64,000 bases of DNA. Source: Eledone cirrhosa. Its lineage: Eukaryota. A program made the translations under genes and the position numbers. Of this stretch, positions 1-64,000 are shown piece by piece (the stretch's first letter is position 1; the number at the start of each line of letters is the position of its first letter). The stretch covers positions 204,786,001 to 204,850,000 of the forward strand of contig OZ024740.1 in assembly GCA_964016885.1 (NCBI GenBank). Direction: 5' to 3'. The notes under the pieces were generated by a model. That model was not told the DNA's origin. It did no database searches and saw nothing but the letters and a program-made list of their open reading frames with translations.

Positions 1-2527
1 AGAGAGAAGGAGACGTATACTGTGTACATGAGGCAAGATGGAGAGGTGCCTCAGCAAGAATACTCACAGGCAAACAACATAGATACAAGCTTTACTGGGG
101 AGGAAATGATGATGGGGTATGCGGTGTAGGCACATTACTAGATGAGGAATGGATAGATAAGGTGATAGAGATAGAGTAAGTGACAGAATTATCAAGCTTA
201 AATTAGCTGTAGGAAATAAGTGACAACTACATCTACCTATGCACCACAGGCAGGACTGAGTAAAGAACAAAAGGACCAGTTTTATGAGGAACCTTTACAG
301 ACAACCTCAATTACTGATGAAAGAGACCTCATCATCTTGGCAGGCAACTTCAATGAACATGTTGGACAGTACCAGGATGGATTCACTGGAGTCCACAACA
401 GCTGTGGTTATGGCTAAAGAAATGAAGAGGGAGTGAGGCTCCTGGAATTCTGTGATTCAAAAGAACTAACAATTTGCAACACAAATTTCAGGAAACAGGC
501 CAGCCAATCAGGCAAAAACATAAGCCAGTTTGATTTCTTACTTATAAGACAACGTGGCTAAGGCCTTTCCTGAAGAAGAATGTATTACCTAACACAAGTT
601 AGTTATTAGTGACATCGGTATAAACACAAGATGGAACAAGATACTCAGGAAAATATGGTGGTTTGGAAGCTAAGAGACCTTTCTGTTAAATATAGGTTTA
701 GAAAAGCTGTATGGGATGCATTTGATGAAAGAAGAGATGAGTTAGATTCACATGACATAGAAGACAATTGGAAATTCTTATGTGACAACCTATTGCAAAC
801 TACTGATGAAACCTGTGGCTAGAACAAAGCACTAACGAGACAGAGGGTGACCTGGTGGAAAAGGGCAGTGGATAGAGCCATTAAAGCTAAGAGACAGGTG
901 TGGAAAGACTGGGAAAATGAGGGTAGCAGAGACCAGTACCAGTTAGCTAAGAGAGAAGCTAGATAACAGGTATATATAGCCCAGAAAGAGGCTAAAAAAG
1001 GAACGTTTGCTAATGTCTTGTGACATGAGGATCAGAGACATGAAGTGTTCCACATTTCAAGGAGTGTGTCAGTGTGAATCAGGATGTTCTTGAGGAAAAG
1101 TGTGTTAGAAATTGCACTGGTGCACTTAACACCACTGATGCCCAAAAGAAAGAGGCCTGGAAATGTTACTGAGAGGCTGATGAATGGGAAGAACAGAGAC
1201 CTCCTACTTACCCAACAGTGGGACCAGCTATTGAAATTGATAGTTATAGGGTCAAAGATGCAATCAAGAAAATGAAGAATGATGAAGCTGAGGGATCATG
1301 AAAGATAGTTTTTAAGATGCTGAAAGCATCTGAAGAAGTAGGAGCCAAATTAGTAATTCACATATAGTCAATCAGGTAATACAGGACAGAGTCATACCTA
1401 ATGACTAGCACAGCAGTACAATCGTAAATTGCTATAAGGGCAAAGATGATGCTCTAGAAAGGAGCAACTACAAGGGAATAAAACTAATGGACCATGTTAT
1501 GAAAATGAGAGAAAGAGTTCTAGCACTGTTAGATGAGATGCAGTTCGGTTCTCTGCCTGGGGAAAGTACTACAGATGCCCTCCTTTTAGTGAGACAACTA
1601 CAAGAGAAGTTCCTAACCAAGACTAAGCTGTTATTTTTAGCTTTTGTTGATCTAAAAAAGACCTTTGACAGAGTACCTCATTCTGTTATCTCATGGTCCT
1701 TAACAAAATTAGGTGTTGATGAATGACTTGTGAGTGCAGTGGAAGCCACGTACAGAGGAGCAGTCAGTAAAGTGAGAGTAGGAAGTGAGTTTAGTAGAAA
1801 TTCAAGGCGCAGGTTCATCAGGGTTCAGTTCTTAGCCCATTGCTATTCATCAGAGCTCTCCAGGCCATAACAGAGAAGTTTAAGACTGGCTGGCCATGGG
1901 AACTTCTCTAGGCAGATAAACTGGTCCTTATAGCTGAATCCAATAAGAGAGTATCAGTGATATAAATCTTTTCCAATCACATGAAAGGTCCATAGAAGTG
2001 GTTGATAGCTTCTGCTATCTAGGTGACCTAATTGGCAGCAGAAGAGGGTAATTCAAGAGCATAATAGCTAGAATAAGGATTGGATGGAAGAAGTCTAGAG
2101 AGCTACTCCCACTATTGACATCAAATGGAGCAGTGACTGCAGAGGACATGCAAAGACTGGAGAGAAATGAAGCAACCATGCGTCATTGGGTATGCAAAAT
2201 AAATGAGAGAGAAAGGCAGAGCATGGATGAACTGAGGGAGAAACTGAGTTTAAGAGGAATCTGAAGTGGTGTGCAGGAGAGAAGATTGCATTGGTACAGA
2301 TATGTGATGTGCATGGATGATGATTGTTGGGTGAAGAGATGCCAAGAAATGCCAGTGGAAGGAAGTTGCAGTAAGTCCTGGGCAGAAGTGGTGATAGCTG
2401 ATCTCAAATTGCTGAGACTCACAGAAATGATGAAGGAACACAGCAAATGGAAGATGCTAAGTTGAAAAGGAGGACCTGCCCAACCCTTGCAAGCATGGAA
2501 AAACAGATGTAAAAACGATGATGATGA
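1..2527 (+). mobile_element. Degenerate RTE-clade LINE (APE + RT remnants, 3' end with (GAT)n tail)
   Basis: Broken ORF pieces show an APE motif ILAGNFNEHVG (220-417), RT motifs LDEMQFGSLPGESTTDA and LAFVDLKKTFDRVP (1487-1726), and C-terminal RRLHWYRYVM (2271-2465). Ends GCATGGAAAAACAGATGTAAAACGATGATGATGAT. Colinear with the intact-frame copy at 62169-63743, with many stops and frameshifts. Confidence 0.9.
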
Positions 2528-3579
2528 TATATACATATGAAGAAATAAGAACTGGGATCAATATGGTTGACTAAATCCCTGTAAGGTGATTCCCCAACAT
2601 TGTCACAGTCTAATGACTGACACCTGTAAATAAATAAAAGAATATCAACATCATCATCATCAACATTATTATCATGACTTAAAGCTTATTTTCCATGTTT
2701 TCATGGATTAGCCATGTTGTCACATTCTGAGGTCTAAACAGGTCAGATGACTGTCTTGCTCACACATTCCAGTCAAGCATGTTTTCTATGGCTCGACTCC
2801 ACTTCATAGTCTTTACTGAGAGCTATTTATCATGATACCCACACTATTACTGGATAAGGTGGACTTGGTGCTTTCTTTCATGACACCAGCACTACCACTT
2901 TACAGAATGGGCTGAGTGCATTTTATTGTGACCCCCAGCACTACCACTTTTCAACACTAGGGTGCTTGTTGTGACATCCTCAGCCAATCTGGGGGAGCAG
3001 TGAGAGAGAGAAGTGATCTTAAAGTGAGTGAGTGGTAACAGGTAGTATGGTACATTGCGGGATGCATCTGTCTTTCCATGCTGTCATGTTTGGAAGCTAA
3101 AGGGGAATCAGTGATGGGAATGGTGGAGTATAAGTAATTGAAAAATCAAACAAATAAATGAAAGTTTGAAGAGGGAATTAAATACATAATTATTTCACCT
3201 GATTACCTTCACCTCTCACATTTCAAATAACTTGTTTACAATTTCCTTACAAACATTACAATAGGAAGTGTGTGAACAGGTATTAGGTTTGCTGGGAGTG
3301 AGAAATATGCACAATCGTTGAGAAAAATAAGATCATGTGACGACATTCAAGCAGTTTTTCAAGGACAACTACCTCATAAAATCTAATTTGATTACTCTTA
3401 TACGCTTGAACCGAAGATCTGACGTTTTCTTTTAGAAATCAATTTATTGAATTTTTAACACTCAATAATTTATTTACAAATCACGTAAGTTGTGTTTTTA
3501 AAACAATAAAAGCGAGTCACACGTGCACACACAACACGTATTATCATTTGTTTATCCAAACTGGAAAGAGTTGGATAGT

Positions 3580-4570
3580 ATCATCTTCACCATCTTCCAC
3601 GCTAGCATGGGTTAGACAGGTTTGTCCCACTTGAAGCAGGATTGGTCAGGTGACCATGTCTCGCTCATATAGAACTGTATCTCACTGGTTTTCTATGACT
3701 GGATGCTCTTCCTAACATCAACCACATTTAGAGTGTGGACTGGGAGCTTTTTTACCATGTCTCCTATACGACCACTTTACAGTGTGGACTGGATGTTCTG
3801 TGGTACCAACATAACTTTACAGAGAAAGGGTGGTGTGAGCAGAAGTGGGAGGATAGAGTAGGAGGGTGTAGGGTGGGGTGTATATTGGGTAAAGAGGTGC
3901 CTACTGACTGTAGGTTTAAGTTCGTACGTAAGGGAAGGCGGGTCTTCTGTATTACTGCATAACGCCAAAGATCTCGACCTAGTGACATTGTCTTAGAGAG
4001 GTGTAAGTGTGCAAGGTCAGTGTTTATCACCTCATCCCAGGTTTTTCTGGGTCTACCTACTCTGTGGCTTCCATCAATTTTGATCGCCCTGCACTTTTTT
4101 ATACAGCTGCCGTCCTTCATACGCATCACATGACCATACCAATGTAATCTCCTCTCAAGTAAACTGCATCTAATCCCTCTTATTCCTAATTTCTCACTTA
4201 GTTTGTTTATGTTTTGCTGTTTGTGTATATTACTATAACATATCCATTGGAGCATGCATGCTTCGTTCCTTTCCAATCTGCGCAAACCCTCTGCACACAA
4301 TGCTCAGGTTTCACTGCCATGTAACATTGCTGTTCGTATACAAGTATCATATAATCTGCCTTTCATTATTAGAGAGAAACAGGGTCGATAAAATAAAGTA
4401 CCAGTAATACACTGGGTAATTGGTGGCCTTGTGCCTAACGTAGAAACAATTATTAGAGAGAAACCTTTTGTGGCCAACAACAGTATTAGCTCTCTGAACT
4501 TTTTCCATCCCATTCTTACTCTGGCTACTGTATTTTCAGAGCACCCTCCTCCACTGCTGATTTTGTCACA
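3580..4570 (-). mobile_element. 5'-truncated RTE LINE 3' fragment
   Basis: ORFs 4304-4513 and 3764-4300 (GWKKFREL..GRLYDTCIRTAMLHGSET, ERRLHWYGHVMRM, GRPRKTW, RDLWR) closely match the C-terminus of the 62169-63743 protein. The 3' UTR resembles 61666-62160. Confidence 0.92.
4381..4448 (+). mobile_element. 5'-truncated SINE nested in the RTE fragment, 16-bp TSD
   Basis: Matches the 3' part of the SINE at 6272-6459 and is flanked by ATTATTAGAGAGAAAC at 4365-4380 and 4449-4464. The paralogous RTE at ~62600 shows the empty site. Confidence 0.9.
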
Positions 4571-5737
4571 CCATTTATGTTGAGTGGTTTACTAATGGGT
4601 TGATCTGGTCATTCCAATTAGCAAGACATGGTCTTCCAGTTAGCTAACCTAACTCATGACCCACCCACCAAATTTGGCAAACCAAACATGGACCAGCCAC
4701 TTTGCCAAACTCAGCAAACCAAACATGGACCACAAAAGCCACTGTTTAACATGCATTTTCCATGTTTACATGTGTTAGACAGGTTGTCATGTTCTGAGAC
4801 TAGAGTGATCAGGTGACTACATCTTGCTTGTATGCACTGTTTTTGGTTTGGTTTCTATACAGGATGCTCATCCTAACACCAAATGCTATACAGCATACAT
4901 TGGGAGCATTTCATCATGGTACCAGTGCTACCACCTTGGTTGTCACACATGAAGTAACACCTTACAGGGTAGACTGGGTGATTTTCTTCATGGTACCAGC
5001 AGTACTAGCTTATAAGGTGAACTAGCTGCTTTTTATTGTGTCACCAGCACAACTACTTTACAAGGGGTTCTAAGTCCATTATATTGTGGCACCAGTGCTA
5101 CCTCATTATTAAAAACACTAGGGTGCTTTTTGTGTCCTTGGTCAGACTGGGGAAACATTAATGAGAGGGGTGTAAAACTAACATGCTGATTGCCAGGAGA
5201 GGGTATTCACACACATACACATTATATATTCATTTGAAGCCATGTATTTCATCACAAGGTATATGTGTGTGTATGTGTATACATACACATACATTACTAT
5301 GTATAGTTGTTAACATTAGGAAGAGCATACGGCTGTAGAAATTGTGCCGAAAATAGAACAGATTGGCAATCTGTCCAGCCCATGCTAACATGGAAAGCGG
5401 ATGTAAAATGATGATGATGTTGATATATATATATCATCATCATCATCACCGTTTAACCTCTATTTTTCATGCTTGCATGGGTTACATGAGCTGGCATGTG
5501 TGGTGTGGTGTGTTTTTTGAGTAAGATGCTTCAATTCTCATTGCGTTGAATGATTGGACTGGGGCATCTAGCATTAAAACACACATCTCCTATGAGATAC
5601 ATCCTCATAGGAGGCCAACTAAATGTGTATAGGTGGGAACGGTAAATTTAATGACTGAAACATGTAAAACTATAAAAGATATCATTATCATCCTCATGTA
5701 ACATTTATCTTAATCTACTAGCAAGGATTTGATTCCA

Positions 5738-5900
5738 TATATACATATATATATATATATATACATACATACATACATATATATATAGCCCCACATATAT
5801 ATATATATATATATATACATACATACATACATATATATACATACATACATACATATATATACATACATACATATATATATATACATACATACATATATAT
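5738..5900. repeat. (TA)n/(TACA)n compound microsatellite
   Basis: Direct reading. Confidence 0.95.
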
Positions 5901-6076
5901 ACAGCCCCACACTGTAAATGTGGTTGGTGTTAGGAAGGGCATCCAACTGTAGAAAACCCGCCAGACAGTCCTATGCGAGCAAGACAACCACTCTTGCCTC
6001 AAGTGGGAAAACCCCCGTCCAAACCCATGCAAGCGTGGAACACGGACGCTAAACCTGATGATGATGATGATGATGA
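5901..6076 (+). mobile_element. Young RTE LINE 3'-terminal fragment with (GAT)n tail
   Basis: Near-identical reverse complement of 61666-61840. Ends in GATGATGATGAT. Confidence 0.9.
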
Positions 6077-6271
6077 TATGGTAGATATGTGTACAACCAT
6101 AATCATAGGCGGTTCACCAGTGAAAGCACTCATTGCTGTTATGTAGGTCTGTCTCGTGTGGAGTTTATATTTCAGTGTACTCCAGGGTTAAGGGCGGCTG
6201 TAATATGCAGAGTGTAAATACAGTTGAATGTGTTCTGTGTCTATGAACTAGAACTATTATTTATGGTACAA

Positions 6272-6459
6272 GGGCGGGGGATGGGCAGTATTGGTAGAGG
6301 GTCGGACGCCATGCTTTGCAGCAAAGAGTTACGTCCCTTTATGGTCTGAGTTCAAATCTCGCCGAGGTTAACTTTGCCTTTCATCCTTACGGGGTCGATA
6401 AAATAAAGCACCAGTAATACACTGGGATAATTGCTGGCCTTGTGCCTAAAGTAGAAACA
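6272..6459 (+). mobile_element. Full-length tRNA-derived SINE (central domain resembling Meta-type SINEs), 16-bp TSD
   Basis: A-box-like GGGCAGTATTGG, B-box GAGTTCAAATC, core TTTGCCTTTCATCCTTACGGGGTCGATAAAATAAAGCACCAG. TSD ATTATTTATGGTACAA at 6256-6271 and 6460-6475. The superfamily name is from memory and unverified. Confidence 0.88.
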
Positions 6460-7699
6460 ATTATTTATGGTACAACCTTGACTTCATTTCTGCTTACTTG
6501 TATATAGTAGTAATAGTAGTAAAGGGTGCAATTGGATTGCGTTCACAGACAGTATGGCAAGATGAGCACTCGATGCTATTGGGGAGCAGAGTATCAATAT
6601 TAAATAGGGACATTTGGATGTGAGTCTACATGTGAAAGCACATGTCTGAGGAGCTTTTGATTCCAGAGCCAGGAACAAACATAATTGATCATTCCTCGAG
6701 CTGATCGGCATTGAAACATATGTAATATGTGATTAAATATGTATGTGATTCTTTGTTCCCTATTTATTATGTGTGTGTGTGTTTACTCAAACCTCTTCAC
6801 ACTTTCCTATGATGTTCATTTTTCTTTTTCACTTGTTGTCACCACTGTCTTGGGAAAGCATCCCACGAGGTCATTTACAGTTTATCAAAGATAACACTTT
6901 CTTCATCCCATTCTGTTCTCATTTCTCAATAGAGAAATATCACACGGAGTTGCTCTAGCAAGTAAGCAGAGAGATGTAGCTCTTAGCCAAAAACTCCAGC
7001 CCTCTCGACAGAGTTGGCACCTCAATAAAATTTAGTTCAATGCATCTTGTCAGATTACTACTGCATTCACACAAACCAACCGCATATACATCAATCACTT
7101 GGTTCCTTGTTGTGTCAGGTCATGGGAGTGATCTTGAAGCAAGTGGATGGTGTCTGACATATTGCAGGGTGTGTCTGGAATCCCTTGATGGCCTAGATGT
7201 GTATGCTACTTGCAGGGGTAGAAGAATGGGATATGCATCTGATCATGGGTGTGGCTTTAGAATAAGTTGGTGGGTTGGTGGTGTCAGACATTGTGGGGTG
7301 TATCAGGTGCTGGAAAGGTTCAGGAGAGAAGGGGAATTAGTTAAGGTTTGTCCTAGCTTTCCTAATTAGCATGGGTTAATCAAAGAAGTCAGGAGTATAT
7401 GGCAGGGAAAGGCTCAGAAAGTAGTTACATTTTTCTGCTTTTTTAGATTTAGTAGGGTGGAGGAAGGGGATTAGGAGCATGTTGACAAGTATATGTATAC
7501 ACAACCACATTTACAGTGTGTGCCGGGGGGGCCTTTTGTCGTGACTCCTACACAACCACTTTACAGTGTGGACTGGGTGCTGTTTGTCATGATACCCATA
7601 CAACCACTTTACTGTGTGTGCTGGGTATTTTTTGTCATGACACCTACATGGCCATGATTGCTAGAAAAACACATACAGGAGAAAGAGAAATACCAAAGA

Positions 7700-8040
7700 A
7701 GCTATGGTGTAGTAGTTAGTATGAGCCTGATAAGGTTGATACAATATAAGTGATAAGAAGAGAGGAAACATGTGAGATGATTATGCCCAAGTGGAAGTGA
7801 AACAAGAGCAGCCAGTGAATTCCAAGGAGCAAAAGCAACTGTAGCTAGTGGCAGAAGAGATGGAGAGAAAACAGTACAACTGAAATTCAGGCTTTCGAGT
7901 GTTTTGGATGCGATCAAGTATATTTTTGTAAGTAACAGCAACACCACTTCAGATATGGGAGCAGTTTTCCATTGTGGGTCTCACCAGAGCTTTGTTAAGG
8001 GCTTTGTTGGAGATTGAAGAAGTATTTTCTGACCCCAAAG
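7700..8040 (-). mobile_element. Old CR1/Jockey-group LINE C-terminal fragment
   Basis: Minus strand reads KALVRPTMENCSHI*SGVA..ILDRIQN, the YKxxIRPxMEYCSxIW thumb motif of these clades. Confidence 0.6.
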
Positions 8041-8769
8041 AAAGCCAGACTTTGTATTACTGTCTTTCATCATCATCATTTAACATCCATTTTCCTTGCT
8101 AGCAAGGTTTAGACATTTCATCACAGACCAAGTGAGTACTTATGCAACTATTGACTTCTTAGATGAGCTGGTGGCCTGCATCTCACTCATACATTCCCAC
8201 AGTCTACACTGTTCACTGTGTGCATTTTTAATATGGTACCCTTTTGGATGTCAGTGTGCTCGCTGACATTCCTGCATTCTACCATGAGAATCTTATCCTG
8301 GCACCAACACTAGAGGGGGGGGGGGTTGTCATGTCTTTGACACAACTGAACAGTCCTCCAGACCCTTTGTTTGGCAGGTTTTCTATTGTTGGATACACAC
8401 TTCTCATGTTGAATGTGTGAGTTTGCCAGATGTTCTCATTGATGAGTAGGCCTAACATTTGTAGCGACTTGGAGAGTTTTAACAACATATTCTTTATGTT
8501 TAGAGATGGTGAGATGAAACAATGTTTTTTGTTTAAGTGTAGTGATTGTGTATTTGTGCCTTTGAAGATCAAATTGATGTAAACAAATTGGATGCTTTCG
8601 AGGTCTCTATTCACAAAGTCAGTGTAGTATTGGTGTGGGGGTATCTTGGCTGCACGTGGATGACACTTGGTTGAGAATGGTTAGGGAAGCATGAAGAGTA
8701 GAAGGAAGATTATGATGAACAAAACTGAATTTTGGGGTACAGTAGAGTTGATAGGGTGTAGGTTGAAGA

Positions 8770-9007
8770 GAGCTCTCCTTATTTGACCCCATCCGACTAT
8801 CATCTGTTCCCCAACCTGAAAAAACACATGGCTGGGAACCAGTATCGCAGAATGAAAGCTTCTTCACCAATGGGATCTAAGCACGGCAACGCCGGTAGAA
8901 GTGTACGTACGGACCGCAAGGGGGACTATGTTGAAAAATAATCCTCATTTGGACACATTTCATGAGAGTATCTTGGGCAGCCTATAACTTTTCAGCCGGC
9001 ATTCGTA
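8770..9007 (+). mobile_element. mariner transposase 3' fragment and right TIR
   Basis: SPYLTPSDYHLFPNLKKHMAG (YSPDLAPSDYHLF motif) and GDYVEK* at ~8921-8941, followed by a TIR-like end CTTTTCAGCCGGCATTCG-TA. Confidence 0.8.
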
Positions 9008-10135
9008 GTTGTATGGATAAGCGGAAAAGTGGGGGCAGGTGGCTATGGTGTATACAGAGCATACCGTTCTCACTTTAGCAAATTTCTGTCTATTTATTTC
9101 ATATATTTGCAGTTCCATAATATAAACGTATGGTAGTGGTCGAACACAGACCAACTTGATTATTTATATATATGTTCGTTTGTTAAAAATTATCATTGCC
9201 ATAACAATATTCTCTTCCATTTGTTTAAAATTCCTATTTTTAGAATTATTGTTATTAATATCATCCATTTGTTTACAAAAAGTGAAAACGGTCCGTTTAC
9301 CGCCACCCCTCCTCCTCTTCTCTCCCTCCAACCCAAAATGTGCACTACGACGATACGGGACAGAGGAACACGGACATTCGCTGGTAAGCATTAATGCTGT
9401 TCCTCGGGACTTTCTAGAAGGAACAATCAATACAGTTGGGACTGAGATCGTGATCCCCAGTCGAGAGCTGATGAAAGCAAAGTCCCTGTTCGCAAAATAT
9501 ATCACACACACACATATATATATATACCAATGCATTGAAAACAACGAATGTATTGTATGCTCTTCGTCCTTGTGTAATTTATTTGATAAGAGAGTTGGGA
9601 TGTGAGAGGGTATAAAAAACTGGTTAGCCAGCAAAGCATGGTAGTAAAAGCATTGGTGATTAGTTGTAGTAGTAGTAAAGCATCACGTTGTGAACAAAGA
9701 AACAGAACGACATAGCGATAGCATGCTGGGCATCATATTTTATTTAAATGAGGTAAACAGTCACGTGACACTCTACGTGCTGCTATTAGCAACCTCCTTC
9801 TCCTCCAACCATGTTTACTTATCAACCTCCCCCTCGCATATTTATTCACACAGCAACCTCCTCCTCTTCCTCTCATACTTCTTTAGCATCTCCCCTTCGC
9901 ATATTTATTCACGCAGCAACCTCCTCCTCTCATACTTCTTTAGCATTTCCCCCTCCCATCTTTACTCACTTACCAACCCTTCTCCCTTCCGTGATGACTA
10001 CATACCTCCTTCATTTCGTCTCGCTTTTTAAATACGGCAAAATTTAAATTAAATATATTCATATTAAATTTAATTCTATAATCATTCTATTATCACAATC
10101 AATTCACATGTGCAATTGCATTACATATATATGCC

Positions 10136-10171
<36 letters not shown>

Positions 10172-10250
10172 AGTCCTGGGTTCAATCGGGGGTAACCACA
10201 GTTAGTAAGGTACTATGATTTCTTTTGAATGAACAGTTCTAGTCCTGTAA
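10172..10250. mobile_element. Rearranged fragment of the Penelope-like pLTR family seen at 11637-11830
   Basis: 10175-10212 is the reverse complement of ~11787-11825. 10214-10249 matches the 11706-11742 segment in direct orientation. Lies between microsatellite tracts. Confidence 0.6.
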
Positions 10251-10742
10251 ACATGATATATATATATATAATATGTGAGTGAGTGTGTATGCACACGGCC
10301 ATCATGTCGTGGGTGAATTCTGGACCGGGGAGGGGCGTAGTTTTCTTGAGCAAAACACTTCATTTCACTTTGTTCCTGTCAACAACTCAGCTCACAACAG
10401 CTGGGGTTAACTGTACGATAAATTAGAGTCATGTCCAAAGGGGAAGTTTTACTCTCAGTCGCTCGATGAGCCTCCGTTACTTATGGCTTTACTCTCGGGG
10501 AATTGCAAAGCAATGAAAAAATACTCGATGTCGTTAGTAGAGTAGAATCATATTTATTTAAAGCTGAGTCGCTATACGGAATTTCTCGTTACCACTCCCT
10601 ACCCTGTGTAGATAGTAGATAAGGAGTTTGCTCTGAAACCACGTGCTTAACGAGTTCAGTGGCATCTACAATAGTCTGGGGTTTGACCAATGCCCTTGAG
10701 TGAAATTTGGTAGACAGAAACTGTGTGGAAGCCCGTCGTATG

Positions 10743-10790
<48 letters not shown>

Positions 10791-11394
10791 TAGATAGATA
10801 TATAGATAGATAGATAGAGAGAGAAAAAAAACGATTATTAGGAAGAAAAACTTTTTTTTTGTCTCTCGGTATTCGCAGGGGTTAAGTTCCCAGAGCACCC
10901 ACGAATATTGGACGTGGTCCATAAAAATGCCTATAAACGTCAAAACAATGTAAAATATAGGCCAGCAAATAAGGTATATTGTTATTAATAATTTAGCGTT
11001 ACAAAATATATATTGCCACGAAAATAGCCATTAAAAAAATCGCGGAAATATTTACGATGACGCGCTGATTTCCACAAACAATTATTCCGCGAATAAGCGA
11101 GACAGCGAATGCCGGGAGTACATTGTGTATATAGGGGGGCGGGGCGTATTTTTTGCGTGTTTATGTTTAAGTTTACTGTTTGTTTATGCCGGGTAACTCA
11201 GCGGTTCAACAAAAGAGGTAGATAGAATAAGTAGCAGAGTTGAAAATATATGACTAGGGTCGATATGATCGCCTAAATCCTTTCGAGGCGGTGACTCCGG
11301 CATGGCCGCAGTCTAATAACTAAAACAAATCAAACTAATGTTAATTTCTATATATATTAAAACAGATTTTACTGTGACGATGACAGTCTAGATT

Positions 11395-11560
11395 GTGGAT
11401 TGGCAGAATCGGTAGAGCGCCGGCAGTGCGGTAATTGTTCTAAGTTCAAATCTCGCTAAACTTTGCATTTCATCCTTTCGGGGAAAGATAAAATAAAATA
11501 TTAGTCGAGACCAATATAATTGGATATTTCTACCCACCTAACTGGCCTTGCGCTTATGTT
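11395..11560 (+). mobile_element. Diverged SINE copy (same family as 6272-6459)
   Basis: TGGCAGAATCGGTAGAGCG head, GTTCAAATC B-box, TTTCATCCTTTCGGGG core. Confidence 0.75.
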
Positions 11561-11591
11561 AAGGATTCTGCTCTCTCTCTCTCTATCTCTA

Positions 11592-11636
<45 letters not shown>

Positions 11637-11640
<4 letters not shown>

Positions 11641-11764
11641 TTAATATAGATGAGATTCTACAGGACTAGAACTGTTTCATTCTTTAGAAATCATCAGGAA
11701 TCTCTGATGATTTCTAAAGAATGAAACAGTTCTAGTCCTGTAGAATCTCATCTATATTAAAACT
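11637..11764. repeat. Perfect 61-bp inverted repeat with 6-nt spacer (Penelope pLTR-like fold-back)
   Basis: 11637-11697 is the exact reverse complement of 11704-11764. The right arm begins CTGATGA..GAAA (hammerhead-core-like). Bounded by (TA)n. Confidence 0.9.
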
Positions 11765-11830
11765 TTTATACTCTGCAATGTATTGGGTACCTTACTTACT
11801 GTGGTTACCTCCGATTCAACCCGGAATAAC

Positions 11831-11897
<67 letters not shown>

Positions 11898-11980
11898 AGC
11901 AGAAGGTTCAGTAAAACCGTAGAAAAGTGGTGAGAGTACCAAAGTCAGCACTCAATGCTGGAACAGAGTGTATATATATA

Positions 11981-12081
11981 TACACTGTGTCCAAACAAAA
12001 TGTATACACACTTTGATTACCTGTACAGGCAATGTTTATTAGTGCTGTTGAAGTGTGTATGCATTTTGGGAGGAGACTGTA
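11981..12081. mobile_element. ~100-bp Tc1/mariner-type MITE
   Basis: TA-flanked, with imperfect TIRs (CACTGTGTCC..AAAATGTATACACACTT / AAGTGTGTATGCATTTTGGG..CTG). Second copy at 37165-37269. Confidence 0.65.
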
Positions 12082-12366
12082 TGTATATATACATATATGG
12101 AAAAGAATGAAATGAAATTTCATTTCTCACTCTTAGTACAGCTGATACTTAAATATAAGTATGTATACGTTCATACATATATGTATACAGACGTACAGTA
12201 GTATGTATATACATACATGCACACATATATATATATATATATATGTACGTATGGGTTTACCGAACATTTATTATAATGTTCGGTTTGTTTGTAAATAAAC
12301 AGCCTGAATTAAGCCGTACAGTGTTCGGCAACCATCGTCGCCCTTTTGTTCAACAGTGACAAAGGA

Positions 12367-12409
12367 ACGATGAACTAGTTTCAAGCTTATTAGCTATCGT
12401 CAGCATCGT
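12367..12409 (-). ncRNA. Minimal type-I hammerhead ribozyme (Penelope-associated)
   Basis: Minus strand ACGAUG-CUGACGA-U-AGCU-AAUA-AGCU-U-GAAA-CUAG-UU-CAUCGU: 6-bp stem I, conserved core, 4-bp stem II, palindromic ACUAGU stem III, GUU cleavage triplet. Confidence 0.8.
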
Positions 12410-13167
12410 ATACCTTTCTGTCAGATGATTGAACTTTTGAAAGTATATACTTTCCTTATGCATATTAACGGCTGAGCAGCCTAATTTGCATATCGAGTGA
12501 GTTAGTCGGCCGGGCTAGCTGACTTTGGTACCCTCACCACTTTTCTACGGATTTACTATATATATATATATATTTACATGTATATATATATATATATATA
12601 TATACGTAACAAAAGACAGGGCTAGTGTTATGGAAGAAATTTATTATCTTAACCTATAATATTTTATTGTTTTCTATTCATTGTGTTCGAAGATAGTATT
12701 TGCTACATTTATTGTTTCACTTGAATACCTCGAGTACCGCTCAATAATACTCACCCTCGCTCCATTCCCCCTATAGCTTTCCATTCTTCTCTTTCTTTCA
12801 ATATATATAGTATATATCTTATTATCGCTCAATATCCCTTTCTCTCTCTCTGACCTTTCTTTCGCACCTCTGTCCCTTCGCCTTCACGTTACCTCACTCT
12901 CTCTCTCACTTCATATTTATATATACTTAATTTCTTTTTTAACATCAGTAATCTGTTTCTTGTCACCTCACTGCATCTTCTATATCGTTTATAACTCCAC
13001 CTCTCTCTCTATTTTCATACTTGCTCCCCATCCTCTCTTGTCCATTTATTAATTAATCTTTGCCATACCTCTCCTTCCATAACACTCCTATCTCTCTTTT
13101 TCTTTCTCTCTCAAACAAATACACTATTTTTCTCTGGTAGTTAATTTAGCCGTTATTTAAATATTTG

Positions 13168-14912
13168 CTTTCTCTCTCTCCCTCACCAATACACCACACT
13201 CTCTCTCTCCCCCATACATCTCTCTTCCCTCTCTCACACCAGACACTCTCTCTCTCCCATACGTATCTCCCTCTCCCACCAATACACCACACTCTCTCTC
13301 CCATACGTCTCTCCCTCTTACACCAGACACTCTCTCTCTCTCCCATACGCCTCTCCCACCACACACTCTCTCTCTACCATACGTCTCTCCCTCTCACACC
13401 AGACACACTCTCTCTCCCATACGTCTCTCCCTCTTACATCAGACACTCTCTCGCTCCCATACGTCTCTCCCTCTCACACCACACACTCTCTCTCTCCCAT
13501 AAGTCTCTCCCTCTCACACCAGACACTCTCTCTCTCTCTCCCATACGTCTCTCCCTCTCACACCACACACTCTCTCTTCCATACGTCTCTCCTATACGTC
13601 TCTCCCTCTTACACCAGACACTCTCTCTCTCCCATACGTATCTCCCTCTCTCACGAATACACCACACTTCTCTCTCTCCCATACGTCTCTCCCTCTTACA
13701 CCACACACTCTCTCTCTCCCATACGTCTCTCCCTCTCACACCACACACACTCTCTCTCTACCATACGTCTCTCCCTCTCACACCAGACACTCTCTCTCTC
13801 CCATACGTCTCTCCCTCTCACACCACGCACTCTCTCTCTCCCATACGTCTCTCCCTCTTACACCAGACACTCTCTCTCTCCCATACTGCTCTCCCTCTTA
13901 CATCAGACACTCTCTCTCTCCCATACGTCTCTCCCTCTCACACCACACACTCTCTCTCTCCCATACGTCTCTCCCTCTTACACCAGACACTCTCTCTCCC
14001 CCATACGTCTCTCCCTCTCTCACCAATACACCCCACTCTCTCTCTCCCATACGTCTCTCCCTCTCACACCTGAAACTCTCTCTCTCCCATACGTCTTTCC
14101 CTCTCACACCACACACTCTCTCTCTCCCATACGTCTCTCCCTCTCACACCAGACACTCTCTCTCTCCCATACGTCTCTCCCTCTCACACCACACACTCTC
14201 TCTCTCCCATACGTCTCTCCCTCTTACACCAGACACTCTCTCTCTCCCATACGTCTCTCCCTCTTACATCAGACACTCTCTCTCTCCCATACGTCTCTCC
14301 CTCTCACACCACACACTCTCTCTCTCCCATACGTCTCTCCCTCTTACACCAGACACTCTCTCTCCCCCATACGTCTCTCCCTCTCTCACCAATACACCCC
14401 ACTCTCTCTCTCCCATACGTCTCTCCCTCTCACACCTGAAACTCTCTCTCTCCCATACGTCTTTCCCTCTCACACCACACACTCTCTCTCTCTCCCATAC
14501 GTCTCTCCCTCTCACACCACACACTCTCTCTCTCCCATACGTCTCTCCCTCTCACACCAGACACTCTCTCTCTCCTTCTAGCACCAGACACTCTCTCTCT
14601 CCCATACGTCTCTCCCTAGCTCACAAATACACCACACTCCCTCTCTCCCGTACGTCTCTCCCTCTTACACCACACACTCTCTTTCTCCCATACGTCTCTC
14701 CCTCTCAAACTAGACACTCTCTCTCTCCCATATGTCTCTCTCCCTCTCACACCAATACACCACACTCTCTCTCTCCCATACATCTCTCCCTCTCACACCA
14801 GACACTCTCTCTCTCCCATACGTCTCCCCCTCACACACCAATACACCACACTCTCTCTCCCATACGTCACTCCCTCTCACACCAATACACCACATTCTCT
14901 CTCCCCCATACA
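13168..14912. repeat. Heterogeneous ~40-bp minisatellite CCATACGTCTCTCCCTCTCACACC(A/AG)ACAC(TC)n
   Basis: Direct reading. Shares CCATAC, ACACCACAC and CT runs with the downstream satellite. Confidence 0.92.
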
Positions 14913-17900
14913 TCTCTCTCTCTCACAGTACACCACACTCTCCCTCACCCATACATCTCTCTCTATCTCTCACAATACACCACACTCTCCCTCACCCATA
15001 CATCTCTCTCTCACAGTACACCACACTCTCCCTCACCGATACATCTCTCTCTCTCTCTCACAGTACACCACACTCTCCCTCACCCATACATCTCTCTCTC
15101 TCACAGTACACTACACTCTCCCTCACCCATACATCTCTCTCTGTCTCGCAGTACACCACACTCTCCCTCAACCATACATCTCTCTCTCACAGTACACCAC
15201 ACTCTCCCTCACCCATACATCTCTCTCTCTCTCTCACAGTACACCACACTCTCCCTCACCCATACATCTCTCTCTCTCGCAGTACACCACACTCTCCCTC
15301 ACCCATACATCTCTCTCTATCTCTCACAGTACACCACACTCTCCCTCACCCATACATCTCTCTCTCACAGTACACCACACTCTCCCTCACCCATACATCT
15401 CTCTCTCTCTCACAGTACACCACACTCTCCCTCACCCATACATCTCTCTCTCTCACAGTACACCACACTCTCCCTCACCCATACATCTCTCTCTCTCACA
15501 GTACACCACACTCTCCCTCACCCATACATCTCTCTCTCTCTCACAGTACACTACACTCTCCCTCACCCATACATCTCTCTCTCTCACAGTACACCACACT
15601 CTCCCTCACCCATACATCTCTCTCTCTTACAGTACACCACACTCTCCCTCACCCATACATCTCTCTCTCTCTCACAGTACACTACACTCTCCCTCACCCA
15701 TACATGTCTCTCTGTCTCACAGTACACCACACTCTCCCTCACCCATACATCTCTCTCTCTCTCTCACAGTACACCACACTCTCCCTCACCCATACATCTC
15801 TCTCTGTCTCACAGTACACCACACTCTCCCTCACCCATACATCTCTCTCTGTCTCACAGTACACCACACTCTCCCTCACCCATACATCTCTCTCTCTCAC
15901 AGTACACCACACTCTCCCTCACCCATACATCTCTCTCTCTCTCACAGTACACTACACTCTCCCTCACCCATACATCTCTCTCTCTCTCTCACAGTACACC
16001 ACACTCTCCCTCACCCATACATCTCTCTCTCTCCCACAGTACACCACACTCTCCCTCACCCATACATCTCTCTCTGTCTCACAGTACACCACACTCTCCC
16101 TCACCCATACATCTCTCACTCACAGTACACCACAATCTCCCTCACCCATACATCTCTCTCTCTCTCACAGTACACCACACTCTCCCTCACCCATACATCT
16201 CTCTCTCTTACAGTACACCACACTCTCCCTCACCCATACATCTCTCTCTCACAGTACACCACACTCTCCCTCACCCATACATCTCTCTCTCACAGTACAC
16301 CACACTCTCCCTCACCCATACATCTCTCTCTCTCTCTCACAGTACACCACACTCTCCCTCACCCATACATCTCTCTCTCTCACAGTACACCACACTCTCC
16401 CTCACCCATACGTCTCTTTCTCTCTCACAGTACACCACACTCTCCCTCACCCATACATCTCTCTCTCTCACAGTACACTACACTCTCCCTCACCCATACA
16501 TCTCTCTCTCTCACAGTACACCACACTCTCCCTCACCCATACATCTCTCTCTGTCACAGTACACCACACTCTCCCTCACCCATACATCTCTCTCTCTCAC
16601 AGTACACCACACTCTCCCTCACCCATACATCTCTCTCTCTTACAGTACACCACACTCACCCTCACCCATACATCTCTCTCTCTCACAGTACACCACACTC
16701 TCCCTCACCCATACATCTCTCTCTCTCTCTCACAGTACACCACACTCTCCCTCACCCATACATCTCTCTCTCTCACAGTACACCACACTCTCCCTCACCC
16801 ATACATCTCTCTCTCTCACAGTACACCACACTCTCCCTCACCCATACATCTCTCTCTCTCTCTCACAGTACACCACACTCTCCCTCACCCATACATCTCT
16901 CTCTCTCTCACAGTACACCACACTCTCCCTCACCCATACACCTCTCTCTCACAGTACACCACACTCTCCCTCACCCATACATCTCTCTCTCTCCCACAGT
17001 ACACCACACTCTCCCTCACCCATACATCTCTCTCTGTCTCACAGTACACCACACTCTCCCTCACCCATACACCTCTCTCTCACAGTACACCACAGTCTCC
17101 CTCACCCATACATCTCTCTCTCTCTCACAGTACACCACACTCTCCCTCACCCATACATCTCTCTCTCTTACAGTACACCACACTCTCCCTCACCCATACA
17201 TCTCTCTCTCACAGTACACCACACTCTCCCTCACCCATACATCTCTCTCTCTCTCACAGTACACCACACTCTCCCTCACCCATACATCTCTCTCTCACAG
17301 TACACCACACTCTCCCTCACCCATACATCTCTCTCTCTCACAGTACACCACACTCTCCCTCACCCATACACCTCTCTCTCACAGTACACCACACTCTCCC
17401 TCACCCATACGTCTCTCTCTCTCTCACAGTACACCACACTCTCCCTCACCCATACATCTCTCTCTCTCTCACAGCACACCACACTCTCCCTCACCCATAC
17501 ATCTCTCTCTCTCACAGCACACCACACTCTCCCTCACCCATACATCTCTCTCTGTCACAGTACACCACACTCTCCCTCACCCATACATCTCTCTCTCTCA
17601 CAGTATACCACACTCTCCCTCACCCATACATCTCTCTCTCTCTCTCACAGCACACCACACTCTCCCTCACCCATACATCTCTCTCTCTCACAGTACACCA
17701 CACTCTCCCTCACCCATACATCTCTCTCTCTCTCACAGTACACCACACACTCCCTCACCCATACATCTCTCTCTCTCACAGTACACCACACTCTCCCTCA
17801 CCCATACATCTCTCTCTCTCTCACAGTACACCACACTCTCCCTCACCCATACATCTCTCTCTCTCACAGCACACCACAATCTCCCTCACCCATACATCTC

Positions 17901-20900
17901 TCTCTCTCACAGTACACCACACTCTCCCTCACCCATACATCTCTCTCTCTCTCTCACAGCACACCACACTCTCCCTCACCCATACATCTCTCTCTCTCTC
18001 TCTCACAGTACACCACACTCTCCCTCACCCATACATCTCTCTCTCTCTCACAGTACACCACACTCTCCCTCACCCATACATCTCTCACTCTCTCTCTCAC
18101 AGCACACCACACTCTCCCTCACCCATACATCTCTCTCTCTCTCACAGTACACCACACTCTCCCTCACCCATACATCTCTCTCTCTCTCACAGCACACCAC
18201 ACTCTCCCTCACCCATACATCTCTCTCTCTCTCACAGTACACCACACTCTCCCTCACCCATACATCTCTCTCTCTCACAGTACACCACACTCTCCCTCAC
18301 CCATACATCTCTCTCTCTCTCTCTCATAGCACACCACACTCTCCCTCACCCATACATCTCTCTCTCTCACAGCACACCACACTCTCCCTCACCCATACAT
18401 CTCTCTCTCTCTCTCACAGCACACCACACTCTCCCTCACCCATACATCTCTCTTTCTCTCACAGTACACCACACTCTCCCTCACCCATACGTCTCTCTCT
18501 CTCTCTCACAGTATACCACACTCTCCCTCACCCATACATCTCTCTCTCTCACAGTACACCACACTCTCCCTCACCCATACACCTCTCTCTCACAGTACAC
18601 CACACCCTCCCTCACCCATACGTCTCTCTCTCTCTCTCTCACAGTACACCACACTCTCCCTCACCCATACATCTCTCTCTCTCACAGCACACCACACTCT
18701 CCCTCACCCATACATCTCTCTCTCTCACAGTACACCACACTCTCCCTCACCCATACATCTCTCTCTCTCACAGTACACCACACTCTCCCTCACCCATACA
18801 TCTCTCTCTCACAGTACACCACACTCTCCCTCACCCATACATCTCCCTCTCTCTCACAGTACACCACACTCTCCCTCACCCATACATCTCTCTCTCTCCC
18901 ACAGTACACCACACTCTCCCTCACCCATACATCTCTCTCTCTATCACAGTACACCACACTCTCCCTCACCCATACATCTCTCTCTCTCACAGTACACTAC
19001 ACTCTGCCTCACCCATACATCTCTCTCTCTCACAGTACACCACACTCTCCCTCACCCATACATCTCTCTCTCTCACAGTACACTACACTCTCCCTCACCC
19101 ATACATCTCTCTCTCTCACAGTACACTACACTCTCCCTCACCCATACATCTCTCTCTCTCAGTACACCACACTCTCCCTCACCCATACATCTCTCTCTCT
19201 CTCACAGTACACCACACTCTCCCTCACCCATACATCTCTCTCTCTCACAGTACACTACACTCTCCCTCACCCATACATCTCTCTCTCACAGTACACCACA
19301 CTCTCCCTCACCCATACATCTCTCTCTCTCTCACAGTACACCACACTCTCCCTCACCCATACATCTCTCTCTCTCACAGTACACCACACTCTCCCTCACC
19401 CATACATCTCTCTCTCTCTCACAGTACACCACACACTCCCTCACCCATACATCTCTCTCTCTCACAGTACACCACACTCTCCCTCACCCATACATCTCTC
19501 TCTCTCTCACAGTACACCACACTCTCCCTCACCCATACATCTCTCTCTCTCACAGTACACCACACTCTCCCTCACCCATACATCTCTCTCTCACAGTACA
19601 CCACACTCTCCCATACATCTCTCTCTCTCTCACAGTACACCACACTCTCCCTCACCCATACATCTCTCTCTCTCTCACAGTACACCACACTCTCCCATAC
19701 ATCTCTCTCTCTCTCTCACAGTACACCACACTCTCCCTCACCCATACATCTCTCTCTCTCACAGTACACCACACTCTCCCTCGCCCATACATCTCTCTCT
19801 CTCACAGTACACCACACTCTCCCTCACCCATACATCTCTCTCTCTCACAGTACACTACACTCTCCCTCACCCATACATCTCTCTCTCTCTCTCACAGTAC
19901 ACCACACTCTCCCTCACCCATACATCTCTCTCTCTCACAGTACACCACACTCTCCCATACATCTCTCTCTCTCTCTCACAGTACACCACACTCTCCCTCA
20001 CCCATACATCTCTCTCTCTCACAGTACACCACACTCTCCCTCGCCCATACATCTCTCTCTCTCACAGTACACCACACTCTCCCTCACCCATACATCTCTC
20101 TCTCTCACAGTACACTACACTCTCCCTCACCCATACATCTCTCTCACAGTACACCACACTCTCCCTCACCCATACATCTCTCTCTCACAGTACACCACAC
20201 TCTCCCTCACCCATACATCTCTCTCTCTCCCACAGTACACCACACTCTCCCTCACCCATACATCTCTCTCTCTCACAGTACACCACACTCTCCCTCACCC
20301 ATACATCTCTCTCTCTCACAGTACACTACACTCTCCCTCACCCATACATCTCTCTCTCTCACAGTACACTACACTCTCCCTCACCCATACATCTCTCTCT
20401 CACAGTACACCACACTCTCCCTCACCCATACATCTCTCTCTCTCTCACAGTACACCACACTCTCCCTCACCCATACATCTCTCTCTCTCTCTCACAGTAC
20501 ACCACACTCTCCCTCACCCATACATCTCTCTCTCTCACAGTACACCACACTCTCCCTCACCCATACATCTCTCTCTCTCTCACAGTACACCACACTCTCC
20601 CTCACCCATACATCTCTCTCTCTCACAGTACACCACACTCTCCCTCACCCATACATCTCCCTCTCTCTCACAGTACACCACACTCTCCCTCACCCATACA
20701 TCTCTCTCTCTCACAGCCCACCACACTCTCCCTCACCCATACATCTCTCTCTCTCTCACAGTACACCACACTCTCCCATACATCTCTCTCTCTCTCTCTC
20801 ACAGTACACCACACTCTCCCTCACCCATACATCTCTCTCTCTCACAGCACACCACACTCTCCCTCACCCATACATCTCTCTCTGTCACAGTACACCACAC

Positions 20901-23900
20901 TCTCCCTCACCCATACATCTCTCTCTCTCACAGTACACCACACTCTCCCTCACCCATACATCTCTCTCTCTCACAGCACACCACACTCTCCCTCACCCAT
21001 ACATCTCTCTCTCTCACAGTACACCACACTCTCCCTCACCCATACATCTCTCTCTCTCTCTCTCACAGTACACCACACTCTCCCTCACCCATACATCTCT
21101 CTCTCACACAGTACACCACACTCTCCCTCACCCATACATCTCTCTCTCTCTCTCACAGTACACCACACTCTCCCTCACCCATACATCTCTCTCTCTCACA
21201 GTACACCACACTCTCCCTCACCCATACACCTCTCTCTCACAGTACACCACACTCTCCCTCACCCATACATCTCTCTCTCTCACAGTACACCACACTCTCC
21301 CTCACCCATACATCTCTCTCTCTCTCTCACAGCACACCACACTCTCCCTCACCCATACATCTCTCTCTCTCACAGTACACCACACTCTCCCTCACCCATA
21401 CATCTCTCTCTCTCTCACAGTACACCACACACTCCCTCACCCATACATCTCTCTCTCTCACAGTACACCACACTCTCCCTCACCCATACATCTCTCTCTC
21501 TCTCACAGTACACCACACTCTCCCTCACCCATACATCTCTCTCTCTCACAGCACACCACACTCTCCCTCACCCATACATCTCTCTCTCTCACAGTACACC
21601 ACACTCTCCCTCACCCATACATCTCTCTCTCTCACAGTACACCACACTCTCCCTCACCCATACATCTCTCTCTCTCTCTCATAGCACACCACACTCTCCC
21701 TCACCCATACATCTCTCTCTCTCACAGCACACCACACTCTCCCTCACCCATACATCTCTCTCTCTCTCTCACAGCACACCACACTCTCCCTCACCCATAC
21801 ATCTCTCTCTCTCTCTCACAGCACACCACACTCTCCCTCACCCATACATCTCTCTTTCTCTCACAGTACACCACACTCTCCCTCACCCATACGTCTCTCT
21901 CTCTCTCTCACAGTATACCACACTCTCCCTCACCCTTACATCTCTCTCTCTCACAGTACACCACACTCTCCCTCACCCATACACCTCTCTCTCACAGTAC
22001 ACCACACTCTCCCTCACCCATACGTCTCTCACTCTCTCTCTCACAGTACACCACACTCTCCCTCACCCATACATCTCTCTCTCTCACAGCACACCACACT
22101 CTCCCTCACCCATACATCTCTCTCTCTCACAGTACACCACACTCTCCCTCACCCATACATCTCTCTCTCTCACAGTACACCACACTCTCCCTCACCCATA
22201 CATCTCTCTCTCTCACAGTACACCACACTCTCCCTCACCCATACATCTCTCTCTCTCACAGTACACCACACTCTCCCTCACCCATACACCTCTCTCTCTC
22301 ACAGTACACCACACTCTCCCTCACCCATACATCTCTCTCTCTCACAGTACACTACACTCTCCCTCACCCATACATCTCTCTCTCACAGTACACCACACTC
22401 TCCCTCACCCATACATCTCTCTCTCTCTCACAGTACACCACACTCTCCCTCACCCATACATCTCTCTCTCTCCCACAGTACACCACACTCTCCCTCACCC
22501 ATACATCTCTCTCTCTATCACAGTACACCACACTCTCCCTCACCCATACATCTCTCTCTCTCACAGTACACTACACTCTCCCTCACCCATACATCTCTCT
22601 CTCTCACAGTACACCACACTCTCCCTCACCCATACATCTCTCTCTCTCACAGTACACTACACTCTCCCTCACCCATACATCTCTCTCTCTCACAGTACAC
22701 TACACTCTCCCTCACCCATACATCTCTCTCTCACAGTACACCACACTCTCCCTCACCCATACATCTCTCTCTCTCACAGTACACTACACTCTCCCTCACC
22801 CATACATCTCTCTCTCACAGTACACCACACTCTCCCTCACCCATACATCTCTCTCTCTCTCACAGTACACCACACTCTCCCTCACCCATACATCTCTCTC
22901 TCTCACAGTACACTACACTCTCCCTCACCCATACATCTCTCTCTCACAGTACACCACACTCTCCCTCACCCATACATCTCTCTCTGTCACAGTACACCAC
23001 ACTCTCCCTCACCCATACATCTCTCTCTCTCACAGTACACCACACTCTCCCTCACCCATACATCTCTCTCTCTCTCACAGTACACCACACACTCCCTCAC
23101 CCATACATCTCTGTCTCTCACAGTACACCACACTCTCCCTCACCCATACATCTCTCTCTCTCTCACAGTACACCACAGTCTCCCTCACCAATACATCTCT
23201 CTCTCTCACAGCACACCACACTCTCCCTCACCCATACATCTCTCTCTCACAGTACACCACACTCTCCCATACATCTCTCTCTCTCTCTCACAGTACACCA
23301 CACTCTCCCTCACCCATACATCTCTCTCTCTCTCACAGTACACCACACTCTCCCTCACCCATACATCTCTCTCTCTCTCACAGTACACCACACTCTCCCT
23401 CACCCATACATCTCTCTCTCTCACAGTACACCACACTCTCCCTCACCCATACATCTCTCTCTCTCACAGTTCACCACACTCTCCCTCACCCATACATCTC
23501 TCTCTCTCTCACAGTACACCACACTCTCCCTCACCCATACATCTCTCTCTCTCTCACAGTACACCACACTCTCCCATACATCTCTCTCTCTCACAGTACA
23601 CCACACTCTCCCTCACCCATACATCTCTCTCTCTCACACAGTACACCACACTCTCCCTCACCCATACATCTCTCTCTCTCTCACAGTACACCACACTCTC
23701 CCTCACCCATACATCTCTCTCTCTCTCACAGTACACCACACTCTCCCATACATCTCTCTCTCTCTCTCACAGTACACCACACTCTCCCTCACCCATACAT
23801 CTCCCTCTCTCTCACAGTACACCACACTCTCCCTCACCCATACATCTCTCTCTCTCTCACAGTACACCACACTCTCCCTCACCCATACATCTCTCTCTCT

Positions 23901-26900
23901 CCCACAGTACACCACACTCTCCCTCACCCATACATCTCTCTCTCTATCACAGTACACCACACTCTCCCTCACCCATACATCTCTCTCTCTCTCACAGTAC
24001 ACTACACTCTCCCTCACCCATACATCTCTCTCTCTCACAGTACACCACACTCTCCCTCACCCATACATCTCTCTCTCTCACAGTACACTACACTCTCCCT
24101 CACCCATACATCTCTCTCTCTCACAGTACACTACACTCTCCCTCACCCATACATCTCTCTCTCACAGTACACCACACTCTCCCTCACCCATACATCTCTC
24201 TCTCTCACAGTACACTACACTCTCCCTCACCCATACATCTCTCTCTCACAGTACACCACACTCTCCCTCACCCATACATCTCTCTCTCTCTCACAGTACA
24301 CCACACTCTCCCTCACCCATACATCTCTCTCTCTCACAGTACACCACACTCTCCCTCACCCATACATCTCTCTCTCTCTCTTACAGTACACCACACTCTC
24401 CCTCACCCATACATCTCTCTCTCTCACAGTACACCACACTCTCCCTCACCCATACATCTCTCTCTCACAGTACACCACACTCTCCCTCACCCATACATCT
24501 CTCTCTCTCACAGTACACCACACTCTCCTTCACCCATACATCTCTCTCTCTCTCTCACAGTACACCACACTCTCCCTCACCCATACATCTCTCTCTCACA
24601 GTACACTACACTGTCCCTCACCCGTACATCTCTCTCTCTTACAGTACACCACACTCTCCCTCACCCATACATCTCTCTCTCTCTCTCACAGTACACCACA
24701 CTCTCCCTCACCCATACATCTCTCTCTCTCTCACAGTACACCACACTCTCCCTCACCCATACATCTCTCTCTCTTACAGTACACCACACTCTCCCTCACC
24801 CATACATCTCTCTCTCTCACAGTACACCACACTCTCCCTCACCCATACATCTCTCTCTCACAGTACACTACACTGTCCCTCACCCTTACATCTCTCTCTC
24901 TTACAGTACACCACACTCTCCCTCACCCATACATCTCTCTTTCTCTCTCACAGTACACCACACTCTCCCTCACCCATACATCTCTCTCTCTCTCACAGTA
25001 CACCACACTCTCCCTCACCCATACATCTCTCTCTCACAGTACACCACACTCTCCCTCACCCATACATCTCTCTCTCTCACAGTACACTACACTCTCCCTC
25101 ACCCATACATCTCTCTGTCTCACAGTACACCACACTCTCCCTCACCCATACATCTCTCTCTCACAGTACACCACACTCTCCCTCACCCATACATCTCTCT
25201 CTCTCTCACAGTACACCACACTCTCCCTCACCCATACATCTCTCTCTCTCACAGTACACTACATTCTCCCTCACCCATACATCTCTCTCTCTCTCACAGT
25301 ACACCACACTCTCCCTCACCCATACATCTCTCTCTCACAGTACACCACACTCTCCCTCACCCATACATATCTCTCTCTCTCACAGTACACCACACTCTCC
25401 CTCACCCATACATCTCTCTCTCTCACAGTACACTACACTCTCCCTCACCCATACATCTCTCTCTCTCTCACAGTACACCACACTCTCCCTCACCCATACA
25501 TCTCTCTCTCTCTCTTAGTACACCACACTCTCCCTCAACCATACATCTCTCTCTCTCACAGTACACCACACTCTCCCTCACCCATACATCTCTCTCTCTC
25601 TCACAGTACACTACACTCTCCCTCACCCATACATCTCTCTCTCTCTCACAGTACACCACACTCTCCCTCACCCATACATCTCTCTCTCACAGTACACCAC
25701 ACTCTCCCTCACCCATACATCTCTCTCACAGTACACTACACTCTCCCTCACCCATACATCTCTCTCTGTCTCACAGTACACCACACTCTCCCTCACCCAT
25801 ACATCTCTCTCTCACAGTACACCACACTCTCCCTCACCCATACATCTCTCTCTCTCTCACAGTACACCACACTCTCCCTCACCCATACATCTCTCTCTCT
25901 CTCTCACAGTACACCACACTCTCCCTCACCCATACATCTCTCTCTCTCACAGTACACCACACTCTCCCTCACCCATACATCTCTCTCTGTCACAGTACAC
26001 CACACTCTCCCTCACCCATACATCTCTCTCTCACAGTACACCACACTTTCCCTCACCCATACATCTCTCTCTCTCTCACAGTACACCACACTCTCCCTCA
26101 CCCATACATCTCTCTCTCTCTCACAGTACACCACACTCTCCCTCACCCATACATCTCTCTCTCTCTCACAGTACACCACACTCTCCCTCACCCATACATC
26201 TCTCTCTCTCACAGTACACTACACTCTCCCTCACCCATACATCTCTCTCTCACAGTACACCACACTCTCCCTCACCCATACATCTCTCTCTCTCTCACAG
26301 TACACCACACTCTCCCTCACCCATACATCTCTCTCTCTCACAGTACACTACACTCTCCCTCACCCATACATCTCTCTCTGTCTCACAGTACACCACACTC
26401 TCCCTCACCCATACATCTCTCTCTCACAGTACACCACACTCTCCCTCACCCATACATCTCTCTCTCTCTCACAGTACACCACACTCTCCCTCACCCATAC
26501 ATCTCTCTCTCTCTCTCACAGTACACCACACTCTCCCTCACCCATACATCTCTCTCTCTCACAGTACACCACACTCTCCCTCACCCATACATCTCTCTCT
26601 CTCACAGTACACCACACTCTCCCTCACCCATACATCTCTCTCTCACAGTACACCACACTTTCCCTCACCCATACATCTCTCTCTCTCACAGTACACCACA
26701 CTCTCCCTCACCCATACATCTCTCTCTCTCTCACAGTACACCACACTCTCCCTCACCCATACATCTCTCTCTCTCACAGTACACCACACTCTCCCTCACC
26801 CATACATCTCTCTCTCTCTCTCACAGTACACCACACTCTCCCTCACCCATACATCTCTCTCTCACAGTACACCACACTCTCCCTCACCCATACATCTCTC

Positions 26901-28140
26901 TCTCTTACAGTACACCACACTCTCCCTCACCCATACATCTCTCTCTCTCTCACAGTACACCACACTCTCCCTCACCCATACATCTCTCTCTCTCTCACAG
27001 TACACCACACTCTCCCTCACCTATACATCTCTCTCTCTCACAGTACACCACACTCTCCCTCACCCATACACCTCTCTCTCACAGTACACCACACTCTCCC
27101 TCACCCATACATCTCTCTCTCTCTCACAGTACACCACACTCTCCCTCACCCATACATCTCTCTCTCTCACAGTACACCACACTCTCCCTCACCCATACAC
27201 CTCTCTCTCTCACAGTACACCACACTCTCCCCCACCCATACATCTCTCTCTCTCTCTCACAGTACACCACACTCTCCCTCACCCATACATCTCTCTCTCT
27301 CTCTCACAGTACACCACACTCTCCCTCACCCATACATCTCTCTCTCTCTCACAGTACACCACACTCTCCCTCACCCATACATCTCTCTCTCTCTCTCACA
27401 GTACACCGCACTCTCCCTCACCCATACATCTCTCTCTCTCACAGTACACCACACTCTCCCTCACCCATACATCTCTCTCTCACAGTACACCACACTCTCC
27501 CTCACCCATACATCTCTCTCTCTCTCACAGTACACCACACTCTCCCTCAGCCATACATCTCTCTCTCTCACAGTACACCACACTCTCCCTCACCCATACA
27601 TCTCTCTCTCTCTCACAGTACACCACACTCTCCCTCAGCCATACATCTCTCTCTCTCACAGTACACCACACTCTCCCTCACCCATACATCTCTCTCTCTA
27701 TCACAGTACACCACACTCTCCCTCACCCATACATCTCTCTCTCTCTCACAGTACACCACACTCTCCCTCACCCATACATCTCTCTCTCTCTCACAGTACA
27801 CCACACTCTCCCTCAGCCATACATCTCTCTCTCTCACAGTACACCACACTCTCCCTCACCCATACATCTCTCTCTCTATCACAGTACACCACACTCTCCC
27901 TCACCCATACATCTCTCTCTCTCTCACAGTACACCACACTCTCCCTCACCCATACGTCTCTCTCTCACACAGTACACCACACTCTCCCTCACCCATACAT
28001 CTCTCTCTCTCACACAGTACACCACACTCTCCCTCACCCATACATCTCTCTCTCTCTCACAGTACACCACACTCTCCCTCGGCTATACGTCTCTCTCCCT
28101 CACCCATACACCTTTCTCTCTCACCCATACATTTTTCTCT
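14913..28140. repeat. ~13.2-kb tandem satellite, unit CACAGTACACCACACTCTCCCTCACCCATACAT(CT)4-8 (about 41-49 bp, roughly 300 copies)
   Basis: Direct reading. The 33-bp core is nearly invariant and length variation is almost all in the (CT)n tract. Copy number estimated from length. Confidence 0.98.
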
Positions 28141-28741
28141 GTCACCCACATCTATAAAAGACTAAAATAACCAGGATTCCATTCAATTATTTACGGACGT
28201 TTCTATCAACACAGTAAGATGTTCCATCATTCTCCTCTCAATTGACTACTTCGGAATCCATTAAAACAAAAGTTCTCAACGGGGGGCATATGCACCCCCG
28301 GGGGCGTTTCGGAACTCCAGGGGGGCGTTTGGGAGCAAGGTCGCGTTAGGAGCTTGAGGGGGGGGGATAGGGGGCGTTGGAAGACTCTTTACTTTGGTAA
28401 GTTTTATAAGCCATATTTGTATGTCTTTGAGACAGCCGGTGTGAATGCATTTGAATGAGCTTGCAGACAGCATAACTATAGTCTGACCACACCTGTGAGG
28501 AGGTGTGTCTAGAAATTAACCGGTAATTGAGATCCTAAAAATGAAAAAATCCACAGTCAACTGGGTCAAAGAAACTTTGAGCGCAGCCAGTTCGAATCTT
28601 ATCTTTCCTTCACCGATAACAATGTATTTCATGTCTGAAATTATTGACTCAACCGTAACGAGTTAACGCTATGTAGATCTATTTTATTCCCTATTGTATA
28701 AATAATATTACAAATAAAAAAAACAAAAAAAAACACAGAAG

Positions 28742-29340
28742 TGGGTAGCACACACATGTAGGACCACATACAACACATAAGCAGGTAATACACGCATCTA
28801 AGACCACATACAACACATACGCAGGTAATACACACATCTAGGACCACAGGCAACACATAAGGAGGTAGCGCACACACATCTAGGACCACATAAAATACAC
28901 AGGCAGGTACCACACACATCTAGGACCACATACAACACATAAGCAGGTAACACAAACATCTAGGACCACATACAACACATAATAAGGTAATACACACATC
29001 TAGGACCACATGCAACACATAAGGAGGTAGCACACACACATCTAGGACCACATAAAACACACAGGCAGGTAGCACACACATCTAAGACCACATACAACAC
29101 ATAAGCAGGTAATACAAACATCTAGGACCACATACAACACAATCAGGTAATACATACATCTACGACCACATACAACACATAAGGAGGTAATACACACATC
29201 TAGGACGACATACAACACACAAGCAGGTAATACATACAGCTGGGACCACATGCAATACATAAGCAGGTAATACATACATCTAGGACTACATACAATACAC
29301 AGACAGGTAATACATACATCTAGGACCACATACAACACAC
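28742..29340. repeat. ~40-bp minisatellite (TAATACACACATCTAGGACCACATACAACACATAAGCAGG), ~15 copies, inside the hAT element
   Basis: Direct reading of recurring TCTAGGACCACA at ~40-bp spacing. Confidence 0.93.
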
Positions 29341-30384
29341 ATTGTATCATGTGCTACGGACGACGCAAGAGCAATGGTCGGCCAACATAAGAGCTTTGTC
29401 ACTCTTCTGAAGAGAGAAAATCTATCTGTGTTTGCTGTTCATTGTGTCATTCATCGACAACACTTGGCTGCGAAGAAATTCAGCAAGCCTCTGAGCAAGT
29501 CCTTGCAGGTAGCCATTGATGTCATCAATTTTATCAAACGGCATTCCCTCAATGAACGAATTTTCCAGCAACTGTGCCAAGTCAAGTTGCTCCTTCATAC
29601 TGAAGTGAAGTGGCTTTCAAAGGGCAAGTGCTTTATTCACTTCTTTCAACTCTTCGACTCTATCATTGAGTTTCTGCGAGGACGCAACACAGAACTGTAC
29701 AAGAAAACCCTCGATGTGAGGCAAGACTGTGCCTACCTCACTAACATCTTCGACAAATGCAATAGCGTCATTTTGGCTTTGCAGGGGAAGAAGATCACCT
29801 TGCTTAAAGAAAGGAATGCTGTGAAAACATTCCTGGCTAAATTGAATGTCATCGAAAGAAATTTTGTTGACGGGAATTCTATAATTTTCCTAGTGTCGGC
29901 AATGTTCAAAACATTGTAAGCGATGACCAACTCCAAATTTATACCACTCACCTCCGTGCGCTACAAGACAACATGAGAACGGTTTGTCGACCTTTTGCCG
30001 ATGAACATCCCAGTGTGGATAGCAGATCCCTTCATAGCTAACGTCGACGATTTGGACGTTAAATTTCAGGAAGAATTCATTGAACTTCAAGCAGATGACA
30101 TAATCAAAATAAGATTTCCCAAAATAAGTGAACCCCTTTTTGGGATGCAAGAGTAAATTCAGCGTTGATTTCCACACCTACATGCAGAGGCTAAGAGATT
30201 TGCTCTGCCTTTTCCAAGCTCATACCTAGTCGAGAGGAGGCTTGGTGCTGTTTCCAGACTGCACAGTAAGTCTCGCAACCGCTACAATGTAATTACACGT
30301 GGAGATCTCTGGCTACATCTTATGAAAATTCAGCCTCACGTCAAAGAGTTAGCTAGACTCCATGAAGCTCAAGGGTCCCATTGA
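29341..30384 (+). pseudogene. hAT transposase C-terminal half (SCAND3/ZBED8/TcBuster-like), frameshifted
   Basis: IVSCATDDARAMVG (TDGAxAMxG), HCVIHRQHLAAK (CxxH), LLLHTEVKWLSKG, LPFPSSYLVER, and terminal HEAQGSH*. Frameshifts after ~29870. Confidence 0.9.
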
Positions 30385-31149
30385 AATGAGTCAAAGTTAA
30401 AGTAGGTTGATTTATCCTAAAACTTGGATATGCTATTGTTACAATTTTTTTATTTGTAGTTGCAGTCTGACTGGACTGGAAACCATCTACTACAATTCAC
30501 TTATTCATTTGTTGTATATATTTTACCATTCATTAATAAATATAACCTCCCGTGTGGTCATGAAAACCCTCTTCCGTGGTCTCTAAGCTCACAGAGCAGG
30601 GGGACATCAAGTTTGATATCAACATTTATTCTGTCCGTTTCATTAAAGGGAAAATTGGAAAGCTTTGAAATGATATAATTGCCACTTTCTTCCAGATAAG
30701 AGCACTCTTTGGATAGACAGAGTTGCTCTTGTATAAATGTTCCTGGTGGGAATATAACAAATTCAACTGGTCCTTATTCATAAAAAAGAATATTTATGTT
30801 CCTTTTTTTTGAAATTTATATATTTCCTTTCAAGGAATGTATTTATACTCTCAGCTGCCTGAATATTGTTTATCAATTTTTTAGTAATCTACTGATATCA
30901 AAATCAGTAGTATATTGAAAAATGGGAAAATGGTGTGCGGGTGGAGGTGGGGGCGTTTCATGATTTCAAGGGACAAAATGGGTTGAGACCCTGTGCATTA
31001 AACAATATAAATAACATATTTACCTTCAATGTTAGGTATTTCCAATTTGAAAATGAAAACCAGTTTAAATCAGGGTTTGTAACACGTTAAAACTTTATGG
31101 AAAACTAAATATATATACCTACCTATTACTATATATATGTGTGTGTGTA

Positions 31150-31512
31150 AGGGGGGTGTACACACACACATATATATATCATGTTTATATCATATATGTG
31201 TGTATGTATATATATATATATCATATATATTATACATATATATATATATATCATATATATTATACATATATCATATATATATTATACATATATCATATAT
31301 ATATATATTAGACATATATCATATATATTATACATATATCATATATATATTATACATATATCATATATATATATATTAGACATATATCATATATAAATAT
31401 ATTATACATATATCATATATATATATTATATATATATCATATATATATATATTATACATATATCATATATACATATCATATATATATACTATACATATAT
31501 TATATATACATA
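31150..31512. repeat. AT-rich compound minisatellite (TATACATATATCATATATATAT)n
   Basis: Direct reading. Confidence 0.9.
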
Positions 31513-31516
31513 TCCT

Positions 31517-31742
31517 GTTGACTTTGCCTTTCATCCTTACGGGGTCGATAAAATAAAGTACCAGTAATGCACTGGGTAATTGCTGACCTTGTGCCTAAAG
31601 TAGAAACAATTATATCCCTTTATAGTCTGAGTCCAAATCCCGCCGAGGTTAACTTTGCCTTTCATCCTTACGGGGTAAATAAAATAAAGTACCAGTAATG
31701 CACTAGGTATTTGCTGGCCTTGTGCCAAAAGTAGAAACAATT
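31517..31742 (+). mobile_element. Two tandem 5'-truncated SINE copies
   Basis: The core TTTGCCTTTCATCCTTACGGGG..GTAGAAACAATTAT occurs twice in succession. Confidence 0.85.
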
Positions 31743-31794
<52 letters not shown>

Positions 31795-32060
31795 TATATT
31801 ATATATATATATATAATATATTATAAATGGAATAGAATGAAACGAAATTTCATTTCTCACTCTTAGTACGGCAGTTACTTAAATGTAAGTATGCATGTAT
31901 GTATACGTACATACATATATGTATACAGACGTACAGTAGTATGTATATATATACATACATGCACACATATATATATGCACGTATCAGTTTACCGAACATT
32001 TATTATAATGCTCGGTTTGTTTGTAAACAAACAAACAGCCCGAATTACGCCGTACAGTGA

Positions 32061-32483
32061 ACACTTATTAGCAATACATACCCTTTTCAAAGACCTCCCT
32101 GTATAGATAAGAAATGTATAATCTGTAAATTAAGCCCCCATATTAACTGTAAAACTAGAAATGTAGTATATAGCATAAGATGTACTGAAGGACAATGTAG
32201 AGATAAAAATATAGTGTACATAGGTGAGACAGCTCGTAGTATAGGGGAACGGATAAATGAACACTGGCGAGACCTTCAAGATAGTAAAGAATCATCTGTA
32301 CTCTACCAACATGCTAAAATAGAACATAAGGGTAAATTAGAGAACATAGAAATAAAAATAGAATCTACACACAGAAAAGACGCAATGTTTAGACAAATTA
32401 CAGAGGCAATAAACATAAATGAACTCCAACCAAAATTAAATAGAAAATATGAGTGGAACAGCAACATCACAACTTACAATTAA
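32061..32483 (+). pseudogene. Penelope-like element GIY-YIG endonuclease domain (5'-truncated ORF)
   Basis: The open frame from 32061 reads TLISNTYPFQRPPCIDKKCIICK..NCKTRNVVYSIRC..VYIGETARSIGERINEH..LYQH..FRQITEAININELQPKLNRKYEW, the hallmark PLE CCHH-GIY-YIG C-terminus. Confidence 0.92.
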
Positions 32484-32640
32484 GGACAAAATGAAAACAC
32501 ACACGCACATAGAACAAACAACCAACCAGTAACATGTAAATAAACAAATAAATAAACGAATATAAACACACACAGACACCCGGATGTAACACATGCGCAA
32601 ACTAAGCACACAACACACACAAAAACAAGATGGCGTAGGA

Positions 32641-32895
32641 TGTGGTTAGAAAAAGCTATCTAACTTACCGCTTTTCGTAGGCGCCGCTAAACTCCACTGC
32701 AAGTTACTCCTCTTCTACGTGCGTCCAACTGCTTAACACCGGGAGCTGCCCAAAACTCGCGTCCACACCGTTTGCTGGTCACCACTAAAGAGAGGCCCTC
32801 TGCTGGCCCTTCCGGTCGAGCATCCTTCCGGCCAAACACCCTTCCGGTCGAGCACTCCCCCGCCTCCGGCCACCGCACGCCACACCATACCCACA
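32641..32895 (-). repeat. 3' LTR (255 bp)
   Basis: TGTGG..CCACA termini. 6 substitutions relative to 36580-36834. Confidence 0.97.
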
Positions 32896-32897
32896 CG

Positions 32898-32905
32898 CCC
32901 CCCCT
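32898..32905 (-). promoter_or_regulatory. Polypurine tract AGGGGGGG, 2 nt before the 3' LTR
   Basis: Sense strand AGGGGGGG-CG-TGTGG. Confidence 0.8.
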
Positions 32906-32909
32906 GATC

Positions 32910-35802
32910 TCAAGGATCAATTTCCCCCTCGTCCCTCTGCATATGAAAGTCTGCTGTCCAGGTTGGTGGTCTACAACTTCGTTGCGATCTTCGTAGTATT
33001 GGGGCAGAGCTCTGGGTTTCCACCTCATCTTGGGTTTCCTCTTCCTCGGAGTCCGTCGACACAGTGATTCTTCTTACATCCAGGACAGGACGTGGTACCC
33101 CGTCCACGGACACATTGTTCTTTGAATTTACGGCCGTCACCGTTCCCCTTCCCCATTGAGATGTGCAACGTGCATCTGGGGGCTTAACCCAGACTTCTTC
33201 GCCCACCTGCACGAATGCACTCTCTCTCCCCACTGGCCGTTGTGGTGGCGTGCACGGGTGCCGCCACTCGTATTTGAATACTGCTCTGTGTGGCACCGAT
33301 TCCTCGACCTGTCCAACCCGAGGGGACATATTGTACCAGAACACTGCCTCCATTGGTGAGATATGGCCCCGCTCCGCCATTGCCTTGATCGTCCGGTGGT
33401 GTCGCTGCACGATTCCATTCCCGCTCGGCCTGTGCGTCGCTCTGAAGAAACGGTCCACCTTCCATCCATCGAGCATCTCCCTCAGTGCCTCCGAGCGGAA
33501 TGCTGCGCTGTTGTCCATCAGCAGTTCGTCCACAGGGCCCCGCTCCAAGAACACCTCTCTCAACGTCCGCACGATTTCCTCGGCCGTTCCAGTCCTCATC
33601 TCCCTCCATATCGCCATTCGACCTGGTCCACAGTCGACCATCGAGAGGTACGTTCCCTGCCGGTAGTGCGTCACATCCACCGCTAATCGCTTCCAGTCGC
33701 GATCCACCGGGAGGCTTCCCGTTTCGTGTACACCCGGAGTACACCCGGAGCGGGATCAATGGACTGACATCGGGCGCAGCCTCTAACCCCCCCCCCCCCC
33801 GAACACTGTGTCTGCTAACGTCCGAGTCGATTCTCCTGGCTAGGAACAGGCTCCTATCAACCCCCATGTGGTGCATGTCATGCAACCCCTTCAGGTCTGA
33901 CTTGGTCAGCCGACACACGGCAGCTATCTCATCCTCTACCTCCTCCGGCGCTTCCATCCAGGCTTTCTTCACTCTAGTTAAGATGTCCGCCCTATTTTTC
34001 TCTGAGGGCACGAACACTACGCTCAGCTTCAGGTCGAACTCGGTGGCCAGCTCTCCTAACGTTCCCAGGCGGCGCTTTATCAGCATCTCCGCCGCGCCTC
34101 TCGTTCGCACTCTCTTCTCCCTGGTGAGCACTGATCTTACCCATCCGAGTACAGTAGCCGAGTCAGTGCGTATTTCGATGGTGCGCAGCCCCCACCGCAG
34201 GGCGAGGTTCACCCCTCTCAACACCGCGTCCAGCTCGGCCACATTGATGTGGCTGCAGTCGTCCTTCTTTCTAAGCCAGGCTGCATCCTTGACCTCAACA
34301 CCTCCTATCTCCAACGTGACACCCAGCGCTATGCTGCTGGCATCGCACCATACGGTCCCGCTCTGTGATTTGGGAATATACCAGCGTCCCCGCACTGGGT
34401 CGTCGGCCTTCACCCTCCCCACGATCTCCTGCATCATGGCCACCGTCCTCTCTCCCACTCTGTCACTCCAGGTCACCCCTCCCGCTCGTCTCTTGACATA
34501 GCTGCATGCCGTCCGGAGCCACCCAGCGATCGGGTAGTGACCCACCAGCTTTCCACACACCGAGAAAAGCTCCCGCCTACTCATACTTGGGCCCAGTTCC
34601 GGAACTTCGTTTCCCCTCTGGAACACCAAAACGCCCGTCTTGTCTCGCCGTAGCCTAAGTCCCAGCGCGGCTCCTCCCTCCAATGCTTCTGATGGCTTCG
34701 CAGTCAGTCCATACCTCCGCAAATGGCTCGTGACCTCCGCCGTCGACACCACCGACTCGTCCACTAGGATGTCGTCAATATAGGAGTTAGTAGCCCTCTT
34801 TATCTTGTCGGCCCTCCCCAGAGCGGTCTTAAGGACCGCCGACATGATCTTCGGTGCGGAGCTCAGCCCGAAACCGAGCCTGGTTAGGCAATATGTCCGG
34901 CCCTTATACCTGACCAGCTGATACCGCTAGAGCTTCTCATCTATATGCAACTGCAAGTAAGCCGACTTTAGATCCACGATCGCTGAACCCCCCGTCATGC
35001 GTCTCCACTCACGCAGGGTTTCCCCACAGACATCCGTGACCTCGCCACCCGTGTGGCATGACACGTGCTCGTTCAGCTCCCGATAGTCCAGCACCGGCCT
35101 CACCTTGCTCTTCGTGGGTTGCACCACCGCCATTAACGGCAATACTCCGCACTTCACCTCCTCCTTCCAGGGAAGCAGTATGCCCTCTTCGATCCATCTC
35201 TCTACTTCTCGCTCGAACTCGCTCCTAGCGTTTCCCTTCAATGTATGTTGATAGCAGCCCACTTTGGTCTTCAGTGTTGGTGGTTCTCCCTTCCAGTACC
35301 ACTCAACAACCCATCGCTGCCCATCAAACACGGCCTTGAAGTCTTTGTCCTGTACAGTGTAAGCGGGGTATTCCTCCTCGTGGGCCTTCTGGTTCTCATG
35401 GCGTGCACTCACAGCGCATACCGATGCAGCGGCGCCAAACGACACACCGACATTGTTCACCGTGACGCCCCCTAGACGGCCAATCGCGTCCATGCCCATA
35501 ACCACGCCGATCCCATCCACCACACTGTCTACCACGATGGCGGAAAGCCTTATCCTCCTTCCCCGTACCGCTATTTCCATCTCGCTGCGACCTCGGCATT
35601 CAATTTTCCTGCCGTCGACTGCCTTTACGCTGCTCTTCCCTCCCCACCTCTGCGCCACCCCCGCGGTCACCAGTGTCGTCGTACAGCCCGTATCCACGAG
35701 GGCTCGCTGTGGCTTCCCCCTCACGAAGACTTCCACCACGGGCAGCGCCGCTACTCGTAAGGGGCAACTACCGGCGCAGTAGTTCCCCTTGGATCGTTTC
35801 CC
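32910..35802 (-). pseudogene. pol: Gypsy pol (protease, RT, RNase H, integrase) with an in-frame stop and frameshifts
   Basis: PR ALVDTG; RT VRPVLDYRELN, VDLKSAYLQL, YIDD; RH CDAS/INVAELDA/TDS; IN LHDMHHMG, VDVTH, MDNSAAF, GIVQRHHRTIK. TAG at 34927-34929 lies in an otherwise continuous frame, and there is a frameshift at the C-run/duplication 33730-33800. Confidence 0.93.
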
Positions 35803-36509
35803 TGGTCGCAGTTGGTAGCGATGTGGCCTGGTCGCTTACACCGGTAGCAAATTATCTCCGGCTTTGACTCTCTACAGTCTCTAGCCATGTGCGGGCCCTG
35901 GCACCGAAAACAGCGCCCTCTAAACGCTCGCGGGCGGCTGCGTGCCGAGGTTGCCTCCCTTTCACAATTTCGCTGCCAGGTGTCCTGAGCCTCCGTAGTT
36001 GCTATCGCCGCAACACTCTTTTTGGTATCTTCCGCTATGATCCGGGCTTGTTCCACCAGTGAACGCATTTCCATCTCTTTATAACCCGGGACTTGCTGCA
36101 GTTTCACCGCTATGTCGTCCGGAAATCCATTGATGAACGCCAACCGCACCGTGCGTTCGCATTCCACCTGGTAACCGGCCAACATGGCCAACCGCCGTAT
36201 TTCCGCTGCGAAAATGTCGACGCGCTCACCATTCCACCTGATTCTCGCCAGCTTAGCAAAAGCCGCCAACGGTCCCTCGGCGAATGCATCCATCAGACGC
36301 CTCTCAATCTTCTGCGCATATCTTTGGCTATGCTCGTCCAACTCAAGGAAGAGTACCAACGCGTCGCCCTCGAGGTACAGTGCCATGAGGCCAGCCACGT
36401 CCTCTATCTTCTGCAAGCTTGCGACCAGCCGAACCTTCCGCAGCCAAGCGACATCACCTTTTCCGGTGAATGGCCTGATAGCTTCATTCAACCGTAGTCT
36501 TGTCGCCAT
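35751..36509 (-). CDS. gag: Gypsy Gag with two zinc knuckles (252 aa)
   Basis: IRPFTGKGDVAWLRK N-terminus, CFRCQGPHMARDC and CYRCKRPGHIATNC. The ATG follows the PBS/leader. Confidence 0.93.
   Translation of the reverse strand: MATRLRLNEAIRPFTGKGDVAWLRKVRLVASLQKIEDVAGLMALYLEGDALVLFLELDEHSQRYAQKIERRLMDAFAEGPLAAFAKLARIRWNGERVDIFAAEIRRLAMLAGYQVECERTVRLAFINGFPDDIAVKLQQVPGYKEMEMRSLVEQARIIAEDTKKSVAAIATTEAQDTWQRNCEREATSARSRPRAFRGRCFRCQGPHMARDCRESKPEIICYRCKRPGHIATNCDQGNDPRGTTAPVVAPYE
35759..35802 (-). promoter_or_regulatory. -1 programmed ribosomal frameshift signal (G GGA AAC + stem-loop)
   Basis: The slippery heptamer at 35796-35802 is in gag phase (CAG GGA AAC), followed by a 5-nt spacer and hairpin AAGGGG-AACUACUG-CGC-CGGUAGUU-G-CCCCUU. 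The -1 frame runs open into the protease. Confidence 0.85.
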
Positions 36510-36567
36510 CTTCTGATTTGTCTTGCGGCAAGTGGTTTTTTTTTTTTTTTTTTTTTTTTTTTCAGTC

Positions 36568-36579
36568 GCCGAAATAGCT
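36568..36579 (-). promoter_or_regulatory. Non-canonical primer-binding site AGCTATTTCGGC, complementary to nt 1-12 of tRNA-Phe(GAA)
   Basis: Directly abuts the CA of the 5' LTR. The plus strand reads GCCGAAATAGCT, the conserved 5' end of metazoan tRNA-Phe. No TGG start. Confidence 0.75.
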
Positions 36580-36834
36580 TGTGGTTAGAAAAAGCTATCT
36601 CACTTACCGCTTTTCGTAGGCGCCGCTAAACTCCACTGCAGGTTACTCCTCTTCCACGTGCGTCCAACTGCTTAACACCGGGAGCTGCCTAAAACTCGCG
36701 TCCACACCGTTTGCTGGTCACCACTAAAGAGAGGCCCTCTGCTGGCCCTTCCGGTCGAGCATCCTTCCGGCCAAACACCCTTCCGATCGAGCACTCCCCC
36801 GCCTCCGGCCACCGCACGCCACACCATATCCACA
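36580..36834 (-). repeat. 5' LTR (255 bp)
   Basis: 249/255 identical to 32641-32895. Three CGGAAG (ETS-like) motifs on the sense strand. Confidence 0.97.
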
Positions 36835-36881
36835 TAGGACAGAACAAAGGAGAGGCACAAAAACAAAGAAAAGAATCCCCA

Positions 36882-36924
36882 GTCACTGAAGAGGTCACAG
36901 AATGTGTGACGAAAGACCTTTGAC
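36882..36924 (+). ncRNA. Minimal hammerhead ribozyme motif in Penelope pLTR
   Basis: GUCA-CUGAAGA-G-GUCACA-GAAUG-UGUGAC-GAAA-GACC-UU-UGAC: stems I and II intact, stem III one change from palindromic AAGGCCUU. Confidence 0.72.
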
Positions 36925-37033
36925 AATATATAAACAATCATCTGGTTGTGGAACCTAAATTTATTATAATAAATTGAAGTGAAAGCGACTGGTGCGTGTG
37001 TTTCTTATTGACAACATGACCCTCCCAAAGTAT

Positions 37034-37102
<69 letters not shown>

Positions 37103-37164
37103 TAACATTAAAGTTTAAGCAAAGAATCGCCCTATTTGGATTTAAGTCTTCACATATATATATA

Positions 37165-37269
37165 TACAAATTGTGTGTGTCCCAATGTATACTCCCTTTG
37201 ATTGCCTGTACAGGCAATATTTATTAGAATGCTGTTGAAGTGTGTATACATATTTTGGGACACCCTGTA
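37165..37269. mobile_element. ~100-bp Tc1/mariner-type MITE (copy of 11981-12081)
   Basis: Shared CTTTGATT(A/G)CCTGTACAGGCAAT..TGCTGTTGAAGTGTGTAT core. Ends GGGACACCCTG-TA. Confidence 0.65.
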
Positions 37270-38773
37270 TATATATATTACATATTATATATATATGTGT
37301 GTGTGTGTCCATACTCCTTATTCTATGTATCCTCGTTTATGTTTGTACATTTGCTCTCACTCGATTTTTATCCACTACTCCTTTTCCCTCGCACATTCTC
37401 TTCAGCGTCTTTCCAGTTTATGACATTCTCTTCACATTAGCTTTTCCAAATCTTTATTTTAATATCATTATCATGACCATATCTCGTTTCACAAGCTTTT
37501 CTCCGTTCCTCATTCAATCTTTTTTTCTATTAACCCTTCCATTACCATATTTCTAATGAAAACTCTATAATTTTCAGATCATTATGAAAATAATAAAAAA
37601 AAAATGGAGGGATTTATGGTAGTAATATAAAACTAACTTTCTCATTATTATCTGGTGTTTGGAACATAATTAAAAATTTAGATAAATATAAACACTTTAA
37701 AATAAACTGTTTTGTATTATAAAACCAGGGGCGGTTTGGTATCAAAAGGTTTAACATTAGTTTTGCATCTATTGATTCTGTTATCTAATTTATTAACATC
37801 AACATCTTGAATCTCTTTCTCTGCGTCTTTTACAGCTCTCTTTTTCTTTCCGCCATATTGACCTTTTTTCTGGACGCCCTTCTTTTTACAATTTGCGCCA
37901 TCTGTTACCTCAATCACATTATTGAACCATTCTAACCATTCCTTATTGCTTTCTCTGGCTTTACTGTCACATATTTAAATTTAACATCCTCCTTTCACTC
38001 TAGTTTTCCTATATACAATGTCTTTTCATGGAAGCTATTCATTCCCTTCCCTTCCTTTGCCTATCTTTCAACTCTCTCTCTTGCTCTCTCTTCACCCTTT
38101 CCCGGTTGCTTGACTGTTCATCTTCAGTTCTTTCCCCTCCCACTCCTTGTTAATATAAATGTCTTCAAATATGCTGTTCTTTATTTACCAGCGTAAAATT
38201 AATCATGAAAAACTGCTGCAAGTTTTTTCCTTCTTTTCTTGTCAATAGTTTTTCTTGTTTGTGAATACACCATTACTAAATTTCATTACTGACCTTGTGC
38301 TGACAATATATAAAATGAAAACATCTTAATCTAGGTTACTGCCACTAAATCTGCTTAGTTCTAAATTTAAAACTGACATATTCCGTAAACACTGTTTAGG
38401 ATCTTTATCTTTTTCTTTCTCACTGTTATGTGTTAAATGAGTATTTTTCCCCTTTGAATTATAATTTAATTTGCAATAGTTAAAGAAGGCTGCTCGAGAT
38501 TGCTAGCTTTTGAAAGAAAATTATAAGCAGCCTCATCATTCTGTTTCTAAATATTTTTAAACACATCAAACCATTGAAAATGGAAGAAAACGTTTCACCC
38601 CCACCCCTTACATTAAAATTGGTTATACACAACACTTTACAGAATAAAGACATACATAAAACTATACATTATACTTCATCCTTACGGGGGTCGATAAAAT
38701 AAAGTACCAGTAATATACTGAATAATTGCTGGTCTTGTGCCAAAAGTAGAAACAATTATGTTTACGTATAATA

Positions 38774-39400
38774 GGAGTAGGCATGGCTGTGTGGTTTAGG
38801 ATTTCGCTTCGCAGCCAGAGATTTTAGGTTCAGCCCCGCTGCGCGGCATATTGCGCATGCGTCTTTTACTATAGCATCAGGTTGACCAATGCCTTATGAG
38901 TGGAATTTGGTAGACGGAAACTGCAGAAGCCCATCGAGTGTGTGTGTATTTACGTCTGTGTTTGGCCCGTAAGTTAGCAGTCAAAAAGAGATGCCTAAAA
39001 TAAGTACCAGGCTTGAAAAAATAAATAAGGTTGACTAAATCAAGGTGATGCCCTAGCACAAGGTTGGATTTAGACATTGGAGGCCCCGGGGCATTTCAGG
39101 CTTGGGGGACCCCTCATACACAACAAATTAGAATACACAGCAAATCCCCCAATTTTACATATCAAAGTTAGCTTGGTGCAAGTAATTGGAATTGAAAAGT
39201 TATACATACAGGTATTAAATTTTAAAAAATTCTAGCCATCCTATAGCCAGCTGAGGCCACAATAAATTGCTACTGCCGTCGCTGGTGGGGGGCCCCTCAC
39301 TGCAGAAGCCCCAGGGAAATTGCCCCTTTGCCCCCCATTAAATCTGGCCCTGCCCTAGCATGGCCGCAATCAAATGTATGAAAACAGTAAAAGGAAGAAA
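38774..39400 (+). mobile_element. tRNA-derived SINE (second family) interrupted by a hAT MITE
   Basis: GCATGGCTGTGTGGTT head, GGTTCAGCCCC B-box-like, GGTAGACGGAAACTG..GAAGCCC segment also seen at ~10700 and ~60320. The tail resumes after 39360. Confidence 0.72.
39059..39352. mobile_element. Non-autonomous hAT-type MITE, 8-bp TSD
   Basis: TIRs CAAGGTTGGATTTA / TAAATCTGGCCCTG. Perfect TSD CCCTAGCA (39051-39058, 39353-39360). Inverted paralog at 54332-54635. Confidence 0.92.
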
Positions 39401-39747
39401 AATACATTTTAGTCTCGCAGTAATTTAATCTGTGATCATGTCACCGTTACCTTCACGTTCGTGTAAGAGCAATTTAGAGAGAGTGACGTCAATCGTTCAC
39501 CGTCATTTTCTCTTTACTTTCAGCTTGAGATTTTCATCTGCAATATATCACATTCCTATGTCTTCAAAACAAATATATACTATTATCTACGGCTGTTAGT
39601 TTTAAAGTTATTGATTGCCTGTTCTGTTCAAATCTTAACACTGATTTACTCTGGTATGAATGAGTGCTCTTGTTTTTAAATAATTTTCTATGTTGATCAA
39701 TTATTTCTGCCTATCATTGATTTTTAAAGTTTATTACCCATCACGTT

Positions 39748-39949
39748 GATAATAATAATAGTTTCTGTTTTAGGCACAAGGCCAGAAATTTGGGGGGAGG
39801 GGAAAAGTCGATTAAATCGACTCCAGTGCATTACTGGTGCTTAATTTTATCGTCTCAGTAAAGGACAAGATTTGAACTCAGATCGTAAAGGGGCTTAACT
39901 CTGTGCTATAAAGCATGGTGTCCGACGCTCTACCGATTCTGCCAATCCA
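39748..39949 (-). mobile_element. SINE related to 6272-6459
   Basis: Reverse complement of head, B-box (GATTTGAACTC) and tail (GGCACAAGGCCAG). (AAT)n on both flanks. Confidence 0.85.
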
Positions 39950-40007
39950 AATAATAATAATTTATAAACCACAAAAACATTATGACGGCACAGGACGAAA
40001 ACAGAGT

Positions 40008-40262
40008 TTGTGTATATGTGTGTGTTGGTGTATTGGTGTATTGTGTATATGTGTGTGTTGGTGTATTGGTGTATTGTATATGTGTGTGTTGGTGTATTGG
40101 TGTATTGTGTATATGTGTGTGTTGGTGGGTGGGTTTATTGTGTATATGTGTGTGTTGGTGTATTGGTGTATTGTGTATATGTGTGTGTTGGTGTATTGGT
40201 GTATTGTGTATATGTGTGTGTTGGTGGGTGGGTGTATTGTGTATTGTGTGTGTTGGTGGGTG
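40008..40262. repeat. ~33-bp GT-rich minisatellite (GTGTATATGTGTGTGTTGGTGTATTGGTGTATT), ~8 copies
   Basis: Direct reading. Confidence 0.92.
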
Positions 40263-40442
40263 GGTTTTGCGTGTAAACAAATTTTGATAATGTTAAAAAA
40301 GAAAGATAGCAATAAAAATTAAAACAAAGAGGGGTTCCTCAATAGAGAGGAGACGTTCGAGGGTCACTCGTGGAAAAAAGCCCATAAAACCACGGGTGCC
40401 CTGATCTCTAGGATAAATTCCCTGTCCCAGTTGTACTCTAAT

Positions 40443-43400
40443 CTACAGGCTCACACTCAGAGCGGGCCCATTCACTCGAGCCATGCTCTCCTCTCTCACC
40501 CACCTTTCAACAGATTGATTTGAAGGCCGCACTTCTCTCTTTACCCTTATTTTCCTCCTCAAGTGAAACCTGAAGAAGTTAATCAGAGCTTCGCCAAAGA
40601 CGAAAATGCTCGTCTTCAACACTTTCAAGCGGGTCTACCATAACGCCTCATTCGCCATGGTCACAAGGAAGACAAAAACAACCTGTCCTTCTTGACTAAA
40701 GGATGGCGGCGGGAGAATCTTCACAATGGACTCGGCTCATAGCCGGATTCGTTCTACACGCGACAGCAGGTGTTCGACATAAAACCACAAGTCAGCAATA
40801 CTCGGACACTGGACGATTGCGGGCATGGCGGTTTCGTTTCCCTGCGCGCATCTCGGACAGATCCGGCTGTAGAGTTTATCTCGAACTGGTAAAGCTCCCC
40901 GGTAGCCAGGCCAGGGGTCCCTGGAAATGTTGCTTGGCTCTGGACGAAAGTCCCCCCGAAAAGAGTGGCTAGTTAATTTTCATCGATGCCTTGAGCTTCC
41001 CCAAGAACGTCGTCGCTATCAGCCTCCACAAACCCTCTATAGAACGCCAATGTGGAGTTTCCACCGATCATACTACCCGATTGGCGGAGGGCTATGAGCA
41101 CCTGAGGACATTCCAGTTTCCAAGTGCTCCCCCTCGGTTTCCGCTTGAGCCAGGACTGCAGCTCTGTTAAGATGACCATTAAGGAAATGGTGGAGATGTC
41201 GTAGCCTCAGCGCATTTCTGCGCACCCCCAGTCCTCCACGCAGCGGGTGTTAAAAGCAAATGGACCACCTGACCATCGGAACGCGTCCCTTCCACAAGAA
41301 GTGAAAGAGCTAACGCTCCTGTGCAATCAAACGAGGTGTGGGACAAAGCACGACGGTCGAGCGTCAGGGGCAGCTTTCTCTCGGTCCATTTCTGGGTGAA
41401 ATTAGCCAATCTGTTCGTCATCTCGTCCCAATTTTTGTCCATCTGGAAGTCCGGACCGGACCAGACCCCAAGCAATTTAACCGGTCCGTCTATTCAGCGT
41501 CCGACAATGCTGTTGGACGGCATGAACATGCCTCTCTGGGTAACGAGTTGTAGGTCCACCAACTTTTCCTGGTTAATTTTCGCTCCTGTCAGCGCTTCGT
41601 ATTCCCTTAGAACAGTGCCGCTGCTCGACACTGCAACGGTGATCTCCCATGTCCTAGTTCGCGCGGGATGCTCCTCAACGTCTCTAATTTGTGCAGTAGT
41701 GGCTCTAAAGTCAATACATACAACAGAGACGAGAATGGACAGCCTTGGCGGACCGAGCGCATGATATTGAACGGTTCCGAGGGGTGACCGTTCACTCTAA
41801 CCGAGGATCAGATGTTGCTGTGCATAGCAGCGATCCACCCCCCCTGAAAATAGGTCCAAATCCTGCTGCTTTGAGGGCCGCCGCCAGGTACCGATGGTCG
41901 ACCCTATCGGATGCTTTCGATTGATCTAAGTTGATCAGTGCCACCCTCTCTATGATGTATCGCATAAGGTGGAGGATGTCGTGGATGGATCTCTTGGGAA
42001 TGGCACATATCTGCGCCTCCCCTACCAGACCAACGACGACAAGCGTCAGCTTCATTGCTAACACCTTGGGGCAAAATTTTGAACTCTGCATTTAGTAGAG
42101 TTATGCGCCTAAAATTACCTATAAGATCTCCTTTGTTTGGGTCCTTTCTCAGCAGTGTCACTGCTCCTCGGCTCACAGAACTGAGAATTCTCCCGTTCTG
42201 CTGCCAGTTGCAGTAGACGTCTGCAAAGATGTTGCCGAACAAGTCTGGCATGTGAACGTAAAGCTCGTAGGGCAAACTATCCAAACCAGGTGATTTACCT
42301 CTGGTGCAGCCGGTCATTGCCTCCCGTATTTCAGCAGCTGTTATTGACTTCTCGCAATATTCCGCCTCCGTCGCTGATAGCCACGGCAGGCCGTCGAGAT
42401 AGACAGTGAAGTCCATCTCGCGATCCAGCCCGACGCTGCTCCCGAACAGTTGGGCAAAGTGTTGCTGAAAAGTCGCACACATCTGCTTGGGATCGAGTAA
42501 CATATGCCCGTCGTGATGCTTCAAAGATCGGATTGTGGATTTGTTGCCACGCCGCACCTTCACCACTCGGACCCATTAAACGGCTTTCCCCACCTTGTGT
42601 CTAAGAACACGCATTTTAGCTCTGACTACGCAGCCTTTGTGCTTAACATTGAAGAATTGCTCCAAAGCCAATCTCACCGCAAAAACGTCGGTTGCGATGT
42701 CTTTGCTAATTGCCTCCTCTAGTTTCTTAACTAGCTCTCCTTCTACTTTAGTTTTCTCTATTGATACGGCTTTCTCTGTTGCTAAACCTTATCGATTCTA
42801 CTCTAATCGCCCTTTTCAGGTCGTACCACCACTTGCTGTGAACGATTGCTTAACTAATTCATTAGTCCTGTCTCTGTAGGCTTTGCGCGTTGGGAATGAG
42901 GCGTTCAGCTTCCAGTAACCGGGTCCTTGCCTATGGAGCCTATCTAGATCTACTGCACATGACACAAATTTGTTGTCTGCGTATTCGACTATTTCAAATT
43001 TCAAATTGCTATCTTTGTCTACTTCCCTACAGAATATCCTATCTAGATACGATCTGGATGACATGATGCGGTTACTCCATGTCCACATTGGCGCATTCGG
43101 AAAGTACAGTCGGTACCTGTCAAACTGATGGAAGCGTCTGAGCAGGTTTGCGAGGCTTTTACATCCCCCACTCCTATCTGTTAGTCCCACACAGTCCAAG
43201 CGTGCATCTAAGATACCGTTCCAATCACGCACTAAGACTAAGGAGCGAGGCATTCCTAGAATGGTTTCCAGGCATCGGAAGAAATCAGTTCGTCCTGTCC
43301 CTGTCCGAGCATTGACGGCTAGTAGCCTGAAGGCGTCTCATTCTCCAGTACCACCGATTTGCTCTCCAAGTCCAGGAAGATGGTCCGTATTGCGAGATTC

Positions 43401-43575
43401 AGGCCTTTCTGAAACAACACGGTAACTCCGCCTCCAGATCCGTACACTTCACTACAGTCTCGCTAATGGCCACCACATCTATGTCCAATGATCTGAGGTC
43501 GTTGGGCAGGTTGCCTTGCTTCCAAGACAACACCAGGCTACGTGCATTCACACTGCTTATCTTGAGGGAAGCCAT
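40443..43575 (-). pseudogene. Tx1/L1 ORF2 (APE endonuclease + RT), multiply frameshifted
   Basis: MASLKISSVNARSL..DVVAISET, LVLVRDWNGILD, SYLDRIF, GPGYWKLNAS, GKSPGLDSLPYELY, NFRRITLLNAEFKIL, LDQSKASDRVDH, VRQGCPFSSLLYVL. Confidence 0.92.
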
Positions 43576-45069
43576 AATCGATTAAAATGAGGAGAAAGTG
43601 GGAAAAGCTACCTACCTTAGATTTTTGTGGGGGAAAGACGGTTGCTCCATCCTTCTGGCCAATTGTGCGTTCCTTTACAAGCATGTCTGTGTATATCCTT
43701 TTTGATATTGTCCGTCGGTAGTCCTCAATTGCTTTGGGGAATATTTTCTTTAAGGTTCTATACGTTTTTTTGGCCTATGTGAATGATTTTTATGTGTGTG
43801 GGTGGTGCGATTTTGGGGGTGTTATGTAATTTGTTTCCTATATGCTGGTATTGTGTTGTGGGTAGTTAAATAGATTTTTGTTGCTAATGTTTATTGCTGT
43901 TTAGTGTGTAGAGTTTATGTTTTTATTGTATTTGCTGTTGTTGTTGCGGATCAGGGTTTGGTTGTGTTTGGGATGTTGTGGTTGTTGGAGTCTGTTGTGG
44001 AAATGGGCTTGGTGGTGATGGGGAATTGGATGGTACTGTGGAGGTTGGTGTTGTGTGTCCTATGTCTGCGATGCGTTTTGGTCATTGTCTGTTTTTGTGG
44101 GCGAATTTTCTTTTTTTCCCCGTTTGTCACTCCCTCCATGTCTACATTCCATGTCCGAGTGTGCTAAGTCGGCGAGAAGCATGTCTTCTATTTGTAGTGT
44201 CGTTGCATGTGTTGGTATTGGTTCTGGCGTCGCAGAAGGTGGTGGATCTCCTGCTAGTGTTGCTGACGCTGGTGGGTTTCTTGGTGGTATTGTGGCCACT
44301 GATATTTGGTTTAATGACAGTGGGATGAGGTGTAGGCAGGAGAGGGGGGTCTCATTTGTTTGCTGGTTTGTTGAGGGCAAAAAGCCTTCGGGTGTGGCTT
44401 TGTGCCATATGTATGGCAATTTGGCTTTCTTCCCTCAGCAGTCTTGGAGATGTGTCTATTATGTCTGGGATAACTCAAGTGGATGTGTGTGCCGTCCGCA
44501 TAGTCTATTGTGTCTGAGATGACTCATTCGTTTGGATCAGTAACTCCAACCCAGAATCTGACCAGTTTTCAAGTTTTATTTTCTTTATTTCCAGGATTTA
44601 TATGCTTTCCTCAACGTCCACGAGGACAGCTGTCACTAGCCAGGGAATAGCTATTGTGGGCAACACCTGGGTTACTCGTATTTCAACTAATCTTTGGCCA
44701 TAATACGTTGGCAGTAGTTATCACTCTTCTCCTTGGTGGTGTGAGGGAGTGCCATCTCGCTTCTTCTGGCGTTTCAAAAAATAAGTCCACCATCCCAAAT
44801 CCCCTGCCTCAGGAGATATGGGTTTTGTGTTCTCATATACAACCCAATGCCTTTTGGATTCATGACTCCGTGGTTTGCACCACCCGGCGTCACTTCACTC
44901 CGCGATAGTATGTAACTATCTGTCATATGTTTCCCAGAACATTTAGCCTCTCGTATGTCATTTTCATTGACAGTTATTGTTTCAGTATTTTTCGTAGCCC
45001 CTGCGAAAGAAACAGCTGATTTTGAGGGATCCTTCTGTGTTTTGTTGGGAGGGTCACACACAGATCTGC

Positions 45070-45728
45070 GGCATACGTTAAGAATAACGTTCGTGAAAGT
45101 GAAAGTAAATTTTCTGACAAGTGAATTTGTTTTTTTGTTTTTTTTACAATGAAAGTTACGATACACATGCAATTGTATGTAAAATCCGGGTGTAAATGCT
45201 GTTTCAGGGTGAAAATCCAACGAATGTTACGCGTGTGTATGTGTATGTGTATATGTATATATATATATATATATATACATATATACACACACAGTGAAAC
45301 TCCGTTATAACGTGCCCCTCTGACCCAAATCCCTTATCATTCTCTGTCCTTCTTATGACCCGGCCTTAATTTTTTGGGGGACAGATAGTTGGTGCCAACT
45401 TTGGCAAGATATTACAAAAACATCTAAACGATGATGATGACACAAACACATATATATATACAAACACACATATATATATACATACAGACACACATATATA
45501 TACACACATATACACACCCACACATATATATATATATAAGAGAAAATAATCACACACGCAATACTAATTAACACCATATCACTATAGAGACCTGTTGTAA
45601 ATAAGCAAACAAGAAATCCATACAATTGCGTGTGTATCGTAACTTTCACTGTAAAAAAAACAAAAAAACAAATTCACTTGTCAGAAAATTTACTTTCACT
45701 TTCACGAACGTTATTCTTAACGTATGCC
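45070..45728. mobile_element. Mutator-like (MULE) non-autonomous element, ~110-bp TIRs, 9-bp TSD
   Basis: GGCATACGTTAAGAATAACG.. TIRs (45070-45179 vs ~45619-45728, near identical). TSD CAGATCTGC at 45061-45069 and 45729-45737. Confidence 0.88.
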
Positions 45729-46029
45729 CAGATCTGCATTTATTTTATTGCTGTTGTTGGTATTTGTGTTGTCATTGTTGTCTGTATTTCTGATATTTTT
45801 GTTGTTTAATTCTGTTATATTTGTCGTTGCATGGTTGGTGTTCGTGTTACTAGTGGAGGAGGAAATGTTCTTAGTATTGTTGTTGCTTTCTGTTGTCATT
45901 CTTTTTTTTTTGTACCTGTGATGGTGGTGTTAAATTTTTAGCAGCAAAAAACAAAAAAATTGTTTCATACTTTTCCCCTGTGCTGTGTTGCTGGTGACGG
46001 TAGCGCTGTTGATGATGTTATCAAAACAT

Positions 46030-46385
46030 CTTACTCAGGGTCTACCCATGGGTCTCCTGCCAATTGGTTTTATCCATAAAATCTATCCAGTGATTCTTTC
46101 CTGAGACATTCTAACCCCATGCCCATAGTATCGGAGCTGTGATCTCTCAATTCGGAGAAGCAGTGGCTGGGGCGACTCTCTGATCTCTAAGCTACACACT
46201 CTATCGAGTAACGTTACTCCAAAGACCCTCTGGAGGAATACCATTTCGGCAGCTTGCATTCGTGATCATATTTTTTGGGGTCATTACCCAAGATTCATGA
46301 CCATAGGTAAGGTTTGGCACAATTACCGAATTGAAGATAGTGAGTTTGGCTTTTACACCTACCTCCCTTCTTCCGATTACAGAAT
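46030..46385 (-). mobile_element. Fragment of a second RTE-like LINE family
   Basis: Minus strand LLRIERSQLRYYGH..RMSQERI. Related pieces at 49035-49280, 53510-53822, 55820-56195 and 56765-57130. Confidence 0.7.
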
Positions 46386-46539
46386 GCTGAAGAAAATTTA
46401 ATTTCTATTTTTATATCTTTCAACCTAATAATGTTCAACACAACAATTTTCTTGTGATGAGATCTAAAACAAATGTGAAGTTATGCTCAAATTATTGTAA
46501 TAAAACAAGATTTTATTCACACTACATCACCATAAAATG

Positions 46540-46935
46540 GTGGTGGATTAGAGCGTCAGACAAATGTTCTGGTTCTTTACATTCTGAGTTTAAATCCCAC
46601 CAAAGTCAACTTTGCCTTTCATCCTTCCATGATTGATAAAATCAAGTATCATTCAAGAACTTGAGACGATTTAGTGGACTTTCCCCTCCCCTCAAAATTT
46701 GCTGGTTTTGTACCTCTGTTAGAAGTACTGAATTTCATGACTTTAAAATGGTGGTGGATAGTAGAATAGTTAAAGTGTTGGACAAAATACTTTGTGTCTT
46801 TTAGTTCTGGTTCTTTACGTTCTGCAGTCAAATCCCACCAATGTCAATTTTGTCTTTCATCCTTCAAGGGTTGATAAAACTAAAGTACCAATCTAGATTT
46901 TAGGTTGATTTAAACAACTTTCCCAATTGTTGACT
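46540..46935 (+). mobile_element. Two tandem diverged SINE copies
   Basis: TTCTGGTTCTTTAC.TTCTG.GT..AAATCCCACC..GTCAA.TTTG.CTTTCATCCTTC occurs twice. Confidence 0.75.
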
Positions 46936-47641
46936 TTGAAACTATTAATTACTCTCCACTTTTATTCCACTCCACCCCATCCTGCTTATTAGATTTTGCT
47001 AATCTATCTATTCATAGTGATACAGCAGGTGGAAAATCTAATTATAATTTTATTTTACATTAAAAAACATTATATATGACAAATTACAAGAACACCCATA
47101 TTTATGAACGTACACTATACAATTACCAATTCTCCCCCATTTATCCCAACCTGGCTACTTATAAGAATCTAAGCAAATGCCCCACCTCCACCCCCACCCC
47201 GCTTATAAGAATTTAAGCAAATGTCCACCCTCTCACTTATTCCCCCCCCACCACCACCACCACCACCACATTATTTGGGACCCAAGAGTACATGCCCACA
47301 TCTGTAAAGGTAGCAGACAGAAATATGTCTTATCAACAGAAGTAGGGAAGAAGTTAATAAAGCCAAACTTTTATAGTCTCCAGATTAAAAAATGTGATAA
47401 ATTTATGTCAAACCTACCTCATTCATTTACTCTCTGTCATTTATTATGCTCTTATCTGAAAAATCAATGAAGACACCTGTCTTAATGGTAAGAATATTAG
47501 GTGAGTTTAATTCCAATAGTGGTGTATTGTGTCATTGAGCAAGACACTTTAAATCACATTGCTCTAATCTACTTAACCGGAAAAAATGAGTTTACCTCTA
47601 ATTCAATGCCTCACATTAAATCTCTCTGAAAATTACCTTAA

Positions 47642-47846
47642 CCCTTTAGCAGTTACATTACTCGATATTTACTATTAGATTTTCACAGTAAATGCTTTAC
47701 CTCACATAATATTGAATCTATGACATTATGATATTTATTTTGAAAATAATATCTTAACATCAATATGAGCAGCTGGTTACAGCTGGTTTGAACAGAAAGA
47801 GGTGAGAAAATTCTGGCCGGATATGGCCGGTTTAAATGCTAAAGAG
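47642..47846. mobile_element. piggyBac-type MITE
   Basis: TTAA (47638-47641) CCCTTTAGC ... GCTAAAGAG TTAA (47847-47850). Confidence 0.85.
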
Positions 47847-47999
47847 TTAAGGGTGCACATGCCTTTGGAATGCTCAGCTACTTGCATGTAAGAGGAAGAG
47901 GAGATACATTTTATTAGAAATATGGTAAAGAAAGGATTAAATAAACAGATGAGAGAAAATACTGAATGATATTGAAGACAACAAACATTAACATTTTAA

Positions 48000-48220
48000 C
48001 CCCTTAGCATTTACATTACTCTATATTTACTATTATATTTTCATGGTAAAGGCTTTACCTCACATAATTATCTCACATAATATCGAATCAATGAGATTTT
48101 GATATTATTCCTTTTGAGAACAATACCTTAACATTAGTATGAGTGGCTGTTTACAGCCGGTTTGAACAGAAAGGGGTGAGAAAATTCTGGCCAGATACGG
48201 CCAGTTTAAATACTAAAGGG
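48000..48220. mobile_element. piggyBac-type MITE (same family)
   Basis: TTAA CCCCTTAGCATTTA ... TAAATACTAAAGGG TTAA. Colinear with 47642-47846. Confidence 0.88.
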
Positions 48221-48833
48221 TTAAAGGTAGAAAAGAATTTGTTATGAAAACAAGTGAAAAACAGGTTTCAATCAGACATATTTCCCTGCATAAGAGATGA
48301 TTACTATTGTGCTGCTACTATTATTAGTAAACCAGCTGTGATTTCAACATTTTTCCTTTTCTAATTATTTAAGCAGAATGAAATCCAAATAATATTAGGG
48401 AGAGCCAAGATCTGTGCCAGTTAATACGTTGATGGTTGAAATTATCTGATTTTTTAATTTTTTTATTATTTCTTTATTTATATGTTTTAGATATTTTATT
48501 AATATATTTTTATCTACTTCTCTCTTCAGTGGATCTTGGTGTGAATATAACATTTAGATAAATGAGACTATTTTAGAAAATATTAAATAAAGGTCGTAAC
48601 TATTTTTTTATTCTTTTATTCTGTTGTTTCAGTCATTAGACTGTGGTCATGCCAGGGCACAAACTTGAAGGATTTGGTAGATCATATAAACTCTAGAACT
48701 TAATCTCTAGTCTGGTACTTATTTTCTTCATCTCTTTGTTGAACTGCAAACGTATGGGCCATAAACACACAAAGCATAAACACATTCATGTTAACACACA
48801 CACTCACACACACACATATATATATATATATAT

Positions 48834-48939
48834 GGAAAGAGTCAGGACCCCGATGGCTGAGCTCCAACCATTTCGACAGCATTTGAATCTAGCTGTCGAA
48901 ACGGCCGGAGCTCAGCTGTCGGGGTCCTGACTCTTTTCC
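48834..48939. repeat. 47-bp imperfect inverted repeat (Penelope pLTR-like fold-back) between (TA)n tracts
   Basis: 48834-48880 vs 48892-48939, with 5 substitutions and 1 indel. Contains GAAA-CGGCCG. Confidence 0.85.
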
Positions 48940-49989
48940 TATTACCTACTCTACTACTCTAAGTATCGAGTACTCTGGTGCATTATGGTCCACCTGGTAT
49001 CTTACCACACATTCTTTGTTATATATATATATATATGAAGATAGCGAGTTTGGTTTTTACACCTATCTCTCTTCTGATTACTGGATGATGAAGCTGGCAC
49101 ATTACTGCGCCAGCTCCTGTAATTCTTAATTCAGCCTCTTACCTTCCATCATTCGTGAACATGGCCCCGAGATTCAGGAACTTCTCCAACTGCTTCAGTG
49201 GTATTCCATTTACATATAGAGTGCACCAGTATCTTCAATTCGGTATTTGTGCCAACCCTTACTTGAATCTTGGGTAATGAGTAGGCTGGGTCCATTTTAT
49301 CTTTGCACTAACACAACCACTTTACAGAGTGAGCAGGGTGTAGTTTATTGTGGCACCAGCACTATTGAGGTTGTCAAGTCTTTGACATGAAGATGAGTCC
49401 TTGTTACTCTTCCTATGAACAACTACTTTATAAAGTGGGTATGTTTTGTCATATCACCAACACTAGAGAGTTTGTCATGCCCTTTACACAACTGAACAGC
49501 CCTCTCAACCTTTTTTTTACATGGTTTCTACAGCTGCATAACCTTTCTATCACAAAATTGCAATCACAAGTCATTGATCAACCAAAGGCTACTGTAGAAG
49601 ACACTTTTCCAAGGTGCCATGCTTTGGGACAGAAGCTGAAACCATGTGGTTGTGAAGCAAACTCTTTAACTACATAGCCATGCCTGCAGCTATTGATTAC
49701 AAAAATTCAGAAAAATAAATTGATTTTAAAATGTTATGGTGTTAAATGATCTAATTTGCTGATACTAAAGATAAAATAGTAACTTTGCTAATATTCTATT
49801 TTGCTTCATCTACTAATCATATTCATAATTCTATTAGTGTGGTTCAATTGGTTCTTGATTTCAATCACTAAACATTAATTTCTGTGGCTCACTTCACACA
49901 TTCTAATCACCTTAATGTTAAAAAAGTCAATAATAACTTTTTTTTCCACTTTATATTCCATTGCTTTACTTCATTAAGTTAAAGTTTTT

Positions 49990-50245
49990 CCAAAGCCCTG
50001 AGGCTCATCTGATCTGAGCTTATCTTGGTTTCCTTGGTGTTGAGTGGAAGAGCGTACAAGGTTACCCTCTGAATAGGATGCTAGTGCATCACAAGGTTAA
50101 CCTCAGCTATTACTCTTACTAATTTTCTTCAGCTGAGTGAACTAGAGCAATGTGAAATGAATTGCCATGCCAAAGACCACAATGCAGGTAGCATTTCACA
50201 GATTTGAACTCACAACATTACAGTTGTGAGCCCACTACCCTATTG
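49990..50245 (-). mobile_element. CORE-like tRNA SINE, diverged
   Basis: Reverse complement resembles 59837-60110 (GAGCAATGTGAAATGA, GATTTGAACTCAC). Confidence 0.65.
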
Positions 50246-51079
50246 GAAGCTAAGCTATAGTAAGGATTTGTGTTTGGTGCAGTGACAAGTGGAGTGAGCT
50301 TGTGTATTTAATTCATAAAATAACTAATTAAAAATGTAATAAAAGCTAACGGGTTAGTTAATAAATGTTTCTATTACAACAGATTTCTCTTTCACTGCCT
50401 TATATCCTATTTTCTATGTTTAGTATGTGGAATCATCATCATCATCAATAACATTCATTTTCAATGCTAGCAAGGGTTGGATGAGTCAACACAGACCAAG
50501 TCAGTATTTAATCGGTGCTACTGACCTCTCAGATGGGCCACATTTCACTTACAATTGTTCCTGCACTACATCATTCACTAGCACTTAAGAGGTTATCATG
50601 TCTTTGACACACTGAACAATCCTTTGTTTGGCAAGTATTCTTCTACAGCTAGATGCACTTTCTATCACAGCAACTTTATAGAGTGTAATGAGCGCGTTTT
50701 ATTTTGGCACCAACTTTAGGGAGGTTGTCATGCATTGACTAAAGGGTCCTATGAACCCTTTTTGGCATGGTTTTTATGGCTTGAAGTCCTTTCTTACACC
50801 AATCACTTCACAGAGTGTACTGGTGTGTTTTATCATGACAACAATACTGGAGAGGCCATCAGTCATTGAGTGCTTTTGGCAAATTTGAACAGTAACATAT
50901 TTTCAAAGTATTTTCTTTATTGATTTCAGTTTGTAAACTGTGGTCATGCTGGGGCACCACCTTGAAAGTCAATCATATTGATCCCTGTACCTATGTTTAA
51001 AAGTATGATATTTATTTTATTGGTCTCTATTTTTTTAACCACTCTAAATATTCTTTTGAACTTGATAAGTTTGATGGAA

Positions 51080-51430
51080 GGTGCAGTGCCCATAGCCTTT
51101 ACAGACCTTCAAAGACTGAAGAGATCAATGCTGTTGGTGTTTAAACTGTGGTAGGTCCACTCCTTTTGGAAAGCTATGAGCTGGGAGGGAGTTTCAGAGA
51201 GCTGACAGTCTAGGCAGGAAGGACTGGGTATAGTGGTTAGTATGGGGGCCTGAAGTGGGGGACACAGCAAGAGTCATGAAGCAGGTGAATTGGGAGTGAC
51301 TAGATGGAGATGGCACGAGAGTAGCAAACCCTGAGAAGCAGAGACCATTACAGTAATGTTAGAATAGGTAAGAAGGACGAGATAACATATCTGTAGACCA
51401 GAAGCTAAAGAGTGTCAGTGATTTGGTGTT
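51080..51430 (-). mobile_element. Old CR1/Jockey-group LINE 3' fragment
   Basis: Minus strand NHYTQSFLPRLSAL*NSLP (SFFPRTxxLWNSLP motif). Confidence 0.55.
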
Positions 51431-52298
51431 CTTAAGACTATTAACTCAAGGGAGGAGTATGGGCGGAACTTGTCAATTAAACTTTCTGAGACAAGCAGTT
51501 ATGGTCTTTACCCAAGTGTACAACAAAATGGTTATAGTAAGGTCTGAATTCATGAAAATACTATTATTAGTACACTGTAGTTCTAGTATTCTAATTTAAA
51601 TATTAATTATCGTCAATCAATCACTATAACATGCACTCAGTAAACTCTATAAGGGACATCCAGTCATAGAAATCATACCAAAATAGGGAGGGAATAGGGA
51701 GGGGGGGGGGGACTTCAGTCATGTAAAGGACTCGACAACATCATAGAAAGGATGCTGAAAGAGAGAAGAGGGATTTTTCATTTACGTCAAGGACAGGACA
51801 ACATCCAGCCACAGAAATCATGCCAAACAAAGGATTGGGAAAACTCTTCTGTCATATCAAGGACACGACAACCTTCCTAGTGCTGGTATTACTCTGCAAA
51901 GTGTTTAGCATAAGGAAAGACATTCAGCTGTAGAAGTGATGCCCAAAACAGAATGTATTGGGTGAGAAATGATCCACTAATCCATCTAAGAGGACAATAG
52001 CTTCATTTAAGTACTGGCTTGGTCTGGAACAACCAGTCCAATATATGCTAGCATGGAAAAATGGACAGGAAATGATGATGATGACAATGATGATGACAAT
52101 GATGATGTCAATTACGATGATGATGACAACAATCTTAACTTAATTATCCAACATGTTACCTCTATTGATATTTAAATTACATCTACAAACTCATTACATT
52201 CATATATTTCTTTTCATTTATCTTCTAGATAGAAATGAAGATGAGATGAAAGATACGATACAATGAACAATGTCAATGTGGTTTGTTAATGAGAGATT

Positions 52299-52780
52299 CA
52301 CCACCACCACCACTACCACCACCACCACCACTACCACCACCACCACCACCACCACCACCACCACCACCACCACCACCACCACCACCACTACCACTACCAC
52401 CACCACTACCACTACCACCAGTACCACCACCACTACTATTACCACCACCAACTACACTACCACCACCACCACTACCACTACCACTACCACCACCACTACC
52501 ACTACCACCACCACCACCACCACCAATACCACCACTGCCACCACCACCACCACCACCACCACCACCACCACCACCACCACCACCACCACCACTACCACCA
52601 CCACCTCCACCACACCACCACCACCACCACCACCACTACCAACACCACCATCACCACCAGCACCACCACCAGCAACACAAACACCACCAACCATAACCAC
52701 CACCACCGCCTTCACCACTGCCTCCATACCACCACCACTAACACTACCACCACCACAACTACAACCTCAACCACTACCAC
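52299..52780. repeat. (CAC)n/(TAC)n trinucleotide tract decaying rightwards
   Basis: Direct reading. Confidence 0.97.
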
Positions 52781-52939
52781 CAGGGATGGGTACAGTCAAT
52801 TCAGCGGTTACCAACTTAATATTTGACCTACCACCACCTCCACTACTAACACCCTCACTACCACCAATAACAACAAGAACAACAACAACAACGACACCGT
52901 TGTGGTCGTCATCATGATCATCAGAAAAAGCAAGTTTAA

Positions 52940-53151
52940 CCCTTTAGCATTTAAACCGGCCGTATCCGGCCAAACTTCTCTCACTTCTTTCTGTTCAAAC
53001 CGGCCATAGCCAGCCACTCGTATCGACATTGAGGTATTGTCCTCAAAATAAATAATATCAAAATCTCATAGATTCGATATTATATGAGATAATATGTGAG
53101 GTAAAGCTTTTACCATGAAAATACAATATTAAATATAGAGTAATATAAATG
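52940..53151. mobile_element. piggyBac-type MITE, inverted relative to the 47.6/48.0-kb copies, one TIR truncated
   Basis: TTAA CCCTTTAGCATTTAAACCGGCC. Reverse complement of 48000-48220. Confidence 0.85.
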
Positions 53152-53509
53152 TTTGGCAATGTGTTGTGATTTAGAAATGTCCTCCTTTCACAACATACCT
53201 ACCTAGCAGAGCAGAGAAAAACAACTTTGAAAATGGAAATTGATGATTAGAGTCTTGAGATGCTATCTTTTCACATAACACTTAATGACTGAACACTGTT
53301 TTATAAAACTTGAAAAAATAGTTCTCAAGCATGTAAAAAAAAAGATTTTTTTAATTTGGCCATCACTAGCAATCGAGAATGACTTGGTAGTGCGTCTTAT
53401 ACTTTCACTAAATAGTTTAGGTTCCTGTGCAGTAGTAAGCAGACACACACTCTCAACCCTCCCACTAAAAATCGAGTATGAGTTGGTATTGGTAGCATTT
53501 ACAGGTAAA

Positions 53510-53822
53510 GCTGATACTTCTCCGAATTGAGAGATCACAGCTCTGATACTATGGGCATGTAGTTAGAATGTCCCAGGAAAGAATCGCTGGACAGATTTTA
53601 CAGGTAAAACCAGCCTGCGAGAGACCTAGGGGTAAACCCGAGCAAGATGTTTGGATCACATCCATGAGCCTGGCTCGTCTCACTTGGGGAGCCAGCTGGA
53701 TGAGTTGGAGGCGGTTGCTTCTGACAGGACCGATGGAGTTTTGAGGACTTTTTGCCCACAACCCTCTCAGTAATAGGTGGGCAAAGAAGAAGAAGAAGAA
53801 GAAGAAGAAGAAGAAGAAGAAG
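53510..53822 (+). mobile_element. RTE-like LINE (second family) 3' end with (GAA)n tail
   Basis: LLRIERSQL*YYGHVVRMSQERIAGQIL..ERPRGKP, then (GAA)~12. Confidence 0.78.
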
Positions 53823-53991
53823 CATTTACCATGTTGTTACCATGTTTTAGGTGCCCATGCAGTCACAAACATACAGTCATCTTCTCTCAATCTTCCCACC
53901 TTTGATCCAGCAGAACATTTAGGATGTGGCAGCTGGAAGGAGGTCAGGGCTGCACCAGTACTGAACTGGTACGTTCTTTATCAATGCTGAA

Positions 53992-54180
53992 ATAATGATT
54001 TCTACCTTAGGCACAAGGCCAACAATTTTGAAGAGAGGGGGAAGTCGATTAAATCGACCCCAGTGTATTACTGGTACTTTATTTTATTGACCCCGTAAAG
54101 ATGAAAGGTAAAGCTAACCTCAGCAGGATTTGAACTCAAAATACAGAGAGCTGGAACAACTATCCAATGATCTAATGACT
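53992..54180 (-). mobile_element. SINE related to 39748-39949
   Basis: GGCACAAGGCC, CTGGTACTTTATTTTATTGACCCCG, GATTTGAACTC. Confidence 0.8.
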
Positions 54181-54331
54181 GCTGAATCAACTTCCTTCTT
54201 GAAACAAATATAATATTGATTAATATAAACAGCTGAATATGGCAAGCGAAGTCCCATCAGAGAGGTGGTAGGTAGATGTCAAAAATGGTAAAGTGACCTT
54301 GTGGCATTTGATTATTAAACTTTACCATTAT

Positions 54332-54635
54332 CAGGGCTGGATTTAATGGGGAGCAAAGGGAGAAATTGCTCCCCCACCCCCACCCCCTGCAGGGGGGGGG
54401 GTACCAGTGACGGTCGTAGCAATTTATTTGTGCCCTCAGTTGGGCTTTTTAGTTTTAGGATGGTTGGAATTTTTGAATTTAATACCTGTATGTATAACTT
54501 TTCAATTCCAATTACTTGCGCCAAGCTAACTTTGATATGTAAAATGGGGGGGGGGGGGGGTAGATTCTAATTTTTTGTATGAGGGACCCCCCAAACCTGA
54601 AGTGCCCGGGCCCCCAAGGTCTAAATCCAACCATG
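54332..54635. mobile_element. hAT-type MITE, inverted paralog of 39059-39352
   Basis: TIRs CAGGGCTGGATTTA / TAAATCCAACCATG. Perfect TSD ACCATTAT (54324-54331, 54636-54643). Confidence 0.92.
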
Positions 54636-54965
54636 ACCATTATCATTACCATCATTACCACCATCATTTACTTGAAACTGGGACGACTTACTTACCCTAT
54701 AGAATATCAATTACTGTATTTCACTGCTCGTGAGATGTTCCAGGGCATTCAATGCGACCCAGTTTAGAATTAAACAACCAGAAAAAAATTGCGAGTGTCT
54801 AATACCAAGTAATAATTACTCCAACCTTATTTCATCATAAAATTCTCACTAATTGTGACAAATCGGGAAGTAATTTTGGACACAGGAATAAGGTTATGTT
54901 TGATTTATGGGTAGGTTAAAACTTATAAGACTAGAGCTCATCTTATGAAATCCTCACTCCAAACT

Positions 54966-55163
54966 CAGACCTGTCAACCCTCCCCGTCCAATGGGGAGAT
55001 CTCCTACCTACTTTGGGGTGGGTGAGAGATGTCTTCTCTTGTGAAAATGCGTATAACTTTTATTATGTAAAATCTCTTCATTTTGACTCATTTCTCTCCG
55101 TTTCGGGGTATTTTTCTTTTTTCATGGTACTCCCATTTAGGTTTTTAGAGGTTGGCAGATCTG
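54966..55163. mobile_element. Small TIR element (probable hAT-related MITE)
   Basis: CAGACCTGTCAACC / rc CAGATCTGCCAACC (12/14). Flanks CAAACT vs CAATCT. Confidence 0.55.
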
Positions 55164-55819
55164 CAATCTTATAACTTCCGCCATTGACCTCCACCTTATA
55201 GGACGAAGGGTGGTTTTTGGAGATATTTTATAGCAGGAAATGTATCTAATAAGCCGTGACTCAGTTTGTGACAGTATAGTAAGAAAGCAGTGTATGAAAA
55301 GCATGAGAGTGCAGTTATTCAATTTTGTCAATAGATTATATATCTCAGTGAGTGTTTCATATCATTTTGTCTAAAATATTTTTGAAATGCACCTTCAAGT
55401 TTTTTATAACTGACACAGATTTGGATCTATAACACCACCTTGTGCCACACAGTAATGGAATGCTGATAGTAAAATCTCTAAAGACAATTTTCCAACTTTG
55501 CACAAAAAAAATGTAACTGGGTTATGTTGTACACAACCAATAAATCTGAATTGAAATGAATCTGCATCTAGTTTATTTTTCAGTGGAGAGATAGATTGGC
55601 CTAGTTTTTGTTTTTGAACAATATTCTGCTGCCCAAACGGTTTTTCTTTTATATATATCCTTCTACATTATGGGTAAATTTATTTCAATTTTATCGACAG
55701 TCAAGGTGTTCATAAAATATTAATTTTATCACACCAATTTCTGTAATTGGCGGGGGGGGGGGGTAGAAAAGAAAGAGTGGAGTACGTACATTGCTCAATG
55801 CATAAATGAAAATGGCTTA

Positions 55820-56195
55820 TATTGAAACATTCATCGCCAACTTATTCTTGAGAGGGTCGTGGGGTCAGAGTCCTCAAACACTCCTTCCAACTGGTCCTGT
55901 CAGAAGCAACCATCTCCAACTGATCCGGCTGGATCCCCAAGTGAGACCAACCAAGCTCATGGATGTAATCCAACCATTTTGCTCGAAATCTACCCCTGGG
56001 TCTCCTGCCGGTTGGTTTTTTCCCATAAAATCTGTCTAGCAATTCTTTCCTGAGACATTCTAACCACATAGCTGCAGTATCGGAGCTCTGATCTCTCGGA
56101 GAAGATGATTCGGAGCTGTGATTCGGAGAAGTAGCGGCTCTACCTGGAGTAACTCTCTGATCTCCGAGCTACGCACTTTATCAAGTAACGTTACA
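55820..56195 (-). mobile_element. RTE-like LINE (second family) 3' fragment
   Basis: GRRPRGRFRAKWLDYIHELGWSHLGI..ASDRTSWK (ORF 55842-56069). Confidence 0.78.
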
Positions 56196-57282
56196 ATATA
56201 TTTATTGCCATAATTGGCTACAATGTGTTTTTGTATACCTGATCTGTTGCTGCTACTAATTGTTTTAGCAGTGACAGATCAAAGACACAAAATACTCATT
56301 CACCTTGGTTTTTCAAACATTTTCACTGGCAGTCTCTTTTGATCAGAAAATATATTTTGTGACTTCTCACCCATCGTTATATAAATGTATTAGTCTAAGA
56401 CTTCACGTTACAGCTTGTTCATGTCACTGGGTTAAATTGTATCAGTCTGAACTCATATGAACAGCAAAACATATTTTAGTTCGGCTGATTGTCGCACTTG
56501 GTGGTGAATTGATGGTCGTTTTTCATTCTGTAAGAATTATAAATAATTTGTAATGTTATTTATACAATTGTGAACAAAATATAATTCATTATAATTTTAT
56601 TTCAGTTTACACTTCAAGTCACGAGGTCATACAGACCCATCACTAGGCTTTCGTGTTTTGAGGAGCCACAGAACATTCTGGGTTCTCTAATCCCCTAGAG
56701 ATTTTTTTTACCAGTTTCTTTGGTTAACTTTTATTTGTTTGTTTTTTAAATATATTTTTATTCCTTAATTCAGCCACCTGTCTTCCATCACTCGTGAAAA
56801 CGATCCCGAGATACTTGAACCTCTCCACCACTTCAGTGTAAATTCACTCACATGCAGAGTGCACTGTGCTGGCTTCCTTGAGAGGGTAAGTGTCTCAGTC
56901 TTCGTAGCATTGATTTTCGTTCCTGCTGTGCAGCATTTGGCAGCAAACCTATCCAGTGCACTCACCTTCTTACTGTCTGGGGCTAGTGCAAATAATTGTT
57001 TCTACTTTTGGCACAAGGCCAGCAATTACCCAGTACCAGCTTCCGCACTCAATCATCAGAATAAGGGAGGTAGGTGTAAAAGCCAAGCACACTATCTTCA
57101 AGTCAGTGTTTGTGCCTACCCTTACCTGTGATATCATGCATATATATATGTGAGTGTGTGTGTAAAAATCATGATGATGATGACAATGTTTGTCCACCTG
57201 TGTTTATATCCCGTAACTTAGCAATTCGACAAAAAAATAAGAAGTACTTGAAGTTTAAATATTAATTTTATTAAATAATATA

Positions 57283-57880
57283 TACCTTATATGCCGGCGT
57301 ACAAGTCGACATTTGGAGCCTAAAAATATCTCTCCAAAACGAGGGGTCGACTTGTCCGTCGAATATAAAATGTGAGCCTTTACCACTGAAGGGTAAACAG
57401 TGAAACTGCCTGCCTAACACTCGTTGTACACCACTTATCATAACTCTAGCATCCTACCACAATTATTTCCTACTGAATCTCATATTTGTTATGTCTATTT
57501 AAGGTAGAGATTATAATAATTGTTTCTACTTTTGACACAAGGCCAGCAATTACCCAGTGCACTACTGGTACTTTATTTTATCGACCCCGTAAGGATGAAA
57601 GGCAAAGTTAACTTCGGCGGGATTTGAACTCAGAATGGCAAGGGCCGTAACTCTATGCATCAAAGCATGGCGTCTGACCCTCTACCGATACTGCCAATCC
57701 ATAATAATATCAATGAGTTGTGTAGGGTAGGCTTCCATAGGTTCGTTAAGGTTAGGCTAGGATGGTTTACTCGGTTATAACTGCCTTATCCGGCGAATAT
57801 AGGCCTAAACCTGATTTACACCTCAGAATTTTAATGGTTGATCTATGCGCCGGATTGACTTGTACGCCGGCGTATACATA
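57283..57880. mobile_element. pogo/Tc1-mariner-type MITE
   Basis: Inverted termini TATATGCCGGCGTACAAGTC (~57288-57307) / GACTTGTACGCCGGCGTATA (~57857-57876). Contains a nested SINE. Confidence 0.7.
57521..57700 (-). mobile_element. Full-length SINE (family of 6272-6459) nested in the MITE
   Basis: Reverse complement of 6280-6459, with ATAATAAT duplicated at 57513-57520 and 57701-57708. Confidence 0.88.
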
Positions 57881-58234
57881 AATAACATTACAAATTGCTC
57901 ACAATCCTTTCAGAATAACATTGCAAATATAATGTCGCTGATAAACACAAATATAAATACAAATTATTAGAGAGGTTTTCCAGTGCTCCTCGCGATGATG
58001 TTATCTTTTGCTTTGGTAGTGGTTCGTTTGTCCACCCCTTTCGTCTGCCTTTTGTTGTATGTATTACCTGCTTGTGTATTTCTTCTTTCTTTTTCTCATT
58101 CTTTTTTTTCTTTTCCTTTTCTTTCTCTTTTTTAATTATTTGAAATGTTATATATGTACAAAATTATTAAGTTCTTTTAAAATAAAGCTCACCACACATA
58201 TTTAATGTAGTGAATATTTAAAAAAATGCATATA

Positions 58235-58435
58235 GCGATTTAGGCACAATACCAACAACTTTTTTGGTGAGGAAGTGGATTAAATTGACACCGGTGTGTG
58301 ACTGGTACTTTATTTTATCGACCCCGAAAGGATGCAAGGCAAAGCTAACCTTGATGAGATTTGAACTCAGAAGGTAAAGGGCCGTAACTACATGCCACAA
58401 AGCATGTTATCTGACGCTCTACCGATTCTACCAAC
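58235..58435 (-). mobile_element. SINE (same superfamily)
   Basis: CTGGTACTTTATTTTATCGACCCCGAAAGGATG, GATTTGAACTCAG, CGCTCTACCGATTCT. Confidence 0.82.
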
Positions 58436-59836
58436 CATTGTTAGGAACCTCACAAAAGCAACGCACTAAAATATATGACCAGAGCGAGAGAAAAAAAAGG
58501 AAGGAGAAGCAAAAACAAAAATAGCACTTGAAGTACTGTTGATAAGATCAACTAAATCCCTTGAAAGCGGGTGGTACCCTAGAATGGCTGCTGTCTAATG
58601 AATGAAATATATCAAAGGATTAAAAGAGTAACTTATTCATGGCATCTTGAAGAGTGCGCCAGTAGTCGGCAGCCTGAAGACATGAAATAAAGCGTCTTTG
58701 TTAATGGTTCCCATGATGTGGCAGTTTATTTTTTCTGAAAGACTGATAGTGGATATCCTAATAATTGAAGACTGCAACCTATTTCTAGGGGTCTGTTGAT
58801 ATTTAAGAACACCTTATAAATCTGTACTGGTCATTTTGGATGACCAGACTTTCTGAAGGAGAATACATAATAATAATATTCATAACTAACATAGCTGTTT
58901 CTCAGTCTATTGTCTCAGTTCCTCTGACTCTTTCTAGAGACATCTACTTCTCCTTTTTATATTTTCGTCTACGTGTCTGAATGATGGGCCAATTTAAAAG
59001 TGCCTCCACCATTATACAATGGTGGCCATGAGTGGACCCCGAAACCATTGATAGCACGTAGATGTTAAGTGTATGAAACTTTGTTTGCACTAAATAAGCT
59101 CTTTTCCACCAGATCGAGTACTGTTTTCCTTGATCTCCCATCTACGGATTTCTACCAATGTATATATATATATATACATATATACTCACACACACACATG
59201 CACACCCACCCACACATCTATATATCATCATTATCTTCCTAGCAAGGGTTGGACAGGTATTCACAGACCAAATCAGTACTGAAGTGGACCTCTCAGGTGT
59301 GTCAAGGGCCTTCATTTAGCTTACATATGTTCCCATGCACTACCATGTGTATTTTATCATGACACCAACACTAGGAAAGTTGTCATGTATTTGACACAGC
59401 TGAAGAGTCCTCCTGACCCTTTATTTAGCTATGAGTCATGAGGCCCATAAGATTAACCCGTCTGACTTTAAGACTCTTGTTGTTGTTGTTGTTGTACATT
59501 TATCAAGAATTTCCAATTTAATGAGGCAGATTGATCTAGTCTTGGTCATGTAGTGTTTGTGGCCGGCTGGGTGGGAAAAGATTCTAGATCAGCAGTAAGA
59601 AGTTCTGAGCTCCTGGATAACATTCTTCTGGCCACAAATATTATAAGTGTTCCAAGTTGACAATGGAACCACTATGTAATAACTCAATAAACTAGAAATT
59701 GCAGTCGAATCTCCCGCATCACATCATCTTAAATTTAAAAAACCAGAACTTATTGATATAGTTTGTACTGTATCTGAGTAAAGAACAAAATTGGTATGAA
59801 TCAAATTCCTTTGATTTTAAGTTTAATCAGATGCAT

Positions 59837-60110
59837 GGAGCCACATGGCCTAGTGGTAAGGGTGTTAGAATTATGATCATAATGTTGTGAGTTCGATCCC
59901 TGGGATGGGTTGCATGTTGTGCACTTGAACAAAAGACTTCATTTCACATTGCTCCAGTATATTCAGCTGAAAATGAGTACCAGCAATAGCCGAGGGTTTA
60001 ACCCCGCGATGGATTGGTGTCCTGTCCAATGGGGAGTTTTGCACTCTCAGTCACTTCATGTCATGAAACTGGGATAAGCATCAGCTTGATGAGTCTTCTA
60101 GCTTAAGACA
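59837..60110 (+). mobile_element. CORE-like tRNA-derived SINE
   Basis: A-box TGGCCTAGTGG, B-box GTTCGATCC (59891-59899), then GTGCACTTGAACAAAAGACTTCATTTCACATTGCTCC. Relative at 10300-10500. Confidence 0.75.
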
Positions 60111-61505
60111 AACTTTTTTATCAGCTTGGGGTCTAAAAAAAACAACCGTAAGCTTTTCATTTAGAGCAATCTAAAGCTTAGCTGTGTGTCCAATATTTAG
60201 TATGTTCAGAAGTTCACTTTGCAATAATTAGATGTGGGGTTCAATCCCACTACATAATATCTTGGGCAAGTGGTGTTTACCAATGCCTTAAGTCCACCCA
60301 TGTCTTGTGAGTTAAATTAAGTAGACAGAAACTGTTTGGAAGCTCAGTAGATGGACTGAACTTGTAATTCATGGGGTTAGCCTTGTCACACACAATATCA
60401 TGCTGAATCACAGGGCACACCTGTCTGTGGAATGCTCAGCCATTTACATGTTACTTTCATGAGCAGGCTGTTCCATTGATCAAACATATAGAACACTCAC
60501 CGTGGAAACCAACAGAGGCCCATTACAAGCCCAATATTTAAAATATGAATAATTTAAACAAATTCTATTTTACTCTTTTATACCTTTATCTATCTTAAGT
60601 TTATACTTTATTTTGGAAACAGACTATTTCTTTTTTAATCTTACTGTTTAGTTATGGAAGAAAGGGCAACACTCATGTCCCCTTTTAAGGTTTCCAATAT
60701 TGGTGGGAGAGAGAATGGTATCTTAAAACTGGGCAGCTGGTCCAAATACATGCAACAAAACGGAGTTCAGTAAAATCACCCAACGTGGGGCTGTTAAATC
60801 AGGCAACAGATGAAGTCGAAAGAGTTTATTGTATTGAGTATGAAATGAAGTTATCATCAAAGATACTGGAGCAATTGAAGTATTTTTTATAAACCAGATC
60901 TAATCAGTAAAAATATATTTCATCCACTCCCTTCATTGCCAAATGCTGCAAGTTTAGTGTGACATAACTTAACATAAAGCTTTATTTTGTTTAGTGTCCA
61001 AACATTGTTGTGTTATGCTAAATAGTTGTTCTCAAAGATTCTATTAGTTGCTTGCTAAATAGTTCTTGCTTCTATGAAGACTGGGCTGCTGCTTACCTTT
61101 AGCAGAGAAAGCTCTGTCTGTTGGCTCTGTCAAAAGTTGTAGTTTTGTGTGAAAAAATTAAAAGAGATGACAAGATTTTTTTCTCTTTGGCCAAATCCTC
61201 CTCAATGTTTTCAAGTATTTCTTTAAAAATATAGTAAACTATAAGTTTGCTGAACAGTGTACAAGAGGGGCAAATATGGCCTGATTCAATGGAACTATTC
61301 TGAGTGTGTGATTATAGGCCTGAGACCACACTATATGATATGGGAAATCATCTTCGGCGTGGTAATATTACTTCACACCACAATAAGCAAGTACAACTCC
61401 TTGTTTCCTTGAATATGGCATAGCTTCTCTCGACTCCCTGAGACCAACTTTACTTACAATTATTCGACCAATAAGTTACCAACTCATCAACTTTACATTT
61501 CATCC

Positions 61506-61557
<52 letters not shown>
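61506..61557. repeat. (CTA)n microsatellite
   Basis: Direct reading. Confidence 0.95.
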
Positions 61558-61665
61558 AAATGAATGAATCAACCAGGCAACAACAAAATTAAAAAACTAA
61601 TAACTAATGTATATGTATATCTAGCAGCAGTTATGAGTTTTTTTATTTTGTTGTTGCCTGGTTGA

Positions 61666-63808
61666 TCATCATCATCATCATCATCATCGTTTAACATCCA
61701 TGTTCCACGCTTGCATGGGTTTGGACGGGAGTTTTCCCACTTGAGGCAAGAGTGGTTGTCTTGCTCGCATAGGACTGTCTGGCGGGTTTTCTACAGCTGG
61801 ATGCCCTTCCTAACACCAACCACATTTACAGTGTGGGGCTGGGAGGTTTTTACCATGTTGCCTACACGGCCACATTACAGCGTGGACTGTCTGGCGTGTT
61901 TTCTACAGCTGGATGCCCTTCGTAACACCAACCACATTTACAGTGTGGGACTGGGAGGTTTTTACCGTGTTGCCTACACGGCCACATTACAGCGTGGATT
62001 GTGTGTTTTTTGTCGTGACACCTACACAATCTCATTTGTTTCGGCCTGGATGTTGTGGCACCAACATAACTTTACATTGAAAGGGGCGGTGTGGATGGGG
62101 TGGGGGTGTGGGACGGGGGTGTATTTTGTTAGAGATGCCTACTGACTGTAGTAGGTTTTACTTTGTATTTAGGTAAGGTGGGTCTTCTCTGTTACTGAGT
62201 ACCGCCAAAGGTCTCGGTCCAGTGACATTGTCTTGGAGAGGTGTAAGTGTGTGAGGTCGGAATTTATCAGCTCGTCCCAGGTTTTTCTGGGTCTGCCTAC
62301 TCCGTGGCTACCATCTATCTTTATTGCCCTGCACTTTGTTATACAGCTGTCGTCTTTCATGCGCATCACGTGACCATACCAACGTAGCCTTCTCTCGAGT
62401 AAACAACATCTGATCCCTCTTATTTCTAATTTTTTCCTTAGTTCGTTTATACTTTGCCGTTCACGTATATTACTATTACACATCCAGCGGAGCATGCAAG
62501 CTTCGTTCCTCTCTAGTCTGCGTATATCCTCTGCACACAATGCCCAGGTCTCACTGCCCTGCAACATTGCTGTTCGTATGCAGGCATCATACAACCTGCC
62601 TTTCATTTTTAGGGAGAACCCTTTAGCGGCTAATAGTGGTATAAGCTCTCTGAACTTTTTCCATCCAGTTCTGACTATAGCTACTGTACTTTCAGAGCAT
62701 CCTCCCCCACTGCTGATTTTGTCACCCAGGTAACGGAAACTGTCCACTATTTCTATAGAACCCTCTGCACAATTGAAAGAGCTAGTATTTTGTGGGCACT
62801 TGCTGCTACTTATTGCACCAGAGCACCGGCCACGTGTAAAATCTGTGTTCTTAGTTAGCTTACCTGTGATCCCACTACATCTTTTATGCACCCATACTTT
62901 GCATTTGGGACATAAAATGGAGTTTCTACCTACGCCTTTCCTACACACTGAGCATGGCCATTTCCCGGAAGGGACCGGCGCCTTATTTTCTTTCCTACAA
63001 ACTAGAACTTTAGTCTTAGCCAGGTTAATTTTAAGGCCTTTTGATTCTAGGCCGTGGATCCATGTTTGGAATTTCTTCTCTAGCTCGGCCATTGATTCAG
63101 CTATGAGCGTTAGATCATCTGCGTATAGGAGTTCCCATGGGCAGCCGGTCTTGAACTCCTCTGTTATAGACTGAAGGGCAATAATAAATAGTAGGGGGCT
63201 AAGAACACAGCCCTGATGGACACCAACTTTTACGCTAAACTCTTCACTATATTCGTTGTTAATTCTAACCTTGCTGACTGTTTCTTTATACATGGTTTGT
63301 ATAGCTCTCACAAGCCATTCATCAACACCTAGATTTCTAAGAGCCCACCAGATAATGGAACGGGGGACTCTGTCGAAGGCTTTCTCCAAGTCGACAAAAG
63401 CTAAGTATAGGGGTTTACTTTTAGCTAGGTACTTCTCCTGTAGTTGTCGTACAATGAAAAGAGCATCTGTGGTACTTTTGCCTGACACAAACCCGAACTG
63501 TATTTCATCTAGATCAATTCTCTCTCTGATTAGTTGTGCTATTACTTTTTCCGTGACCTTCATGACCTGGTCGATTAATTTAATGCCTCTATAGTTACTC
63601 CTATCTCGGGCGTCTCCTTTACCCTTGTAACAGTTAACGATGATGCTGCTACGCCAGTCCTTCAGAACAACCCCATTCTGTATGACTTGGTTTACTATCC
63701 GGGTGACCATGGTGTGTCCCACCATACCAGAGGCTTTCGGCATCTCAGCAACTATTTACGAAGGCCCAGCCGCCTTACCTGTCTTCATATCTTTGATTGC
63801 CTTACTTA
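61666..63808 (-). mobile_element. Young RTE-clade LINE (RT half + 3' UTR + (GAT)n tail), 5' part absent or beyond an interruption
   Basis: Open RT frame, 3' UTR with ~110-bp tandem duplication (61772-61995), (CAT)n at 61666-61688. Homology stops at ~63808, next to a (TA)n/palindrome block. Confidence 0.95.
62169..63743 (-). CDS. RTE LINE reverse transcriptase (partial ORF, 524 aa) with embedded PHD-like zinc finger
   Basis: NYRGIKLI, QFGFVSGKSTTDA, AFVDLEKAFDRVP, GVHQGCVLSPLLF, LYADD, FRYLG, RLRWYGHVMRM, GRPRKTW. An in-frame TAA just upstream (KAAGPS*IVAEM) means it is not a full-length ORF. Confidence 0.9.
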   Translation of the reverse strand: MPKASGMVGHTMVTRIVNQVIQNGVVLKDWRSSIIVNCYKGKGDARDRSNYRGIKLIDQVMKVTEKVIAQLIRERIDLDEIQFGFVSGKSTTDALFIVRQLQEKYLAKSKPLYLAFVDLEKAFDRVPRSIIWWALRNLGVDEWLVRAIQTMYKETVSKVRINNEYSEEFSVKVGVHQGCVLSPLLFIIALQSITEEFKTGCPWELLYADDLTLIAESMAELEKKFQTWIHGLESKGLKINLAKTKVLVCRKENKAPVPSGKWPCSVCRKGVGRNSILCPKCKVWVHKRCSGITGKLTKNTDFTRGRCSGAISSSKCPQNTSSFNCAEGSIEIVDSFRYLGDKISSGGGCSESTVAIVRTGWKKFRELIPLLAAKGFSLKMKGRLYDACIRTAMLQGSETWALCAEDIRRLERNEACMLRWMCNSNIRERQSINELRKKLEIRGIRCCLLERRLRWYGHVMRMKDDSCITKCRAIKIDGSHGVGRPRKTWDELINSDLTHLHLSKTMSLDRDLWRYSVTEKTHLT

Positions 63809-63828
63809 TTATACTACCTTATATATAT

Positions 63829-63997
63829 ATATTAATTCAAAATATTAATAAATGTAGACACGTAGACACAAAATATTAATAAATGTAGACATGATGAGGA
63901 CGTACTGAAAAAACAGCACAGTACCTCCGAAATATATATAATAAAATATATTTTGATTAAGTGAATGTCTACATTTATTAATATTTTGAATTAATAT
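63829..63997. repeat. 32-bp perfect inverted repeat enclosing a 5'-truncated hammerhead motif
   Basis: 63829-63860 is the reverse complement of 63966-63997. Inside: TGATGA-GGACGTACTG-(11 nt)-CAGTACCTCC-GAAA-TATATATA. Confidence 0.8.
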
Positions 63998-64000
63998 TAA

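Follow-up and report, generated by a model that had tools for sequence, protein, structure and literature searches.

We describe here a lineage of LTR retrotransposons whose primer-binding site (PBS) complements the first twelve nucleotides of a tRNA and directly follows the 5' LTR. The site is real and defines the lineage, and it has probably not been described so far. Judged from the sequences, it is highly probable that a tRNA 5' fragment some 12 nt long primes the first strand. To the whole reading, in which a lineage-wide site would be used by such a fragment after its cutting by the element's own RNase H, we assign a probability of roughly 0.5.

The DNA analysed comes from Eledone cirrhosa (GCA_964016885.1, OZ024740.1:204,786,001-204,850,000); this whole stretch of 64,000 nt is called the window, and all positions given below are window positions. 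An LTR retrotransposon of 4,194 bp on the minus strand carries the candidate PBS and shows two TG...CA LTRs, a TSD, a polypurine tract (PPT), gag and pol (Table 1), both of its ends being fixed because the 5-bp TSD TCCTA flanks the LTR pair. Automatic calling, in which the ends were often placed inaccurately, gave a perfect 5-bp TSD in 26 of 51 host LTR pairs. A constant spacer between PPT and LTR was also sought, and none could be defined. The window copy is broken, with an in-frame stop codon in the RT (34929-34927) and a frame break ahead of the integrase, while in the alignment it conserves the RNase H residues D195, E231 and D314. The overlap of gag and pol contains a possible slippery site (candidate at 35802-35796), and DUF7047 is likely the RT thumb.

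Table 1 Features of the retrotransposon, in window positions
Feature	Position	Strand	Basis
TSD, 5' copy, TCCTA	36835..36839	-	sequence
5' LTR, 255 bp, TG...CA	36580..36834	-	249/255 identical with 3' LTR
PBS, no gap to LTR, complementary to tRNA-Phe(GAA) nt 12 to 1	36568..36579	-	host tRNA match and lineage conservation
5' leader, A-rich, short; differs between families	36510..36567	-	comparison of families
gag, two CCHC zinc knuckles, ATG at 36509	35751..36509	-	one knuckle scored by Pfam, the second by sequence reading
pol part 1: protease and N-terminal RT, -1 frame relative to gag	34927..35835	-	ORFs/domains
pol part 2: RT active site YIDD, DUF7047, RNase H	33790..34926	-	Pfam/alignment
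integrase core (rve), frame differs from RT-RH after G run near 33800	32910..33755	-	ORFs/Pfam
polypurine tract, a run of A and G, with 2 nt, upstream of 3' LTR	32896..32905	-	sequence
3' LTR	32641..32895	-	LTR alignment
TSD, 3' copy	32636..32640	-	sequence

The 12-mer AGCTATTTCGGC is present once in the window, at 36579-36568, where it directly abuts the CA of the 5' LTR with a spacer of 0, and no TGG-type PBS follows the 5' LTR of the window element. It is the exact complement of nucleotides 1-12 of host tRNA-Phe: a tRNA-shaped pattern starting with the complement of the PBS gave 222 matches in the host genome versus 0 for the reversed control, and the three loci tested with ARAGORN were tRNA-Phe(GAA), with their 5' base at the start of the match. 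The initial annotation, made from the letters of the window, had claimed a 12/12 match beginning at tRNA nucleotide 1, flush with the LTR and without a TGG site, which was borne out in the sequence, and the 5' end of the host tRNA-Phe agrees with the one that it gives. For a single fixed site, a chance identity with nucleotides 1-12 of any of ~50 tRNA types has a probability of ~3e-6, or 2e-4 if any register is allowed. Against tRNA 3'-CCA ends the best match of the PBS was 1 nt in a partial set of 13 host tRNA types; neither these ends nor the element's own LTR offered a partner better than the one proposed in the annotation. Half-tRNA priming, in which the anticodon stem of a tRNA-Met or a tRNA-Ile marks the end of the PBS, is not what the site indicates, its partner being nucleotides 1-12 of tRNA-Phe or tRNA-Lys. 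Genes for tRNA-Phe, together with tRNA-Asn, and for tRNA-Lys(CTT) form long tandem arrays on host C4 at ~117.36-117.54, 79.56-79.62 and 128.67-128.74 Mb.

Among the copies in the host genome, the best 30 siblings by DNA search (42 rows, obtained with a query containing the site itself) carry the site exactly in 26 cases and with one change in 4. Copies selected by their Pol protein have it in 56 of 60 cases (45 unchanged, 11 with a single change), the remaining four being three copies without a visible 5' LTR end and one in which the site is lost; these 60 were taken by rank from 105 Pol-protein matches, leaving aside two extra matches from a single small contig and a locus that was in the set before. 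With patterns that leave out the subfamily of the window element, 102 and 5 matches were obtained in the host genome, versus 1 and 0 in the controls. The matches adjoin at least seven dissimilar LTR ends, as judged by eye, and most are tied to a gag (35-92% identity). Two of them (L255, L256) are chance matches with no element at the locus, and one further match resembles a tRNA-Phe pseudogene. We also noticed an abundant host family (L043, L046-L048, L050, L052-L054 and similar loci) with the same site, related LTRs and no gag match, which is likely a non-autonomous derivative. In most host families a splice-donor-like GTRAG precedes the end of the LTR by ~25 nt (36606-36599, minus strand, in the window); it was rejected as a lineage-wide feature because it occurs in 5 of 48 elements, close to the 4.0 in control windows.

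Searches for relatives of the RT-RH region yielded 83 loci, 78 from metagenomes and 5 from MAGs, and none were found in viral contigs. The gag N-terminus plus at least 45 nt upstream is contained in 56 of the 83, and 52 of these 56 external relatives, with RTs 39-56% identical, have the full 12-nt pattern, no farther than ~270 nt from gag and almost always directly after CA. The sites of the other four are damaged by one substitution, by single-base losses in two cases, and by truncation near the contig start. The initial annotation expected the 12-mer to persist in related elements, and it is indeed conserved in siblings and distant relatives alike.

The position analysis comprised 48 elements, after removal of 5 near-duplicates and addition of the window element. 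Their LTRs end in A-C-A, these bases being found in 46, 44 and 47 of the 48, while at PBS +13 the commonest base reaches only 22 of 48, so that conservation ends at tRNA nucleotide 1; the flanks of the site diverge and the PBS stays. The site occurs as 11 distinct 12-mers, which are interspersed in a quickly built tree with 53 rows. In the 48 elements the changes fall on PBS positions 6-9, opposite acceptor-stem nucleotides 7-4, and twice on position 1; the invariance of positions 2-5 and 10-12 is partly due to the selection pattern, which only 4 of the 56 loci failed. Base 4 of the PBS is T in all elements and faces A9. According to the available part of PMC10275265, G9 of tRNA is commonly m1G-modified, and m1G at this place would block the pairing.

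The changes follow actual tRNAs in two cases. The 12-mer shared by L131 and L133 is altered at each of the four variable positions and exactly complements nucleotides 1-12 of the host tRNA-Lys(CTT), a gene of Eledone and not of the hosts of these two loci (69 pattern matches, most with that start, and ARAGORN on one). The 12-mer carried by six loci is complementary to a tRNA-Phe of eukaryote type found in L207. Altogether 3 of the 11 variants could be linked to an actual tRNA, with an own-host link for the window's variant only. The aligned sites show that the register of the PBS (tRNA nucleotides 12 to 1) is kept while its letters change with the tRNA. The partner named in the initial annotation, tRNA-Phe, therefore holds for the window element and not for the lineage as a whole, as the site of relatives corresponds to tRNA-Lys(CTT) in the same register, and probably to other tRNAs. 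Elongator tRNA-Met, a candidate partner of the C-initial variant (L114, L138), was not confirmed: the host searches gave no such gene, and in viral contigs 1 of 42 matches was a tRNA, called Phe. A tRNA-Lys(TTT), the candidate for L142 and L147, was likewise not confirmed by the host searches. Of the tRNA-Phe-like genes in viral contigs, 73 of 74 match no PBS variant, and three contaminated MAGs contained bacterial-type tRNAs only, with no matching one. L145-L149 are animal-type elements of the lineage on contigs of bacterial MAGs, a placement that is likely contamination.

Rearranged copies provide a separate view of the site. In retroviruses, failed strand transfers join at the PBS end. If the primer is tRNA nucleotides 1-12, plus-strand strong-stop DNA is expected to end at the 12th base, with failed transfers joining there. 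Six of nine breaks, all classified by eye, lie within 1 nt of the 12th base in a 31-nt interval (L253, L254, L262, L044, L265 and L263; p 5e-5), five of the six junctions belonging to one LTR family and two having a common landing site; with the independent clear cases alone, four of seven breaks are at the 12th base (p 2e-3). What follows this base is inverted pol DNA in L253, L254 and L262, direct internal DNA in L044 and L265, and DNA from outside the element in L263. Microhomology of ~4-5 nt with the PBS 3' end accompanies the junctions of L253, L254, L262 and L044 (for L262 deduced from the landing site that it has in common with L254), although joins by microhomology may be favoured at the PBS end simply through its richness in G+C. 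Both LTRs are present in L253, where the TSD agrees at 4 of 5 positions. The three remaining breaks are at +4, +14 and +23, and six more copies of the LTR family giving five of the junctions have a normal leader. No solo LTRs with a primer copy inside the TSD were found (L266 is ambiguous); L264, a solo LTR, was rejected as one of this kind, its TSD mimicking the start of the site.

The mechanism that we propose would begin with invasion of a packaged tRNA by the site, displacing the acceptor 3' strand and the D-stem partner. The RT-RNase H would then cut the tRNA at the edge of the duplex and free a 3'-OH, by analogy with Tf1. This edge is fixed at nucleotide 12 because tRNA nucleotides 13-15, which are CAG in host genes, cannot pair with the LTR-terminal ACA; the primer 3' end could be at nucleotides 10-11 instead if the integrase trims a dinucleotide. 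Later on, plus-strand synthesis would read the primer as far as tRNA nucleotide 1 and run off, a step which the rearranged copies support and which would leave an overlap of 12 nt to be used in the second strand transfer. The duplex was calculated at -18.7 kcal/mol, versus ~9 for opening the tRNA and 8.5 for opening the site, for unmodified RNA and with an imperfect cloverleaf as tRNA model. Levin, to go by the title of a 1996 paper cited in PMC4600332, reportedly found that the Tf1 RNase H cuts an RNA duplex and so frees the primer. The acidic residues of RNase H are retained in 28-31 of 31 relatives, and we infer from the Tf1 analogy that this enzyme may cleave an RNA-RNA duplex to release the primer. 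The element's RNase H is favoured because that of Tf1 frees the primer likewise, and because one ruler gives the same end on different tRNAs.

Production of the primer by the host, either from a tRNA 5' fragment of greater length, be it a 5' half or the product of a D-loop cut, after trimming to the duplex, or by a host nuclease cutting the refolded tRNA, is a possible alternative to which we give clearly less than even odds, although element-made and host-made cuts would fit the sequence evidence equally and host cutting or trimming appears nearly as likely. It agrees with every sequence observation, has a precedent in the 5' tRNAiMet half of copia (PMC10275265, in the portion available), and makes the opening of an intact tRNA by a 12-nt site unnecessary. 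However, it needs an identical end point on different tRNAs and in hosts of many phyla, for which a cut at the duplex edge is simpler. Many tRNA-cutting RNases leave cyclic phosphates, which are not extendable, and such ends would stop the RT. An improbable variant dispenses with any nuclease: a whole tRNA could prime from a 2'-OH near nucleotide 12, as retrons prime from a 2'-OH, or the pairing could serve packaging or control only, with a different primer in use. A free 3'-OH is indeed not visible in sequence, but the breaks exactly at the 12th base suggest readthrough from the LTR to tRNA nucleotide 1 and fit a linear junction, and the LTR is not followed by a TGG-type site. Moreover, no second, Ty3-like site that pairs with the remainder of the tRNA was found, pairing in 21 elements reaching 6.7 nt versus 6.7 nt in shuffles.

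It is very unlikely that a different conserved small RNA, or an unexamined tRNA, ends in these letters and serves as primer with its 3' end. Our comparison covered 13 host tRNA types, which leaves room for such a molecule, yet the site begins precisely at tRNA nucleotide 1 and switches to nucleotides 1-12 of a second tRNA by four simultaneous changes, and the top 3'-CCA match is a single nucleotide. Self-priming of the Tf1 type from the element's own transcript is hardly credible, even though the site abuts the LTR, is of comparable length, and can be reached by folding of the window's U5. The best Watson-Crick match within 400 nt upstream averages 7.5 of 12 versus 7.6 in shuffled sequences (43 elements, maximum 9), U5 pairing is 5.1 versus 6.0 nt in shuffles (48 elements), so that a conserved U5-PBS hairpin with no excess over shuffles was rejected, and the LTRs diverge while the site stays constant.

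Priming from a fragment of tRNA 5' end would relate these elements to several known systems. In Drosophila copia, Osser, Bryco and Bianca, all of the Ty1/copia group, the primer is a 5' tRNA piece made by an internal cut (PMC6317226 and PMC10275265, in their accessible parts), as is proposed here. In the copia group it is the anticodon stem that is cut, and the PBS lies on the middle of tRNA-Met or tRNA-Ile, whereas here the site matches nucleotides 1-12 of tRNA-Phe or tRNA-Lys and the proposed cut is in the D-stem; the pol order, PR-RT-RH-IN, is also unlike that of the copia group. Ty5 is half-tRNA primed as well. For plants, the consulted section of PMC6317226 reports half-tRNA priming for copia-type lineages only. 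Tf1/Tf2, Tj1 and Tf1/sushi elements resemble the present ones in having a short PBS that matches the very 5' terminus of an RNA, which needs a cut for its 3'-OH. The PBS of Tf1 is 11 nt long and flush with the LTR. In Tf1/sushi this RNA is the element's own transcript, whereas here it would be a host tRNA, acting in trans. The integrase piece of the window gave no match to a chromodomain. With retroviruses and most Ty3/Gypsy elements the lineage shares the pairing of a host tRNA next to the 5' LTR; they use its 3'-CCA end, whereas here the opposite end of the tRNA is paired, TGG and spacer are lacking, and an uncut 3' end would be unusable. The strong-stop DNA of retroviruses copies the primer (PMC7472051, available part).

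Troyka elements (Kuafuorterviruses) are, like ours, compact invertebrate LTR elements formerly placed under Gypsy, with the order gag-PR-RT-RH-IN, and are described in the parts seen of PMC12440569 and PMC11673190 as having CG...CG termini, TSDs of 3 bp and a knuckle with long spacing. This identity was rejected, the window element having TG...CA ends and a 5-bp TSD, together with YIDD and canonical CCHC knuckles. The Cigr-1 clade, named from Ciona, is presented in the excerpt of PMC6238403 as a Gypsy clade of low copy number that occurs in cephalopods and in a snail, with 7 low-copy families in Octopus bimaculoides. Compared by description only, it is a possible name for the lineage of the window. 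We take the Cigr-1 element and its LTR to be similar in size to those of the window element. No Ciona name occurs among the homologues listed. An 'atypical PBS' of Culex proved to be an inserted tRNA dimer and is unrelated.

The nearest named proteins are those of Octopus (67-76%), followed by crustaceans, sea slugs, a sea spider, a bryozoan, Hydra, whipworms and a sponge. The pol order PR-RT-RH-IN is that of Ty3/Gypsy (Metaviridae), and to this extent the name 'Gypsy' used in the initial annotation stands; it is a loose label, though, because the RNase H never matches the Ty3/Gypsy Pfam families, the Ty3-type RT connection/RNase H families PF17917 and PF17919 being matched by 0 of 31 aligned members. 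In the same 31, Pfam finds DUF7047 in 31, RVT_3 in 29 and RNase_H in 18. A wide gap separates scores inside the lineage (E 6e-139 or stronger) from those of PF17917/PF17919 proteins (2.5e-13 or weaker). Among solved structures the best 60 matches are HIV RTs, all weak (best E 3e-10), and in the ESM Atlas the matches are unnamed or RVT_1 clusters. On these protein comparisons, the elements form an isolated lineage with a Gypsy-like gene order, which may deserve a clade or superfamily of its own. The fuller proposal, that an isolated animal-wide lineage (DUF7047, non-Ty3 RNase H, possibly its own superfamily) captures the intact tRNA 5' end and would cut it after nucleotide 12 by its own RNase H, is put forward tentatively, at somewhat less than an even chance.

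No earlier description of this priming type or motif was found in the literature, subscription papers, Repbase, GyDB and the original Cigr-1 paper being outside the search. A survey of plant LTR elements distinguishes three primer types, namely whole tRNA, half tRNA and self (PMC6317226, available part). If true, our reading would add a fourth LTR priming class, a kind of 'Tf1 in trans', and very short 5' fragments of tRNA would then have a retroelement enzyme among their sources. It would also link Tf1-like cleavage of an RNA duplex with tRNA priming, which bears on the evolution of one from the other. The elements are predicted to evade silencing by 3'-tRFs and to be exposed to 5'-tRFs, and the reading also explains why PBS finders based on tRNA 3' ends would see no site in them. 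The named relatives of the lineage come from sponge, Hydra, bryozoan, molluscs, crustaceans, sea spider and whipworms, the PBS itself having been read in the Eledone host and in unnamed contigs only.

Elsewhere in the window, a tandem array of a 43-45-bp unit in ~310 copies occupies 14588-28145; it has an extreme G/C strand skew and is the source of long spurious ORFs. Further ORF pieces at 62169-63755, 3764-4303 and 41904-43337 (all minus strand) and at 29311-29919 (plus strand) read like the RT/endonuclease of non-LTR retrotransposons and a DNA transposase.
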